IMG/VR virus record: IMGVR_UViG_3300024989_000226
Location: 1 to 49,613 of that record
Direction: 5' to 3' (one strand)
Length of the DNA stretch: 49,613 nt
Source of the DNA: a virus
Lineage: Duplodnaviria; Caudoviricetes
The translations under genes and the position numbers were made by a program. Of the stretch, positions 1-49,613 are shown one piece after another; positions within the stretch are counted from its first letter, which is position 1, and each line of letters starts with the position of its first letter. The notes below the pieces were generated by a model. It was not told the DNA's origin. It did no database searches and saw nothing but the letters and a program-made list of their open reading frames with translations.

Positions 1-375
1 CTATCCGCACCACTTCGCGTCCAATCTCTCCATTAGCCGTGGCAGCGTCACTCCCTCCGGTTGCCGCCCTTCCACGATTGCCTCCACCATCGATGGCGCC
101 AGCAGCGTCAGCCTCAGCACGTCGCCCACGTAGGTCCGATCCAGCTTTTCCGCCCGCGCGATATCGGAGACCGACGCGTAGGTCCCGCCGTCCAGCAGCC
201 GCTTCCACCGGAACGCCCGCCCCAGCGCCTTCAGCAACGACGGATCGGCGTTGGTGGCCACGTGTCGCGGCGCGGTGGGCAACACCGACCCATCTGGCGA
301 CACGATCACCTTCCGCCCGCCCCGCTTGCGGATGGTCATCGGCACCCGGACGGTGATGCTGGTCGCGCCGCTCAT
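1..375 (-). CDS. Hypothetical protein of the recombinase module, HTH-like
   Basis: ATG at 375 overlaps the recombinase stop (ATGA); the motif SVSDIARAEKLDRTYVGDVLRLTLLAP is typical of genes downstream of these recombinases. Confidence 0.75.
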   Translation of the reverse strand: MSGATSITVRVPMTIRKRGGRKVIVSPDGSVLPTAPRHVATNADPSLLKALGRAFRWKRLLDGGTYASVSDIARAEKLDRTYVGDVLRLTLLAPSMVEAIVEGRQPEGVTLPRLMERLDAKWCG

Positions 376-1718
376 GCCGCATCCCTCCATCCCGCCGTCG
401 GCCGCAGATCACGCACCAGCCCGGCCAGTCCCTCCACCCGCAGCCGGATATCGGCGCCGGTCGGCCCCACCGTCACCCGCTCGACCAACGCCTGCACGAT
501 CCGCGCCTGCTCACCAGGGAACAATTCGTCCCACATCGGCTCGAACTGCTCCAGCGCCTCGCGGACCTCATCCTCCGTCAGGTCCGGCGCCTCGGCCCGC
601 GCCGCTTGCCAGGTGCCGACGATGACCTCCGGCTGCCGGATCAGCGCCCGCACCTGCGCCATCACCACCGCCTCGATCTCGGCCGCGGCGATCCGGCGCA
701 CAATGCTGGGATCCGCCGGCACCCCGCCCTTCAACACGCTCTGGCTCACGTAGTAGCGGTACTGCCGCCCCCGCCGCACGGTGTGCGTCGGCGACAGGGC
801 GCGGCCATCGATGCCGAAGATCAGCCCCCGCAGCAGCGCCGGGGATTGCGCCCGGTTCTGGTTGGCCCGCACCCGCGGGCTCTCCTGCAGCACGGCATGC
901 ACCCGGTCCCACAGGTCCCGCGGCACGATCGCCTGGTGCTCGCCGCGATGGACCGTGCCCTTGTGCGGCGCCTCGCCCAGATAGGTCCGGTTGCTCAGCA
1001 CTCTATATAGGTAGCCCTTGTCGATCGCAGCACCTGTCTTGCTGGTCACGCCCTCGTCCCGCAGCGCCTCGGCCAGCCGGGTGGCGGAGCCGATCTCCAC
1101 GAACCGCTCGAAGATCATCCGGACCGTAGCCGCCTCGGCCTCGTTGACCACCAGCTTGCGCTCCCGCACGTGGTAGCCGAGCGGCACCTTGCCGCCCATC
1201 CACATGCCGCGGGCGCGGGAGGCCGCGAATTTGTCGCGGATGCGCTCGCCGATCACCTCGCGCTCGAACTGCGCGAAGCTGAGCAGGATGTTCAGCGTCA
1301 GCCGGCCCATCAACGTGGTCGTGTTGAAGCTCTGGGTGACCGAGACGAAGGTGACGCCGTGCCGGTCGAACACCTCGACCAGCTTGGCGAAGTCCATCAG
1401 GGCGCGGGACAGCCGGTCGATCTTGTAGACAACCACCACGTCCACGCGGCCGGCCTCGATGTCGGCCAGCAGCCGCCGCAGCGCCGGCCGCTCGAGAGTG
1501 CCGCCGGAGAAGCCGTGGTCGTCGTAGCGGTCGCGGAGTGCGAGCCATCCTTCCAGTCGCTGGCTTTCGATGTAGGCGTCGCAGGCATCGCGCTGAGCAT
1601 CCAGAGAATTGTATTCCTGGGCGGTTCCCTCATCGACGGATTTCCGGGTGTAGATGGCGCAGCGGGTCTTGCGTACCGTGGCCGGCATGGCGCCGGCTGC
1701 GGTGGGTTTCTTGCTCAT
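372..1718 (-). CDS. Large serine recombinase (resolvase + recombinase domains), probable integrase
   Basis: CAIYTRKS catalytic motif, VVVYKIDRLSR, FAQFEREVIGERIRD; start at 1718 (MSKKP) is coupled to the upstream stop. Confidence 0.92.
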   Translation of the reverse strand: MSKKPTAAGAMPATVRKTRCAIYTRKSVDEGTAQEYNSLDAQRDACDAYIESQRLEGWLALRDRYDDHGFSGGTLERPALRRLLADIEAGRVDVVVVYKIDRLSRALMDFAKLVEVFDRHGVTFVSVTQSFNTTTLMGRLTLNILLSFAQFEREVIGERIRDKFAASRARGMWMGGKVPLGYHVRERKLVVNEAEAATVRMIFERFVEIGSATRLAEALRDEGVTSKTGAAIDKGYLYRVLSNRTYLGEAPHKGTVHRGEHQAIVPRDLWDRVHAVLQESPRVRANQNRAQSPALLRGLIFGIDGRALSPTHTVRRGRQYRYYVSQSVLKGGVPADPSIVRRIAAAEIEAVVMAQVRALIRQPEVIVGTWQAARAEAPDLTEDEVREALEQFEPMWDELFPGEQARIVQALVERVTVGPTGADIRLRVEGLAGLVRDLRPTAGWRDAA

Positions 1719-2185
1719 ACCGTCCCCCGCTGGTTTTTCAGCCCGAAGAACACCAGCCCGTTCCACCGCGTGCCGGTGATGGCACGCGCGACGGCGGAGA
1801 GCGACTGGTATGGCCGGCCCTGCCATTCATAGCCGTCCGCCAGCACGGTCACGGTGTGCTCGATCCCCTGGTATTCCCGGACCAGGCGGGTGCCAGCGAT
1901 CGGCTTGGCGTCGCGGCGGATGCGGCGCAGGGTGATGTTGCCGCCGTCCAGCTGCTGGCCCAGGGCCTCCAGCCGGGCGACGGTCTCCGGCTTCAGCCCG
2001 CCATAGGCCAGTTCCTGGATCCGGTAGGCCAGCCGGCTCTGGATATAGGTCCGGCTGAACGGCGGCGGCTCCTTGCCGAACAGGGTGCGCCATTGCTGCT
2101 TGAGATCGGCAATCGGCGCCGCCTTCAAAGCCGCCAGGCGGGGGAGGACGGTGTCCTTCGGGATGCTGGGGAAGGTCTCGGTCAT
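1715..2185 (-). CDS. DUF2924-family protein
   Basis: RLAYRIQELAYGGL, GTRLVREYQG, SLSAVARAITGTRWNG..FFGL; typical position upstream of the recombinase. Confidence 0.85.
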   Translation of the reverse strand: MTETFPSIPKDTVLPRLAALKAAPIADLKQQWRTLFGKEPPPFSRTYIQSRLAYRIQELAYGGLKPETVARLEALGQQLDGGNITLRRIRRDAKPIAGTRLVREYQGIEHTVTVLADGYEWQGRPYQSLSAVARAITGTRWNGLVFFGLKNQRGTV

Positions 2186-2382
2186 GCGGGTCTCCGTGGT
2201 TTCGGTTTCGCATGACGGCGCTGGTGGGCGGTGAAGTCGAGGTGACTTTCTCCAAGCTCGTCAGATGGTTGTCCGGCCAGCTGTTCGCGCTCACGCAGCC
2301 GGATCAGGCCGCGAGCGAGGATGGCGCAGACCTCATGGAGGTGGGGCCGGAGATACGCGGTCGACTGGTCGGGTCGTGGCAT
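2182..2382 (-). CDS. Small hypothetical protein
   Basis: 66-aa ORF coupled to DUF2924 by an ATGA overlap; EVCAILARGLIRL helix. Confidence 0.6.
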   Translation of the reverse strand: MPRPDQSTAYLRPHLHEVCAILARGLIRLREREQLAGQPSDELGESHLDFTAHQRRHAKPKPRRPA

Positions 2383-2488
2383 GATGATCCATCGCGGATT
2401 GTCCTGCTCGTTATCTACCGATCGTCGCGCGCATCTCTCTCACGGAGCCAGGGCCGCCGCCCGACCTAGCCGCCGGCAGCCGGCAGCT

Positions 2489-2734
2489 TCACGCCGCCTC
2501 GGGTACCCTGCCGTAGACGTGCAGGAACTCGGGCTCGCCGTAATCCCCAGCATCCTCGTCCGCCATAATGCGCACGACGTGGCCGCCGACGATCATGCCG
2601 CCGGCCATCGCCTTCTCGGCGCGGCGCTGCCCGTCCTCCGGGCTGCGGCAGGCAACCGGCAGGCCTGGCTTCACGCCGCCGCCACGCTTGGCCTCGACGT
2701 AGGGCTGGAAGATAACGCGTTCGGCGATGGCCAT
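2489..2734 (-). CDS. Small hypothetical protein
   Basis: Start MAIAERV preceded by GGAG; natural-looking 81-aa sequence. Confidence 0.65.
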   Translation of the reverse strand: MAIAERVIFQPYVEAKRGGGVKPGLPVACRSPEDGQRRAEKAMAGGMIVGGHVVRIMADEDAGDYGEPEFLHVYGRVPEAA

Positions 2735-2822
2735 GCTGAGTGCTCCGTTTCCGTGGTGGGTGACGTGAATTCCTGGTGCCGCGGCGGGCGGCACTCGGCA
2801 GCCATCTGCCTCGTTGCCCCGC

Positions 2823-3593
2823 TCATCTTCCGACCGGGGTGGCGGACTTTCTTGCGGGAACCGCCGACGGTGTTGGTGCGGACGGCGGCAGCCTCGACCA
2901 TTCGCTATCCGGTTGGATGTCCAGCCAGAGTGGCGCGATCTTCTTGCGGATCCAGCTTTCGTCGGGGCCGTTGCCGATGCCGAGCCTTGCCTCGAACCAA
3001 TCCCGCATCTGCCGGATCAGCTGCGCCTGCTTCGGCGGCGCCCCCTCGTGGAAAAGGATGCGGCAGACATGGCGCCAGAACCCATCCACGTCGTATTTTG
3101 TCGGCGCGCCGCGACGCCGCTCGCTCTCCGGCTCGGCAGCAAGCGATGATTCCGCTGATGTAGATGCCGCCGCCGAAGCCTGGCAGGCCTCGAACCGCTC
3201 GAGTTCTGCGCGCCGGACGACGAGGCCTTGTGCCTCGATGTGGAGCGGCGCGCCATCGTCGTCCAACGCATACTCCAGATATTCGCCGGGCTGCGCCTGG
3301 AAGCTGCTCACGCCCGCACTTCCCAAGGTGAGCACGGCCCAGGCATCGTCGCGAATCAGGTCGAGCGTGCCGGAGAACCGCCTGCGGCCAGTCGGCATCG
3401 AGCACCATTGGCCGTCGTCGACTTCCTCATAGTAGCCGGCCTCGACCGGCAACTGCGACACGGCGATCGAGAGCGTGAGCTCATCCGCCAGCACGAAGGC
3501 TGCGATGTCCGTCTCGGTCATCGACCAGCGCGCGCACAGCTCGGTCACACGGTAGAATGGTTTGCGGGGCGCCACATGCGTCATCGGCGTCAC
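2823..3593 (-). CDS. Hypothetical protein, possibly DNA-binding
   Basis: 256-aa ORF coupled to the XRE gene; N-terminal FYRVTELCARW resembles a winged-HTH. Confidence 0.7.
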   Translation of the reverse strand: MTPMTHVAPRKPFYRVTELCARWSMTETDIAAFVLADELTLSIAVSQLPVEAGYYEEVDDGQWCSMPTGRRRFSGTLDLIRDDAWAVLTLGSAGVSSFQAQPGEYLEYALDDDGAPLHIEAQGLVVRRAELERFEACQASAAASTSAESSLAAEPESERRRGAPTKYDVDGFWRHVCRILFHEGAPPKQAQLIRQMRDWFEARLGIGNGPDESWIRKKIAPLWLDIQPDSEWSRLPPSAPTPSAVPARKSATPVGR

Positions 3594-3874
3594 CTCCGAT
3601 AATTCGACCGCAGCCGCCGATACGCGGTGACCACCGTCGCCATGTTGGCGCGCATATCGGGCGGCAGCCGCTGCGCCTCGATGAACAGGTCATCCATCCG
3701 CACGCCCAGAATCGCCGCGGCACGCTCGATCAATTCGTCACGCGGCGGCTTCTCCTGGTCACGCTCGATCCGCGACCAGTAGGCCGGGGATATTCCGAGG
3801 CGCTCGGCAAACTCGTTGAGCCCGATGTTCAGCACGTTGCGGCGCTCCCGGATGACCCGCCCGAAGCTCATCAC
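3590..3874 (-). CDS. XRE-family HTH repressor (ImmR-like)
   Basis: FGRVIRERR..IGLNEFAERLGISPAYWSRIERD; no S24 peptidase domain. Confidence 0.9.
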   Translation of the reverse strand: MMSFGRVIRERRNVLNIGLNEFAERLGISPAYWSRIERDQEKPPRDELIERAAAILGVRMDDLFIEAQRLPPDMRANMATVVTAYRRLRSNYRR

Positions 3875-4599
3875 CGACCTCCCGCGACCAGGCCATAGCG
3901 CTGCATGCGCACGGCAATGAACCGGTCGGACACCCCGAAGTCGCCGGCAACTGCGGCGACGATCCCCGCCATGGCCTCCGGCGCATTGTCCCGCGCCAGC
4001 ACCGGGCTGGCCGGACGCCCCAGATGCGGCGCCCGCGCCAGGCGCATCCGCTCGGAGCGCGCCAGCGCCAGCAGTCGCGTATGCAGCGGCACCGGTGGCA
4101 CCAGCAACGCGCCCATGAACTCGTTCGCCCGCCGCTCCGACGCATTGGTCGACCGCACCAGGGAATCGGGCGCCGCGGTCACCGACCGATAGCGGCGGTC
4201 CGCCCGCCCCAGCGCCGGCGGCACATCGAACACGATATGACCCAGCTCATGGGCGATGGTACTCAGGGCGATGTCCGGCCGATGCGCCACCATCTCGTGG
4301 TTGACCGAGACGTAAGCCACACCGGGTGCATCCGGGTCGGTCTCACAGGCCCCCAGCACCGGCCGGCCGAGCGTGTCGTGCACCGCATTGGCGAAGTCCC
4401 ACGCGGTGGCAACCTCCCGGCCGTTGATGACAAGCTCCGACGTCACGGCGACGATTGCGCCGGCGGCGAGGGCGGCGTCAGCCTGATCACCCAGGATGGC
4501 GCGCCGCAACCGTAGCGCCACCGCCCAGACCGCCTCGTCCCGCAGCAGACGCGGCGCGCCGGTGGCCGCCACATGAGGGTAGTTCAGGTCGATCGCCAT
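3871..4599 (-). CDS. ImmA/IrrE-family metallopeptidase (antirepressor)
   Basis: TIAHELGHI (HExxH) and ERRANEFMGALLVP; start MAIDL follows GGAGG. Confidence 0.9.
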   Translation of the reverse strand: MAIDLNYPHVAATGAPRLLRDEAVWAVALRLRRAILGDQADAALAAGAIVAVTSELVINGREVATAWDFANAVHDTLGRPVLGACETDPDAPGVAYVSVNHEMVAHRPDIALSTIAHELGHIVFDVPPALGRADRRYRSVTAAPDSLVRSTNASERRANEFMGALLVPPVPLHTRLLALARSERMRLARAPHLGRPASPVLARDNAPEAMAGIVAAVAGDFGVSDRFIAVRMQRYGLVAGGR

Positions 4600-4641
4600 G
4601 CCGTTGCCTCCGTTTCGGTTGCGTGATCCGTTGATGCGCAT

Positions 4642-4656
4642 GTTCTTCTTATGTTC
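4642..4656 (-). promoter_or_regulatory. Alphaproteobacterial LexA (SOS) box, GTTC-N7-GTTC
   Basis: GTTCttcttatGTTC lies about 43 bp upstream of the ImmA start. Confidence 0.75.
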
Positions 4657-4878
4657 GCTCTGGGCGAGAGTCCAGTAGGGAATAAATCCCAGCCGCATTT
4701 TTCCTGGCGACGGCGCTGTACGGCACGGTCTGGCGGACTAAGCCATTGATATCACCTGCCGGAATTAATGGCGCCGGAGGCATTTGCGCCGGTCCGCGCC
4801 GTTTGCGCCTGAATTCCGGCTGCGTCGCCGTGCTCACGTCCGCTCATCACGCAGCAGACGCAGGAGCAGGACACAACC

Positions 4879-5463
4879 ATGGTGGCACAACAGGATTGCG
4901 CGGACATCCCGGCGCCGATCTGGGACCAGGAGGTGCTGCGCATCGCGCTCCGCACCGCGGCGCATGTCGCCGGCAAGGGTGCGCGCCGGCTCGGGCTCTC
5001 CCGCGCCGATCGGGAGGATCTGCGTCAGGATATCCTGGTGGTGCTGATTCAGCGCAGCCGGCGTTATGACCCGGACCGCAGTGCCTGGTCGACCTTCGCG
5101 GCGCTGATTGCACGTCACGTGGTCGCTGATCGGGCGCAGGCAGAACGTCAGTCCGACGCGCCGGTCTTCGTGCCGCTCGAGGTGGATGACTTTCCGGTCG
5201 GCTGCTCGATCACCTGCCAGGGAGCCGACGACCCTACCCTGTCGCTCGACCTGCAACGGGTCGCCGAGGAGTTGCCGCAGGCGCCACGGAGCATCCTGCG
5301 GCTGCTGAGCGCCGCCGGTGACGTGGCAGATGCGCAGCGCGCCAGCTGCCAGCCCTGCGCCAGCTTCTACCGCTCCCTCGCCGATCTCCGGCTCTGGCTG
5401 CGGGCCAGCGGGATGCGCCCGCCGGGTCGCATGCCGGATCGCCGGATGCGCGCGACCCCCTGA
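4879..5463 (+). CDS. Sigma-70 region-2-like transcription factor
   Basis: DREDLRQDILVVLIQRSRRYDPDRSAWSTFAALIAR; AGGA RBS; divergent from immA. Confidence 0.7.
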   Translation: MVAQQDCADIPAPIWDQEVLRIALRTAAHVAGKGARRLGLSRADREDLRQDILVVLIQRSRRYDPDRSAWSTFAALIARHVVADRAQAERQSDAPVFVPLEVDDFPVGCSITCQGADDPTLSLDLQRVAEELPQAPRSILRLLSAAGDVADAQRASCQPCASFYRSLADLRLWLRASGMRPPGRMPDRRMRATP

Positions 5464-5529
5464 GAAAAAACCGTGTGCCGATCCGTAGATAGCAAATGCC
5501 GAACCATGTGTGCCAGGGAGAGCCGACCA

Positions 5530-5919
5530 ATGCGCGTTGAGCGCCTGACGATCAAACCGCTGATCTCGCCTCAGATGTCGAGTTCCGGTTCGGGGGTGCC
5601 CCCCGTCCTGAGCGAGACTGAATTCTGCGACCGCCTCGCCGATGCCGTTCCGAACGAAGCCATCACCTATCACGTCGGCATGCTGGCCCGTGATCGCTAC
5701 TGGCCGCTCTCCAAACTGCCGGAGGACCAACGCGTCGCGCTGGGCGCGATCGCCAACCGGGCCCTGAAGCTCGCCGAGGCCGGGCGGGTGCATCTCGTGC
5801 AGCGCCGCATCGCCGAGGAGCGCTTCGTCTATCTCGCGATCGTCCGCCCGCAACCGCGGCGGGCCCTGCGCGCGATGCTCGTCAAGCCGGTGCGTCCCAT
5901 GCTGGCGGAGGCGGCGTGA
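5530..5919 (+). CDS. Hypothetical phage protein (start uncertain)
   Basis: ITYHVGMLARDR and AGRVHLVQRR..YLAI; overlaps the next gene. Confidence 0.65.
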   Translation: MRVERLTIKPLISPQMSSSGSGVPPVLSETEFCDRLADAVPNEAITYHVGMLARDRYWPLSKLPEDQRVALGAIANRALKLAEAGRVHLVQRRIAEERFVYLAIVRPQPRRALRAMLVKPVRPMLAEAA

Positions 5920-6416
5920 TGAGCACCGCCCCCTCCAATCGTCCCCGGCTGGACGCCGTCCAACACCTGCCGGTTGCCGACCTGCTGGCGATGCCCGCCG
6001 AGCACCTCGTCTTGCTGCAGGACGATGCCACCACCGCCCTGGAGGCGGCCAAGCGGACCAAGGACTGGCTCGATGGCATCATCGCCGTCCGCTATGGCCA
6101 GCGCGCCATCGCCTTGCGGGCCGAGCAGCGTAAGGACACCGGCACCGTGCGCTTCTCCGACGGCCTGGTGACCGTCGTCGCCGACCTGCCCAAGCGGGTG
6201 GAATGGGAGCAGCAGCACCTGGCCGCGGTGGTCGCGCGCATCCGCGCCGGCGGCGATGACCCGGCAGAGTATGTCGAGGTGACCTACAAGGTCGCGGAGC
6301 GGTCCTACACCGCCTGGCCCGACCACATCCGCCAGGTGTTCGCCGCCGCCCGCACCGTCCGGCCCGGCAAGCCAAGCTTCAAGCTGTCGCTGAACCCGGC
6401 CGCGGAGGGCGTGTGA
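5916..6416 (+). CDS. Hypothetical early/recombination-module protein
   Basis: 166-aa ORF coupled at both ends; KDTGTVRF..DLPKRVEW. Confidence 0.75.
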   Translation: MMSTAPSNRPRLDAVQHLPVADLLAMPAEHLVLLQDDATTALEAAKRTKDWLDGIIAVRYGQRAIALRAEQRKDTGTVRFSDGLVTVVADLPKRVEWEQQHLAAVVARIRAGGDDPAEYVEVTYKVAERSYTAWPDHIRQVFAAARTVRPGKPSFKLSLNPAAEGV

Positions 6417-7261
6417 TGGCCCTGTGCATCGTCACCGCCGACGAGCGGCTGTCCCACGCCGCCAACAAGACCACCGTCGCCCTGTTCGGCGCCAGTGGGG
6501 TCGGCAAGACCTTGCTGCTCAAGACATTGCCGCCCGCCGAGACGGTCTGCATCGACCTCGAGGCGGGGCTCAAGTCGGTGCAGGACTGGCCGGGCGACAG
6601 CATCCCGGTCCGCACCTTCGCCGACGCGATCGACCTGGCCTGCCTCGTTGGCGGGGTGAACCCCGCCGCCGATCCGGCTGGGTTCTTCTCCGAGGGGCAC
6701 TACCAGCATCTCTGCCAGAGCTACCCGGACCTCGCCCGGATGGTCGCCGGCAAGTCGATCGTCTTCCTGGACAGCATCACCGATCTCACCCGGCAGGCCA
6801 TGGCCTGGGCCAAGACCCGGCCGGAGGCTTTCAGCGACAAGACCGGCAAGCCGGACATCCGCGGCGCCTACGGGCTGATGGCCCGCGAGGTGATCGGGCT
6901 GCTGAAGCACCTGCAGCACGCCCCCGGCAAGACGACGATCATGGTCGGCATCCTGGAGCGGGTCACCGACGAGTTCGGCCGCGTCACCTGGGAGCCGCAG
7001 ATGGAAGGCGGCAAGGCCGGCCGGGAGTTGCCGGGCATCGTCGACCAGGTGGTGTCGATGGCGCTGTTCAGCCCCGACGGCGAGATCTGGCGGCATGACC
7101 CCGACCACGGCGCCGAGCGGCGCCTGGCGTGCCGCGCCGCCAATCCCTTCGGCCTGCCGGCCAAGGACCGCTCGGGTCGTCTCGATGAGACCGAGCCACC
7201 GGACCTCGGCGCCCTGCTCCGCAAGATCAACACCACCCCCACAAGCAGCCACCAGGGATGA
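6416..7261 (+). CDS. AAA_24/Sak4-like ATP-binding protein
   Basis: Walker A GASGVGKT, IDLEAG, VFLDSIT, PAKDRSGRL. Confidence 0.85.
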   Translation: MALCIVTADERLSHAANKTTVALFGASGVGKTLLLKTLPPAETVCIDLEAGLKSVQDWPGDSIPVRTFADAIDLACLVGGVNPAADPAGFFSEGHYQHLCQSYPDLARMVAGKSIVFLDSITDLTRQAMAWAKTRPEAFSDKTGKPDIRGAYGLMAREVIGLLKHLQHAPGKTTIMVGILERVTDEFGRVTWEPQMEGGKAGRELPGIVDQVVSMALFSPDGEIWRHDPDHGAERRLACRAANPFGLPAKDRSGRLDETEPPDLGALLRKINTTPTSSHQG

Positions 7262-8043
7262 TGAACATGACCTACGATATGAACGACGCCGAATTGCCAC
7301 GCGGCTCCGACCTGATTCCGGATGGCAGCTTCGCCAAGGTGACCATGACGCTGCGCCCGGGCGGCGTCGACGGCGAGGGCGATGCCGATCGCGGCCTGCT
7401 CAAGGCCGCCAAGACGCCCGGCAGCGACGTGCGGATGCTGGACTGCGAGTTTACCGTGTCGGGCGGCCCGCATGTGCGGCGCAAGTTCTGGCAGATGTTC
7501 ACCGTCGCCGGCGGCAAGGTGGATGAGAACGGCGTCTCGATCGGCTGGAAGATCACCAAAGGCACGCTGCGGGCGATGATCGACAGTGCCCTGGGACTCG
7601 ATCCGCAGGACATGAGCGAGGCGGCACGCGGCAAGCGGGTGCTGCGCGGGCTCGCCGACTTCAACGGCATCACCTTCGCGGCCAAGATCAAGGTCGAGCC
7701 GGCGAGCGACCCGCGCTACGGCGACAGCAACCGGCTGGAGCGGGTGGTGCTGCCGAACGAGCCGGAGTGGCAGCGGATCATGGCCGGGGAGGCGGTGCCG
7801 GCGCAGCCGAGCCGGGCCACCGCCCGTGCCGCGCAGCCGGCATTCCCCGCCGCGAACACCACGCCGGCCTGGGGTGGTAACAGCCGCCCGATGAGTCCGG
7901 CGGCACCGGCGCCCGCCTGGGGGCAGCCGGCACCAGCGGCAGCTTCGGCCGGCGCGCTATCGATGCATCCCCAGCCTGCCCAGCCTGCCCAGCCGGCGTC
8001 AGCCGCGGCCCCGATGGGTGGTCCGTCTTGGTTGAACGGCTGA
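7258..8043 (+). CDS. Putative ssDNA-binding protein (DUF669-like)
   Basis: Follows the Sak4-like ATPase; folded N-terminus, Pro/Ala-rich tail ending PSWLNG. Confidence 0.65.
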   Translation: MMNMTYDMNDAELPRGSDLIPDGSFAKVTMTLRPGGVDGEGDADRGLLKAAKTPGSDVRMLDCEFTVSGGPHVRRKFWQMFTVAGGKVDENGVSIGWKITKGTLRAMIDSALGLDPQDMSEAARGKRVLRGLADFNGITFAAKIKVEPASDPRYGDSNRLERVVLPNEPEWQRIMAGEAVPAQPSRATARAAQPAFPAANTTPAWGGNSRPMSPAAPAPAWGQPAPAAASAGALSMHPQPAQPAQPASAAAPMGGPSWLNG

Positions 8044-8058
8044 GCCGATGCGGCACCG

Positions 8059-8511
8059 ATGCCATCCAAACGCTGGAAGGGTCGGCGCGGCCGGGCGGAC
8101 GGACGCCAGCACGTGGCCGCCACCCGCCCGCCCTGTCCCGCCAACGCGATCCGCTGGCTCTGTGCCCTGTGCGGCCGCGAGGCGCCCGGGTTCGGCGTCA
8201 TGCTGGACGGCCCGTGGTCGGCTCATCACAGCGCCGGCTTCTGCTCGATGGCCTGCATGGACGCCGGCGCGGATCGCGTCGATCGGAGGAGCGGCGTGAT
8301 CGACAAATCCCGCATGGAGAGCCAGGCGATCAAGGACGCTCGGCGGTTCTTCGCCGAGGTGCTGACCGAGATGGGGCTGCTGGCGCCATTCCATGACCGC
8401 ACGCCGGCGGAGATCGACCGGATCATCGAGGCCTGTGTTGACGGCTTCCAGGACTCGATGCGCCGCCAGGCCGCCGCGCAGGATCCCTTCGACGACCCTC
8501 CGCCATTTTGA
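8059..8511 (+). CDS. DUF6511-like protein with CxxC motifs (start uncertain)
   Basis: LCALCGR..FCSMACM, IDRIIEACVDGFQDSM, ends DDPPPF. Confidence 0.7.
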   Translation: MPSKRWKGRRGRADGRQHVAATRPPCPANAIRWLCALCGREAPGFGVMLDGPWSAHHSAGFCSMACMDAGADRVDRRSGVIDKSRMESQAIKDARRFFAEVLTEMGLLAPFHDRTPAEIDRIIEACVDGFQDSMRRQAAAQDPFDDPPPF

Positions 8512-8521
8512 GAGGCAATTC

Positions 8522-8956
8522 GTGTTCCTCGATCTGAACCACCAATCCGGCTTCGTCTACGGCCGCGGCGCAACACCGGCGGTCGGCAGCGACGTCACGG
8601 CCAGGATCAACGCCCATGTCGATGCAGCCCTGGTCGATCGCAACCGCCGGCAGCGTCCGCGCGATTATCTCGGCGGCAGCCGGGTCGGCGAGGAGTGCGC
8701 GCGCAAGCTGGTTTTCGAGGTAGCGCATACGCCGAAAGACCCAGGCCGGGACTTTGACGGTCGTATCCTGCGCATCTTCGCCGCCGGGCATCAGTTCGAG
8801 GAGATGTCGATCGGCTGGCTGCGCGCCGCCGGCTTTGACCTGCGCGATCGCGGGGCCGATGGGCGGAGCACCTTTGTCCGCCAATGCGAGGTCGGCGATC
8901 GGACGCGCGGCGGCGTCGTCAAGGATTACTGCATCGATCTCGGGGGTGCCGCATGA
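8522..8956 (+). pseudogene. Truncated Cas4-like/PD-(D/E)XK nuclease, apparently fused to the C-terminus of another protein
   Basis: GTG start after GAGAGG; YLGGSRVGEECARKL and RIFAAGHQFEE present, but no downstream D..ExK core or C-terminal Cys cluster. Confidence 0.6.
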
Positions 8957-10275
8957 CCGACATCACACCGTCCGATACCCAGTTCAAGGCGATCGCCGCG
9001 ATCAAGGAGTGGTTCCAGCACGACACCGAGACACAGCAGGTCTTCCGGCTGTTTGGGTACGCGGGTACCGGAAAGTCGACAGTGCTGAAGTTCACCCTCG
9101 AGGAGATGGGCCTCGAGGATCATCGCAGCGGCGATGACACCGGTGGCTGCGTCCCGGGCGTCGTAACCGCCACCTTCACCGGCAAGGCCTCTCTGGTGCT
9201 GCGGCGCAAGGGCACCCCAGCGCGCACCATCCACAGTCTGATCTACAGCGTCATCGAGGCCACCGAGGAGGAGGTGGAGGCCGCCGAGCAGAAGATCGAT
9301 CAGGCCATCGCCGACGCCCACCGGCTCTCCGGCTTCGAACGCACCACCGCCATGGCAACCATCGAGGCCATGCGCCAGGCGGTCTCGCAGATGAAGCGTC
9401 CGCGCTTTGCCGTGAACCCGAAGAGCGACGCGGCGCACGCCAGGCTGATCGTGCTCGATGAGGTCTCCATGGTCGGCGAGGAGATGGCCCGCGACCTGAT
9501 GAGTTTCGGGAAGCCCATTCTCGTGCTCGGCGACCCCGGCCAGTTGCCGCCGATCGAAGAGGCCGGCGCCTTCACCAAGGATGCGCCCGATATCATGCTG
9601 ACCGAGATCCATCGCCAGGCGGCCGAGAGCGCGATCATCCGGCTGGCCACCATGGCGCGGCAGGGCCAGCCGATCGCATTCGGCCAGTATGACCGGCATG
9701 TAGCGAAGATGCGCAAGATGGACGTGACGCCGGAGCAGGCGCTGCGCGGCGGGCAGGTGATCTGCGGCCTCAACGCCACCCGGCTGCAGCTGAACAACGC
9801 CATGCGCCGTGCCGCCGGGTTCGGTGGCAGTTACCTGCCAACCGGGGCTGGCGAGAAGATCATCTGTCTGAAGAACCAGAACGACCTTGGCCTGATCAAC
9901 GGCATGTTCATCACCCTCGACGACATCGTCGACGAGGGCAGCCAATATTTCTCGGCGGCCGTGACGGACGAGGACGGCAATCGCATCGGCCCGCCACAGC
10001 AGGATGGCAGCCGCGGTCGGCTTCGCATCTACAAGGGGCATTTCGAGGACCACGTCGCCTTCGACCGGCACCGGCATGATCGCGACTGGAAGACGAAGCG
10101 CATGCTGACCGAGGCGACCTTCGGCTGGGCGATTACCGGTCACAAGAGCCAGGGCAGCCAGTGGGAGAACGTCGTCGTCTGGGATGACGGCCTCGGGCGC
10201 ACCGAACAGGACCGGCGACGGTGGCTCTACACGGTCATCACCCGGGCCGAACAAGGGCTGGTGATCCTGGCATGA
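8953..10275 (+). CDS. RecD-like superfamily 1 DNA helicase
   Basis: GYAGTGKS, DEVSMV, GDPGQLPP, LTEIHRQ, HKSQGSQW, LYTVITRA. Confidence 0.92.
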   Translation: MTDITPSDTQFKAIAAIKEWFQHDTETQQVFRLFGYAGTGKSTVLKFTLEEMGLEDHRSGDDTGGCVPGVVTATFTGKASLVLRRKGTPARTIHSLIYSVIEATEEEVEAAEQKIDQAIADAHRLSGFERTTAMATIEAMRQAVSQMKRPRFAVNPKSDAAHARLIVLDEVSMVGEEMARDLMSFGKPILVLGDPGQLPPIEEAGAFTKDAPDIMLTEIHRQAAESAIIRLATMARQGQPIAFGQYDRHVAKMRKMDVTPEQALRGGQVICGLNATRLQLNNAMRRAAGFGGSYLPTGAGEKIICLKNQNDLGLINGMFITLDDIVDEGSQYFSAAVTDEDGNRIGPPQQDGSRGRLRIYKGHFEDHVAFDRHRHDRDWKTKRMLTEATFGWAITGHKSQGSQWENVVVWDDGLGRTEQDRRRWLYTVITRAEQGLVILA

Positions 10276-12902
10276 ACGCAGCAACCCCCATCGACACAGC
10301 CCCGTCCGGAGCAGCGCCGTGCATGGTGACCGACAACATGCCGTTCGGCATCGACCTCAACCACGCGACCGACCAGCTTCAGCGCTGGGACCTCGATGAG
10401 ATCCGGCGCCGGCTGGCTGACACGGCGCGCGACTGGCTGCCGGCTCTGTTCCCGGCGGCGCGGAAATCATCGGACGGCAAGACGCTGCGCTGCGCCGATC
10501 TGTCAGGCCGGGCACCGCGGGCCGACGGCTCTTGCGTGATCCATCTCGATGGGCGGTTTGCTGGGTGGGGGTTCGACCACGCCACCGGCGAGAGCGCGGG
10601 GCCGATCGACATGGTCTACCGCGCGACCGGCCTCACCGAGACTAGGCTGTTCGCCGAGGCCGCCCGTCTCGCCCGCCTGGACATGCCGGCGCCCGACACA
10701 CCGCCCCAGCAAGCACGCCCCGACCACAGCCGCGAGATCGCACGCATCCTGGAAGCCTGCCAGCCACTCGCAGCCACCGCGGCAGAGACCTATCTGCGCG
10801 GCCGCGGCCTCGACCTACCCGACAGCCCCGACCTGCTGTTCCACCCGGATCTTGCGGACTTCGAGAGCAAGCGCGGCTGGTGCGGCGTGGTGAGTATCGT
10901 GCGCGACGGCGCCGGCGAGCGGACGGGTGGCATTCATCGCAGCTACCTGCTCGATGACGGATCGGCGAAGGCTCCGCCGGGCAAGAAGATGCTCGGGCCG
11001 GTGGCCGGCGGCAGCGTCAGGCTGACCCCACTCCCCGAAGATGGCCGCATCGGTGTGGCGGAAGGCATCGAGACCGCGCTCTCGGCGATGCGCATCTTTG
11101 GTGTGCCAACCATGGCAGCACTGTCGGCTGATGGCCTGCGGCGCTGGCAATGGCCGGCCGGGACCACGCACGTCACCATCTTCGCCGATGCCGGTGATGC
11201 CGGTATCCAGGCCGCAGCCACGCTGGCCGACCGGCTCAATGTTGTCGGCATCGCGTCATCCATCCAATCCCCCTTACACGGCGACGACTTCAACGACGAC
11301 CTGCAGCATGGCGCATCGGCGGCGGACTACATCGTCGAAGCCGCCGCAGATGGCGCGGCCGTCGAATCTGCCCGCCCTGCCGCTGCCTTGCCGGGGACAG
11401 CCGAGGAGTTGATTGCCGCGGCGGCCACACTCACCAACCCACCGGACATGGCGCCGCTCTCGGCGCTCCTGGGGCAGTTGGTCACGCTGCGGCTCGAACC
11501 GCTGCCGGAGCGCCAGGTGCTCGCCGCCATCAAGACCGCCACCGGCATCGCCGTTTCCATCCTGGAGAAGCAGGTCACCGAGCTGCGGCGGCGGCTCAAC
11601 GCCACCGGCGACGTGACCCGGGCACCAATGCGGCCCCGCTGGTCAGCACTGCTGCGCATGGACATCAACGGCACGCCCGAACGCAACGAAGCCAACGTGA
11701 TCACCGCATTGTCGTTCGATCCGGCGTTTGCCGGCGCGTTGGCATTCGACGAATTGGCGCAGGAGATCATCGCCACCCGACCGCTGCCCTGGGGCGGCCC
11801 CGAGATCAGCCCCCCTCGGCCGTGGGGGGATGCCGATGACGTGCGCTGCGCCGAGTGGCTGCAACGCCACGAGATCAACGTCCCGCCGGTGGTGGTGAGC
11901 CGCAGTGTCGTCGCGGTCGCCCGCAACATCCGCATCCACCCGGTGCGGGACTACCTGACCGGCCTGGCGTGGGACGGCACGCCGCGACTGGACGCCTGGA
12001 CCGTGACCTATCTCGGCGCCGAGGATACCAAGCTGCACCGCGCCATGGGCGCGATGTGGATGATCTCGGCAGTCGCCCGGATCATGCGTCCGGGCGTCAA
12101 GGCCGATCACATGCTGATCCTGGAGGGGCCACAGGGGATCAGGAAGTCGACCGCGCTCAAGGTGCTCGCATCGGACGCCTGGTTCACAGATGAGTTGGCC
12201 GAGCTTGGATCGAAGGACGCGGCGCAACAGATGCGCGGCGTGTGGATCATCGAGATGGCCGAGCTCGACGCCATCGGGCGGGCTGAGGTGTCCAGGATCA
12301 AGGCATTCCTCACCCGCACCACCGACCGCTACCGGCCGCCATACGAGCGCTACCTGGTCACGGTGCCGCGGCAATGCGTGTTCGCCGGCAGCGTGAACCC
12401 CGACACCTATCTGCGCGATGAGACCGGCAATCGCCGCTTCTGGCCGGTCCGCTGTGGCGAGATCGACCTCGATAGCCTGCGCCGGGATCGTGACCAACTC
12501 TGGGCCGAGGCGGTCGTCCGGTTCAATGCGGGAGCGACCTGGTGGCTGGAAGATCGGGATTTGGTCGGCCATGCCGCCGCCGCACAGGAAGCGCGCGTTC
12601 AGACCGACGCCTGGGACAGCCTGATCGAGCGCTGGCTGGTCTCCGAAAAGCGGCGCGTGAATGTCGGCTTCGGTCCCTACGAGGACTGGCGCGACGAATA
12701 CGTGCCGCGATCGCGGCCGCTCAAGGACGTGTCGGTCGGTGAGGTCTTGGAGCAGGCACTCGGCATCGAGCCGGCGAAATGGACAAAGGGCGACCAGATG
12801 CGGGTCGGCACCTTCCTCAAGGCAAAGAAATGGGTGCGCTATCGCACCACTGGCAGACCGCGTGAATGGCGCTACGAGGCGCCGGCAGAAGTGCTGCTGT
12901 GA
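10272..12902 (+). CDS. Primase (Toprim) fused to a VirE/VapE-type helicase
   Basis: GVAEGIETALS and IFADAGDAG (Toprim); LEGPQGIRKST and LRDETGNRRFWPV (VirE). Confidence 0.9.
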   Translation: MNAATPIDTAPSGAAPCMVTDNMPFGIDLNHATDQLQRWDLDEIRRRLADTARDWLPALFPAARKSSDGKTLRCADLSGRAPRADGSCVIHLDGRFAGWGFDHATGESAGPIDMVYRATGLTETRLFAEAARLARLDMPAPDTPPQQARPDHSREIARILEACQPLAATAAETYLRGRGLDLPDSPDLLFHPDLADFESKRGWCGVVSIVRDGAGERTGGIHRSYLLDDGSAKAPPGKKMLGPVAGGSVRLTPLPEDGRIGVAEGIETALSAMRIFGVPTMAALSADGLRRWQWPAGTTHVTIFADAGDAGIQAAATLADRLNVVGIASSIQSPLHGDDFNDDLQHGASAADYIVEAAADGAAVESARPAAALPGTAEELIAAAATLTNPPDMAPLSALLGQLVTLRLEPLPERQVLAAIKTATGIAVSILEKQVTELRRRLNATGDVTRAPMRPRWSALLRMDINGTPERNEANVITALSFDPAFAGALAFDELAQEIIATRPLPWGGPEISPPRPWGDADDVRCAEWLQRHEINVPPVVVSRSVVAVARNIRIHPVRDYLTGLAWDGTPRLDAWTVTYLGAEDTKLHRAMGAMWMISAVARIMRPGVKADHMLILEGPQGIRKSTALKVLASDAWFTDELAELGSKDAAQQMRGVWIIEMAELDAIGRAEVSRIKAFLTRTTDRYRPPYERYLVTVPRQCVFAGSVNPDTYLRDETGNRRFWPVRCGEIDLDSLRRDRDQLWAEAVVRFNAGATWWLEDRDLVGHAAAAQEARVQTDAWDSLIERWLVSEKRRVNVGFGPYEDWRDEYVPRSRPLKDVSVGEVLEQALGIEPAKWTKGDQMRVGTFLKAKKWVRYRTTGRPREWRYEAPAEVLL

Positions 12903-12912
12903 TGCGCGGTTG

Positions 12913-13194
12913 GTCCCACCGTCCCACTCCGGGCGCCGGGCGCTTCTTGGTGGGACACGCTGAATTCGAGGCCAACCGCGGAGGCGCGGTGATCTGTCCC
13001 ACTGTCCCACCTGTCCTACTAGGTATGAAACCTAGATTCGGAGAGGGAGGCAGGAGAGGGAAATACATGTTTCCCTATATAGGGTTTGGGCACATGGGTC
13101 CGGCTGGGACAGGCGAGACAGTTCCAACTAATAATCGGAATTTGCTCAACAATTCCTGTCCCACTGGAAAATCCAAGGCCGGACGAGGTGGGGC
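12913..13194. repeat. Cluster of GTCCCAC/GTGGGAC repeats and palindromes, putative replication origin
   Basis: GTCCCAC at 12913, 12921, 12996, 13004 and 13158; GTGGGAC at 12950; perfect palindrome CCCTATATAGGG at 13073-13084. Confidence 0.6.
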
Positions 13195-13353
13195 AGGCGA
13201 GCCGCGATCTCCTGCGGGTCGCGCTCCAACCGCGACGGGTCCGCCACGACCTTGATGCGCCATAGCAATCCATGCGGACGACGACGGCGAGCTCCGCCAA
13301 GAACCGCGCCGTCGTCGCCCTGACCACGCCGTTCCCCCTCTCAGGAGATCACC

Positions 13354-13905
13354 ATGGCTTCCGCGACTCTGATCGTCCCTACGGCCGGCGCAAGTGTGCC
13401 GCGCATCCCCATCGCTCTGCCGCCGGTCGGCACCGGCACCACCTCCGTGCTCGCCCTCGATCTCGGCACCGCCACCGGCTGGGCGCTACGCGGCCGCGAC
13501 GACCGCATCACTTCGGGCACCATCACCTTCCGCACCAGCCGCTTCGAGGGCGGCGGCATGCGCTACCTGCGCTTCCAGAACTGGCTCGGCCAGATCGCCC
13601 GGCTGGCCGGACCGATCGACCGCGTGGTGTTCGAGGAGGTCCGCCGCCACGCCAGTACGGATAGCTCTCACGTTTACGGCGGCTTCTTGGCAACCATGAC
13701 GGCCTGGTGCGAGCAGCGCGAGACAGCCTACCAGGGCGTACCGGTCGGCACCATCAAGCGCTTCGCCACTGGCCGCGGCAATGCCGACAAGACCGCGGTT
13801 ATCGCGGCGATCCGCCTTCGTGGCTTCAATCCGTCGGATGACAATGAGGCGGACGCGCTGGCCATCCTGCTGTGGGCGATTGAGACGCAGGGAGGAGTGG
13901 CATGA
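13354..13905 (+). CDS. RuvC-like Holliday junction resolvase
   Basis: LALDLGTATGWA, VVFEEV, DDNEADALA; AGGAG RBS. Confidence 0.85.
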   Translation: MASATLIVPTAGASVPRIPIALPPVGTGTTSVLALDLGTATGWALRGRDDRITSGTITFRTSRFEGGGMRYLRFQNWLGQIARLAGPIDRVVFEEVRRHASTDSSHVYGGFLATMTAWCEQRETAYQGVPVGTIKRFATGRGNADKTAVIAAIRLRGFNPSDDNEADALAILLWAIETQGGVA

Positions 13906-14456
13906 GCGACGTGCTATCGGACAAATTGTGCCCTGACGCATCGATCTGTGAATGGCGCCCGATCCCGGGCTGGCCCGAATACGAAGTTTCCGAGCACGGT
14001 AGCTTGCGCCGCGCTCACGGCAGGAAAGGCGCAAGGCCAGGGCATGCGCTGAAGCCCTGGCGCAATAAACATACGGGGTACCTCCAGATCTCGCTTTGGC
14101 GAGGAAATCAGGATTTCCGCACGACCGTCCACCGGATCGTCGCGCTGGCGTTCATCGGTCAGGCGCCTTCGTCCAAACACGTGGTCGCCCACAATGACGG
14201 CAGTCGAGAGAACAATCACTGGACCAATCTACGTTGGGCCACCCAGCGCGAGAACATGGCCGATACGGCGCGGCACGGCACGCACAACCGTGGCAGCCGG
14301 AACGGCCAAGCCAAGATCGACGAGGTCTGCGCGCTGGCCATCCGCAAGATGGTGGCGATGAACGTCCCACGCTCGGTCGCCGCTGAGGGCTTCGGAGTTT
14401 GCCGGCAGACGGTCGACGACATTGTGAGCAAGCGGCGATGGAGGCACGTGCGATGA
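13902..14456 (+). CDS. NUMOD4-HNH homing-type endonuclease
   Basis: EWRPIPGWPEYEVSEHG (NUMOD4); VHRIVALAF, VAHNDGSRENNHWTNLRWAT (HNH). Confidence 0.9.
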   Translation: MSDVLSDKLCPDASICEWRPIPGWPEYEVSEHGSLRRAHGRKGARPGHALKPWRNKHTGYLQISLWRGNQDFRTTVHRIVALAFIGQAPSSKHVVAHNDGSRENNHWTNLRWATQRENMADTARHGTHNRGSRNGQAKIDEVCALAIRKMVAMNVPRSVAAEGFGVCRQTVDDIVSKRRWRHVR

Positions 14457-14680
14457 GCCTCTACGGCGCTCCGCGGCCGCCCCGGTCCTGCCTGGACCGG
14501 GGAGCCACCCCGACCTACCCCTGGGCACTCGATGCCATGCGCCGACAGGCCTGGCTGCAGCACGGCGTGGCTGCACTCAGCATCGCGGACATCACCGATC
14601 CCTGGTTGCGCCAGGCGATCACCAACGAGGCCACGCGGCGCTGGGGACCGCGCAACGGAGGACAGCACCATGGCCGGTAA
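14453..14680 (+). CDS. Small hypothetical protein
   Basis: ATGA-coupled start MSLYGAP; 75 aa. Confidence 0.65.
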   Translation: MSLYGAPRPPRSCLDRGATPTYPWALDAMRRQAWLQHGVAALSIADITDPWLRQAITNEATRRWGPRNGGQHHGR

Positions 14681-15224
14681 GCGCACTCGCAAGAACACCA
14701 CATCGCGTCGTGATGGCCTGGCCAAGCCCAGCGCTTGGCGGCTGCAGCATGGCAACTTCCATCCACCGAGCTACGACACAGACCCGGACACCGGGATCGT
14801 TGTGGCGCATCGGCGTGCGGTGGACAGCATCAGTCTGATGCTCGCCAATGGCACGATCACGCGGGAGATGCACGATGCTGGCACGATCTTTCGCGAGCTG
14901 TTCCGCACGGCGGCGCTGGACCGCATGGCGACGTCACAGCTGGAGCGCGTCGCTGGCGGCGGCACCGACGTGCTCTCGGTCCGTCAGGCCGACGCACGGC
15001 GTCGCATTGCCGCCGCGATGGACGCACTCGGCGGGCATGACAGCCCCGCAGGCTCCTGTGCCTGGTTCGTCCTCGGCCTCGAGTTCTCGCTGCGGACATG
15101 GGCAACACGGCAAGGCTGGGGCGGACGCTACGTCCATGGTCCGGTGGCGCAAGGCATGGTGGTCGCAGCCCTCGGCACACTGGCGATGCATTTCGGGTTG
15201 ACCCCACGCTCGCAAGCAGCCTGA
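14670..15224 (+). CDS. DUF6456-like protein, possible late-gene regulator
   Basis: GGAGG RBS; last gene before the late/cos intergenic region; HTH-like C-terminus. Confidence 0.65.
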   Translation: MAGKRTRKNTTSRRDGLAKPSAWRLQHGNFHPPSYDTDPDTGIVVAHRRAVDSISLMLANGTITREMHDAGTIFRELFRTAALDRMATSQLERVAGGGTDVLSVRQADARRRIAAAMDALGGHDSPAGSCAWFVLGLEFSLRTWATRQGWGGRYVHGPVAQGMVVAALGTLAMHFGLTPRSQAA

Positions 15225-15387
15225 CGCACGGACGCGAGGCGGTAACAGCCGCCCCGCGTTCCTGTTACAATTCACCCCCTGGCAGCGCGCGAATCGATGA
15301 TTGTATGATGTGGATACGTAGAGAAGCTGTAACGACGGTGGCGCACCAGCCACAGTGGCTCTTGAGCCACTTCGTTGCCAAACTCAT

Positions 15388-15429
15388 GGTTCCTTCCCGG
15401 CAGGATCGTATGCGGGGGGCCAGCGCGCG
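15388..15429 (+). other. Candidate lambda-like cos site (cosQ/cosN-like)
   Basis: GGTTCCTTCCCGG...ATGCGGGGGGCCAGCGCGCG resembles lambda GGGTCCTTTCCGG...TTACGGGGCGGCGACCTCGCG; the phage has a GpA-type terminase. Confidence 0.5.
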
Positions 15430-15500
15430 ATAGGTCGCTAGCGTCAGCCCGCAAATTTGGTTCGCAGTTCGCAGCCACACCCATAATTCGGATGGTGCCC

Positions 15501-17015
15501 ATGCCGCTCCCCTGGATGGCAGCGAAGATCCTGCTGCGCCCGGCGGCCGACCTGCGTCCGCACGCCGGCAACGCGCGGGTGCACTCGGCGGAGCAGCTGG
15601 AGCAGATCAAGGCCAGCATGCTGGCCTTCGGTTTCACCAACCCGCTGCTGGTCGACGAGGACGGCGTGCTGATCGCCGGCCACGGCCGGCTGGAGGCGGC
15701 GCTGGCGCTCGGCATCGCCAAGGCGCCGGTGATCGTGCTGAAGCACCTCGGCTCCGCGCAGAAGGAGGCGCTGCGTCTGGCCGACAACCGCATCGCCGAG
15801 AATGCGACCTGGGACCAGGCGCTGCTGCGCGACGCGCTGGCCGGGTTGCAGCAGGCCGGCGAGATCGACCTGCTGGCGATCGGCTTCTCAGGCGACGAGA
15901 TCGGCGCCATCCTGGCCGCGGCGCAAGAGGCCGTCACCGATGGCGACGCGCCGGCGGACCAGGACAGCACCGATCACGACGCGGAGGCCGGCGCTGATGG
16001 CGCCGATGCCGGAGATACGGCGGGTGCTACTGCCGCCGACGAGCCGGCTGATCCGGCCGATGCCGAACCGGAACCGCCGCGGGCCGCAGTCACGCGCCCC
16101 GGCGATCTGTGGCGGCTCGGCGATCACCGCCTGCTGTGCGGCGACAGCACCGACGCCGCGTCCGTCGCCCGCATCATGGGCGAAGACCGCGCGGCGCTGC
16201 TGTTCACCAGCCCGCCCTACGGCAACCAGCGCGACTACACCACCGGCGGCATCACCGATTGGGACGCGCTGATGCGCGGCGTCTGCCAGCATTTGCCGGC
16301 GGTGCTGGCGGAGGACGGCCAGGCGCTGGTCAATCTCGGCCTGATCCACCGCGATGGCGAGTGGCAGCCGTACTGGCAGGGCTGGCTGGACTGGATGCGC
16401 AGCGCTGGCTGGCGCCGCTTCGGCTGGTATGTGTGGGACCAGGGGCCGGGCCTGCCCGGCGACTGGAATGGCAGGCTGGCGCCGTCCTTCGAGTTCGTCT
16501 TCCACTTCAACCGTACCGCCCGCCAGGCCAACAAGATCATCCCCTGCCGCTGGGCCGGGCACGTCAACAGCGAGAAAGGCGGGCTGCGAGCGAAGGACGG
16601 CACGGTGGGTGAATGGACCCATGCCGGCCAGGGCGTGCAGGAGATGCGTATCCCCGACAACGTGCTGCGCATCACCCGCCACAAGGCCCGCGGCATCGAG
16701 ACCGAGCACCCCGCCGTGTTCCCGGTGAAGCTGCCGGAGTTCCTGATGCGCGCCTACGCCGACGAGGAGGATGTGGTGTTCGAGCCGTTCGCCGGCTCCG
16801 GCACCACGCTCATCGCCGGCCAGCGCGTCGGACGCAGGGTGCGGGCGATCGAATTGGCGCCGGCCTATGTCGACCTGGCGATCGCACGCTGGCGGATGCT
16901 GTTCCCGGAGATCCCGGTCACCCTGGAGGGTGACGGGCGGGATTACGACGCCATCGCCGCGGCGCGCGGCGTGCCAGCAGTGGCGATGGCGATGGAGGCG
17001 GCCGATGCAGCCTGA
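15501..17015 (+). CDS. ParB-like N-terminal domain fused to a beta-class DNA methyltransferase (SPPY)
   Basis: NARVHS..FGFTNPLLVD..IAGHGRL; FTSPPY, HPAVFP, FEPFAGSGTT. Confidence 0.9.
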   Translation: MPLPWMAAKILLRPAADLRPHAGNARVHSAEQLEQIKASMLAFGFTNPLLVDEDGVLIAGHGRLEAALALGIAKAPVIVLKHLGSAQKEALRLADNRIAENATWDQALLRDALAGLQQAGEIDLLAIGFSGDEIGAILAAAQEAVTDGDAPADQDSTDHDAEAGADGADAGDTAGATAADEPADPADAEPEPPRAAVTRPGDLWRLGDHRLLCGDSTDAASVARIMGEDRAALLFTSPPYGNQRDYTTGGITDWDALMRGVCQHLPAVLAEDGQALVNLGLIHRDGEWQPYWQGWLDWMRSAGWRRFGWYVWDQGPGLPGDWNGRLAPSFEFVFHFNRTARQANKIIPCRWAGHVNSEKGGLRAKDGTVGEWTHAGQGVQEMRIPDNVLRITRHKARGIETEHPAVFPVKLPEFLMRAYADEEDVVFEPFAGSGTTLIAGQRVGRRVRAIELAPAYVDLAIARWRMLFPEIPVTLEGDGRDYDAIAAARGVPAVAMAMEAADAA

Positions 17016-18333
17016 GTTGCAGGTGGCCACGCTGCCGGTCGCGGCACTGGTGCCGTATGCCGAGAACGCCCGCACCCACTCCGACGCCCAGGTGGCGCAG
17101 ATCGCTGCCTCGATCGCCCAGTTCGGCTTCGTGAACCCGGTGCTGGTGGATGCCGCGGGCGTGCTGGTGGCCGGCCATGGTCGGGTGCTGGCGGCCAAGC
17201 GCCTCGGCATGGCGACCGTGCCGGCGATCCGGCTGCAACACCTGACCGAGGCGCAGGCGCGCGCGCTGCGGCTGGCGGACAACCAGATTGCGCTCAACTC
17301 CGGCTGGGATGAGGCGCTGCTCGCCGCCGAGATTGCCCGGATCCGCGAGGATGGCGTGGTCGATCTGGACGTGCTCGGCTTCTCCGGGCTGGAACTCGAC
17401 CAGTTGCTGGCCGCGGCGGCAGGTGGTGACGCCGATGCCGCCGACGATGCCCCGCCGCCGCCCGCCGTGCCGGTCTCGCGGACCGGCGACCTCTGGCGCT
17501 GCGGCGAGCACCGTGTGCTGTGCGGTGACGCCACCAAGTTGGAGGATGTGCAGCGTGCGCTGGGCGCCGACCGCCTTGCGGACATGGGGTTCCTCGATCC
17601 GCCCTATAATGTCGCCTACGAGGGCGGCACTGCGGCCAAGATGACCATCGCCAATGACGCGCTCGGCGGCGGCTTCGCGGACTTCCTGCGGCCGGCGCTG
17701 GCCAACCTGCTCTCGGTTACCAAGGGTGCCTGTTACGTCTGCATGTCCTCGTCGGAATGGCCGACGCTGCATCGCGTCTGGCAGGATGCCGGTGGCAAAT
17801 GGTCGAGCACCATCATCTGGGCGAAGAACACGTTTGCGCTCGGCAGGGCTGACTACCACCAGCAATTCGAGGCGATGCTCTATGGCTGGAAGTCGGGCAG
17901 CCAGCACTATTGGTGCGGCGCCCGCGACCAGGGCAACGTCTGGCACTTCGACAAGCCGGCGCGCAACGACCTGCATCCGACCATGAAGCCGGTGGCGCTG
18001 GTCGAGCGGGCCATCCGCAACAGCAGCAAGCAGCGCGACACCGTGCTGGACCCGTTCGGCGGCTCCGGCACCACCATGGTCGCCGCGGAGCGGACCGGGC
18101 GGCGCGCGGTGTTGCTGGAGATCGACCCCTGCTACGTCGATGTCATCGTGCGGCGCTGGCAGGACGCGGCCGGGGAGACTGCCGTGCTGGAGGGTGAGGG
18201 CCGGACCTTCGACGACATCGCCGCCACCCGCGCGGCCTCGAACGCCGCCGCAGCCGCGGGCCAGTTGTCGTCTGTCGCACCGGCGAGCCCGCGCAGCGGC
18301 GTCAGCACCGGCGCCGCACGACGCGCCCAGTAA
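17005..18333 (+). CDS. Second ParB-like + beta-class DNA methyltransferase (DPPY, probably m6A)
   Basis: NARTHS..FGFVNPVLVD..AGHGRV; FLDPPYNV, HPTMKPV, LDPFGGSGTT; GGAGG RBS. Confidence 0.9.
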   Translation: MQPELQVATLPVAALVPYAENARTHSDAQVAQIAASIAQFGFVNPVLVDAAGVLVAGHGRVLAAKRLGMATVPAIRLQHLTEAQARALRLADNQIALNSGWDEALLAAEIARIREDGVVDLDVLGFSGLELDQLLAAAAGGDADAADDAPPPPAVPVSRTGDLWRCGEHRVLCGDATKLEDVQRALGADRLADMGFLDPPYNVAYEGGTAAKMTIANDALGGGFADFLRPALANLLSVTKGACYVCMSSSEWPTLHRVWQDAGGKWSSTIIWAKNTFALGRADYHQQFEAMLYGWKSGSQHYWCGARDQGNVWHFDKPARNDLHPTMKPVALVERAIRNSSKQRDTVLDPFGGSGTTMVAAERTGRRAVLLEIDPCYVDVIVRRWQDAAGETAVLEGEGRTFDDIAATRAASNAAAAAGQLSSVAPASPRSGVSTGAARRAQ

Positions 18334-18488
18334 TCGCCGTCCAGGATGACATACCAGCCCGCCAGCCCGGCCGCCGCGAGGCCGGCGGCGGCGCGCGCCA
18401 CCTCCGCCTCGCTGGGGGTGGCGGCGCGGCCAAGGGTCACATGGCGGCCATCGGTGGCGAGGATGATCCAGCGCCGCTCGGCGGCCAT
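18132..18488 (-). CDS. Hypothetical protein with its 3' end overlapping the methyltransferase
   Basis: Start MAAERRWIILATDGRHVTLGR follows GGAGG. Confidence 0.55.
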   Translation of the reverse strand: MAAERRWIILATDGRHVTLGRAATPSEAEVARAAAGLAAAGLAGWYVILDGDYWARRAAPVLTPLRGLAGATDDNWPAAAAAFEAARVAAMSSKVRPSPSSTAVSPAASCQRRTMTST

Positions 18489-18490
18489 GG

Positions 18491-18688
18491 TCAGCCCTCC
18501 TCCTGCGCGGCGCGCCAGGTGGCGTACTCGACGGTCGCCCAGATCGCGCGGCCACCGGCGGCAGTGCAGACCTGGATCGTCGGGCGGCCGGCGCTGTCGG
18601 CGCCGCGCGGTGCGGTGGCGAGCAGCATGGTCCAGTCGGCCTGGCTGGCAGGGCCGCTCGGCGTCTGGTGTGGGAGGGGCTGCGTCAT
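18491..18688 (-). CDS. Small hypothetical protein
   Basis: Start MTQPLP follows GGAGA; lies downstream of the repeated promoter-like motif. Confidence 0.6.
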   Translation of the reverse strand: MTQPLPHQTPSGPASQADWTMLLATAPRGADSAGRPTIQVCTAAGGRAIWATVEYATWRAAQEEG

Positions 18689-18723
18689 CGTGGTCTCCAT
18701 CCTGGCTGGGTCCATTCCCGCGC

Positions 18724-18761
18724 CGTGATGGATGCTTCGCGCTGTGCCGGAGCACAGCCAA
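18724..18761 (-). promoter_or_regulatory. Promoter-like motif, copy 1 (TTGGCT-N17-GAANNNTCCATCACG)
   Basis: Equal-length match to 20724-20761; both copies precede minus-strand genes. Confidence 0.6.
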
Positions 18762-18892
18762 GGCGATACAGCGATGGACGAATTGCGTATTTAGGGCGGT
18801 CTCACGATGCCATCCCCAATCGATTTCGGGATTTGGCAGGGGGGCCATTGGGCTGATGGTAGAGGCCACGCCCGTGAGCTACGCTCGCCGGC

Positions 18893-19750
18893 ATGGCCCT
18901 ACGTTTCAACATGCTGCTCGCCGACGAAGGCATCAATCCATCAGATGTGCGGCTTCTACGCCATCAAACGGGCAAGGTGCCGGGACGGACTCCCTACAGC
19001 CTCTGGCGCGACGATCAAGCTGCATTCGAACGCTATCAAAGCACGCAGGATGGATCGCCTGGACAGCGTGCGCGCTTCGATGCGCGCTATTGGGCCAGTT
19101 TCGTGGTCACCCCGACCGGTGGAACGCTATTCGTGGGCCTCTACGAGGTTACCCGGCTTGGGCTGGTGTCGAAGGATGCGATCGATCCGCTCTCCGGCGG
19201 CCCTGTCGGCGGCCCTAATAACACGACCCCATACGACCAATACGAATGCGTCCGAGTTGCTGCGTTGTCGGACTGTGCCGGGCGGCTGTCGATCCACTGG
19301 GGCGACTCAGCGAGCGCGAGCCGCGCCTGGGTTCAGCGGGCAGACAATCAGGACAAGGTGATCGTCGAACTGGCCAGGACCTTTCAAGAGGAGGCATTTC
19401 CTGGTTTTACCAAGTTGATCCGGCCGCTATCCGAGATCGAGACGATGCCCACGGCCTGGAAGCAGGTGCTGCGTTCCAGCCGTGGTGTTTACCTGCTCGC
19501 ATGTCCACAGACGCGCGAACATTATGTCGGGTCGGCATACGGCGAGGGCGGCTTTCTCGGCCGATGGGAGCGCTATGCCAGCAACAGCCATGGCGGAAAT
19601 GTCGAACTGCGCGTCCGCGACCCGAGCGACTATTTGGTCAGCGTGCTTGAGGTAGCTGGCTCGTCGGCGACCGTGGATGAGATCATTGCCATGGAGAACA
19701 TCTGGAAGATCAAGCTGCATAGCCGGCATATCGGATTGAATCGTAACTGA
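18893..19750 (+). CDS. GIY-YIG nuclease-domain protein (accessory)
   Basis: C-terminal GVYLLAC..HYVGSAYG..FLGRW..E..WK..GLNRN. Confidence 0.85.
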   Translation: MALRFNMLLADEGINPSDVRLLRHQTGKVPGRTPYSLWRDDQAAFERYQSTQDGSPGQRARFDARYWASFVVTPTGGTLFVGLYEVTRLGLVSKDAIDPLSGGPVGGPNNTTPYDQYECVRVAALSDCAGRLSIHWGDSASASRAWVQRADNQDKVIVELARTFQEEAFPGFTKLIRPLSEIETMPTAWKQVLRSSRGVYLLACPQTREHYVGSAYGEGGFLGRWERYASNSHGGNVELRVRDPSDYLVSVLEVAGSSATVDEIIAMENIWKIKLHSRHIGLNRN

Positions 19751-19774
19751 TATCCAACGCGGACAGTCCAACGA

Positions 19775-19804
19775 GATAGGCCGAGGCTTGCACCTCGGCC
19801 TATC
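19775..19804. terminator. 12-bp stem hairpin between convergent genes
   Basis: GATAGGCCGAGG-cttgca-CCTCGGCCTATC; no clear U-tract. Confidence 0.6.
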
Positions 19805-19831
19805 CGTGTTCGTCGTGAAGCAGTGGTCCGA

Positions 19832-20617
19832 TCAGCCGGCGATCCGGTAGACGGTGTATGATCCCTTGGCCCCTTCCTTGTTCGGCCCGACCATCCGGAC
19901 CCGATCCAGTGTCTCGATGGTGAAGCCCTTCTTCTTCAACCCGGCCAGGAAGCCGCGGACGGTATGGGCGGCCCAGCCGGTAGCCTCGGCGATCTGCGGC
20001 CCGCTGGCGCCCTCGTCGCGGCGCAGCAGGGCCAGCACCGTCTCCTGCTTGGTGCCGGTGCGGGGCGTGCGCGAGGCGGCTGCGGTAGCCCGTGGCGCCC
20101 GCTCGGCGAGCAGGCTCCGCAGGATGTCCATAGGACCTTCCAGGGCAGCGATGATGTCCACCTCGCGGTTAGCCTCGTCGTCCCAGGCGGCCAGCACCGC
20201 CTGCGCGGCCTGGCGCAGCGTGGTGCGGGCCAGGGGCGCCGACGTTGCGGCCTCCAGGGCGTCGGTGACCGCGGCGGCTTCCTGTGCCACCGCGGCGTCT
20301 GTGGCCGCGTGTGGCGCCGTGTCGGTGTCCTGTGCGGCGGCAGTCTCCGCTGGCGCTGCGTGGCCAACGGCGGCCAGCCCGGCATCGGTGATGCGCAGGG
20401 TGGTCAGCATCAGGCCGGTGGCGGCGTCCTCGATCAGCGTCGCGCCGTCGCCGAGGCGGTAGTCGCCCAGGGTCTCGGCGATCAGGCCGTCGCGCAGCAG
20501 GGCGTCGATCATCTTGTGGCGGCCGCCGGTCGGCAGCTTGCGGTGGAATTCGAGGCGATGGTCCGGACGCTCGGCGGCGCGGGTCAGGACGATCGTGGCG
20601 GCGGGAGAGAGGCTCAT
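19832..20617 (-). CDS. DUF3489-domain protein (winged-HTH-like C-terminus)
   Basis: GTKQETVLALLRRDEGASGPQIAEATGWAAHTVRGFLAG; GGAG RBS. Confidence 0.85.
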   Translation of the reverse strand: MSLSPAATIVLTRAAERPDHRLEFHRKLPTGGRHKMIDALLRDGLIAETLGDYRLGDGATLIEDAATGLMLTTLRITDAGLAAVGHAAPAETAAAQDTDTAPHAATDAAVAQEAAAVTDALEAATSAPLARTTLRQAAQAVLAAWDDEANREVDIIAALEGPMDILRSLLAERAPRATAAASRTPRTGTKQETVLALLRRDEGASGPQIAEATGWAAHTVRGFLAGLKKKGFTIETLDRVRMVGPNKEGAKGSYTVYRIAG

Positions 20618-20723
20618 CTGGGTGCTCCATGCTGCGGCGCCCGACCACCGGGCGCCTGCTACCACCCCGAGCCCCACCGGGCGGAACCCGGTCGGGGCAG
20701 GCGCTCGAGGTCACTCCCCTGCG

Positions 20724-20761
20724 CGTGATGGACCATTCGCGCTGCGGACGAGCGGAGCCAA
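20724..20761 (-). promoter_or_regulatory. Promoter-like motif, copy 2
   Basis: CGTGATGGAccatTCGCGCTGcggacgagcggAGCCAA matches 18724-18761. Confidence 0.6.
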
Positions 20762-20861
20762 CTCGGATTGCACGATCGGGCATTGCGATGATCACGGCCG
20801 CCGGATCACTTCATGACGCTGGGCACAGCCACGCCTGACCATGCGGCGGGAGGTCGCCGCC

Positions 20862-21422
20862 ATGCCGGAGATGACCCCGTCCACCCGTGAGGCGGCCCGG
20901 CGCATCGGCGTGACCGAGACGGCGTTGCGCAAGGCGGCGGCCAAGGGCCGCATCGCGCGGGAGGCGGATGGCCAGTGGGATGTGGACAAGACCCGGCGGA
21001 GGATGGTGGAGACGGCTGATCCCGACCGCTCCCCGCTGGCCGGCGCTGGGTCGGTTGGAGCCGGTGCCGGTGCCGGGATCGGCGGCGGGGCCGGCATGTC
21101 GGCCGACGCCACGCCCTACGCCCGGCTGAAGGTCGCCCAGCTCGCGCTTAAGGTCGAAGCCCAGCGCTTGGCGCTCGACGAGGAGAAGGGCCGGCTGCTC
21201 GACGCCGCGTCCGCCAACGCCGCAATCGACGAGATCGCCGGCGCCATGCGCGACGCGCTGCTGAACTGGCCGGCCCGGGTGTCCGGGCTGATCGCAGCCG
21301 AACTCGGCGCCGACCCGCATCTCGTCCAGACCGTGCTGCAGCTTCACGTCACCGATCTGCTCACGGAGGCGGCCGATCGCTTCGACCCGCCCAGTATCGG
21401 AGATGGTGCCGCGGACCGCTGA
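20862..21422 (+). CDS. Terminase small subunit-like protein
   Basis: N-terminal HTH (STREAARRIGVTETALRKA), then coiled coil; overlaps terL; GGGAGG RBS. Confidence 0.75.
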   Translation: MPEMTPSTREAARRIGVTETALRKAAAKGRIAREADGQWDVDKTRRRMVETADPDRSPLAGAGSVGAGAGAGIGGGAGMSADATPYARLKVAQLALKVEAQRLALDEEKGRLLDAASANAAIDEIAGAMRDALLNWPARVSGLIAAELGADPHLVQTVLQLHVTDLLTEAADRFDPPSIGDGAADR

Positions 21423-23424
21423 GCATGTGCGCCGCCGCGCCGGCGCCATGCTGCGTCCGCCGCCGCAGCTGACGGTGAGCGCCTGGGCCGATCAGCACCG
21501 GGTGCTCAGCACCCGCGCCTCATCCGAACCGGGGCCGTGGCGGACGTCCCGCACGCCATATCTGCGGGAGATCATGGACGCGCTGTCCGCGGTGCATCCG
21601 GCGCGGCGCGTGGTGTTCATGAAGGGCGCGCAGGTGGGCGCGAGCGAGGGAGGCAATTGCTGGCTCGGCTACATCATGCACCACGTGCCGGCGCCAGTAC
21701 TGGCGGTGCAGCCGACGGTGGAACTGGCCAAGCGGTTCAGCCGGCAGAGGATCGACCCGCTGCTGGAGGAGACCCCGGCCTTGCGGGCGCGGGTGTCGCC
21801 GGCACGCGCCAGGGACAGCGGCAACACCATGCTGTCCAAGGAGTTCCCTGGCGGCATCCTGGTGCTGACCGGGGCCAACAGCGCGGTCGGGCTGCGCTCG
21901 ATGACGGCGCGGTTCCTGTTTCTCGACGAGGTCGACGCCTATCCCGGCGATGTCGAGGGCGAAGGTGATCCGATCGCGCTCGCCGAAGCCCGCGCCCGCA
22001 CCTTCGGCTGGCGGCGCAAGGCGTTCCTGGTCTCGACGCCGACCATCGCCGGGCGCAGCCGCATCGAGCGCGAGTACCAGGCCAGCGACCAGCGCCGGTT
22101 CTTCCTGCCGTGCCCGCACTGTGCGGCGATGCAGTGGCTGCGCTTCGAGCGCCTGCTCTGGGAGAAGGGCGAGCCGCGGACGGTGGCCTATCGCTGCGAG
22201 GCCTGTGACCGGCCGATCGGCGAGCACCACAAGACGGCGATGCTGGCGGCCGGCGAATGGCGGGCCACGGCGGAGGCGCCGGACCCGCACACGGTCGGCT
22301 TCCACATCTCGGCGCTGTATTCCCCGGTGGGCTGGTTGTCCTGGGAGCAGATCGCCCGCGATTGGGAGACCGCACAGGGCAAGCCGGAGGACCTCAAGAC
22401 CTTCCGCAACACCGTGCTGGGCGAGACCTGGCAGGATCGCGGCGAGGCGCCGGATTGGGAGCGGCTGGTTGAGCGGCGCGAGGGTTTCTCCCTCGGCACC
22501 GTGCCAGCGGGTGCGCTGGTGCTGACCGCTGGGGTGGACGTGCAGGACGATCGCATCGAGTGCGACATCTGGGGTTGGGCCGAAGGCTTTTCTTCCTGGC
22601 TGATCGACCACGTGGTGATCCCGGGCAGCCCGCGGGAACGCGAGCCGTGGGAGGCGCTGGCCAGGCTGCTGGCAAAGGATTGGCCACGGCCGGGTGGCCC
22701 CGCCAGTGGCGCCATGCGCATCGCCAAGATCTGCGTCGACACTGGTGGGCGCGATACCGCGTCGGTCTACGGCCATCTGCGGCATCTCAGGGATCCGCGC
22801 ATTGCGCCGACCAAGGGTGTGGAGGGCTGGAACCGGGCGCAGCCGGTGCAGGGGCCGACGCTGGTGGATGCGCTGGTCAACGGCCAGAAGCTGCGCCGTG
22901 GGTTGAAGCTGTGGACGGTGTCGGTCTCGACCTGGAAGGCCGATCTGTATCGACGGCTGTGGCTGGGCCGGGGTGACGCGGATGCCGATGCCGGCAGCTT
23001 CCCGGCGGGCTGGGTGCATCTGCCTGAAGGCATCGAGGTGGAGTGGGTCAAGCAGCTGGTCGCCGAGCAGCTGCGCACCAGCAAGGACCGGCGCGGTTTT
23101 GCCCGGCAGGAATGGGCCAAGCTGCGGGAACGGAATGAGGCGCTGGACTGTGCGGTGCTGGCACGGGCGGCGTTGTGGCTGCTGGGGGCCGATCGCTACG
23201 GCGACCGCTACTGGCAGCGCCTGCGGACCGAGGCCGACGACGCGCCGTTGGCGCTGCCTTCGGCGCCGGCCGGCAGTGCGGTCACACCCAACCGAGGCCG
23301 GGCCGCCACAGACACGATCACCCGAGCGTCCGGTCTGCCTGACGCGCCGGGCGCTGCCACCCCCAACGGTGAGAGCCTGCGTCCCCGCGCCTGGCTGGGG
23401 TCGCGCGGCGGCTGGTTGCGGTGA
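21403..23424 (+). CDS. terL: Terminase large subunit, lambda GpA family
   Basis: RTPYLREIMDAL, FMKGAQVGASE, LFLDEVDAYP, STPT, NTVLGETW, RNEALDC. Confidence 0.95.
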   Translation: MVPRTAEHVRRRAGAMLRPPPQLTVSAWADQHRVLSTRASSEPGPWRTSRTPYLREIMDALSAVHPARRVVFMKGAQVGASEGGNCWLGYIMHHVPAPVLAVQPTVELAKRFSRQRIDPLLEETPALRARVSPARARDSGNTMLSKEFPGGILVLTGANSAVGLRSMTARFLFLDEVDAYPGDVEGEGDPIALAEARARTFGWRRKAFLVSTPTIAGRSRIEREYQASDQRRFFLPCPHCAAMQWLRFERLLWEKGEPRTVAYRCEACDRPIGEHHKTAMLAAGEWRATAEAPDPHTVGFHISALYSPVGWLSWEQIARDWETAQGKPEDLKTFRNTVLGETWQDRGEAPDWERLVERREGFSLGTVPAGALVLTAGVDVQDDRIECDIWGWAEGFSSWLIDHVVIPGSPREREPWEALARLLAKDWPRPGGPASGAMRIAKICVDTGGRDTASVYGHLRHLRDPRIAPTKGVEGWNRAQPVQGPTLVDALVNGQKLRRGLKLWTVSVSTWKADLYRRLWLGRGDADADAGSFPAGWVHLPEGIEVEWVKQLVAEQLRTSKDRRGFARQEWAKLRERNEALDCAVLARAALWLLGADRYGDRYWQRLRTEADDAPLALPSAPAGSAVTPNRGRAATDTITRASGLPDAPGAATPNGESLRPRAWLGSRGGWLR

Positions 23425-23464
23425 GCAGCCGGGCAGGCGGGCAGGCCAGCAAGAGGATCACGCC

Positions 23465-23821
23465 ATGAACCCCAACCGGGTCGAACTCACCGCCACCATC
23501 GCGGCGGCGCAGTCGCTGAGCGATGCCATCGCGCTCGATCGCAACTGGCTGGTCTCGCTCGCCCTGCCGGCGGCCTGGACCACTGCGGTGCTGACCTTCC
23601 AGGGCTCCAACGACACTGGGACGCCGGCCGCCTGGCTCGACCTCTACAATGAGACCGGCGAGATCGTGCTGTCCTCGGCCGCCGCCAGCCGCGGCCTGGT
23701 GCTGCCGCCGGCCCTGGTGCATGGCTGGCGCTGGGTCCGGCTGCGTTCCGGCACCGCCGCCGCCCCAGTGGCGCAGACCGCCACCCGCCTCATCACCTGC
23801 GGCATCCGGCAATTCGCATGA
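23465..23821 (+). CDS. Hypothetical beta-rich virion protein, possible head-spike base
   Basis: GAGGA RBS; coupled to the fiber-like gene. Confidence 0.65.
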   Translation: MNPNRVELTATIAAAQSLSDAIALDRNWLVSLALPAAWTTAVLTFQGSNDTGTPAAWLDLYNETGEIVLSSAAASRGLVLPPALVHGWRWVRLRSGTAAAPVAQTATRLITCGIRQFA

Positions 23822-25089
23822 TCCCGTTGCTCACCACCCGGATGGCGCAGCCCTCGCTGGTGCTGGACTTCCTCGCCGGCACGCTGGATGCGCGCATTGC
23901 CTTCACCCGCGCCAGCACCGCCAGCTATACCGACAACGCCGGCACGCTGCGCAGCGTTGCGATCGACACGCCCCGCTTCGACACCGATCCGGCCACGCTG
24001 CTGCCGCGCGGCCTGCTGGCCGAGGAGCAGCGGACCAACCAGATCCGCAACCCGCGCGCCGAGGGGGCGACGGTCGGCACGATCGGCGCGGGCGGGGTGC
24101 TGCCAACCAACTGGGGCCGTTATGCCACGGCTGGACTGTCGAGCGCGGTCGTCGCCGTTGGCACCGAGAGTGGTATTCCCTATTGCGACATCCGCTGGTG
24201 GGGCACCGCCACCGGCACTGCCTCGGCCACCTGCTTCCCCGAGCCCGCCACCGTCATCGCCGGCGGCATCGGGCAGAGTTGGACCGCCAGCATGTTCTGC
24301 ACGCTGGTGGGCGGGTCATTGGCCGGTGCCTCGTCCGGCCCAGCGCTGAACGTGATCGAATACACCGCAACCGGCGTCTATGTGGTCGGCTCCGGCGTCG
24401 GCTTTACGCCGATCGCGGCGGCGCTGGCCACGCAGCGGCGCAGCTACACCCGGATGCTGACCGGCGACACCACGAACTTCGTCGGCACGACGATCGCCAC
24501 CACCTTCCCGACCGGGGCGGTGGTGGACTTCACCCTGCGCATCGGGGTTCCGCAACTCGAACAGGGCCCCTTCGCCAGCAGCCCGATCCTGCCGCCCGCC
24601 GGCACCCTGGCCGCGTCCACCCGCGCGGCCGACATCGCCAAGATCGCAGGCGCCGACTTCGCCGCGCTCTACAATCCGGTCGCCTGCACGGTGGTGACCC
24701 GGTTCCAGTCCTTCGGGGCGGCCAACTCCTTCGTGCTGCGGGTCTCCGACCTCGGCTACAGCAACGGCCTCTCCTTCGGCTGCAACAGCGGCACGGTCCT
24801 CGCCCAGGCGGTGGTGGCGGGAACCCCGACACTGTCGCCCGGCGGCATGCCGGCCCGGACTGCGGCGGTCACCAACCTGGCCGGTGCGCTGGCCAGCGAC
24901 GATGCCCAGGCGGCGGTGAACGGCACTACGGTGACGCGGGACAGCGCCGGCGCCATGCCGCCCGGCATGGTCCAGGCCAATCTCGGCTCCGACCATCTCG
25001 GCTTCAACAACCTCAATGGCTGGATCCAGCGCCTCGTGCTCTATCCGAGCCGGATCCCCGACACGATGCTCAGGAGCCTGTCCGCATGA
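23818..25089 (+). CDS. Head-spike/fiber-like virion protein
   Basis: LVLDF..FTRASTASY..PRFDTDP..GLLAEEQRTN and QLEQGPFASSPI..TRAAD, motifs of phage fiber/carbohydrate-binding modules. Confidence 0.7.
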   Translation: MIPLLTTRMAQPSLVLDFLAGTLDARIAFTRASTASYTDNAGTLRSVAIDTPRFDTDPATLLPRGLLAEEQRTNQIRNPRAEGATVGTIGAGGVLPTNWGRYATAGLSSAVVAVGTESGIPYCDIRWWGTATGTASATCFPEPATVIAGGIGQSWTASMFCTLVGGSLAGASSGPALNVIEYTATGVYVVGSGVGFTPIAAALATQRRSYTRMLTGDTTNFVGTTIATTFPTGAVVDFTLRIGVPQLEQGPFASSPILPPAGTLAASTRAADIAKIAGADFAALYNPVACTVVTRFQSFGAANSFVLRVSDLGYSNGLSFGCNSGTVLAQAVVAGTPTLSPGGMPARTAAVTNLAGALASDDAQAAVNGTTVTRDSAGAMPPGMVQANLGSDHLGFNNLNGWIQRLVLYPSRIPDTMLRSLSA

Positions 25090-25412
25090 GGGATTACCTG
25101 CTGCGTGCCACCGATGAAGCGGCGCTGTGGGCGGCGTTGCTCGCGGCCGGCGTGGTCGCCGAGCAGCCGGATGTCACCGGCGCGCTGGCGAGGCTGCCGA
25201 CCGGCGGCGCCGCGCTGGATGTGGTCGGGCTGATCTACCAGCCGACCGGGGTCATGCTGACCGACGCCGACGGCCTGCCCTATCCGGAGATGGCGCCGGT
25301 GCCGGGCTTCCATGCCAATCTGCGCACCGAGGGGCCGCTGCCGGACGCACAGCTGGCGCTGCTGCCACTGGTCACCCCGCCGCCGGCCACGCCCTATCGG
25401 GTCTGGGCGTAG
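25086..25412 (+). CDS. Hypothetical fiber-associated protein
   Basis: ATGA-coupled; LDVVGLIY..GFHANLR..PATPYRVWA. Confidence 0.7.
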   Translation: MRDYLLRATDEAALWAALLAAGVVAEQPDVTGALARLPTGGAALDVVGLIYQPTGVMLTDADGLPYPEMAPVPGFHANLRTEGPLPDAQLALLPLVTPPPATPYRVWA

Positions 25413-25421
25413 GCAACGCCG

Positions 25422-25625
25422 ATGGCCTGGACCACGCAGCAATTGGCCGCACTCGAGACGGCGATCGCCCAGGGCACCACTAGGGTCACCTTCGAGGGGC
25501 GCACCGTCGAATACCGCAGCCTGGCCGACATGATCCGGCTGCGCGACCTGATGCGGCGTGATCTCGGCGCCGCGTCACCGCCCGCCATCACCTATGCGGG
25601 CTTCTCCCGCGGAGACGGCACATGA
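25422..25625 (+). CDS. gpW-like head-tail joining protein
   Basis: LAALETAIAQGTTRVTFEGRTVEYRSLADM; directly before the portal. Confidence 0.85.
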   Translation: MAWTTQQLAALETAIAQGTTRVTFEGRTVEYRSLADMIRLRDLMRRDLGAASPPAITYAGFSRGDGT

Positions 25626-27145
25626 ACCTGTTGCAGCGGGTCTGGCAGGCGGCGCGCGGCCAGGCGGTGCCGGCGGCGACAGCACCGGCCATGCAGGCCG
25701 ACCGCGCCTATGCCGCCGCACAGGACGTGCGGACCTCACTGTGGAACCCATCCGGCAGTTCGGCCACCGCCGAGGTCGGCATGGGTGCCGCACCCATCGC
25801 CCGGCGTGCCCGCGACGCAGTGCGCAACGACCCCTACGCCGCCCGCATCGTCGACCTCTGGGCCGGCAACGCCGTCGGCGCCGGCATCACCACCCGCTGG
25901 CCCGACCGGCCGCATGCCGATGCCTGGCGAAGCTGGGCCGAGAGCACCGCCTGCGACGCCGAGCGCCGCCTCGACCTCTACGGCCTGCAAGCGCTGGTGA
26001 TGCGCGCCGTGGTCGAGAGCGGCGAATGCCTGGTGCGGCTGCTGCCCGGCGAGATCACGCCGGCCAACCCGATCGGCCTGCGGCTGCAGCTGCTGGAGAG
26101 CGACTATCTCGACACCACCCGCAACGGGCTGGTCGATGGCCAGGCGGTGGTGCAGGGCATCGCGCTGGACGATGCCGGCGCCCCCGCCGCCTACTGGCTG
26201 TTCCGCCAGCATCCCGGCGCCGCCTGGATCAGCCCGGGCCAGCGCGTGCGGAGCGAACCGGTGCCCGCCGCCGAGGTGCTGCATATCTACCGCAAGCGCC
26301 GGCCAGGCCAACTCCGGGACGTGTCCTGGCTGGCCCCGGTGCTGCTGCGGCTGCGCGATCTCGGCGACTACGAGGCGGCGCTGCTGATGAAGGCCAAGAT
26401 CGAGGCCTGCCTGGCCGCGGTGGTGACCACCGACAGCGACGACGCTGTCACCGGCGCCAGCACCAGCCTGCTGCGCGATGCCCAGGGCCGGGCGCTGGAA
26501 GCCTTCGAGCCGGGCATCATCCTCTACAACCGTGGCGCCGGTTCGGTGGAGGTGGTCAACCCCTCCGGCGGCGGCAGCCATACCGCCTTCGCCCGGCGCA
26601 CGCTGGAGGCGGCAGCGGTGGGTGCCGGCCTGACCTATGACCAGGTCTCCGGCGATCTCACCGCGGCGAACTACTCGAGCCTGCGGGCGGGCAAGATCGA
26701 GTTCCGCCGGCTGTGCGAGCAGGTGCAGTACGGCATGCTGATCCCGATGCTGGTGCGCCCGATCGCCGAGCGGTTCCACGCCCATGGCGCACTGGCCGGG
26801 CTGTGGGGTGCCGACATGCCCCATGGCGTCTCGCATGTGCCGCCGGCACACGAGATGATCGATCCGGCCAAGGATACTGCGGCGCTGGTCTCCCAGGTGC
26901 GGGCGGGCTTTGTGCCGCTGCCGGAGGCGGTGGCGTCGTTCGGCTACGACTTCCGCCAGGCGGTGGAGATGGTCAAGGAAGCCAACGCCGCGCTCGACGA
27001 TGCCGGCGTGTCGCTCGACACCGATCCGCGCCGGGTGGCTCGCAGCGGGGCGGCGCAGGACGCGGCACAGATGGCGGCCGTTGAGATTGCCGCGACCGGT
27101 GCGGCGATGCCACAGCAGCCGGACCAAACGGCCAGCGCTGGGTAG
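25622..27145 (+). CDS. Portal protein, lambda family
   Basis: RARDAVRNDPYA, RPGQLRDVSWLAP, GDLTAANYSSLRAG. Confidence 0.93.
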   Translation: MNLLQRVWQAARGQAVPAATAPAMQADRAYAAAQDVRTSLWNPSGSSATAEVGMGAAPIARRARDAVRNDPYAARIVDLWAGNAVGAGITTRWPDRPHADAWRSWAESTACDAERRLDLYGLQALVMRAVVESGECLVRLLPGEITPANPIGLRLQLLESDYLDTTRNGLVDGQAVVQGIALDDAGAPAAYWLFRQHPGAAWISPGQRVRSEPVPAAEVLHIYRKRRPGQLRDVSWLAPVLLRLRDLGDYEAALLMKAKIEACLAAVVTTDSDDAVTGASTSLLRDAQGRALEAFEPGIILYNRGAGSVEVVNPSGGGSHTAFARRTLEAAAVGAGLTYDQVSGDLTAANYSSLRAGKIEFRRLCEQVQYGMLIPMLVRPIAERFHAHGALAGLWGADMPHGVSHVPPAHEMIDPAKDTAALVSQVRAGFVPLPEAVASFGYDFRQAVEMVKEANAALDDAGVSLDTDPRRVARSGAAQDAAQMAAVEIAATGAAMPQQPDQTASAG

Positions 27146-27184
27146 CGTCCAGAAGTCGAGGCAATCATCGACAGCCTCACCCGC

Positions 27185-27258
27185 AGTTCCGCAATAGAAG
27201 GAAAGCTGACATGGGGTACATGCCGCTCCAAGGGCGGCTAAGCGCCCAGTCCGGCCGT
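27185..27258. repeat. Two 28-bp 11-6-11 inverted-arm sites at the left border of island 1
   Basis: AGTTCCGCAAT-agaagg-AAAGCTGACAT (27185-27212); AGGGCGGCTAA-gcgccc-AGTCCGGCCGT (27231-27258). Confidence 0.55.
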
Positions 27259-27458
27259 TTGCCACTCATTGAGGCTTTCCTGAAAGCTGAATTGAGGGCT
27301 GTCGCCGCGCCTCACGCCTCCCAAAATACGTATACGGCACGCCGAACCTCACAGTCATCCCCTACTCCTCTGTGATGATCCGGCATCGAGCGGTGAATGG
27401 AACGAAAGACACAGAGCGGAGAAGGCATCAAACCGCGATAGGCAGGCGACCTAACTAA

Positions 27459-28331
27459 TTATATATTCTGTCCTCCGTACGGTACATGAATAGTCGCGCC
27501 GCCCCCAGGCATAGTCTTCGGAAAGTCGGGGTGCGACAATTGCTCAAACCATTCTCTCCGATATTCAATTCTTTCTGAAGGGCTAAGACTGTCTTCGTAC
27601 GTCCACGGTTCTTCTTGTAAAACAGTTGGGGTAAGCAAATCTATCGCGATGGATGCCGCTTTCGTGGCCGGGCTTTCGGCCAGTTGAAGAACATGCCTCG
27701 CGAGTTTATCGACCACAGTGCTTTGTACGAGTTCAATGGCTTTCTCAACTGTGGCGCTTCCAAGCTTACCCCATTCGACCGAGGCCAGAATATTAAGAGT
27801 CGCACCGGTGTCGTTCGATAGCGCGTGGTCTATTTGGTAGTTGGTGTCCGTTCGAAACTGTCCGCGAGTAAACTTCTTTTCAGCACCCACGTTAGCCCGC
27901 CAGGCCGAAGCAATTGGACTTTCGCCGTCGCTCAGGAACTTCCGACTTGGATTGTCAGCGGCATATGATGTTGCCGGCACTGAAAGAGTATCCGGAGGCT
28001 TCGCAGGTGTTCCGGTCGCCCGCAACAATACGCTATCAATCTTTTGTAGGCCGCAGGTAGGCGCGCGGAAAGCGGAACCTATCTGATCCTCGACTGCAGG
28101 GCTCCCGACATCTGACGGATCGGCCGTTTCCGAGGTAGGTCGTCCGGGAAAAGTTTCGTTCGCCGGGCTTTGCGGCGTCGCGGCCGGACTCTTGTTGTCG
28201 GCCTGCGGTGACGTTTCTATCGGGAATTCAGGGTCCGCGTGCGCATCCTTCCAATAGGCGAAATAGCAAAGCGTACTTGCTCCGAGTTTCAATACTTCTC
28301 GACGCCTAAAGGTCTTGGGACAGCTTGGCAT
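27459..28331 (-). CDS. Hypothetical protein with a twin-arginine-like signal
   Basis: TFRRREVLKLGASTLCYFAYWKDAHA, then a Pro/Ser/Thr linker; lower GC. Confidence 0.65.
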   Translation of the reverse strand: MPSCPKTFRRREVLKLGASTLCYFAYWKDAHADPEFPIETSPQADNKSPAATPQSPANETFPGRPTSETADPSDVGSPAVEDQIGSAFRAPTCGLQKIDSVLLRATGTPAKPPDTLSVPATSYAADNPSRKFLSDGESPIASAWRANVGAEKKFTRGQFRTDTNYQIDHALSNDTGATLNILASVEWGKLGSATVEKAIELVQSTVVDKLARHVLQLAESPATKAASIAIDLLTPTVLQEEPWTYEDSLSPSERIEYRREWFEQLSHPDFPKTMPGGGATIHVPYGGQNI

Positions 28332-28342
28332 GGGGCGCTCCG

Positions 28343-29815
28343 TCAGTCCGAGATGACCCACAAGTGCATCACCAGACCACTGACATCGCCTGCGGACTTA
28401 TCGAAGGCGCCCCGCACCCCCCATACTCCGGTCGGCCCGCCGTTCCAAAGCGCGTCAGAGTGTTGAGGCTTCAGGTCGAAAACTGATGCCGGACACACGC
28501 GTCCCACGGTCAGCCACTCGGAGCCGCCGGCAATGATCGCTCCTTGAGGCGGCGTGACTCTCACTGTCATTGGCCTCCGGTTGTCGCCGGTGAATTCGAA
28601 CCCTATGCCTCGTAATTTAGCCTTCGGCGCTGGCAGGTCCGCGTCGCTTACAGTAAATGATCCATTAAAGACGTCGAAGCCTGTTACTTTAGAGTCCCCT
28701 GGGATTAATTTTTCGCTCCAAATCGATGATATAGTGGTGCGCTGAGTTCGTTTGAATTTCGACAGCGCATTTCCAGCGTGAACGAGCCAAATTGCTATCT
28801 CATCAATCATTCCGCCGACATCGGGTGCACTGAAGGGGACCGCTAATCCGTAAATCTCACTCAGACCGCGATCTAACGCGCGCACGCGCTCAACGAGACA
28901 TCGGACGTTCTGATCAAACAACGCCTTCAGCCTTTGCAATTTCTCGCTGTAGTTTAGTTCCGATCCGATCCGGCAATGCTCATAAATCTGTAGCCACGCC
29001 AACTGCCTGCTAATCGCGGCTCTCTGCGTCCTAAAATCGACGTCCTTTCGAAAATAGTCCTCCTTTCTTTTTGCTATGCGCAGCTTCGCCTGAACCTGCG
29101 CGACGTTTGAGTTTGCCCCAGCCAGAACGTGCCGCCAGCTGGCCTGCTCTATATTGTTACGGTGCGCATTTGTAGCGATCGCCGTCCTTTCCATATCGTC
29201 GTAGTCGCGGGTGACAACATTCCTAGTGATCGCTCCATTTTGTTTTGCATTTAGATCCAAGGCGCCATCCGACAGAACGGCCGAGTACCTATGATCTTTC
29301 GCATCTGCTCGGAGCATTTCGTCACAAAGGGCCTCCTGCTCGGTCGCCCGAGCGAGGGCCGTCTCCAGCGCGATTTTCTCGTCGGCAGCTTCCAACCATG
29401 CTAGCTTATATAAGCCCGCTTCCACCTCGTCCAAATGCACCGCGTCGAGCCTTACAAATTCTTCGCCCTTAAACCGAGTATCGTTCCGCAGCCTCGCCAC
29501 CTCGCCGTATTGCTGTCGAATTTTTAGGCAGGCCTGAAGATACTGAGAGGTTTCATCGAAATTCAATTCGACACGCTGTACACCTATCAGTTCATCTTGC
29601 GGGACATCGGAAAAGACAATTGTCTCGAGATCCGGGACGATCGCTTGCGCGCCATCGTAAGTGTAGCAAGCACCCTTCACAGATTGCGGATCTGGCGCAT
29701 TCGATGCAATAAGCGCAGTAAACTGCTTCGCATCGCTGCGAATTCCGTTCAAATCGAGCCCGTACTGCTGTGCAAACGCGGCTTCGATGGTGGCCAAATC
29801 TGCCTGCGTAGGCAT
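28343..29815 (-). CDS. Hypothetical 490-aa coiled-coil protein with a beta-rich C-terminus
   Basis: Long ORF in the lower-GC island; GGAGG RBS. Confidence 0.8.
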   Translation of the reverse strand: MPTQADLATIEAAFAQQYGLDLNGIRSDAKQFTALIASNAPDPQSVKGACYTYDGAQAIVPDLETIVFSDVPQDELIGVQRVELNFDETSQYLQACLKIRQQYGEVARLRNDTRFKGEEFVRLDAVHLDEVEAGLYKLAWLEAADEKIALETALARATEQEALCDEMLRADAKDHRYSAVLSDGALDLNAKQNGAITRNVVTRDYDDMERTAIATNAHRNNIEQASWRHVLAGANSNVAQVQAKLRIAKRKEDYFRKDVDFRTQRAAISRQLAWLQIYEHCRIGSELNYSEKLQRLKALFDQNVRCLVERVRALDRGLSEIYGLAVPFSAPDVGGMIDEIAIWLVHAGNALSKFKRTQRTTISSIWSEKLIPGDSKVTGFDVFNGSFTVSDADLPAPKAKLRGIGFEFTGDNRRPMTVRVTPPQGAIIAGGSEWLTVGRVCPASVFDLKPQHSDALWNGGPTGVWGVRGAFDKSAGDVSGLVMHLWVISD

Positions 29816-29904
29816 GGAAGCCTCCCGAAGGTGACGGGCTAAACGCCAACACTGATACTGGCTGGCGTATCGCTAAAGCGGTAAGTTTTATAACCTAAAG
29901 TGAC

Positions 29905-30195
29905 TTATTGGCAGGCAACCTCGAATATGGCGTAACCGCAATGGCCGCCGCCTACGGTGCCTGGAAGCTGAGTAACCTTTGCTGGCTTAGAAGAGCCGTG
30001 CGCGCTACACCACATGTTTGCTCTGTTTTGTATTTCCGTGCAGTTTACAAAAGCATCGAAATTGCCGGGGCAAAGTGCCTTAGCACGCTCCTGCAACTCG
30101 CCCTCGCAAAATCTATACGTTCCCGCCGCCGATGCGGGGAGGTTAGCCAGGACGACCCCAGCAAACACGCTTGCGGTCACGATATGCCTAATCAT
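29905..30195 (-). CDS. Small secreted cysteine-rich protein
   Basis: Signal peptide MIRHIVTASVFAGVVLANLPASA; six Cys; GGGHCGYAIFEVACQ. Confidence 0.7.
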   Translation of the reverse strand: MIRHIVTASVFAGVVLANLPASAAGTYRFCEGELQERAKALCPGNFDAFVNCTEIQNRANMWCSAHGSSKPAKVTQLPGTVGGGHCGYAIFEVACQ

Positions 30196-30420
30196 TTCGT
30201 TCCACCTTCGAGCGAAATTTTGTTTATGGAAGACGTATACGATCGCCTTTATGCCGCGTTTGACAGTGGGTACGTTGACAGATTTTGGTAACTTCCGCAA
30301 TGAAAAAGGGTGGCCACGAACAGCATGCTTCCACCTTGGACGGCAGCTTCGCGTTCCCGCTCATCTTATCCTTGCCATTCCGCTTACGGCCAGATTCGGT
30401 CATTAGAGCGGAGTCCGTAA

Positions 30421-30448
30421 AGGTCAACGTTGGTTCGGAACCCGACCT
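30421..30448. repeat. 28-bp 11-6-11 site at the right border of island 1
   Basis: AGGTCAACGTT-ggttcg-GAACCCGACCT. Confidence 0.5.
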
Positions 30449-30516
30449 ATATTCCTGACGCGAAACAGCGCGCCGCACAAAAGCAAGTCGTCAACCCTAA
30501 CCGCAGAGCTAAACTC

Positions 30517-32673
30517 ATGACCGATTCCATCGATCCGGGCGGGAGCAATCCCGCACCGGCGATACCGCATGACGGCGGTGGTTCCACCGCTGGGACAACC
30601 ATGACCGCGGCGCGCGCTCTCGCGGCCCCGGCCACCGTCGATCGTGCCGCTCGTACCGTCGAGGTGGTTTGGTCGACCGGAGCGCGGGCTCGCAACTTCG
30701 TGCCGCCGCTCGGCATGATCACCGAGGAATTGGACATGTCGCCGTCAGCCGTCCGCATGGACGGGCTGCGCAGCGGCAGCGCCCCGGTGCTCAACACCCA
30801 CCGCAAGGCCGATGCGCGCGACGTGGTCGGCCGGGTCGTCGCCGCCCAGCTCGAGGCGGGCCGCGGCCACGCCACGCTGCAGTTCTCTGCTGCCGCAGAT
30901 GTCGAGCCGCTGTGGCAGCGCGTCGCCGACGGCACGCTGCGCAGCGTCAGCGTCGGCTACCGCGTGCATCGCTACGACCAGGTCACCGATCCCGCCGACG
31001 GCATCGTCCACCGCGCCGTCGATTGGGAGCCCTACGAGATCTCCGTCGTGCCGATCCCGGTCGATCCGGCCGCGGCGATGCGCGGCGCGGACGATCCAAC
31101 CGCGCCCGCCACGGCGGTTGAGCCGACCCTGCCGATCCTCGACACACCAACCAATCCCACTACCACCCAGGAGACTCCCATGCCCGAGACGACGCCGGTT
31201 GCCCCGGTTGCTGATCCGGCGCCGTCCGCGCCGGCTGCCACCCCCACCCGCAGCAATCCCGCACAAGCCGCCCAGGAGGGCGCTCCGACCATGCCGAACA
31301 ACCCGCCACCTGCCGCTGACGCCGATCGTGGCACGGTCGCCGTTCCGCCCGGCGAAGCCGCCGCCGAGGTGATCCGCGCCGAACGCGCCCGCATCGCCGC
31401 CCTCGGTCCGGTCGCCCAGGCCGGCCGCGCCCTGGTGGCGCCGGCCACCGTCGACGCCCTGCACCAACGTGCCGTCGCCGAGGGCTGGGCGCCCGAGGCC
31501 CTGCGTGGCGCCCTGTGGGACGCCATGGTGCAAGGCGCCACCCCGCCGGCACTGCCCGCCTCGCCGAACAGCGGCCCCGCCGCCGAAGACCCGGCCGTCA
31601 TCCGCGACGCCATGGCCGAAGCCATCGCCGTGCGTGCCATGCCCGGCTACCAGGCACCCGGTGGTGCCACTGGCGGCCGCCATGCCGAGTTCCTGGACTG
31701 GCGTCCCTCCGAGATGGTCGCCGAACTGATGCGCGCCCGCGGCGAGCGCAATATCCCCCGCGGTGCCGCCGCCCTGGCGGATCGTGCCTTCCACACCACC
31801 AGCGACTTCCCGCTGCTGCTCTCGGCCGCCGCCAACAAGATGCTGCTCGCCGCCTACCAGCCGGCCAACCCGACCTACCGGCAGTTCTTCCTCCGCCGCG
31901 ACTTCCGCGACTTCAAGCCGCATCGCCATCTGCGGGTCGGCGACTTCCCCACCCTCGTCCAGCTCTCCGAGAACGGCGAGATCCAGGCCGGCACCATGTC
32001 CGAGAGCCAGGAACTGGTGAACCTGCTCACCTTCGCCCGACGCATCCGCGTCACCCGCCAGATGCTGGTCAACGACGATCTCGGCGCCTTCACCGACTTC
32101 GCGGCCATGATCGGCCGCCGCGTTGCCGATTTCGAGAACGCTACCGCCTACGCCCTGATGAACAGCGCCAACGGCTCCGGCCCGACCCTGGTCACCGGCA
32201 ATGCCGCGGTGTTCGCCACCGGCGCCGCCCGCGCCAACCAGGCCTCGGCCGGCACCGCGCTCGACCTCACCAACCTGGCCCTCGGCCGCGCCGCGGTGAT
32301 GAAGCAGAAGACGCTGGACGGGCTGCCGATCTCGGTGGGCAACGGCATGCGGCTGCTGGTCGGGCCGAACCTGGAGCTGGCAGCGCGCCAGCTCACCGTG
32401 AGTGTCGCCGCCACCCAGACCGCCAATGCCAACGTCTATGCCGGTTTCATCCAGCCGGTGGTCGAGCCGCAGATCCAGGGCAACCGCTGGTATCTGTTTG
32501 CCGACCCGATGGCGGCACCGGTCTATGTCTACGGCTACCTCAACGGCGCCGAGGGGCCGCAGGTCACCACCGGGCCGGTCTCCGGCGTCGATGGCGTCGA
32601 GGTCTCGGTGATCTTCGACTTCGGGGTCGGCGCCATCGACTGGCGCGGCGCCTGGTTCAACCCTGGCACCTGA
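30517..32673 (+). CDS. Prohead protease-major capsid fusion protein
   Basis: PVLNTH, SVSVGYRV, WEPYEISVVPIPVDP (protease); HTTSDFPLLL..DFGVGAIDWRG (capsid). Confidence 0.92.
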   Translation: MTDSIDPGGSNPAPAIPHDGGGSTAGTTMTAARALAAPATVDRAARTVEVVWSTGARARNFVPPLGMITEELDMSPSAVRMDGLRSGSAPVLNTHRKADARDVVGRVVAAQLEAGRGHATLQFSAAADVEPLWQRVADGTLRSVSVGYRVHRYDQVTDPADGIVHRAVDWEPYEISVVPIPVDPAAAMRGADDPTAPATAVEPTLPILDTPTNPTTTQETPMPETTPVAPVADPAPSAPAATPTRSNPAQAAQEGAPTMPNNPPPAADADRGTVAVPPGEAAAEVIRAERARIAALGPVAQAGRALVAPATVDALHQRAVAEGWAPEALRGALWDAMVQGATPPALPASPNSGPAAEDPAVIRDAMAEAIAVRAMPGYQAPGGATGGRHAEFLDWRPSEMVAELMRARGERNIPRGAAALADRAFHTTSDFPLLLSAAANKMLLAAYQPANPTYRQFFLRRDFRDFKPHRHLRVGDFPTLVQLSENGEIQAGTMSESQELVNLLTFARRIRVTRQMLVNDDLGAFTDFAAMIGRRVADFENATAYALMNSANGSGPTLVTGNAAVFATGAARANQASAGTALDLTNLALGRAAVMKQKTLDGLPISVGNGMRLLVGPNLELAARQLTVSVAATQTANANVYAGFIQPVVEPQIQGNRWYLFADPMAAPVYVYGYLNGAEGPQVTTGPVSGVDGVEVSVIFDFGVGAIDWRGAWFNPGT

Positions 32674-32679
32674 TCCCGG

Positions 32680-33012
32680 TCAGCCAAAGCCCAGGAACAC
32701 CGCCAGGCTGCGGTTCAGCGCGACCAGTTCTTCGTCGCTGAGCCGCCCCAGCGTCTGCCCCACGCGCTCGCGTCGCACCGCGGTGATCTTCTCCACCGCA
32801 ATATGGCTCGGGTTGGTGAGGCCACTGGCCGGGCCTGGCGCGACCGCGATCCGCAGCAGCGGTGCGCCGGTCGGTTGCGTGGTCAGCAGGCAAACCACGA
32901 CCGAGCCGGTGTCGTCGAACAACTCGGACTGCACGACCACGGCCGGCCTTGGCTTGCCGCCATAATCGCCGGCCGCCCGGTCGGCGATGACGACGACATC
33001 ACCGCGGCGCAT
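32680..33012 (-). CDS. PemK/MazF-family toxin
   Basis: MRRGDVVV..GDYGGKPRPAVVVQS..LAVFLG. Confidence 0.9.
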   Translation of the reverse strand: MRRGDVVVIADRAAGDYGGKPRPAVVVQSELFDDTGSVVVCLLTTQPTGAPLLRIAVAPGPASGLTNPSHIAVEKITAVRRERVGQTLGRLSDEELVALNRSLAVFLGFG

Positions 33013-33238
33013 CAGCGGCCGTGTCGTCATCCTCATCGAACACCGAGACCGCTTCGATGAAGTCCATCACCTCGTCAAAGTCGGCTTCGGCGGCGACCAG
33101 GCGTGACTGCCGGCGCGCCTCCTCAGCAAAACCCGGCGCCCGCGTGTCCGGCACCCAGATCTGGATCGGCCGCAGACCCTTCGCACGCAACTGCGCGCGG
33201 TGGGTGGCGACGCGTTTGCTGGTGGTCGAGCGGGCCAT
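32999..33238 (-). CDS. DUF3018/MazE-like antitoxin
   Basis: RVATHRAQLRAKGLRPIQIWVPDTRAPGFAEEARRQS; GGAGG RBS; overlaps the toxin. Confidence 0.88.
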   Translation of the reverse strand: MARSTTSKRVATHRAQLRAKGLRPIQIWVPDTRAPGFAEEARRQSRLVAAEADFDEVMDFIEAVSVFDEDDDTAADAPR

Positions 33239-33256
33239 CTGATCCTCCATCCGGGT

Positions 33257-33268
33257 GTTACATGTAAC
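33257..33268. promoter_or_regulatory. Perfect palindrome, probable toxin-antitoxin autoregulatory operator
   Basis: GTTACATGTAAC lies 19-30 bp upstream of the antitoxin ATG. Confidence 0.65.
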
Positions 33269-33345
33269 GCTTCGGCGGCGGCACTTCAAGCCTCGCCCCC
33301 CGTCCCGCCAGCAGGCGAGACCCATTCCTCACCAGGAGCCTTCCC

Positions 33346-33693
33346 ATGAAGAACTTCATCCAGCCGGGCGACAGCCTGGCCATGGTCGTGCCGTATGCCG
33401 CCGGCGTCACCGCCGGCCAGGGCATGCTGGTCGGCGCGCTGTTCGGCGTGGCCGCGGTCGATGGCGCCCAGAACGCGGTGATCGAGGGCGCCACCGAAGG
33501 CGTGTTTGACCTCACCAAGCAGCCATCCCTGGCGATCACCGCCGGTGCGAGGGTGTTCTGGGACGACACCAACCGCCGCATCACCACCACCGCCACCGGC
33601 AACTATCAGGTCGGCATCGCGGTGCTGGCCTCTGCCACCTCCGACACCACGGTGCGGGTGTGGCTGGAGCGCGTGCCGGCGTCCGGCGCATGA
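33346..33693 (+). CDS. DUF2190-family (capsid cement-like) protein
   Basis: MKNFIQPGDSL..GALFGVA..EGVFDL; AGGAG RBS. Confidence 0.85.
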   Translation: MKNFIQPGDSLAMVVPYAAGVTAGQGMLVGALFGVAAVDGAQNAVIEGATEGVFDLTKQPSLAITAGARVFWDDTNRRITTTATGNYQVGIAVLASATSDTTVRVWLERVPASGA

Positions 33694-34295
33694 GCAGCGG
33701 CGTGGGCGTGGGTGCGGTGGACACCGACGTCGTGTTCCGCCGCGTGATCGACAGCGTCATCGGCCGGGAGGGGCGATATTCCGCCGACCCGGCCGACCGC
33801 GGCGGCGCCACTGCCTGGGGTATCACCGAAGCGGTGGCGCGCGCCGAGGGCTGGACCGGCGCGATGGCCGAGCTGCCACGCGAGGTGGCGGTCAGCATCT
33901 ATCGCCGCCGCTACTGGCAGGCACCGGGACTGGACCGCATCGCCATGCTCGACACGGTGCTCGCCGAGCGGCTGCTCGACATCGGCGTCAACATGGGTGC
34001 CGCCACCGGCATTCGCTTCCTGCAGCGAGCGTTGAACGTGCTGAACCGGCAGGGCGCGGCATTCGCCGATATCGCGGTGGACGGCGCGTTCGGTCCGGCG
34101 ACCGAGACGGCGCTCGCGGGCCTGCTGCGGGCCCGGGGTACCGAGGGTGCTCGCGTGCTGCGCGGCATGATCGCGGCGCAACAGGCGGTCCGCTACATCG
34201 AGATCGCCGAGCATGACCCGACCCAGGAAGAATTCGAGTTCGGCTGGCAGCTGAACCGGGCGCTCGGCGGTCTCACCCCTGGTTCTCCAGCCTGA
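33690..34295 (+). CDS. Endolysin, glycoside hydrolase family 108 with peptidoglycan-binding domain
   Basis: REGRYSADPADRGGATAWGIT, DIGVNMG, QEEFEFGWQLNR. Confidence 0.9.
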   Translation: MSSGVGVGAVDTDVVFRRVIDSVIGREGRYSADPADRGGATAWGITEAVARAEGWTGAMAELPREVAVSIYRRRYWQAPGLDRIAMLDTVLAERLLDIGVNMGAATGIRFLQRALNVLNRQGAAFADIAVDGAFGPATETALAGLLRARGTEGARVLRGMIAAQQAVRYIEIAEHDPTQEEFEFGWQLNRALGGLTPGSPA

Positions 34296-34377
34296 TCCGC
34301 CGCCCGACGCCAGCCAGGCATCCGCCCGGCCACCCACCCTTCCGCCCCGACAACCTGATCCGACCGGAGGAACACCG

Positions 34378-34884
34378 ATGTTCCCCTTCCTGATCCCGCT
34401 GCTCACCAACGTGGCGCCGGGCCTGATCTCCTATCTGTTCGGCACCGCGGCCGGCGAGACCACCAAGCAGGTGGTCGACGTGGTCCGCCAGGTCACCGGC
34501 ATCGATGTCCGCTCCCAGGACGACGCCCAGAAGGCACTGGCCGCGGTGCAGGCTGATCCAGCCGTCTACGCCCAGTTGCAGACTCGTCTGGCAGAGATCC
34601 AGGCCGAGCGGGACCGGGCGGCAGCCGACATCATCCGGGCCGAGGCGCAGTCGGGCAACTGGCTGGCTGCGTCCTGGCGTCCCATCGTCATGCTGACCTT
34701 CACCGTGCTGATCGTCGCCCGCTGGCTCGGCTTCTCTGCCCCCGGCATCTCGGAGGCCGAGGTGCTCAAGCTGTGGGACATCGTGCAACTGGGGCTCGGT
34801 GGCTACGTCATCGGCCGCAGCGCCGAGAAAATCGTGCCGCAGATCGCCCAGGCGGTTGCCGGTAGCCTGGGCGGCCGGCGATGA
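34378..34884 (+). CDS. Holin, 3TM GTA-holin-like
   Basis: AEAQSGNWLAASWRPIVML..LGLGGYVIGRSAEK; adjacent to the endolysin. Confidence 0.82.
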   Translation: MFPFLIPLLTNVAPGLISYLFGTAAGETTKQVVDVVRQVTGIDVRSQDDAQKALAAVQADPAVYAQLQTRLAEIQAERDRAAADIIRAEAQSGNWLAASWRPIVMLTFTVLIVARWLGFSAPGISEAEVLKLWDIVQLGLGGYVIGRSAEKIVPQIAQAVAGSLGGRR

Positions 34885-35219
34885 GCGCCTTCGCGGGCGC
34901 CATGGCGGTGCTGCTGGCCGATCCGAATATCGATGGCGATGCCCAGTATCGCCGGGCGACCGGCGACTGGGCCGCTCTGCGGGTGGTGCGGTCGGCGCCG
35001 TATGACCAGTTGCCGGGTCTCGGCGGCGGCGCGAGCAGCCGGGCCGGCAGCCTTTCGGTCACCATCGCTGCCGACGCCCTGGCCTCGCTCGGCATGCTGC
35101 CGCCGCAGCGCGGCGACGAGGTGCTGCTCTCTAGCAGCGCCTACCGCGTCGAGGATGCCGAGGCCGACGTGCTCGGCGTCACCTGGCGGCTGACCTTGGC
35201 AACGGCGCCAGCGCCATGA
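34881..35219 (+). CDS. Head-tail joining protein (gpFII-like)
   Basis: Size and position; PQRGDEV..YRV. Confidence 0.65.
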   Translation: MSAFAGAMAVLLADPNIDGDAQYRRATGDWAALRVVRSAPYDQLPGLGGGASSRAGSLSVTIAADALASLGMLPPQRGDEVLLSSSAYRVEDAEADVLGVTWRLTLATAPAP

Positions 35220-35668
35220 GCACGGCACTGCGTGAGGCGGCGCTGGCCGCCGTCGCCGCCCGGCTCGCAGCCGCGCTGCCCGACGCGGTGGTCGAGCGGG
35301 CCCGACGCGCGCCGGTCGATACCGACACCGAGGCGCTGCCGCGACTGATCCTGCGCGGGGAGGCCTGGCAGGCCGATACCACCCAGGAGCCGGGGCAGAC
35401 CCACTACAGCATTGGCTTCGCCATCACTGGCTTCGTCCGCGCCGGCAGCGATCTCGCCGCCGAGCAGGCGCTGTCCGACCTGCATGCCCGTATCGTCGCG
35501 GCGCTGGCCGGCTGGACCCCCGACACCCCAGGCCTCGGCGATGTGGTCGAGCAGGATGCCGACTTTCTGCTCTACGACGCCGAGGACAGCGCCAAGCCGA
35601 CCGGCGAGGTGGTGGCCCGGTTCTCCCTGCTGGCAATCGCCCCAACCGGATCACCCTGGGCACCGTAG
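35216..35668 (+). CDS. Tail terminator/completion-like protein
   Basis: REAALAAVAARL..LPRLIL; directly before the tail tube gene. Confidence 0.6.
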   Translation: MSTALREAALAAVAARLAAALPDAVVERARRAPVDTDTEALPRLILRGEAWQADTTQEPGQTHYSIGFAITGFVRAGSDLAAEQALSDLHARIVAALAGWTPDTPGLGDVVEQDADFLLYDAEDSAKPTGEVVARFSLLAIAPTGSPWAP

Positions 35669-35720
35669 CAGACCCATTCCCTCCGCCATTCCTGGCCGCC
35701 ATTCCTGAAGGAGCCGCACG

Positions 35721-36887
35721 ATGAGCATCAGCCTCGTCCGCATGCGCTTTGCCGCCGTCGCGGCCAAGATCGAGACCACCCCCGGCACCGACGCCATCGC
35801 CGGCACTCCCGCCGCCGCCGACTGGCTCGCCGCCGATTGCGAGATCGACTTCGATCCCGTCGTGGTCGAGAACCCGGAACTCACCGGCACCCTCGACAAG
35901 GCCTCCGGCATCGTCGGCGGCCTGCGCCCGCGCATCCGCCTGCGCGTCCCGCTGCGCGGCTCCGGCACCGCCGGCACCGCGCCCGATTGGGGCAAGCTGA
36001 TGCGCTGCTGCACCATGCTGGAGCAGGTCACCGCCGCCCCCATCGGCGTCCCGACCGCCGCCACCGCCGGCACCGCCACCAGCATCACCCTGCCCACCCC
36101 GTTCTCGCCGGCGGCGCAGGCCTATCGCGGCATGCCGCTGCTGCTCTCCGGCGACCGCAGCATCACCACCGGCATCATCGACTACACCACCGGCAAGGTC
36201 GCCAGCGTGGGGGATACGCTCAGCCCCACCGCCGGCGTCGTCACCCTGGCGCAGATCCCGGTCAACGTGCTCTACGCCCCCACCTCGGATGAGACCCTCT
36301 ACAAGACCGCCACGCTCTACTTCTACGCCGACGGGCTGAGCTGGCGCTTCGGCGGTGCCCAGGGCACCTGGAGCCTGGAACTCACCTCGGGTGGCATCGG
36401 CTTCCTGACCTTCGATCTGCGGGCGCAGATGCTGGCGATGACCGGGGCACCACTGCCGACCGGTTGGAACAGCGCGATCCGCCCGACGCCACCGCGCTTC
36501 GTCAACGGCCGCTGCCAGCTCAACCGCGCCGTGGCGCAGTGCCGCCGGCTGCAGCTCGACCTCGGCGTCGAGGTGATCCTGCCGGACAATCCGGAATCGC
36601 TCGAGGGCTACGACCCGGCGGTGCCGATCTCGCGCGACGGGCGCGGCAACATCGATCCCTACATGAACACCACCAACGCGGTGGCGCTCTACGATGCCTT
36701 CCGCGCCGGCACGCCGATGCCGCTGATGGCGGTGGTGGGCGTCTCCGCCGGCAACCGCTTCCTGATCACCGCCCCGGCCGCCCGGGCCACCGGCTTCAAG
36801 CCCGGCAACCGCGACGGCCTCGGCCAGCACGACATCGCCTTCCAGTGCGATGGCGCCGACAGCGTCATCTTCCTCGCAACGTTCTGA
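35721..36887 (+). CDS. Major tail tube protein
   Basis: AAKIETTPGTDA..LRGSGTAGTAPDWGKLMRCC; AAGGAG RBS; precedes the chaperone. Confidence 0.75.
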   Translation: MSISLVRMRFAAVAAKIETTPGTDAIAGTPAAADWLAADCEIDFDPVVVENPELTGTLDKASGIVGGLRPRIRLRVPLRGSGTAGTAPDWGKLMRCCTMLEQVTAAPIGVPTAATAGTATSITLPTPFSPAAQAYRGMPLLLSGDRSITTGIIDYTTGKVASVGDTLSPTAGVVTLAQIPVNVLYAPTSDETLYKTATLYFYADGLSWRFGGAQGTWSLELTSGGIGFLTFDLRAQMLAMTGAPLPTGWNSAIRPTPPRFVNGRCQLNRAVAQCRRLQLDLGVEVILPDNPESLEGYDPAVPISRDGRGNIDPYMNTTNAVALYDAFRAGTPMPLMAVVGVSAGNRFLITAPAARATGFKPGNRDGLGQHDIAFQCDGADSVIFLATF

Positions 36888-36904
36888 CGGAGGCACCCCC
36901 GAAC

Positions 36905-37495
36905 ATGACCCAGCCGATCTTCTCCCGCCGTCAGGTGGAGAGCTTCATCCCGCCCGGCACCGAGCGCGTCTACTCCATCGCGCCGCTCACCTTCCGCGAG
37001 CGCCAGGCATTCCGCGCCGACCTGGCGCGTGAGGCCGGGGTGTATCCTGGCCGTGCGCTGCTGCTCGATGCGCTGCGGGCCGCGGTGCAGGAGACCTCGC
37101 CGGACAACGCGGCGGAGATCCTGGTGGTGATTGAGGCCGCAGAGGCGACGCCGGATGACCCTGCGGCGCAGGCACGGCTGCAGACGATTGAGGCGGCCTG
37201 CGCCACGGTGCCGAGTTACGCCGCGTTGCTGGCGGCCCGGCAGCACTATCTCGGCATGATGCCCTGGGTCGCCGCCCGCCACGCCCTGCGCGGCTGGGAG
37301 GGACCGGGGCTGCCGCCGTTCCGGCGCGAGCGCAACCTGGTGCCGGCCGATCTTCTCGACCTGTTGCCGGACGCGGAACTCGAGGCGATCGGCTGGCAGG
37401 CCAGTGCACTGATGCAGCCGGACGCGGCCGCCCAGGGAAACTCCGAGGCGCCCTCGCCGTTGCCCGAGACCCCGGCGCCTATGACGGTGGGCTGA
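36905..37495 (+). CDS. Tail assembly chaperone (gpG-like)
   Basis: GGAGG RBS; follows the tube gene; slippery site near its 3' end. Confidence 0.75.
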   Translation: MTQPIFSRRQVESFIPPGTERVYSIAPLTFRERQAFRADLAREAGVYPGRALLLDALRAAVQETSPDNAAEILVVIEAAEATPDDPAAQARLQTIEAACATVPSYAALLAARQHYLGMMPWVAARHALRGWEGPGLPPFRRERNLVPADLLDLLPDAELEAIGWQASALMQPDAAAQGNSEAPSPLPETPAPMTVG

Positions 37496-37734
37496 AACCC
37501 GCCGACGGCAGCGAATGGCTGGTGGCCGGCGAGGCGTGGGCGGACAATCCGCGCCATGTCGTGCCGCAGCCCTGGCACGAGTTCGTGCGGATGTGGGGGG
37601 CGTGCCAGGGCGGCATGGGGGGCGTGGCGCATTGGCCGGATGGCGGGGGAGTCGGGGATCAGGCGGCCTGGGTGGTGGAGGCGTTCGCGCTTCTCGGGGG
37701 GCTGCTGGGGAAGGTGCGGTGCATCGCTGCATAG
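37435..37734 (+). CDS. gpGT-like C-terminal extension reached by -1 frameshift
   Basis: G-GGA-AAC at 37435-37441 is in the correct phase; the -1 frame is open to TAG at 37734. Confidence 0.75.
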   Translation, partial: GKLRGALAVARDPGAYDGGLKPADGSEWLVAGEAWADNPRHVVPQPWHEFVRMWGACQGGMGGVAHWPDGGGVGDQAAWVVEAFALLGGLLGKVRCIAA

Positions 37735-37843
37735 CTGCCGTTCGCACACGAGCGAACGCTCAGTCGCCTAACGCATGGCCGGTTCTCCGCGATGTGCAAG
37801 GCGCTGGGTGCACCGCGGTTCACCAGCCGCTATTATCGAACAC

Positions 37844-38671
37844 ATGCACAACGAGATCTACCGACGCTTCGGTGAAGTCCGCGCCGCCGCAGATGCGGTT
37901 GGACAGCTGATGCCATACAACTGGATCGCTATGCCGGAGCGGCTTTATGCGGCGTGGATGCCGTATTCGATGATGCTTGACGACTTCGCCCGCGAACTGG
38001 CGAACTCCATCAACGCATTCACCCTTAACGTCCAGCGGCTGTCCGCGTGGGCAACCCTGATGACCTCGCTCGGCGAAGAGGAGAGGGCCGAGGCGCTGCA
38101 CGAGTTCATCGATCCCATCGCGACGCTATCTCTGCTGATGCCCTACGCTATCCGGTCGCGGCTGCTATTCGCGACGGCCCATCTATGCCATCAGGTCAAT
38201 CTGGTGAGGGAAACAGACTGGGCGGAAGCCTCGCTCCCCGTCGATGACAAGATCTGGATGGACAGTGCAGATCGGCAGGGCGCGCGGTGGCGGAATTACA
38301 ACCGACTGAAGACGCGCATCGAGGCCATTGGGGGTAAACGGCTAGCGCAGGCCACCACCAATTTCCGCAACACGTTCACGCACCGCTTCTCACCGCGCGT
38401 CGGGACAGGCATCACGAACTTCGCGACCAGGTGCTTTGACCCGGCCACCGGAAAGGCCTGCTACTCGTTCGGTGGGACCGAGCCGCTCGACTTGAAGGAG
38501 CTTACCGCGCTTCTCGTCGTCGAACTCGACCGGTGCTACGCTGCCTTCGCCGCGTTTCAGGTGCTTGTCGGTGATCAGGTCGCCTATGTCACCGAGAAGA
38601 ACTCTGAGATGCTAGCCACGATCGATCGCGACCCCGCCGCCGGTCCGGCTGTGGAGACCGGCTCGGCCTAG
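37844..38671 (+). CDS. Hypothetical helical protein with a HEPN-like RxxxxH motif
   Basis: FRNTFTHRF (38366-38383); accessory position in the tail operon. Confidence 0.65.
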   Translation: MHNEIYRRFGEVRAAADAVGQLMPYNWIAMPERLYAAWMPYSMMLDDFARELANSINAFTLNVQRLSAWATLMTSLGEEERAEALHEFIDPIATLSLLMPYAIRSRLLFATAHLCHQVNLVRETDWAEASLPVDDKIWMDSADRQGARWRNYNRLKTRIEAIGGKRLAQATTNFRNTFTHRFSPRVGTGITNFATRCFDPATGKACYSFGGTEPLDLKELTALLVVELDRCYAAFAAFQVLVGDQVAYVTEKNSEMLATIDRDPAAGPAVETGSA

Positions 38672-38693
38672 CCCCGTTGCCACAGCGCGCTGC

Positions 38694-38774
38694 CTGGCAG
38701 CTCGCGACCCAAGCCAGTCATCGGAGAATTACGCCGCGGATCACCAAAAGCAGCCATGCGCCAGATCCGACCGT
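38694..38774. repeat. Two 28-bp 11-6-11 sites between the island 2 genes
   Basis: CTGGCAGCTCG-cgaccc-AAGCCAGTCAT (38694-38721); AAAGCAGCCAT-gcgcca-GATCCGACCGT (38747-38774). Confidence 0.55.
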
Positions 38775-38983
38775 TAGCGGCTCTGAGCCCAGAGGGTCGT
38801 TCCGCAAGTATGCGCTGATTTCCAAGAACTGACGTTGCGTTGAACAGATTCGCCGGCTGTTGTAGCTTCCAGATTGTCGCTGCTAATTGGATAATGGTTC
38901 GTAATCGCTACAGCATCTGAGTCATGCACGCTGGTGACGTCAATGTGGGTCATTGCGGAGCGCGACGTAGGAGATCGCTTCCG

Positions 38984-40522
38984 ATGACCGAGCCACCACG
39001 CATCCTGACCGCCTCGTCGTCCGAGCACATGCTTGTCGAGCGAATCGCCGCTCAAGAACGGCAGATCGCCTATGACAGTCTTGCTCCGTATGAGCCGCGT
39101 TCCGCGACCTACGCGTGGTTCGATACGCTGCGGGCGATCGAAGAGTGCATCAACTTGATAAACGTGGATTGGGATGACGATGAATTTGAGAAGCGACTAT
39201 TCTCCCTGCCGCTCAGCTCGTGCGTCGGATTTAGTCCGAAATTTGACCTCGTGCGCCAGCGCTTCATCGCACAGTTCAGCGAGAATTTCGCCAATCGTTT
39301 TACCAATCTAGTAAGGTATGGCGCGGGTGCTGCGACAGCCTTCGGCGCGCATGGATTCTTTAAGATCGCTGCGGCTTTCAGCACTGTCGGATCGATGATT
39401 GACTATCTCCAATCGCGACGGCGCCATTTTATAGCTCTACTTCACATGATTCCGCAGGCGTGTTGCGGCGATAAGGTCGTTATCCCTTACGACGCGCTCC
39501 TTGTTTTCCTACCGATGATTGAGCTTACCGGCATTCAATTGAGAAGTGCACAAAACGCGCTGAACGTGAAACTGTCCCGTGCGAAGCTCGGTTTGCCGCA
39601 ACGGGATTCTGCCGAGCTTGCGATGCTTGATCCGCTTCATCTTGAGCCCGAACGGGCGCCGATCACCAGTATGACCGTAACCGGCGAGGCCCTCACTATG
39701 TGGGATGGCAGAGAAGCGCTAAGTCCAGATCGGCTCTTTTCCGCCGCGGAGCTCCGAAACGATGTGCTTTTAATCGAAAGCGCCTATGCCGAGTTCGATC
39801 TCAAGGAAACCGATTTTGCACCTGCTGCGGGACTAATCCGCCGACTGTCCATGACCTTCATCGATCGGGACTTCTGGGTTGTCGTCCCCCCTGATGACCT
39901 TGCGGCTCTCTTCGACGAATTTAAGGCATCTTCGGATCTGCGATCGGCATTTCTACACACGGGCCAGACTTATTTGGAATGTCTATCCACCTATGCTCCA
40001 TTCGTGGTTGTCGATGGCGTCTATAGGTCTACCGTCACGCTCTTGAGCCGCTTCATCTACTACTGGCGCGGTCGTAGCCTCGATCGCCGAAAGCGTTTCC
40101 AGATCCGCGCCGGATTCATATTTGAAAGAGCGGTCGCCAACGAGCTGGAGCGGCAGAAGTTCGTTGTGCAAAACGTCCGGCGTATTAATCGACGTGAGTT
40201 CGACGTCGTGACGGTGCGTAACGGGGTAATCTGGAATGTCCAATGCAAAAACAATTTTATGGATCTCGATCAACTCGAATCAGATGCCACGCGCTTCGCG
40301 AAATATAATTATAGGCTGGTGCGGGCCTATGAAGGCGCGCTGACGAAAGAGCGGAACCGCGAGTACCTGCTGAGGGAGAAGCTGTCGTTGAATGAGGTGC
40401 AGCACATGGTTGTGTCGCGCTTTCCGGTCGTTACTGACAATGCGAGGTTTGTGCCGTATAGCCGCATAACGGATTTCGCTAAAATTGCCGATGCTGTGAT
40501 GGCTCATAACGCGGCCTCTTAG
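38984..40522 (+). CDS. Hypothetical protein with a C-terminal PD-(D/E)XK (NERD-like) nuclease domain
   Basis: GFIFERAVANEL..REFDVV..NVQCKN; AGGAG RBS; lower GC. Confidence 0.75.
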   Translation: MTEPPRILTASSSEHMLVERIAAQERQIAYDSLAPYEPRSATYAWFDTLRAIEECINLINVDWDDDEFEKRLFSLPLSSCVGFSPKFDLVRQRFIAQFSENFANRFTNLVRYGAGAATAFGAHGFFKIAAAFSTVGSMIDYLQSRRRHFIALLHMIPQACCGDKVVIPYDALLVFLPMIELTGIQLRSAQNALNVKLSRAKLGLPQRDSAELAMLDPLHLEPERAPITSMTVTGEALTMWDGREALSPDRLFSAAELRNDVLLIESAYAEFDLKETDFAPAAGLIRRLSMTFIDRDFWVVVPPDDLAALFDEFKASSDLRSAFLHTGQTYLECLSTYAPFVVVDGVYRSTVTLLSRFIYYWRGRSLDRRKRFQIRAGFIFERAVANELERQKFVVQNVRRINRREFDVVTVRNGVIWNVQCKNNFMDLDQLESDATRFAKYNYRLVRAYEGALTKERNREYLLREKLSLNEVQHMVVSRFPVVTDNARFVPYSRITDFAKIADAVMAHNAAS

Positions 40523-40817
40523 AAGACCGCTAGTCGTGACTGTTCCCAAATCGACAGGCGCACCATTTTCACTGCCGGCGCCTACGCCGGGCGTGCCTGT
40601 GGTCTTCACACAGATCAGCCGCTCGCTTCGATCCGGACTTGCCGCGCAGCCTAAACAACCCTTCTGTTGGGCTGAAGAATTCGGAAACTTGAGGCATCTA
40701 CGTGACCTCGTAATGGATGCAATATCATTTCATTTTGACGAAAACGGGACGGCGCTTGCCGCCAATCTCGGCGGCTGCTCAATGTCGGATTTCTTGCCCA
40801 CTCGTACAGGGAACGGA

Positions 40818-40845
40818 TGGGCAGAAATCCACCCATAGCTGACCT
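40818..40845. repeat. 28-bp 11-6-11 site at the right border of island 2
   Basis: TGGGCAGAAAT-ccaccc-ATAGCTGACCT; the right arm is nearly identical to ATAGCTGCCGT at 37731-37741. Confidence 0.6.
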
Positions 40846-40911
40846 TTATCTCTCCGAGAGCCCTGCCTGCCCCCCCTCGCGGCAGCGCAGATCGACCCGG
40901 AACGCATCGAC

Positions 40912-41646
40912 ATGACCGGTCTCGTCTCCGCCCTGATCCGCGGCGACCTGCGCCGGATGATGGCCGACGAGGTGCAGAGCGCCGCCCGCGCGCTGCGTCG
41001 CGGTGTCACCCGCGCCAGCCAGCAGGTGCGGTCCGACCTCCGCGCCCAGACCCGCGCCACCGGCTTCAAGGACGGCGGCCGTGCCATCGCCAATTCCTGG
41101 CGCATGCAGGTCTATCCGGCCGCAGGCATCGAGACGCTGCACCCGGCCGGCGTGGTGTGGACCAAGGCGCCGGCGATCACCGAGGCCTTCGACCGCGGCG
41201 TGCCGATCACCGCCCGTCGTCACCGCTTCCTGGCCTTCCCCACCGGCTACAACGCCGCCGGCGGCCGGCGCAGTGCTGGCAGTCGCGGCGGGTTGCGCGT
41301 CACCCCGGCCCAGATGCTGGCCACCCGGGGCCAGGCCTTCGTGATCCGCAGCAAGTCCAACCCCTCGGTCTGGCTGTGGTGCCTGCGCGTCGCCGAGGGC
41401 CGTGGCCTGACCCGCCGCGGCCGCAACCGCATCCGGCTCTATGTCGGCAGCAGCACCGAGGTGCTGACCGGCCGCCACCGTGGCCGCAACCAGCGTGCCG
41501 GCGAACTGCTGCAACAGGGGTTCCTCCCGATGTTCTTCCTCCTGCGGCAGGTCACCCCCGGCAAGCGGCTCGACGTCGCCGCGGTGCGGCTGCGCGCCGG
41601 TGACATTCTCGCCCACGCTCTGGCCGCGGAGCTGGCCCGGCGATGA
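40912..41646 (+). CDS. DUF6441-like tail/neck protein
   Basis: Basic protein: ANSWRMQVYP..AFDRGVPI..PMFFLLRQV..KRLDV; coupled to the tape measure gene. Confidence 0.7.
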   Translation: MTGLVSALIRGDLRRMMADEVQSAARALRRGVTRASQQVRSDLRAQTRATGFKDGGRAIANSWRMQVYPAAGIETLHPAGVVWTKAPAITEAFDRGVPITARRHRFLAFPTGYNAAGGRRSAGSRGGLRVTPAQMLATRGQAFVIRSKSNPSVWLWCLRVAEGRGLTRRGRNRIRLYVGSSTEVLTGRHRGRNQRAGELLQQGFLPMFFLLRQVTPGKRLDVAAVRLRAGDILAHALAAELARR

Positions 41647-44574
41647 GTGGCACGTCCTCCCGCACCATCGCGATCCGCCTGACCACCGAGCAGGCGGACC
41701 GCGTCAAGCGGGACCTGCAGGCGATCGGCGACGAGGGCAGCAAGGCGCTCGGCCGTATCGAGACCGCCTCTGCGGCGGCGTCGCCCGCGTTGCAGACCCT
41801 GGCCAGCGTGTCCGACGGCGCGGTGCAGGCCTTCGGCCGCATGGGGGTCTCGCTCGGTGGGCTGGAGCGGGTGCTGACCTCCAGCCGCGGCGGCCTGTCC
41901 GGCGTCACCCTGGGCATTACCGCGCTCGCCGCCGCCGGCGCCACCGCCGGGGTGTCGATCGCCCGGGCCGGCGATGCGCTCACCGGCACTCTGGCCCGGC
42001 TGACCGCCGCCACCGGCTCGATGCAGACGGCGCAGTCGGTCTACCGCGAGTTGTTCGCCCTGTCGCAGCAGACCGGCGTTTCCGTCGCCGAGAGTGCCGA
42101 TGCCTTCGGCCGCTTCGCGGTGGCGGCGCATAATATCGGCGCCACCAACACCCAGGTGCTGGCCCTGGTGCGCACCCTGCAGCAGGCCGGCATCGTCTCT
42201 GGCGCCTCGACCGCGGAGACCCAGGCGGCGGTGGCGCAGCTGGGCCAGGCGCTGGCCTCCGGGGTGCTGCAGGGCGACGAGTTGCGCTCGCTGCTGGAGA
42301 ACATGCCGCAGCTGGCCAGCCGGCTGGCCGAGCAGCTCGGCGTCTCGGTCGGCCAGTTGCGCCAGATGGGGGCGGCCGGAGAGTTGACCGCTGACCGGGT
42401 GATGCCGGCGCTGATCAAGGCCGGCGAGACCATCAACAGCCAGTTCGCCGCCATGCCGCCGACCATGGGCCGGGCCTTCTCGGTGCTCGGCGAGTCCATG
42501 GCCAATTTTGCGGGGAACCTCGACCACGCGCTCGGGCTGTCGCAGGCGATCGCCAAGGCGGCGTTGGCCGCGGCCGGTGCGGTGCGCGGCGTCACCGCCG
42601 CCGTGCTGCCTTCCGACCAGCAGAGTGCCGACGCCGCGGTGAACGAGGCCAACCGGCGGCTGGCCGGGCTGCGCCAGCGCCAGCAGGCCGCTCAGGGGGA
42701 GATCGACGCCTATCTGGCCCAAGGCCTGACCCGCCAGCAGGCAACCGACCTGGCGCTACCCAACCTGCCGGGCGGCACCGACAAGCCGCTCTCGGCGCAG
42801 ATCACCGCCGCCGAGAAGCAGCTCACCGACGCGCTGACCCGCCAGCAGGACCTGCTGCGCCAGGCCCGCGAGGAGCAGCAGGCGGAGGCGGACGATGCCG
42901 CCGCGCGCCGGCTGGCCAGCGCCAAGGCCGCCTCGACCAAGGAGATCGCCGACTGGCAGGCCAAGAACGACAAGAAGCTGGCGATCGAGCAGACCTACCA
43001 GAAAGACCTGGCGCTGATCCGCAAGGCGGAGGGCAGCGGCGCCATCGATGACGCCGAGGCGCAGACGCTGATCGCCCAGGCCACCAGGAAGCACGCCGAC
43101 GCCCTGGCGGAGCTCAGCAAGGCCAGCACCGAGGCGGAGGACCGACGGCGCCGGGTGATCCAGACGCTGGAGGACGAACTGCGCGCGGCACGGGCGGCCA
43201 CCACCGGCACCCATGCCGGAGCCGCGGCCTCGCGCGAGATGGCGACCGCATTGGAGGTGGAGCGCAAGCTGCGCGAGGCCGGCATCCCGGCGGTGGAGAA
43301 GCGCACCGAGGCGGACAAGCAGGCGGCAGCGGCGATCGAGACGAACGTGCGGGCGCTGGCCCGGCTCAAATCGGCCAATGACGACGCCGCCAAGGCGCAG
43401 GCCGAGCAGAAGCGCCAGCAGGAGAAGCTGGACGCGCATGCAGCAGGCGACCCAGGTGCTGCAGGCGCTGGCCGGCTCGATTCCGCACGCCTCGATCGGC
43501 CTCGAGGTCGGCACCCGCGACGGCACCAAGCTGCGGTTTACCCAGGATGGCGCCGATACCAGGTCCAGAACCAGGGTCGGCGACATCGCCGGCATCGTGA
43601 CGATCTTCAAGAACGAGCTGGTCGGCGCCTTCACCGAGGCCAGCGGTGATGTGAAGAAGGTGCTCGACGCCGCACTCGGCAATTACGATCAGGCGGTGGC
43701 CGGGCTGAGCTTCCTGCAGGGCGACTACAAGACCCTGACCACGGTTGCCGACACCACCGACCAGTTCACCGCCCAGATGAAGGCGCTGACCGATACCTAC
43801 GACGCGGCGATCACCAAGGCGGAGCAATACGGTCTGGCCGAGCAGGCGCTGACCGACGCGCGCGACCAGCAGATCACCAAGCTGACCGCCGCGCGCGACG
43901 CCCAGGCACAGGGCATCACCGACACGCTGCATGCCCGGCTGCTGGCCGATAACGGCGACGTGCTGGGCGCCAGCCTGGCCGGCTTCGACCTGCAAGCCAA
44001 GCAGCAGGAGCAGCAGCTCAAGGACCAGATCGAGGCGCTCGGCCTGTCCGGCACCCGGTATGCCGCCGACCGCATCGTTGAGATCGAGCAGGCACTGGCC
44101 GCCGAGCGGCTCAAGATCGAACAGGACTATGCCGGCCAGAGCCGCAAGACGGCGCAGGGGCTGCTGACCCAGCTCGCCTTTGGCGGTGGCTCGGCCTTGG
44201 CGCCGGAGCAGCAATACTTCGCCGCCATCTCGGTGCTGAACAACGCCCGCCAGGACCTGGCCGCCGGTGGGGCGTTGGCGGACTTCACCGGCATCGCCCA
44301 GCAGGTGCTGCCGGTGGCGCGGGACTATCTCGGCACCTCGCAGCAATACGCCGCCCTGGTGGCCGACGTGGCCAGCCTGGTGTCGAGCCAGGGCGGCGAC
44401 CCGGCCGGGCTGGGCGCATTGCTGGCGGCCCAGGTGGACAGCACCGACAGCCTGGCCGCCACCTTCGCCAGCTACGGCGACAAGCAGGTCAACGTGCTGA
44501 ACGGCGTGCTGGCCGAGGTGCGGAGGCTGGCCTCCACCCTGGAAGCGATGATCGCCCGGCAGACCGCGGCCTGA
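41643..44574 (+). pseudogene. Tape measure protein split by a frame change near 43430 (ORFs 41643-43649 and 43438-44574)
   Basis: Tape-measure motif QLGQALASGVLQGDELRSLLENMP; helical sense ends at QQEKLD and resumes in the +1 frame at MQQATQV. Confidence 0.7.
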
Positions 44575-44764
44575 CCGCTGCGGCCCATCTGCGCACCGCC
44601 CCGCGGTGCGCGACAGAACCTCCGGCTCAGTGGTTGGTCACCCCACCGGCCGTCCCGACCATCTGCCTTTCCACCCATCCGAAGACAGCAAGCAAGAGGC
44701 AGCGCTCTCGCAGTGCAAGCGCACTGCTGCCGCTCACCTCGCCAAACCAAGGGGTTTGTCTGAT

Positions 44765-45928
44765 ATGCCCATCCTCCCCCTACGCGTGCAGCAATCCACC
44801 TCCACCGCCGGCACCGGCACCATTGCGCTCAACGCCGCCGCCGCGGGACGGCGCGGCTTCCAGGAGCAGTTCGGCACCGGTCGCTCCCGCATCGCCTATG
44901 TGATCAGCGGCGCCAGCTTCTTCGAGATCGGCTACGGCGACTTCGATGGCGGCTCGCCCGGCACGCTCAGCCGCGACAGCGTGATCGCCTCCAGCAACGC
45001 CGGTGCGCTGGTCAGCCTGCCCGCCGGCACCGCCGATGTGTTCCCCTTCCTCGATCCCGGCGAGCGCGGCCTGGTCAGCGGCACCGGCAGCATCACCCTG
45101 ACCCTGGCCGATCTCGGCAACGCGGTGACCTGGACCGGCACCGTGACCGCCAGCCTCTATCTCCCGGCGCTGGCCGGCGTGCCGCAGGGGCGCAGCATCA
45201 CCGTGCGCAACAGCGGCACCGCGGCGCTGACCATCGATGCCAATGCCTCCGAGACCATCAACGGCAGCGCCACCCTGGTGCTGGCGCCCACCCAGGCGGT
45301 GGAACTGCGCCGGGTCGGCAGCGCCTGGGCCGGGTTCTGGGAGGGCGGACGCATCGTTGGCGAGTTCGTGCTCGGCGCGTTCAGTACCCTGCCGCCGCGC
45401 TGCATCTGGCCCGCCGGACAGGCGATCTCGCGCAGCACCTACGCCGCTCTGTTCGCCGTCTACGGCACCGCCCACGGCGCCGGCGACGGCAGCACCACCT
45501 TCAACGTGCCGGACCTGCGGGGGCGGGCGGTATTCGGCCGCGACGACATGGGCGGCACTGCGGCGTCCCGCGTCACCGCCGCGGTAGCCGGCCTGGATGG
45601 CACCGTCCTGGGGGCCGCGGGCGGCGACCAGCGCGTGCCGACACACACCCACCCGGTCAGCGATCCGGGCCATGCGCACGGCATCACCGATCCGAGCCAT
45701 GCCCATAGTGTCGCGAACGCGGTGATCCGCGACTATACCGGCGACGGCTACGGCAGCGGTGGCTGGGGTCATCCGGCGACGATCAATACCAGCTATAATT
45801 TCACCGGGATCACGGTCAACAGCGCCAGCACCGGCATCAGCGTGGGCAACAACACCGGGGGTGGTGGCGGCGCCAACATGCCGCCGGCCTTCATCGGCAG
45901 CATCGTGATCTACACCGGCGTCGGCTGA
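44765..45928 (+). CDS. Tail fiber protein with a phage tail collar domain
   Basis: GQAISRSTYAALFAVYGT..GDGSTTFNVPDLRGRAVFG; HTH/HAH repeats; NMPP. Confidence 0.85.
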   Translation: MPILPLRVQQSTSTAGTGTIALNAAAAGRRGFQEQFGTGRSRIAYVISGASFFEIGYGDFDGGSPGTLSRDSVIASSNAGALVSLPAGTADVFPFLDPGERGLVSGTGSITLTLADLGNAVTWTGTVTASLYLPALAGVPQGRSITVRNSGTAALTIDANASETINGSATLVLAPTQAVELRRVGSAWAGFWEGGRIVGEFVLGAFSTLPPRCIWPAGQAISRSTYAALFAVYGTAHGAGDGSTTFNVPDLRGRAVFGRDDMGGTAASRVTAAVAGLDGTVLGAAGGDQRVPTHTHPVSDPGHAHGITDPSHAHSVANAVIRDYTGDGYGSGGWGHPATINTSYNFTGITVNSASTGISVGNNTGGGGGANMPPAFIGSIVIYTGVG

Positions 45929-46089
45929 TGGATCCCGCCTTCACCGCCCTGGCCAGCACCGCACCAGCCACGCTGCCGGACGGCTTGGTGCTGGCCATGC
46001 TGGCCAGCCGCCCCACCCGCGTCGCCGGACCGCAGCCGGCCGCCGCCGTGGTGCTGCTGGATATCGAGGTGAAGGGGCTGGCGACATGA
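45928..46089 (+). CDS. 53-aa protein absent from the ORF track
   Basis: TGATG overlap upstream and ATGA overlap downstream; MDPAFTALASTAPATLPDGLVLAML... Confidence 0.6.
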   Translation: MDPAFTALASTAPATLPDGLVLAMLASRPTRVAGPQPAAAVVLLDIEVKGLAT

Positions 46090-47651
46090 TCGGCTTTGCC
46101 ACCCCGGCCGGCAATGCCCCTGCCGTGCTGCCGGACGCCCTGGTCACCCCGCAGGGCATTGTCACCTTCCGGGCCGCCTCGACGGTCTATGCCTCCAACC
46201 CCACCGACGCGCCGGCCAACACGGTCTGGCCGGCCCGGCTGCTCGGCGATGTCGCCCTGTCGCAATCGGCGGTGGACGCGGTCGGCGTCGGCGGCCGGGT
46301 GGCGCTCGGCCTGGCCGATATCGATCTGTGGGACGGTGACGGCGCCCTGGCCAGCCTGGTGCGCTACGGCACCGCCGATGGTCGCCGGGTCACCGTGCGC
46401 GTCGCCACGGCAGCCAATGCCCGCGCGTCCGATGTCAGCTGCCCGCTCAGTGCCGCCGGCATCGCCTGGGCCGGCATCGTGCGGGCCGTGGACAGCACCG
46501 AGGGGCTGCAGGCGCGGCTGTCGGTGGTGGACATCTCCCAACGCCTCGCCACCCCGCTGCAGCCGAGCCGCTATCTCGGCACCGGCGGCATGGAAGGGCC
46601 GGCCACGCTGAAGGATGCGCCCCGGCCGGTGGCGCTGGGCCATCTCTACAACATCACCCCGGTGGCACTCGGCGCCATCGACCTGGGCGACGGCGCGCTG
46701 CTCACCTACCAGAGCCATTGGCGCGGCGTGGTGGCACATGACGCGGTGCGCATCCGGGGTGTGGCGCAGCTACCGGTCACCGCCACACCCGGTGTGGGTG
46801 AGTTCCGCGACTGGCCTGGGCTGGGCGTGTTCCAGTTGGGCAGCACGCCGGACGGGCCGGTCACAACGGATCTGCGCGGTGACAATCCCGGCGGCTACGT
46901 CTCCAGCCTGGCTGCGGTGCTGCGCCGGCTGGTGCAGTCGCTGGGGCCGGCCTATGCCGACGATGACATCCAGGCCGATGCCTTCGCCTTCGCCGAGACC
47001 GACCTGCCGGGCGAGATCGGCTGGTTCCACGGCCCACAGCAGACCACCGCCGCGGCCGCGGTGGAGGAGATGCTGGCCGCCGCCGGCGCGGTGCTGTGCG
47101 GCGGGCGGGGTGGAACCCTGCGGCTGTTCGACCCGCTGGCCGATGCCGAGCCGCAGTTCACCTTGGGCTACCAGCACATCATCGACTTGGCGCCGGTCGC
47201 CCTGCCGGCGGGGCTGCGCCCGCTGCCGCGCGCCATTGCCGTCACCTGGCGGCGCAACTGGGCGCCGACCGACAACCTCGCCGGAATCGTCGGCGATGCC
47301 GACCGCGCCCAGTTGCAGGCGGCGGCTTCCGGGCCGGCGCGGGCGATCAGCGCCAGCGTCACCGCGCGCGTGGCCCAGCAGCGCGAGTTGGCCTTCCCCG
47401 GCCTGTACTGGAACGAGGCGGACGCCCTGGCGCGGGCCGGCAAATGGCGCGACTGGATCGAGGCCGGGCCGCGGCTGTTCCAGGTCACCACCGACCGCTT
47501 CCTCGGCCAGATCGAGTGCGGCGACGTCTGCCGCCTGTTCTATCCCGCCTACGGCCTGGCCGCCGGCGCACGCTGCACCGTGATCGGCTGGGCCGAGCAA
47601 CTCGGGGCTCGCCGGCTCACCCTCACTTTGGCCACCCTGCCGGAGGTATGA
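46086..47651 (+). CDS. Tail tip/hub-like structural protein
   Basis: YLGTGGMEG..PRPVALGHLYNITPV; C-terminal IECGDVCRLFYPAYGL; position in the tail operon. Confidence 0.65.
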   Translation: MIGFATPAGNAPAVLPDALVTPQGIVTFRAASTVYASNPTDAPANTVWPARLLGDVALSQSAVDAVGVGGRVALGLADIDLWDGDGALASLVRYGTADGRRVTVRVATAANARASDVSCPLSAAGIAWAGIVRAVDSTEGLQARLSVVDISQRLATPLQPSRYLGTGGMEGPATLKDAPRPVALGHLYNITPVALGAIDLGDGALLTYQSHWRGVVAHDAVRIRGVAQLPVTATPGVGEFRDWPGLGVFQLGSTPDGPVTTDLRGDNPGGYVSSLAAVLRRLVQSLGPAYADDDIQADAFAFAETDLPGEIGWFHGPQQTTAAAAVEEMLAAAGAVLCGGRGGTLRLFDPLADAEPQFTLGYQHIIDLAPVALPAGLRPLPRAIAVTWRRNWAPTDNLAGIVGDADRAQLQAAASGPARAISASVTARVAQQRELAFPGLYWNEADALARAGKWRDWIEAGPRLFQVTTDRFLGQIECGDVCRLFYPAYGLAAGARCTVIGWAEQLGARRLTLTLATLPEV

Positions 47652-47654
47652 CCG

Positions 47655-49613
47655 ATGCCCGGAGCCTTCCTGTGGGACGACAAGATCGCCACCGCCAGCA
47701 TCACCGCGCCGGAGGGCGGCATCGTCGACAGCATGCCGCTGTCCAACCTGGTCGACCCGCAGCCGCGGCTGCGCGCCCGGCTGCTGGGCAGCAGCGCCGC
47801 CCTGCTGGTCGATCTCGGCGCCGACACCGCCATCGACGCCCTGGCGCTGATCTCCACCACCCTGACGGACACCGCCACCATCCGCTGGCGCATGGGACCG
47901 GCCGAGGCGCTGGTGGAAGCCGCGCCGCTGTTCGACCTGCGCTGGGACAGCGGCAGCATCACCCCGCCTTCCGGCTACAACTTCATGCGGGCCAGCACCG
48001 CCACCTATATCGGCAGCGACGGGTTGCTGAAGACGGCGCCGGCCAACACGCCGCGCATCGCTTATGACCCGGTCACCCGGGCCTGCCTCGGCCTGCTGCT
48101 GGAGGAGGCACGCAGCAACCTGCTGCTCTCCACCGGCGACCTGTCGAACGCCGCGGTGTGGGCGCGGTTCGGCGCCATCTCCGTCACCGGCAACGCTGCC
48201 GCAGCGCCGGATGGCACCGGCACCGCCGCGCTGCTGGCGATCCCGACCGGCGCCGGGGTCTACCAGAGCCGCCCCGCCACCGCCGGTCAGAGCTACAGCT
48301 TCTCGGTCTGGCTGCGCGCCGACGCCCCGACCGCCAGCCGTATCGTGATGAACTCCGATGCCGGCGGCGCGACCTTGCAGCCCATTTCGGTCGGCACCGC
48401 GTGGCAGCGCTTCAGCATGGCCAAGACGCTGTCTGCCACCTCCACCACCGTGTCCGGACAGATCGACGCCGGCAGCGGCGCCAGCACCGTCTATGCCTGG
48501 GGCGCCCAGATCGAGCAGGCCGCCATGGCCAGCAGCTACATCCCCACCACATCAGCCACGGCGACCCGTGCGGTCGACCGGCACTGGCTGTCGGGCCAGG
48601 CCATCGACCCGGCCGTCGGGCTGGCCTTCCTGGTGGATTACACGGCGAAAGCCGGCGGCGTGGCCACCTCGGTGCCGATCTGCTTCACGCCGGCCGGCGG
48701 ATCGTTCGGCGATTCCTGGTATGTCTCGCAGAACCCCGGCACCGGGACTGTCGCCCTGACGCTGCTGGACAGCGTGCATGGCAACTACCCCGCCACTCCT
48801 GGCCGCAGCGGCACTATCGGTGACGCCTGCCGCGTTGCCGCCAACACCGGGGCGGCCGGCGTCGCCCTGGCCGCCAACGCCAGCGGCAGCACGACCAACG
48901 CTGCCGTGCCGACATCGAACGGCACGTTTGCCCTGGTAGGCCTTGGTGGGGCGTCGTGGGGCGGCGCGCCCGGCGGTGCGACCGGAGTGGTGCTGTTGCG
49001 CCGCATCGCGGTCTACGCCCGGCAATTGACCCAGGGGCAGGTGACCGCCGCGGCCATTACCGGTAGCACGCTGGACACCGCCATGCTGGTCTACGACAGC
49101 GGCCCCCTGGCGGCGGAGACCAGCGACGCGGCTGGCGGCAATGTTGTCTTGCTGGCGCCCGCGACCGTCACCGCGCGCTACCTGCGGGTGGACGTCACTG
49201 ACGACGGCGCCACCGCAATCGATATCGGCCGGCTGGTGGCGGGGCCGTTGTGGCGGCCTAGCCGGGCCTTCGCCTATGGCGTGACAGAGGGGCAGGAGAT
49301 GCTTGACCGCCGTGACCGCAATCCGCTCACCGGCGTCAGCTTCCCGGTGCCGGCGCTGGCCAATCCCCGCGTCACCCGGTTCTCGCTGCCGCTGCTCTCC
49401 GGCGCCGAGATCAAGGGCCAGCACCGCGCCATGGTGCGTGTGTTGGGCGCCATCGGCGACGCGCTATGGATCCCGGAGATCACCTTGAGCCAGGCCGAGC
49501 TCAACTCTCGGTCGATCTGGGGTGCCATTGCCGCACCCGGCGACGAGGCCGCCACCAGCCGCGACAGCTTCCCCGGCTCGTCGCGAAGCTTCCGTATCAT
49601 CGAGCGTGTGTAG
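47655..49613 (+). CDS. Distal tail-like protein with an inserted fiber/carbohydrate-binding module
   Basis: VDLGADTAIDALAL and ARYLRVDV..IDIGRLVAGPLW flank a FMRASTATY..GLLLEEARSN module; GGAGG RBS. Confidence 0.7.
   Translation: MPGAFLWDDKIATASITAPEGGIVDSMPLSNLVDPQPRLRARLLGSSAALLVDLGADTAIDALALISTTLTDTATIRWRMGPAEALVEAAPLFDLRWDSGSITPPSGYNFMRASTATYIGSDGLLKTAPANTPRIAYDPVTRACLGLLLEEARSNLLLSTGDLSNAAVWARFGAISVTGNAAAAPDGTGTAALLAIPTGAGVYQSRPATAGQSYSFSVWLRADAPTASRIVMNSDAGGATLQPISVGTAWQRFSMAKTLSATSTTVSGQIDAGSGASTVYAWGAQIEQAAMASSYIPTTSATATRAVDRHWLSGQAIDPAVGLAFLVDYTAKAGGVATSVPICFTPAGGSFGDSWYVSQNPGTGTVALTLLDSVHGNYPATPGRSGTIGDACRVAANTGAAGVALAANASGSTTNAAVPTSNGTFALVGLGGASWGGAPGGATGVVLLRRIAVYARQLTQGQVTAAAITGSTLDTAMLVYDSGPLAAETSDAAGGNVVLLAPATVTARYLRVDVTDDGATAIDIGRLVAGPLWRPSRAFAYGVTEGQEMLDRRDRNPLTGVSFPVPALANPRVTRFSLPLLSGAEIKGQHRAMVRVLGAIGDALWIPEITLSQAELNSRSIWGAIAAPGDEAATSRDSFPGSSRSFRIIERV

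What the first reader, a model, noticed from the sequence alone, without database searches (positions are those of the whole stretch)
27185..40845. Degenerate 28-bp 11-6-11 sites bracket the accessory islands: candidate cassette-capture system
Seen: related sites with two 11-bp imperfect inverted arms around a 6-bp spacer. 27185 AGTTCCGCAAT-agaagg-AAAGCTGACAT; 27231 AGGGCGGCTAA-gcgccc-AGTCCGGCCGT; 30421 AGGTCAACGTT-ggttcg-GAACCCGACCT; 38694 CTGGCAGCTCG-cgaccc-AAGCCAGTCAT; 38747 AAAGCAGCCAT-gcgcca-GATCCGACCGT; 40818 TGGGCAGAAAT-ccaccc-ATAGCTGACCT. There is also a right-arm-only copy ATAGCTGCCGT at 37731 and a weak copy at 29858. Rough consensus: NNGKCNGCWWT-N6-AWWSCNGMCNT. The copies I found lie within about 110 bp of island/phage-gene junctions or between cargo genes, often in pairs. 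Known: 11-6-11 is the geometry of tyrosine-recombinase core sites such as dif, but these arms do not match E. coli dif and lack attC structure. Inference: cargo genes move as site-bounded cassettes using a recombinase acting in trans, since none is encoded here. This would be an integron- or pdif-like moron-swapping system.
Basis: partly seen in the sequence, partly recalled or inferred. Interest (0 to 1): 0.88.

Follow-up and report, generated by a model that had tools for sequence, protein, structure and literature searches.

The report
Recombination sites bounding prophage cargo cassettes
Short palindromic DNA sites mark the edges of two blocks of foreign genes in this prophage; they belong to a widespread site family at which other phages and islands have swapped genes, likely cut by a small, unstudied recombinase that this host does not carry, which would give phages a gene-swapping route other than integrons.

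Summary
The sites are real. A model trained on other DNA ranks 40818, 27185 and a missed site, 30376, first to third in the window. Seven hits fall in the island junctions, against 0.14 expected. They are worn copies of a widespread 11-6-11 palindrome (consensus ATGTCCGCTTT-N6-AAAGCGGACAT) that also brackets fun(Z) in phage P2. In 28 groups of loci sharing one flank, identity runs through the 6-bp spacer and drops at the far arm, as site-specific exchange predicts. Sites sit at fixed positions beside a roughly 200-residue tyrosine recombinase with a full catalytic set. That gene was not found in this host, so these islands are likely frozen. The sites are neither attC nor pdif. Most likely this is a pdif-like module-exchange system with two spacer classes and its own enzyme. 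No activity is shown. This scan has reported the same system before on other DNA, some notes later marked in doubt. The P2 repeat is in print (2004, recalled); I found no paper naming the enzyme.

The parts
25622..27145 (+). Phage portal gene, left neighbour of island 1; its C-terminus looks intact
   Evidence: PF05136; C-terminus compared with 24 relatives
27185..27212 (.). Site, strong. Spacer agaagg, read by me as a worn class B spacer (inferred). Outer left edge of island 1
   Evidence: rank 2, 0.03 expected; exact match to the scan pattern
27231..27258 (.). Site, class A spacer gcgccc, 46 bp after 27185
   Evidence: rank 7; same 46-bp B/A doublet in same-family loci L310 and L315
27459..28361 (-). 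Cargo ORF, 300 aa, no family found
28343..29815 (-). Cargo ORF, 490 aa; 33 other homologues, unnamed or called hypothetical
29905..30300 (-). Small cargo ORF, no family found; gene call uncertain
30376..30403 (.).
   Evidence: rank 1 and rank 3, 0.05 expected
30421..30448 (.). Site, class B-like spacer ggttcg. Outer right edge of island 1
   Evidence: rank 13, weak alone
30517..32673 (+). Prohead protease-major capsid gene, right neighbour of island 1
   Evidence: capsid PF25209; start matches relatives; the protease part is my reading of the sequence
37522..37734 (+). Small conserved tail-region gene. It ends 5-11 codons earlier than in relatives, and its stop codon lies inside the arm at 37731
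37731..37741 (+). Lone arm (half-site) at the left junction of island 2
   Evidence: arm rank 4; full site not supported; same arm in the site at C25:139998
37844..38671 (+). Cargo ORF, 275 aa, mainly helical bundle with invariant R175 and H180 (an R-x4-H motif; HEPN-like by recalled motif). Not a recombinase
38694..38721 (.). Site, class B spacer cgaccc, between the two cargo genes
   Evidence: rank 10, weak alone
38747..38774 (.). Site, class A spacer gcgcca, 53 bp after 38694. Its left arm also reads as the right arm of an overlapping weaker site at 38730
   Evidence: ranks 12 and 25; arm rank 2
38984..40522 (+). Cargo ORF, 512 aa; homologues in alpha-, beta- and gammaproteobacteria; NERD/Upx-like nuclease is a lead only
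40782..40836 (.). Inverted repeat overlapping the left arm of the 40818 site
   Evidence: z -2.8 and -3.4
40818..40845 (.). Site, strongest, class B spacer ccaccc. Outer right edge of island 2
   Evidence: rank 1, 0.02 expected
40912..41646 (+). DUF6441 tail-region gene, right neighbour of island 2
372..1826 (-). Large serine recombinase, likely the prophage integrase; not the candidate enzyme
   Evidence: PF00239 and PF07508

Best explanation
The motifs are worn copies of a widespread 28-bp palindromic site that marks exchange points between cargo genes and their hosts, and they are likely the targets of a small (about 200-residue) tyrosine recombinase that recombines two sites only when their 6-bp spacers match. 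Shown: the site family, its position at cargo edges, breakpoints at the spacer, two spacer classes (A: gtgcca/cggcca; B: gagcga in enterobacterial-type loci, cgaccc/ccaccc in GC-rich loci), and fixed linkage to the recombinase gene. Inferred: the enzyme binds both arms as a homotetramer. A cassette bounded by one A and one B site would be swapped for another by two crossovers through a cointegrate, as pdif modules are. A circle carrying linker, A site, cargo and B site would be added by one crossover, giving tandem arrays. Island 1 reads B (27185), 46 bp, A (27231), cargo, B (30421), which is the product expected from such an addition, with one extra A-type site at 30376. Island 2 looks like a direct array of B sites and fits less cleanly. 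The enzyme gene was not found in this host and the sites are decayed, so these islands were likely acquired earlier or in another host and are now frozen.
For: Independent model puts the outer island edges first; 7 junction hits against 0.14. Family found at 81 viral stretches and on both sides of P2 fun(Z). Breakpoints: 28 shared-flank groups, mean identity 0.91 in the near arm, 0.92 in the spacer, 0.69 in the far arm (background 0.50-0.53), falling from 0.94 to 0.63 and 0.49 at the first two far-arm bases; spacer identity at least 0.83 in 25 of 28. Same cassette in two slots (L093, L166) and same slot with two cassettes (L093, L101). Recombinase: sites recur at about -667 and at +17 or +28 from its stop in viral loci. 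In 80 metagenome loci not used for training, a site lies upstream in 25 of 66 and downstream in 25 of 74, at 1.86 per kb just after the stop against mostly 0.1-0.6 per kb further away. R, K, H-x-x-R, H and Y are at least 90% conserved in 101 aligned members. Doublet spacings in the window (46, 45, 53 bp) match the family's 45-46 and 52-53 bp. A held-out site cluster brackets other cargo on the same contig. Only 22 of 105 strong sites lie in long ORFs that cover 70% of the DNA.
Against: No activity data. Empty relatives carry no site: 0 of 39 portal-protease gaps under 50 bp, 0 of 3 empty tail junctions, and 0 of 13 other traG loci, so first entry is unexplained. Enzyme not found in G000 and found in only 18 of 151 family genomes. 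Most breakpoint groups are from AT-rich, enterobacterial-type loci: 5 of 28 have a GC-rich lead locus, and none involves this window. Only 4 of 21 homologues of the 512-aa cargo have a site within 250 bp. About two thirds of the recombinase flanks have no site at 11 bits. Four of the window's seven sites are at chance level alone, and the broad model's training set is about a quarter noise (95 shuffled hits against 352). Island 2 orientation does not fit the A-to-B pattern. In GC-rich loci, direct B-B pairs are as common as A-to-B pairs (16 each).
Confidence: 0.66

Rival explanations
1. The sites are real recombination sites, but a host enzyme (a divergent XerC/XerD or another resident tyrosine recombinase) acts on them, and the small recombinase is a passenger or accessory factor.
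For: The host has nine PF00589 matches and lacks the small enzyme. 75 of 150 other family genomes match a loose site pattern (a count that includes chance matches), while 18 carry the enzyme. pdif modules work this way (PMC13141974, passages).
Against: The arms match the printed pdif arms at only 4-10 of 22 positions, and the window has no XerD arm within 2 mismatches. The family's arms are symmetric, as for a single protein. Sites sit at fixed offsets from the small gene, whereas the host's nine other recombinase loci have only four scattered hits in three loci. The host's own dif was not identified, so this rival is not excluded.
Confidence: 0.14
2. The palindromes are protein-binding or repeat elements that travel with accessory genes, and the swaps come from phage-encoded homologous recombination across the shared 28 bp.
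For: Sites are short, conserved and often clustered. Some overlap hairpins. Empty alleles have no site.
Against: Identity falls sharply at the spacer/far-arm boundary instead of fading across the site, and partners share the spacer. Copy number is low, with a few strong hits per genome, unlike REP-type repeats (recalled).
Confidence: 0.12
3. In this window the sites are passengers: each island came in as one block copied from a site-bearing island elsewhere by illegitimate recombination, and the phage never used the sites. This is compatible with the family being a real system.
For: 40 bp and 68 bp of unassigned DNA lie between the outer sites and the phage genes at island 1, and 66 bp at the right of island 2 (sequence). 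The small tail gene is shortened at the junction. No site in empty relatives.
Against: Sites or arms lie within 70 bp of all four outer junctions, which a random block would not give.
Confidence: 0.3
4. Chance matches in lower-GC junction DNA.
For: Four of seven sites are weak alone, and genome-wide counts at 11 bits are close to shuffled counts (255 against 197).
Against: Composition-matched shuffles of the same zones give 0.14 against 7 observed, and three sites have an expectation of 0.05 or less.
Confidence: 0.02

Closest known systems
Inverted repeats of the Z/fun region of P2-like coliphages (Nilsson, Karlsson and Haggard-Ljungquist 2004, Mol Biol Evol 21:1)
   Same: The same motif brackets P2 fun(Z), at 15333 (spacer gtgcca) and 17430 (spacer tcgctc). 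The Z-region is described as a hotspot of accessory gene cassettes citing that paper (PMC13748975, passage).
   Different: The paper is not held. I saw only its title in two reference lists and two citing sentences; that it describes a roughly 30-bp repeat and names no enzyme is recalled. Here the site is in a lambdoid prophage of a 70% GC host, with different spacers, and is tied to a candidate enzyme.
pdif (dif) modules of Acinetobacter plasmids, moved by XerC/XerD
   Same: 11-6-11 sites, modules between sites, recombination between identical or near-identical 6-bp spacers, and single-module replacement through a cointegrate (PMC13141974, passages).
   Different: The arms are unrelated to the XerC and XerD boxes and are symmetric. 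Direction comes from the spacer, not from two different arms. The likely enzyme is mobile and patchy instead of a core host pair.
Integrons (IntI, attI, attC)
   Same: Arrays of one-gene units beside a tyrosine recombinase, with a variable next gene after the enzyme's downstream site.
   Different: No attC core pair in the six junction zones (core motif recalled). The three doublets fold no better than shuffles. No Rfam match. The enzyme scores 18 bits on the integron integrase model against a cut-off of 265.
FimB/FimE-type short tyrosine recombinases; engineered cassette exchange with Cre or Flp and unlike spacers
   Same: About 200 residues, catalytic domain only (FimB/FimE size recalled). 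Exchange between unlike site pairs is the logic of engineered RMCE (recalled).
   Different: Only 18-19 bits on the invertase models against cut-offs of 221-222. The best solved-structure match is XerD at E 4e-6.

Membership tests
P2 Z-region repeat family | Same arm consensus and 6-bp spacer | tested here: met
   One model scores both P2 sites and the window's 27185 and 30376 as the top hits
P2 Z-region repeat family | Sites at both ends of variable cargo | tested here: met
   Island 1 on both sides; island 2 has a full site on the right and a lone arm on the left
P2 Z-region repeat family | Identity with the repeat as printed in the 2004 paper | not testable with these tools
   Paper not held
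pdif modules | 11-6-11 geometry | tested here: met
pdif modules | XerC and XerD binding arms | tested here: not met
   4-10 of 22 matches to the arms printed in PMC13141974; no XerD arm within 2 mismatches
pdif modules | Likeness to the host's own dif | tested here: inconclusive
   Host dif not identified; best genome match 15 of 22
pdif modules | Exchange between matching spacers | tested here: met
   25 of 28 groups with spacer identity of at least 0.83; shown in other loci, not in this window
Integron | attC core pair and folded bottom strand | tested here: not met
   No core pair; doublet z from -0.58 to 0.61
Integron | IntI integrase | tested here: not met
   No PF00589 match on contig C25; candidate far below the IntI cut-off
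Tyrosine recombinase (candidate enzyme) | Catalytic R, K, H-x-x-R, H and Y | tested here: met
   At least 90% conserved in 101 aligned members, which were picked by two of these motifs; aligned to XerD
Tyrosine recombinase (candidate enzyme) | Recombines these sites | not testable with these tools
   Needs an assay
HEPN RNase (cargo 37844-38671) | R-x4-H motif on a helical bundle | tested here: inconclusive
   R175 and H180 invariant in 50 sequences; fold hits are generic bundles, with HEPN chains at Z 7.6-8.1 among them; no Pfam match

The most novel reading that the evidence does not exclude
A cassette system spanning proteobacteria, separate from integrons and Xer/pdif: a minimal tyrosine recombinase and two spacer classes of one palindromic site perform natural cassette exchange, stocking prophages, conjugative elements and islands with defence-type genes. 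It would supply the missing enzyme for the P2 Z-region hotspot.
Probability: 0.55. Interest if true: 0.85.

Novelty: new variant of a known kind. Interest (0 to 1): 0.62.

Why it matters
How phages swap single accessory genes at fixed hotspots is largely unexplained. A named site, a spacer rule and a candidate enzyme make that directly testable with a two-plasmid assay. The site model is also a way to find cargo boundaries, and so candidate defence genes, in genomes. About 14,000 stored metagenome stretches were estimated to hold a pattern match to the enzyme, so the system would be common. This window adds a GC-rich, lambdoid example without the enzyme. It also shows that empty relatives hold no site, which any model of first entry must explain.

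Tried and rejected
Site left at the empty locus: not found; these relatives are 76-83% identical in portal protein, so not the direct ancestor. Of 70 closed portal-protease junctions, 6 scored 11 or more: L039 (spacer gagcga, 32 bp into a 1.2-kb low-GC insert), four copies of one sequence before a conserved phage gene, and one inside an ORF. DNA relatives of the islands: only identical copies and coding-region matches among the loci held, and three short chance-like matches in 200 genomes of the order. The 298-aa ORF had no match in 400 class genomes, and the 490-aa ORF only an identical viral contig. Excised forms: 8 of 20 runs laid, contigs only, no joint at any site among the rows shown (14 and 22 rows not shown); this shows nothing about rare events. 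attC-like folding of the doublets rejected. The 'integrase' label on three homologues of the 275-aa cargo rejected: helical-bundle model, no match to the recombinase profile, no significant Foldseek hit. No PADLOC match for the five window cargo ORFs. Displacement of the portal 3' end by island 1 considered and not supported. 29858 rejected as a site. Literature: nine searches gave listings with no paper on this site-enzyme pair. I read passages of PMC13141974, PMC13748975, PMC6379469, PMC3091744 and PMC2647930 only; no supplements. Most subscription papers are not held, so absence from print is not shown.
Full report
Setting. The window is part of a lambdoid prophage: serine recombinase, terminase, portal, capsid, tail tube and tape measure genes. 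It lies at G000:C25:67060-116672 in a genome of 70% GC. Two low-GC islands interrupt the structural genes: about 27.15-30.5 kb between portal and protease-capsid, and about 37.7-40.9 kb between two tail-region genes. None of the genome's nine PF00589 matches is on this contig.

The observation. Leave-one-out recovered 40818, 27185 and 27231, left 30421 borderline, and did not recover 38694 or 38747. It also turned up a held-out site at C25:139998.

The family. A pattern built from the best window arms matched 81 stretches of viral contigs, 63 distinct contexts among 102 matches. The consensus is ATGTCCGCTTT-N6-AAAGCGGACAT with a strongly non-random spacer. I trained a model on these and on further loci, leaving out window DNA, P2 and the cargo homologue loci. 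It holds 352 sites, with 95 hits in shuffled DNA at the same threshold. In the window it ranks 40818, 27185 and a new site at 30376 first to third, and 27231, 38694, 38747 and 30421 at 7 to 13. It rejects 29858 and a full site at 37714. Seven of the top 13 lie in the junction zones; shuffled zones gave 0.14 on average and never more than 2 in 2,000. Genome-wide the model is only modestly above chance (35 against 18 at 15 bits), so the site is low-copy in this host. The held-out site and a weaker one at C25:143587 bracket three cargo genes between a VirD4-type gene and a truncated relaxase. In P2, the two best hits flank fun(Z).

Breakpoints. Among 584 sites I looked for pairs that share one flank and not the other. 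There were 178 pairs in 28 groups. Identity is 0.91 in the arm beside the shared flank, 0.92 in the spacer and 0.69 in the far arm, against a background of about 0.5. It drops at the first base of the far arm. L093 and L166 hold the same cassette in different slots; L093 and L101 hold different cassettes in the same slot. In these loci one end always has spacer gtgcca and the other gagcga, in inverted order. That is the pattern of spacer-dependent site-specific exchange. Most groups are AT-rich, enterobacterial-type loci. Five have a GC-rich lead locus, one of them in a genome of the host's family (L315). None involves this window.

The candidate enzyme. A short tyrosine recombinase lies beside a site in L117. 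In its viral relatives, sites recur at about -667 and at +17 or +28 from the stop, with a different gene after the downstream site in most distinct loci. In most of the 20 copies from the host's family, the stop is followed by a hairpin, a spacer and one arm; I read this by eye, and only one scored as a full site there. In 80 metagenome loci outside the training set, 25 of 66 upstream and 25 of 74 downstream flanks hold a site at 11 bits, a several-fold local excess. The catalytic residues are conserved, and 98 of 101 members are 196 residues from the first conserved motif. It passes no NCBIfam cut-off. It was found in 18 of 151 family genomes and 2 of 41 relatives, and not in G000 by protein or by six-frame profile (genome 98.7% complete).

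Architecture here. In GC-rich loci the spacers fall into class A (cggcca, gggcca, gcgcca) and class B (cgaccc, tgaccc, ccaccc). Long pairs are A-to-B inward (16) or direct B-B (16), and doublets are often 45-46 or 52-53 bp apart. The window's doublets are 46, 45 and 53 bp apart. Island 1 reads B, 46 bp, A, cargo, B, if the worn spacer at 27185 is class B (my inference). The same B/A doublet occurs in L310 and L315, and L312 and L315 show genes separated by direct B sites. Island 2 reads lone arm, gene, B, 53 bp, A, gene, B, all in one direction, and fits the simple model less well. The small tail gene is cut short at the lone arm.

Results against. Empty relatives keep no site: 39 of 70 portal-protease junctions have gaps under 50 bp and none of these scores 9 or more; 3 of 5 tail junctions are empty and site-free, and the other 2 hold 1-kb inserts without sites. 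Of 14 traG loci only the host's has sites. Only 4 of 21 homologues of the 512-aa cargo have a site within 250 bp, although 4 of the 5 hits in those loci are that close. No close relative with other cargo was found. No excision joint was seen in the contigs of 8 runs, which is uninformative for rare events.

Mechanism. Shown: site family, position at cargo edges, spacer-centred breakpoints and linkage to the enzyme gene. Inferred: the small recombinase acts on the sites, like spacers recombine with like, two crossovers swap a cassette and one crossover adds one. The pdif literature describes the same two-step replacement through a cointegrate (PMC13141974, passages). First entry into a site-free target is unexplained; it may use a chance half-site, as the junction at 37731 hints. 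With no enzyme and worn sites, these islands are likely inactive now.

Comparison. Not pdif, not attC, not IntI. It works like pdif modules and matches the repeats at the P2 Z-region. The 2004 paper on that region is not held; I saw its citation only and recall the rest. Nine literature searches found no paper on the site-enzyme pair.

Earlier notes of this scan. They report the same sites and enzyme on other DNA, six of them marked in doubt with no reason given. They gave me the lead to look for a small recombinase. I tested the linkage and the breakpoints myself and do not count the notes as support. There were no notes for this genome.

Cargo. No Pfam or PADLOC family for the five ORFs. The 275-aa protein has an invariant R-x4-H on a helical bundle. 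The 512-aa protein leans towards NERD/Upx-like clusters. Defence is plausible and untested.

Verdict. A real feature and a credible, testable system, partly in print as a site and already seen by this scan. Interest 0.62; new variant of a known kind.

Noticed in passing
L002:9776-16160 (G000:C25:137775-144159): Conjugative-element remnant: MFS, SDR and LysR genes between a VirD4-type gene and a truncated relaxase, with site clusters at both ends and a strong hairpin made of two inverted half-sites (z about -3.7). Thirteen other traG loci have no site within 400 bp.
   Followed up: partly
L002:3586-5355: dCTP deaminase defence gene (PADLOC dCTPase, E 6e-147) in a low-GC block with no site nearby.
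   Followed up: no
L001:6820-10478: Low-GC two-gene block just beyond the window; the 975-aa ORF has weak PADLOC matches (LeoBC E 2e-5, PDC-M09A).
   Followed up: no
L029, L035, L038, L047, L049, L054 and others, portal-protease junction: Many related phages carry a conserved GC-rich 400-490 aa gene between portal and protease, with no sites; others carry unrelated low-GC inserts. The junction is a hotspot by more than one route.
   Followed up: no
L039, 32 bp after the portal stop: A site with spacer gagcga (14.4 bits) at the edge of a 1.2-kb low-GC insert in a related phage.
   Followed up: no
L303:7915-12196: Tandem duplication of the small recombinase unit (94.5% identical proteins) with direct class B sites, in a genome of the host's family.
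   Followed up: partly
window 37652-37700 and L002:17041-17089: A 49-bp piece of the small tail gene recurs (88% identity) 40 kb further along the contig, next to a serine recombinase fragment.
   Followed up: no
window 28343-29815: The Atlas puts a cluster in which 13% of members carry PF18276 at rank 4 (score 0.90); a weak lead only.
   Followed up: no
window 15375-18333: Two adjacent N6/N4 DNA methylase genes, one with a ParB N-terminal domain.
   Followed up: no
upstream of the small recombinase (L335, L340, L357, L379): A second site 52-53 bp inside the upstream B site, with an unrelated spacer; possibly an operator for self-repression.
   Followed up: no
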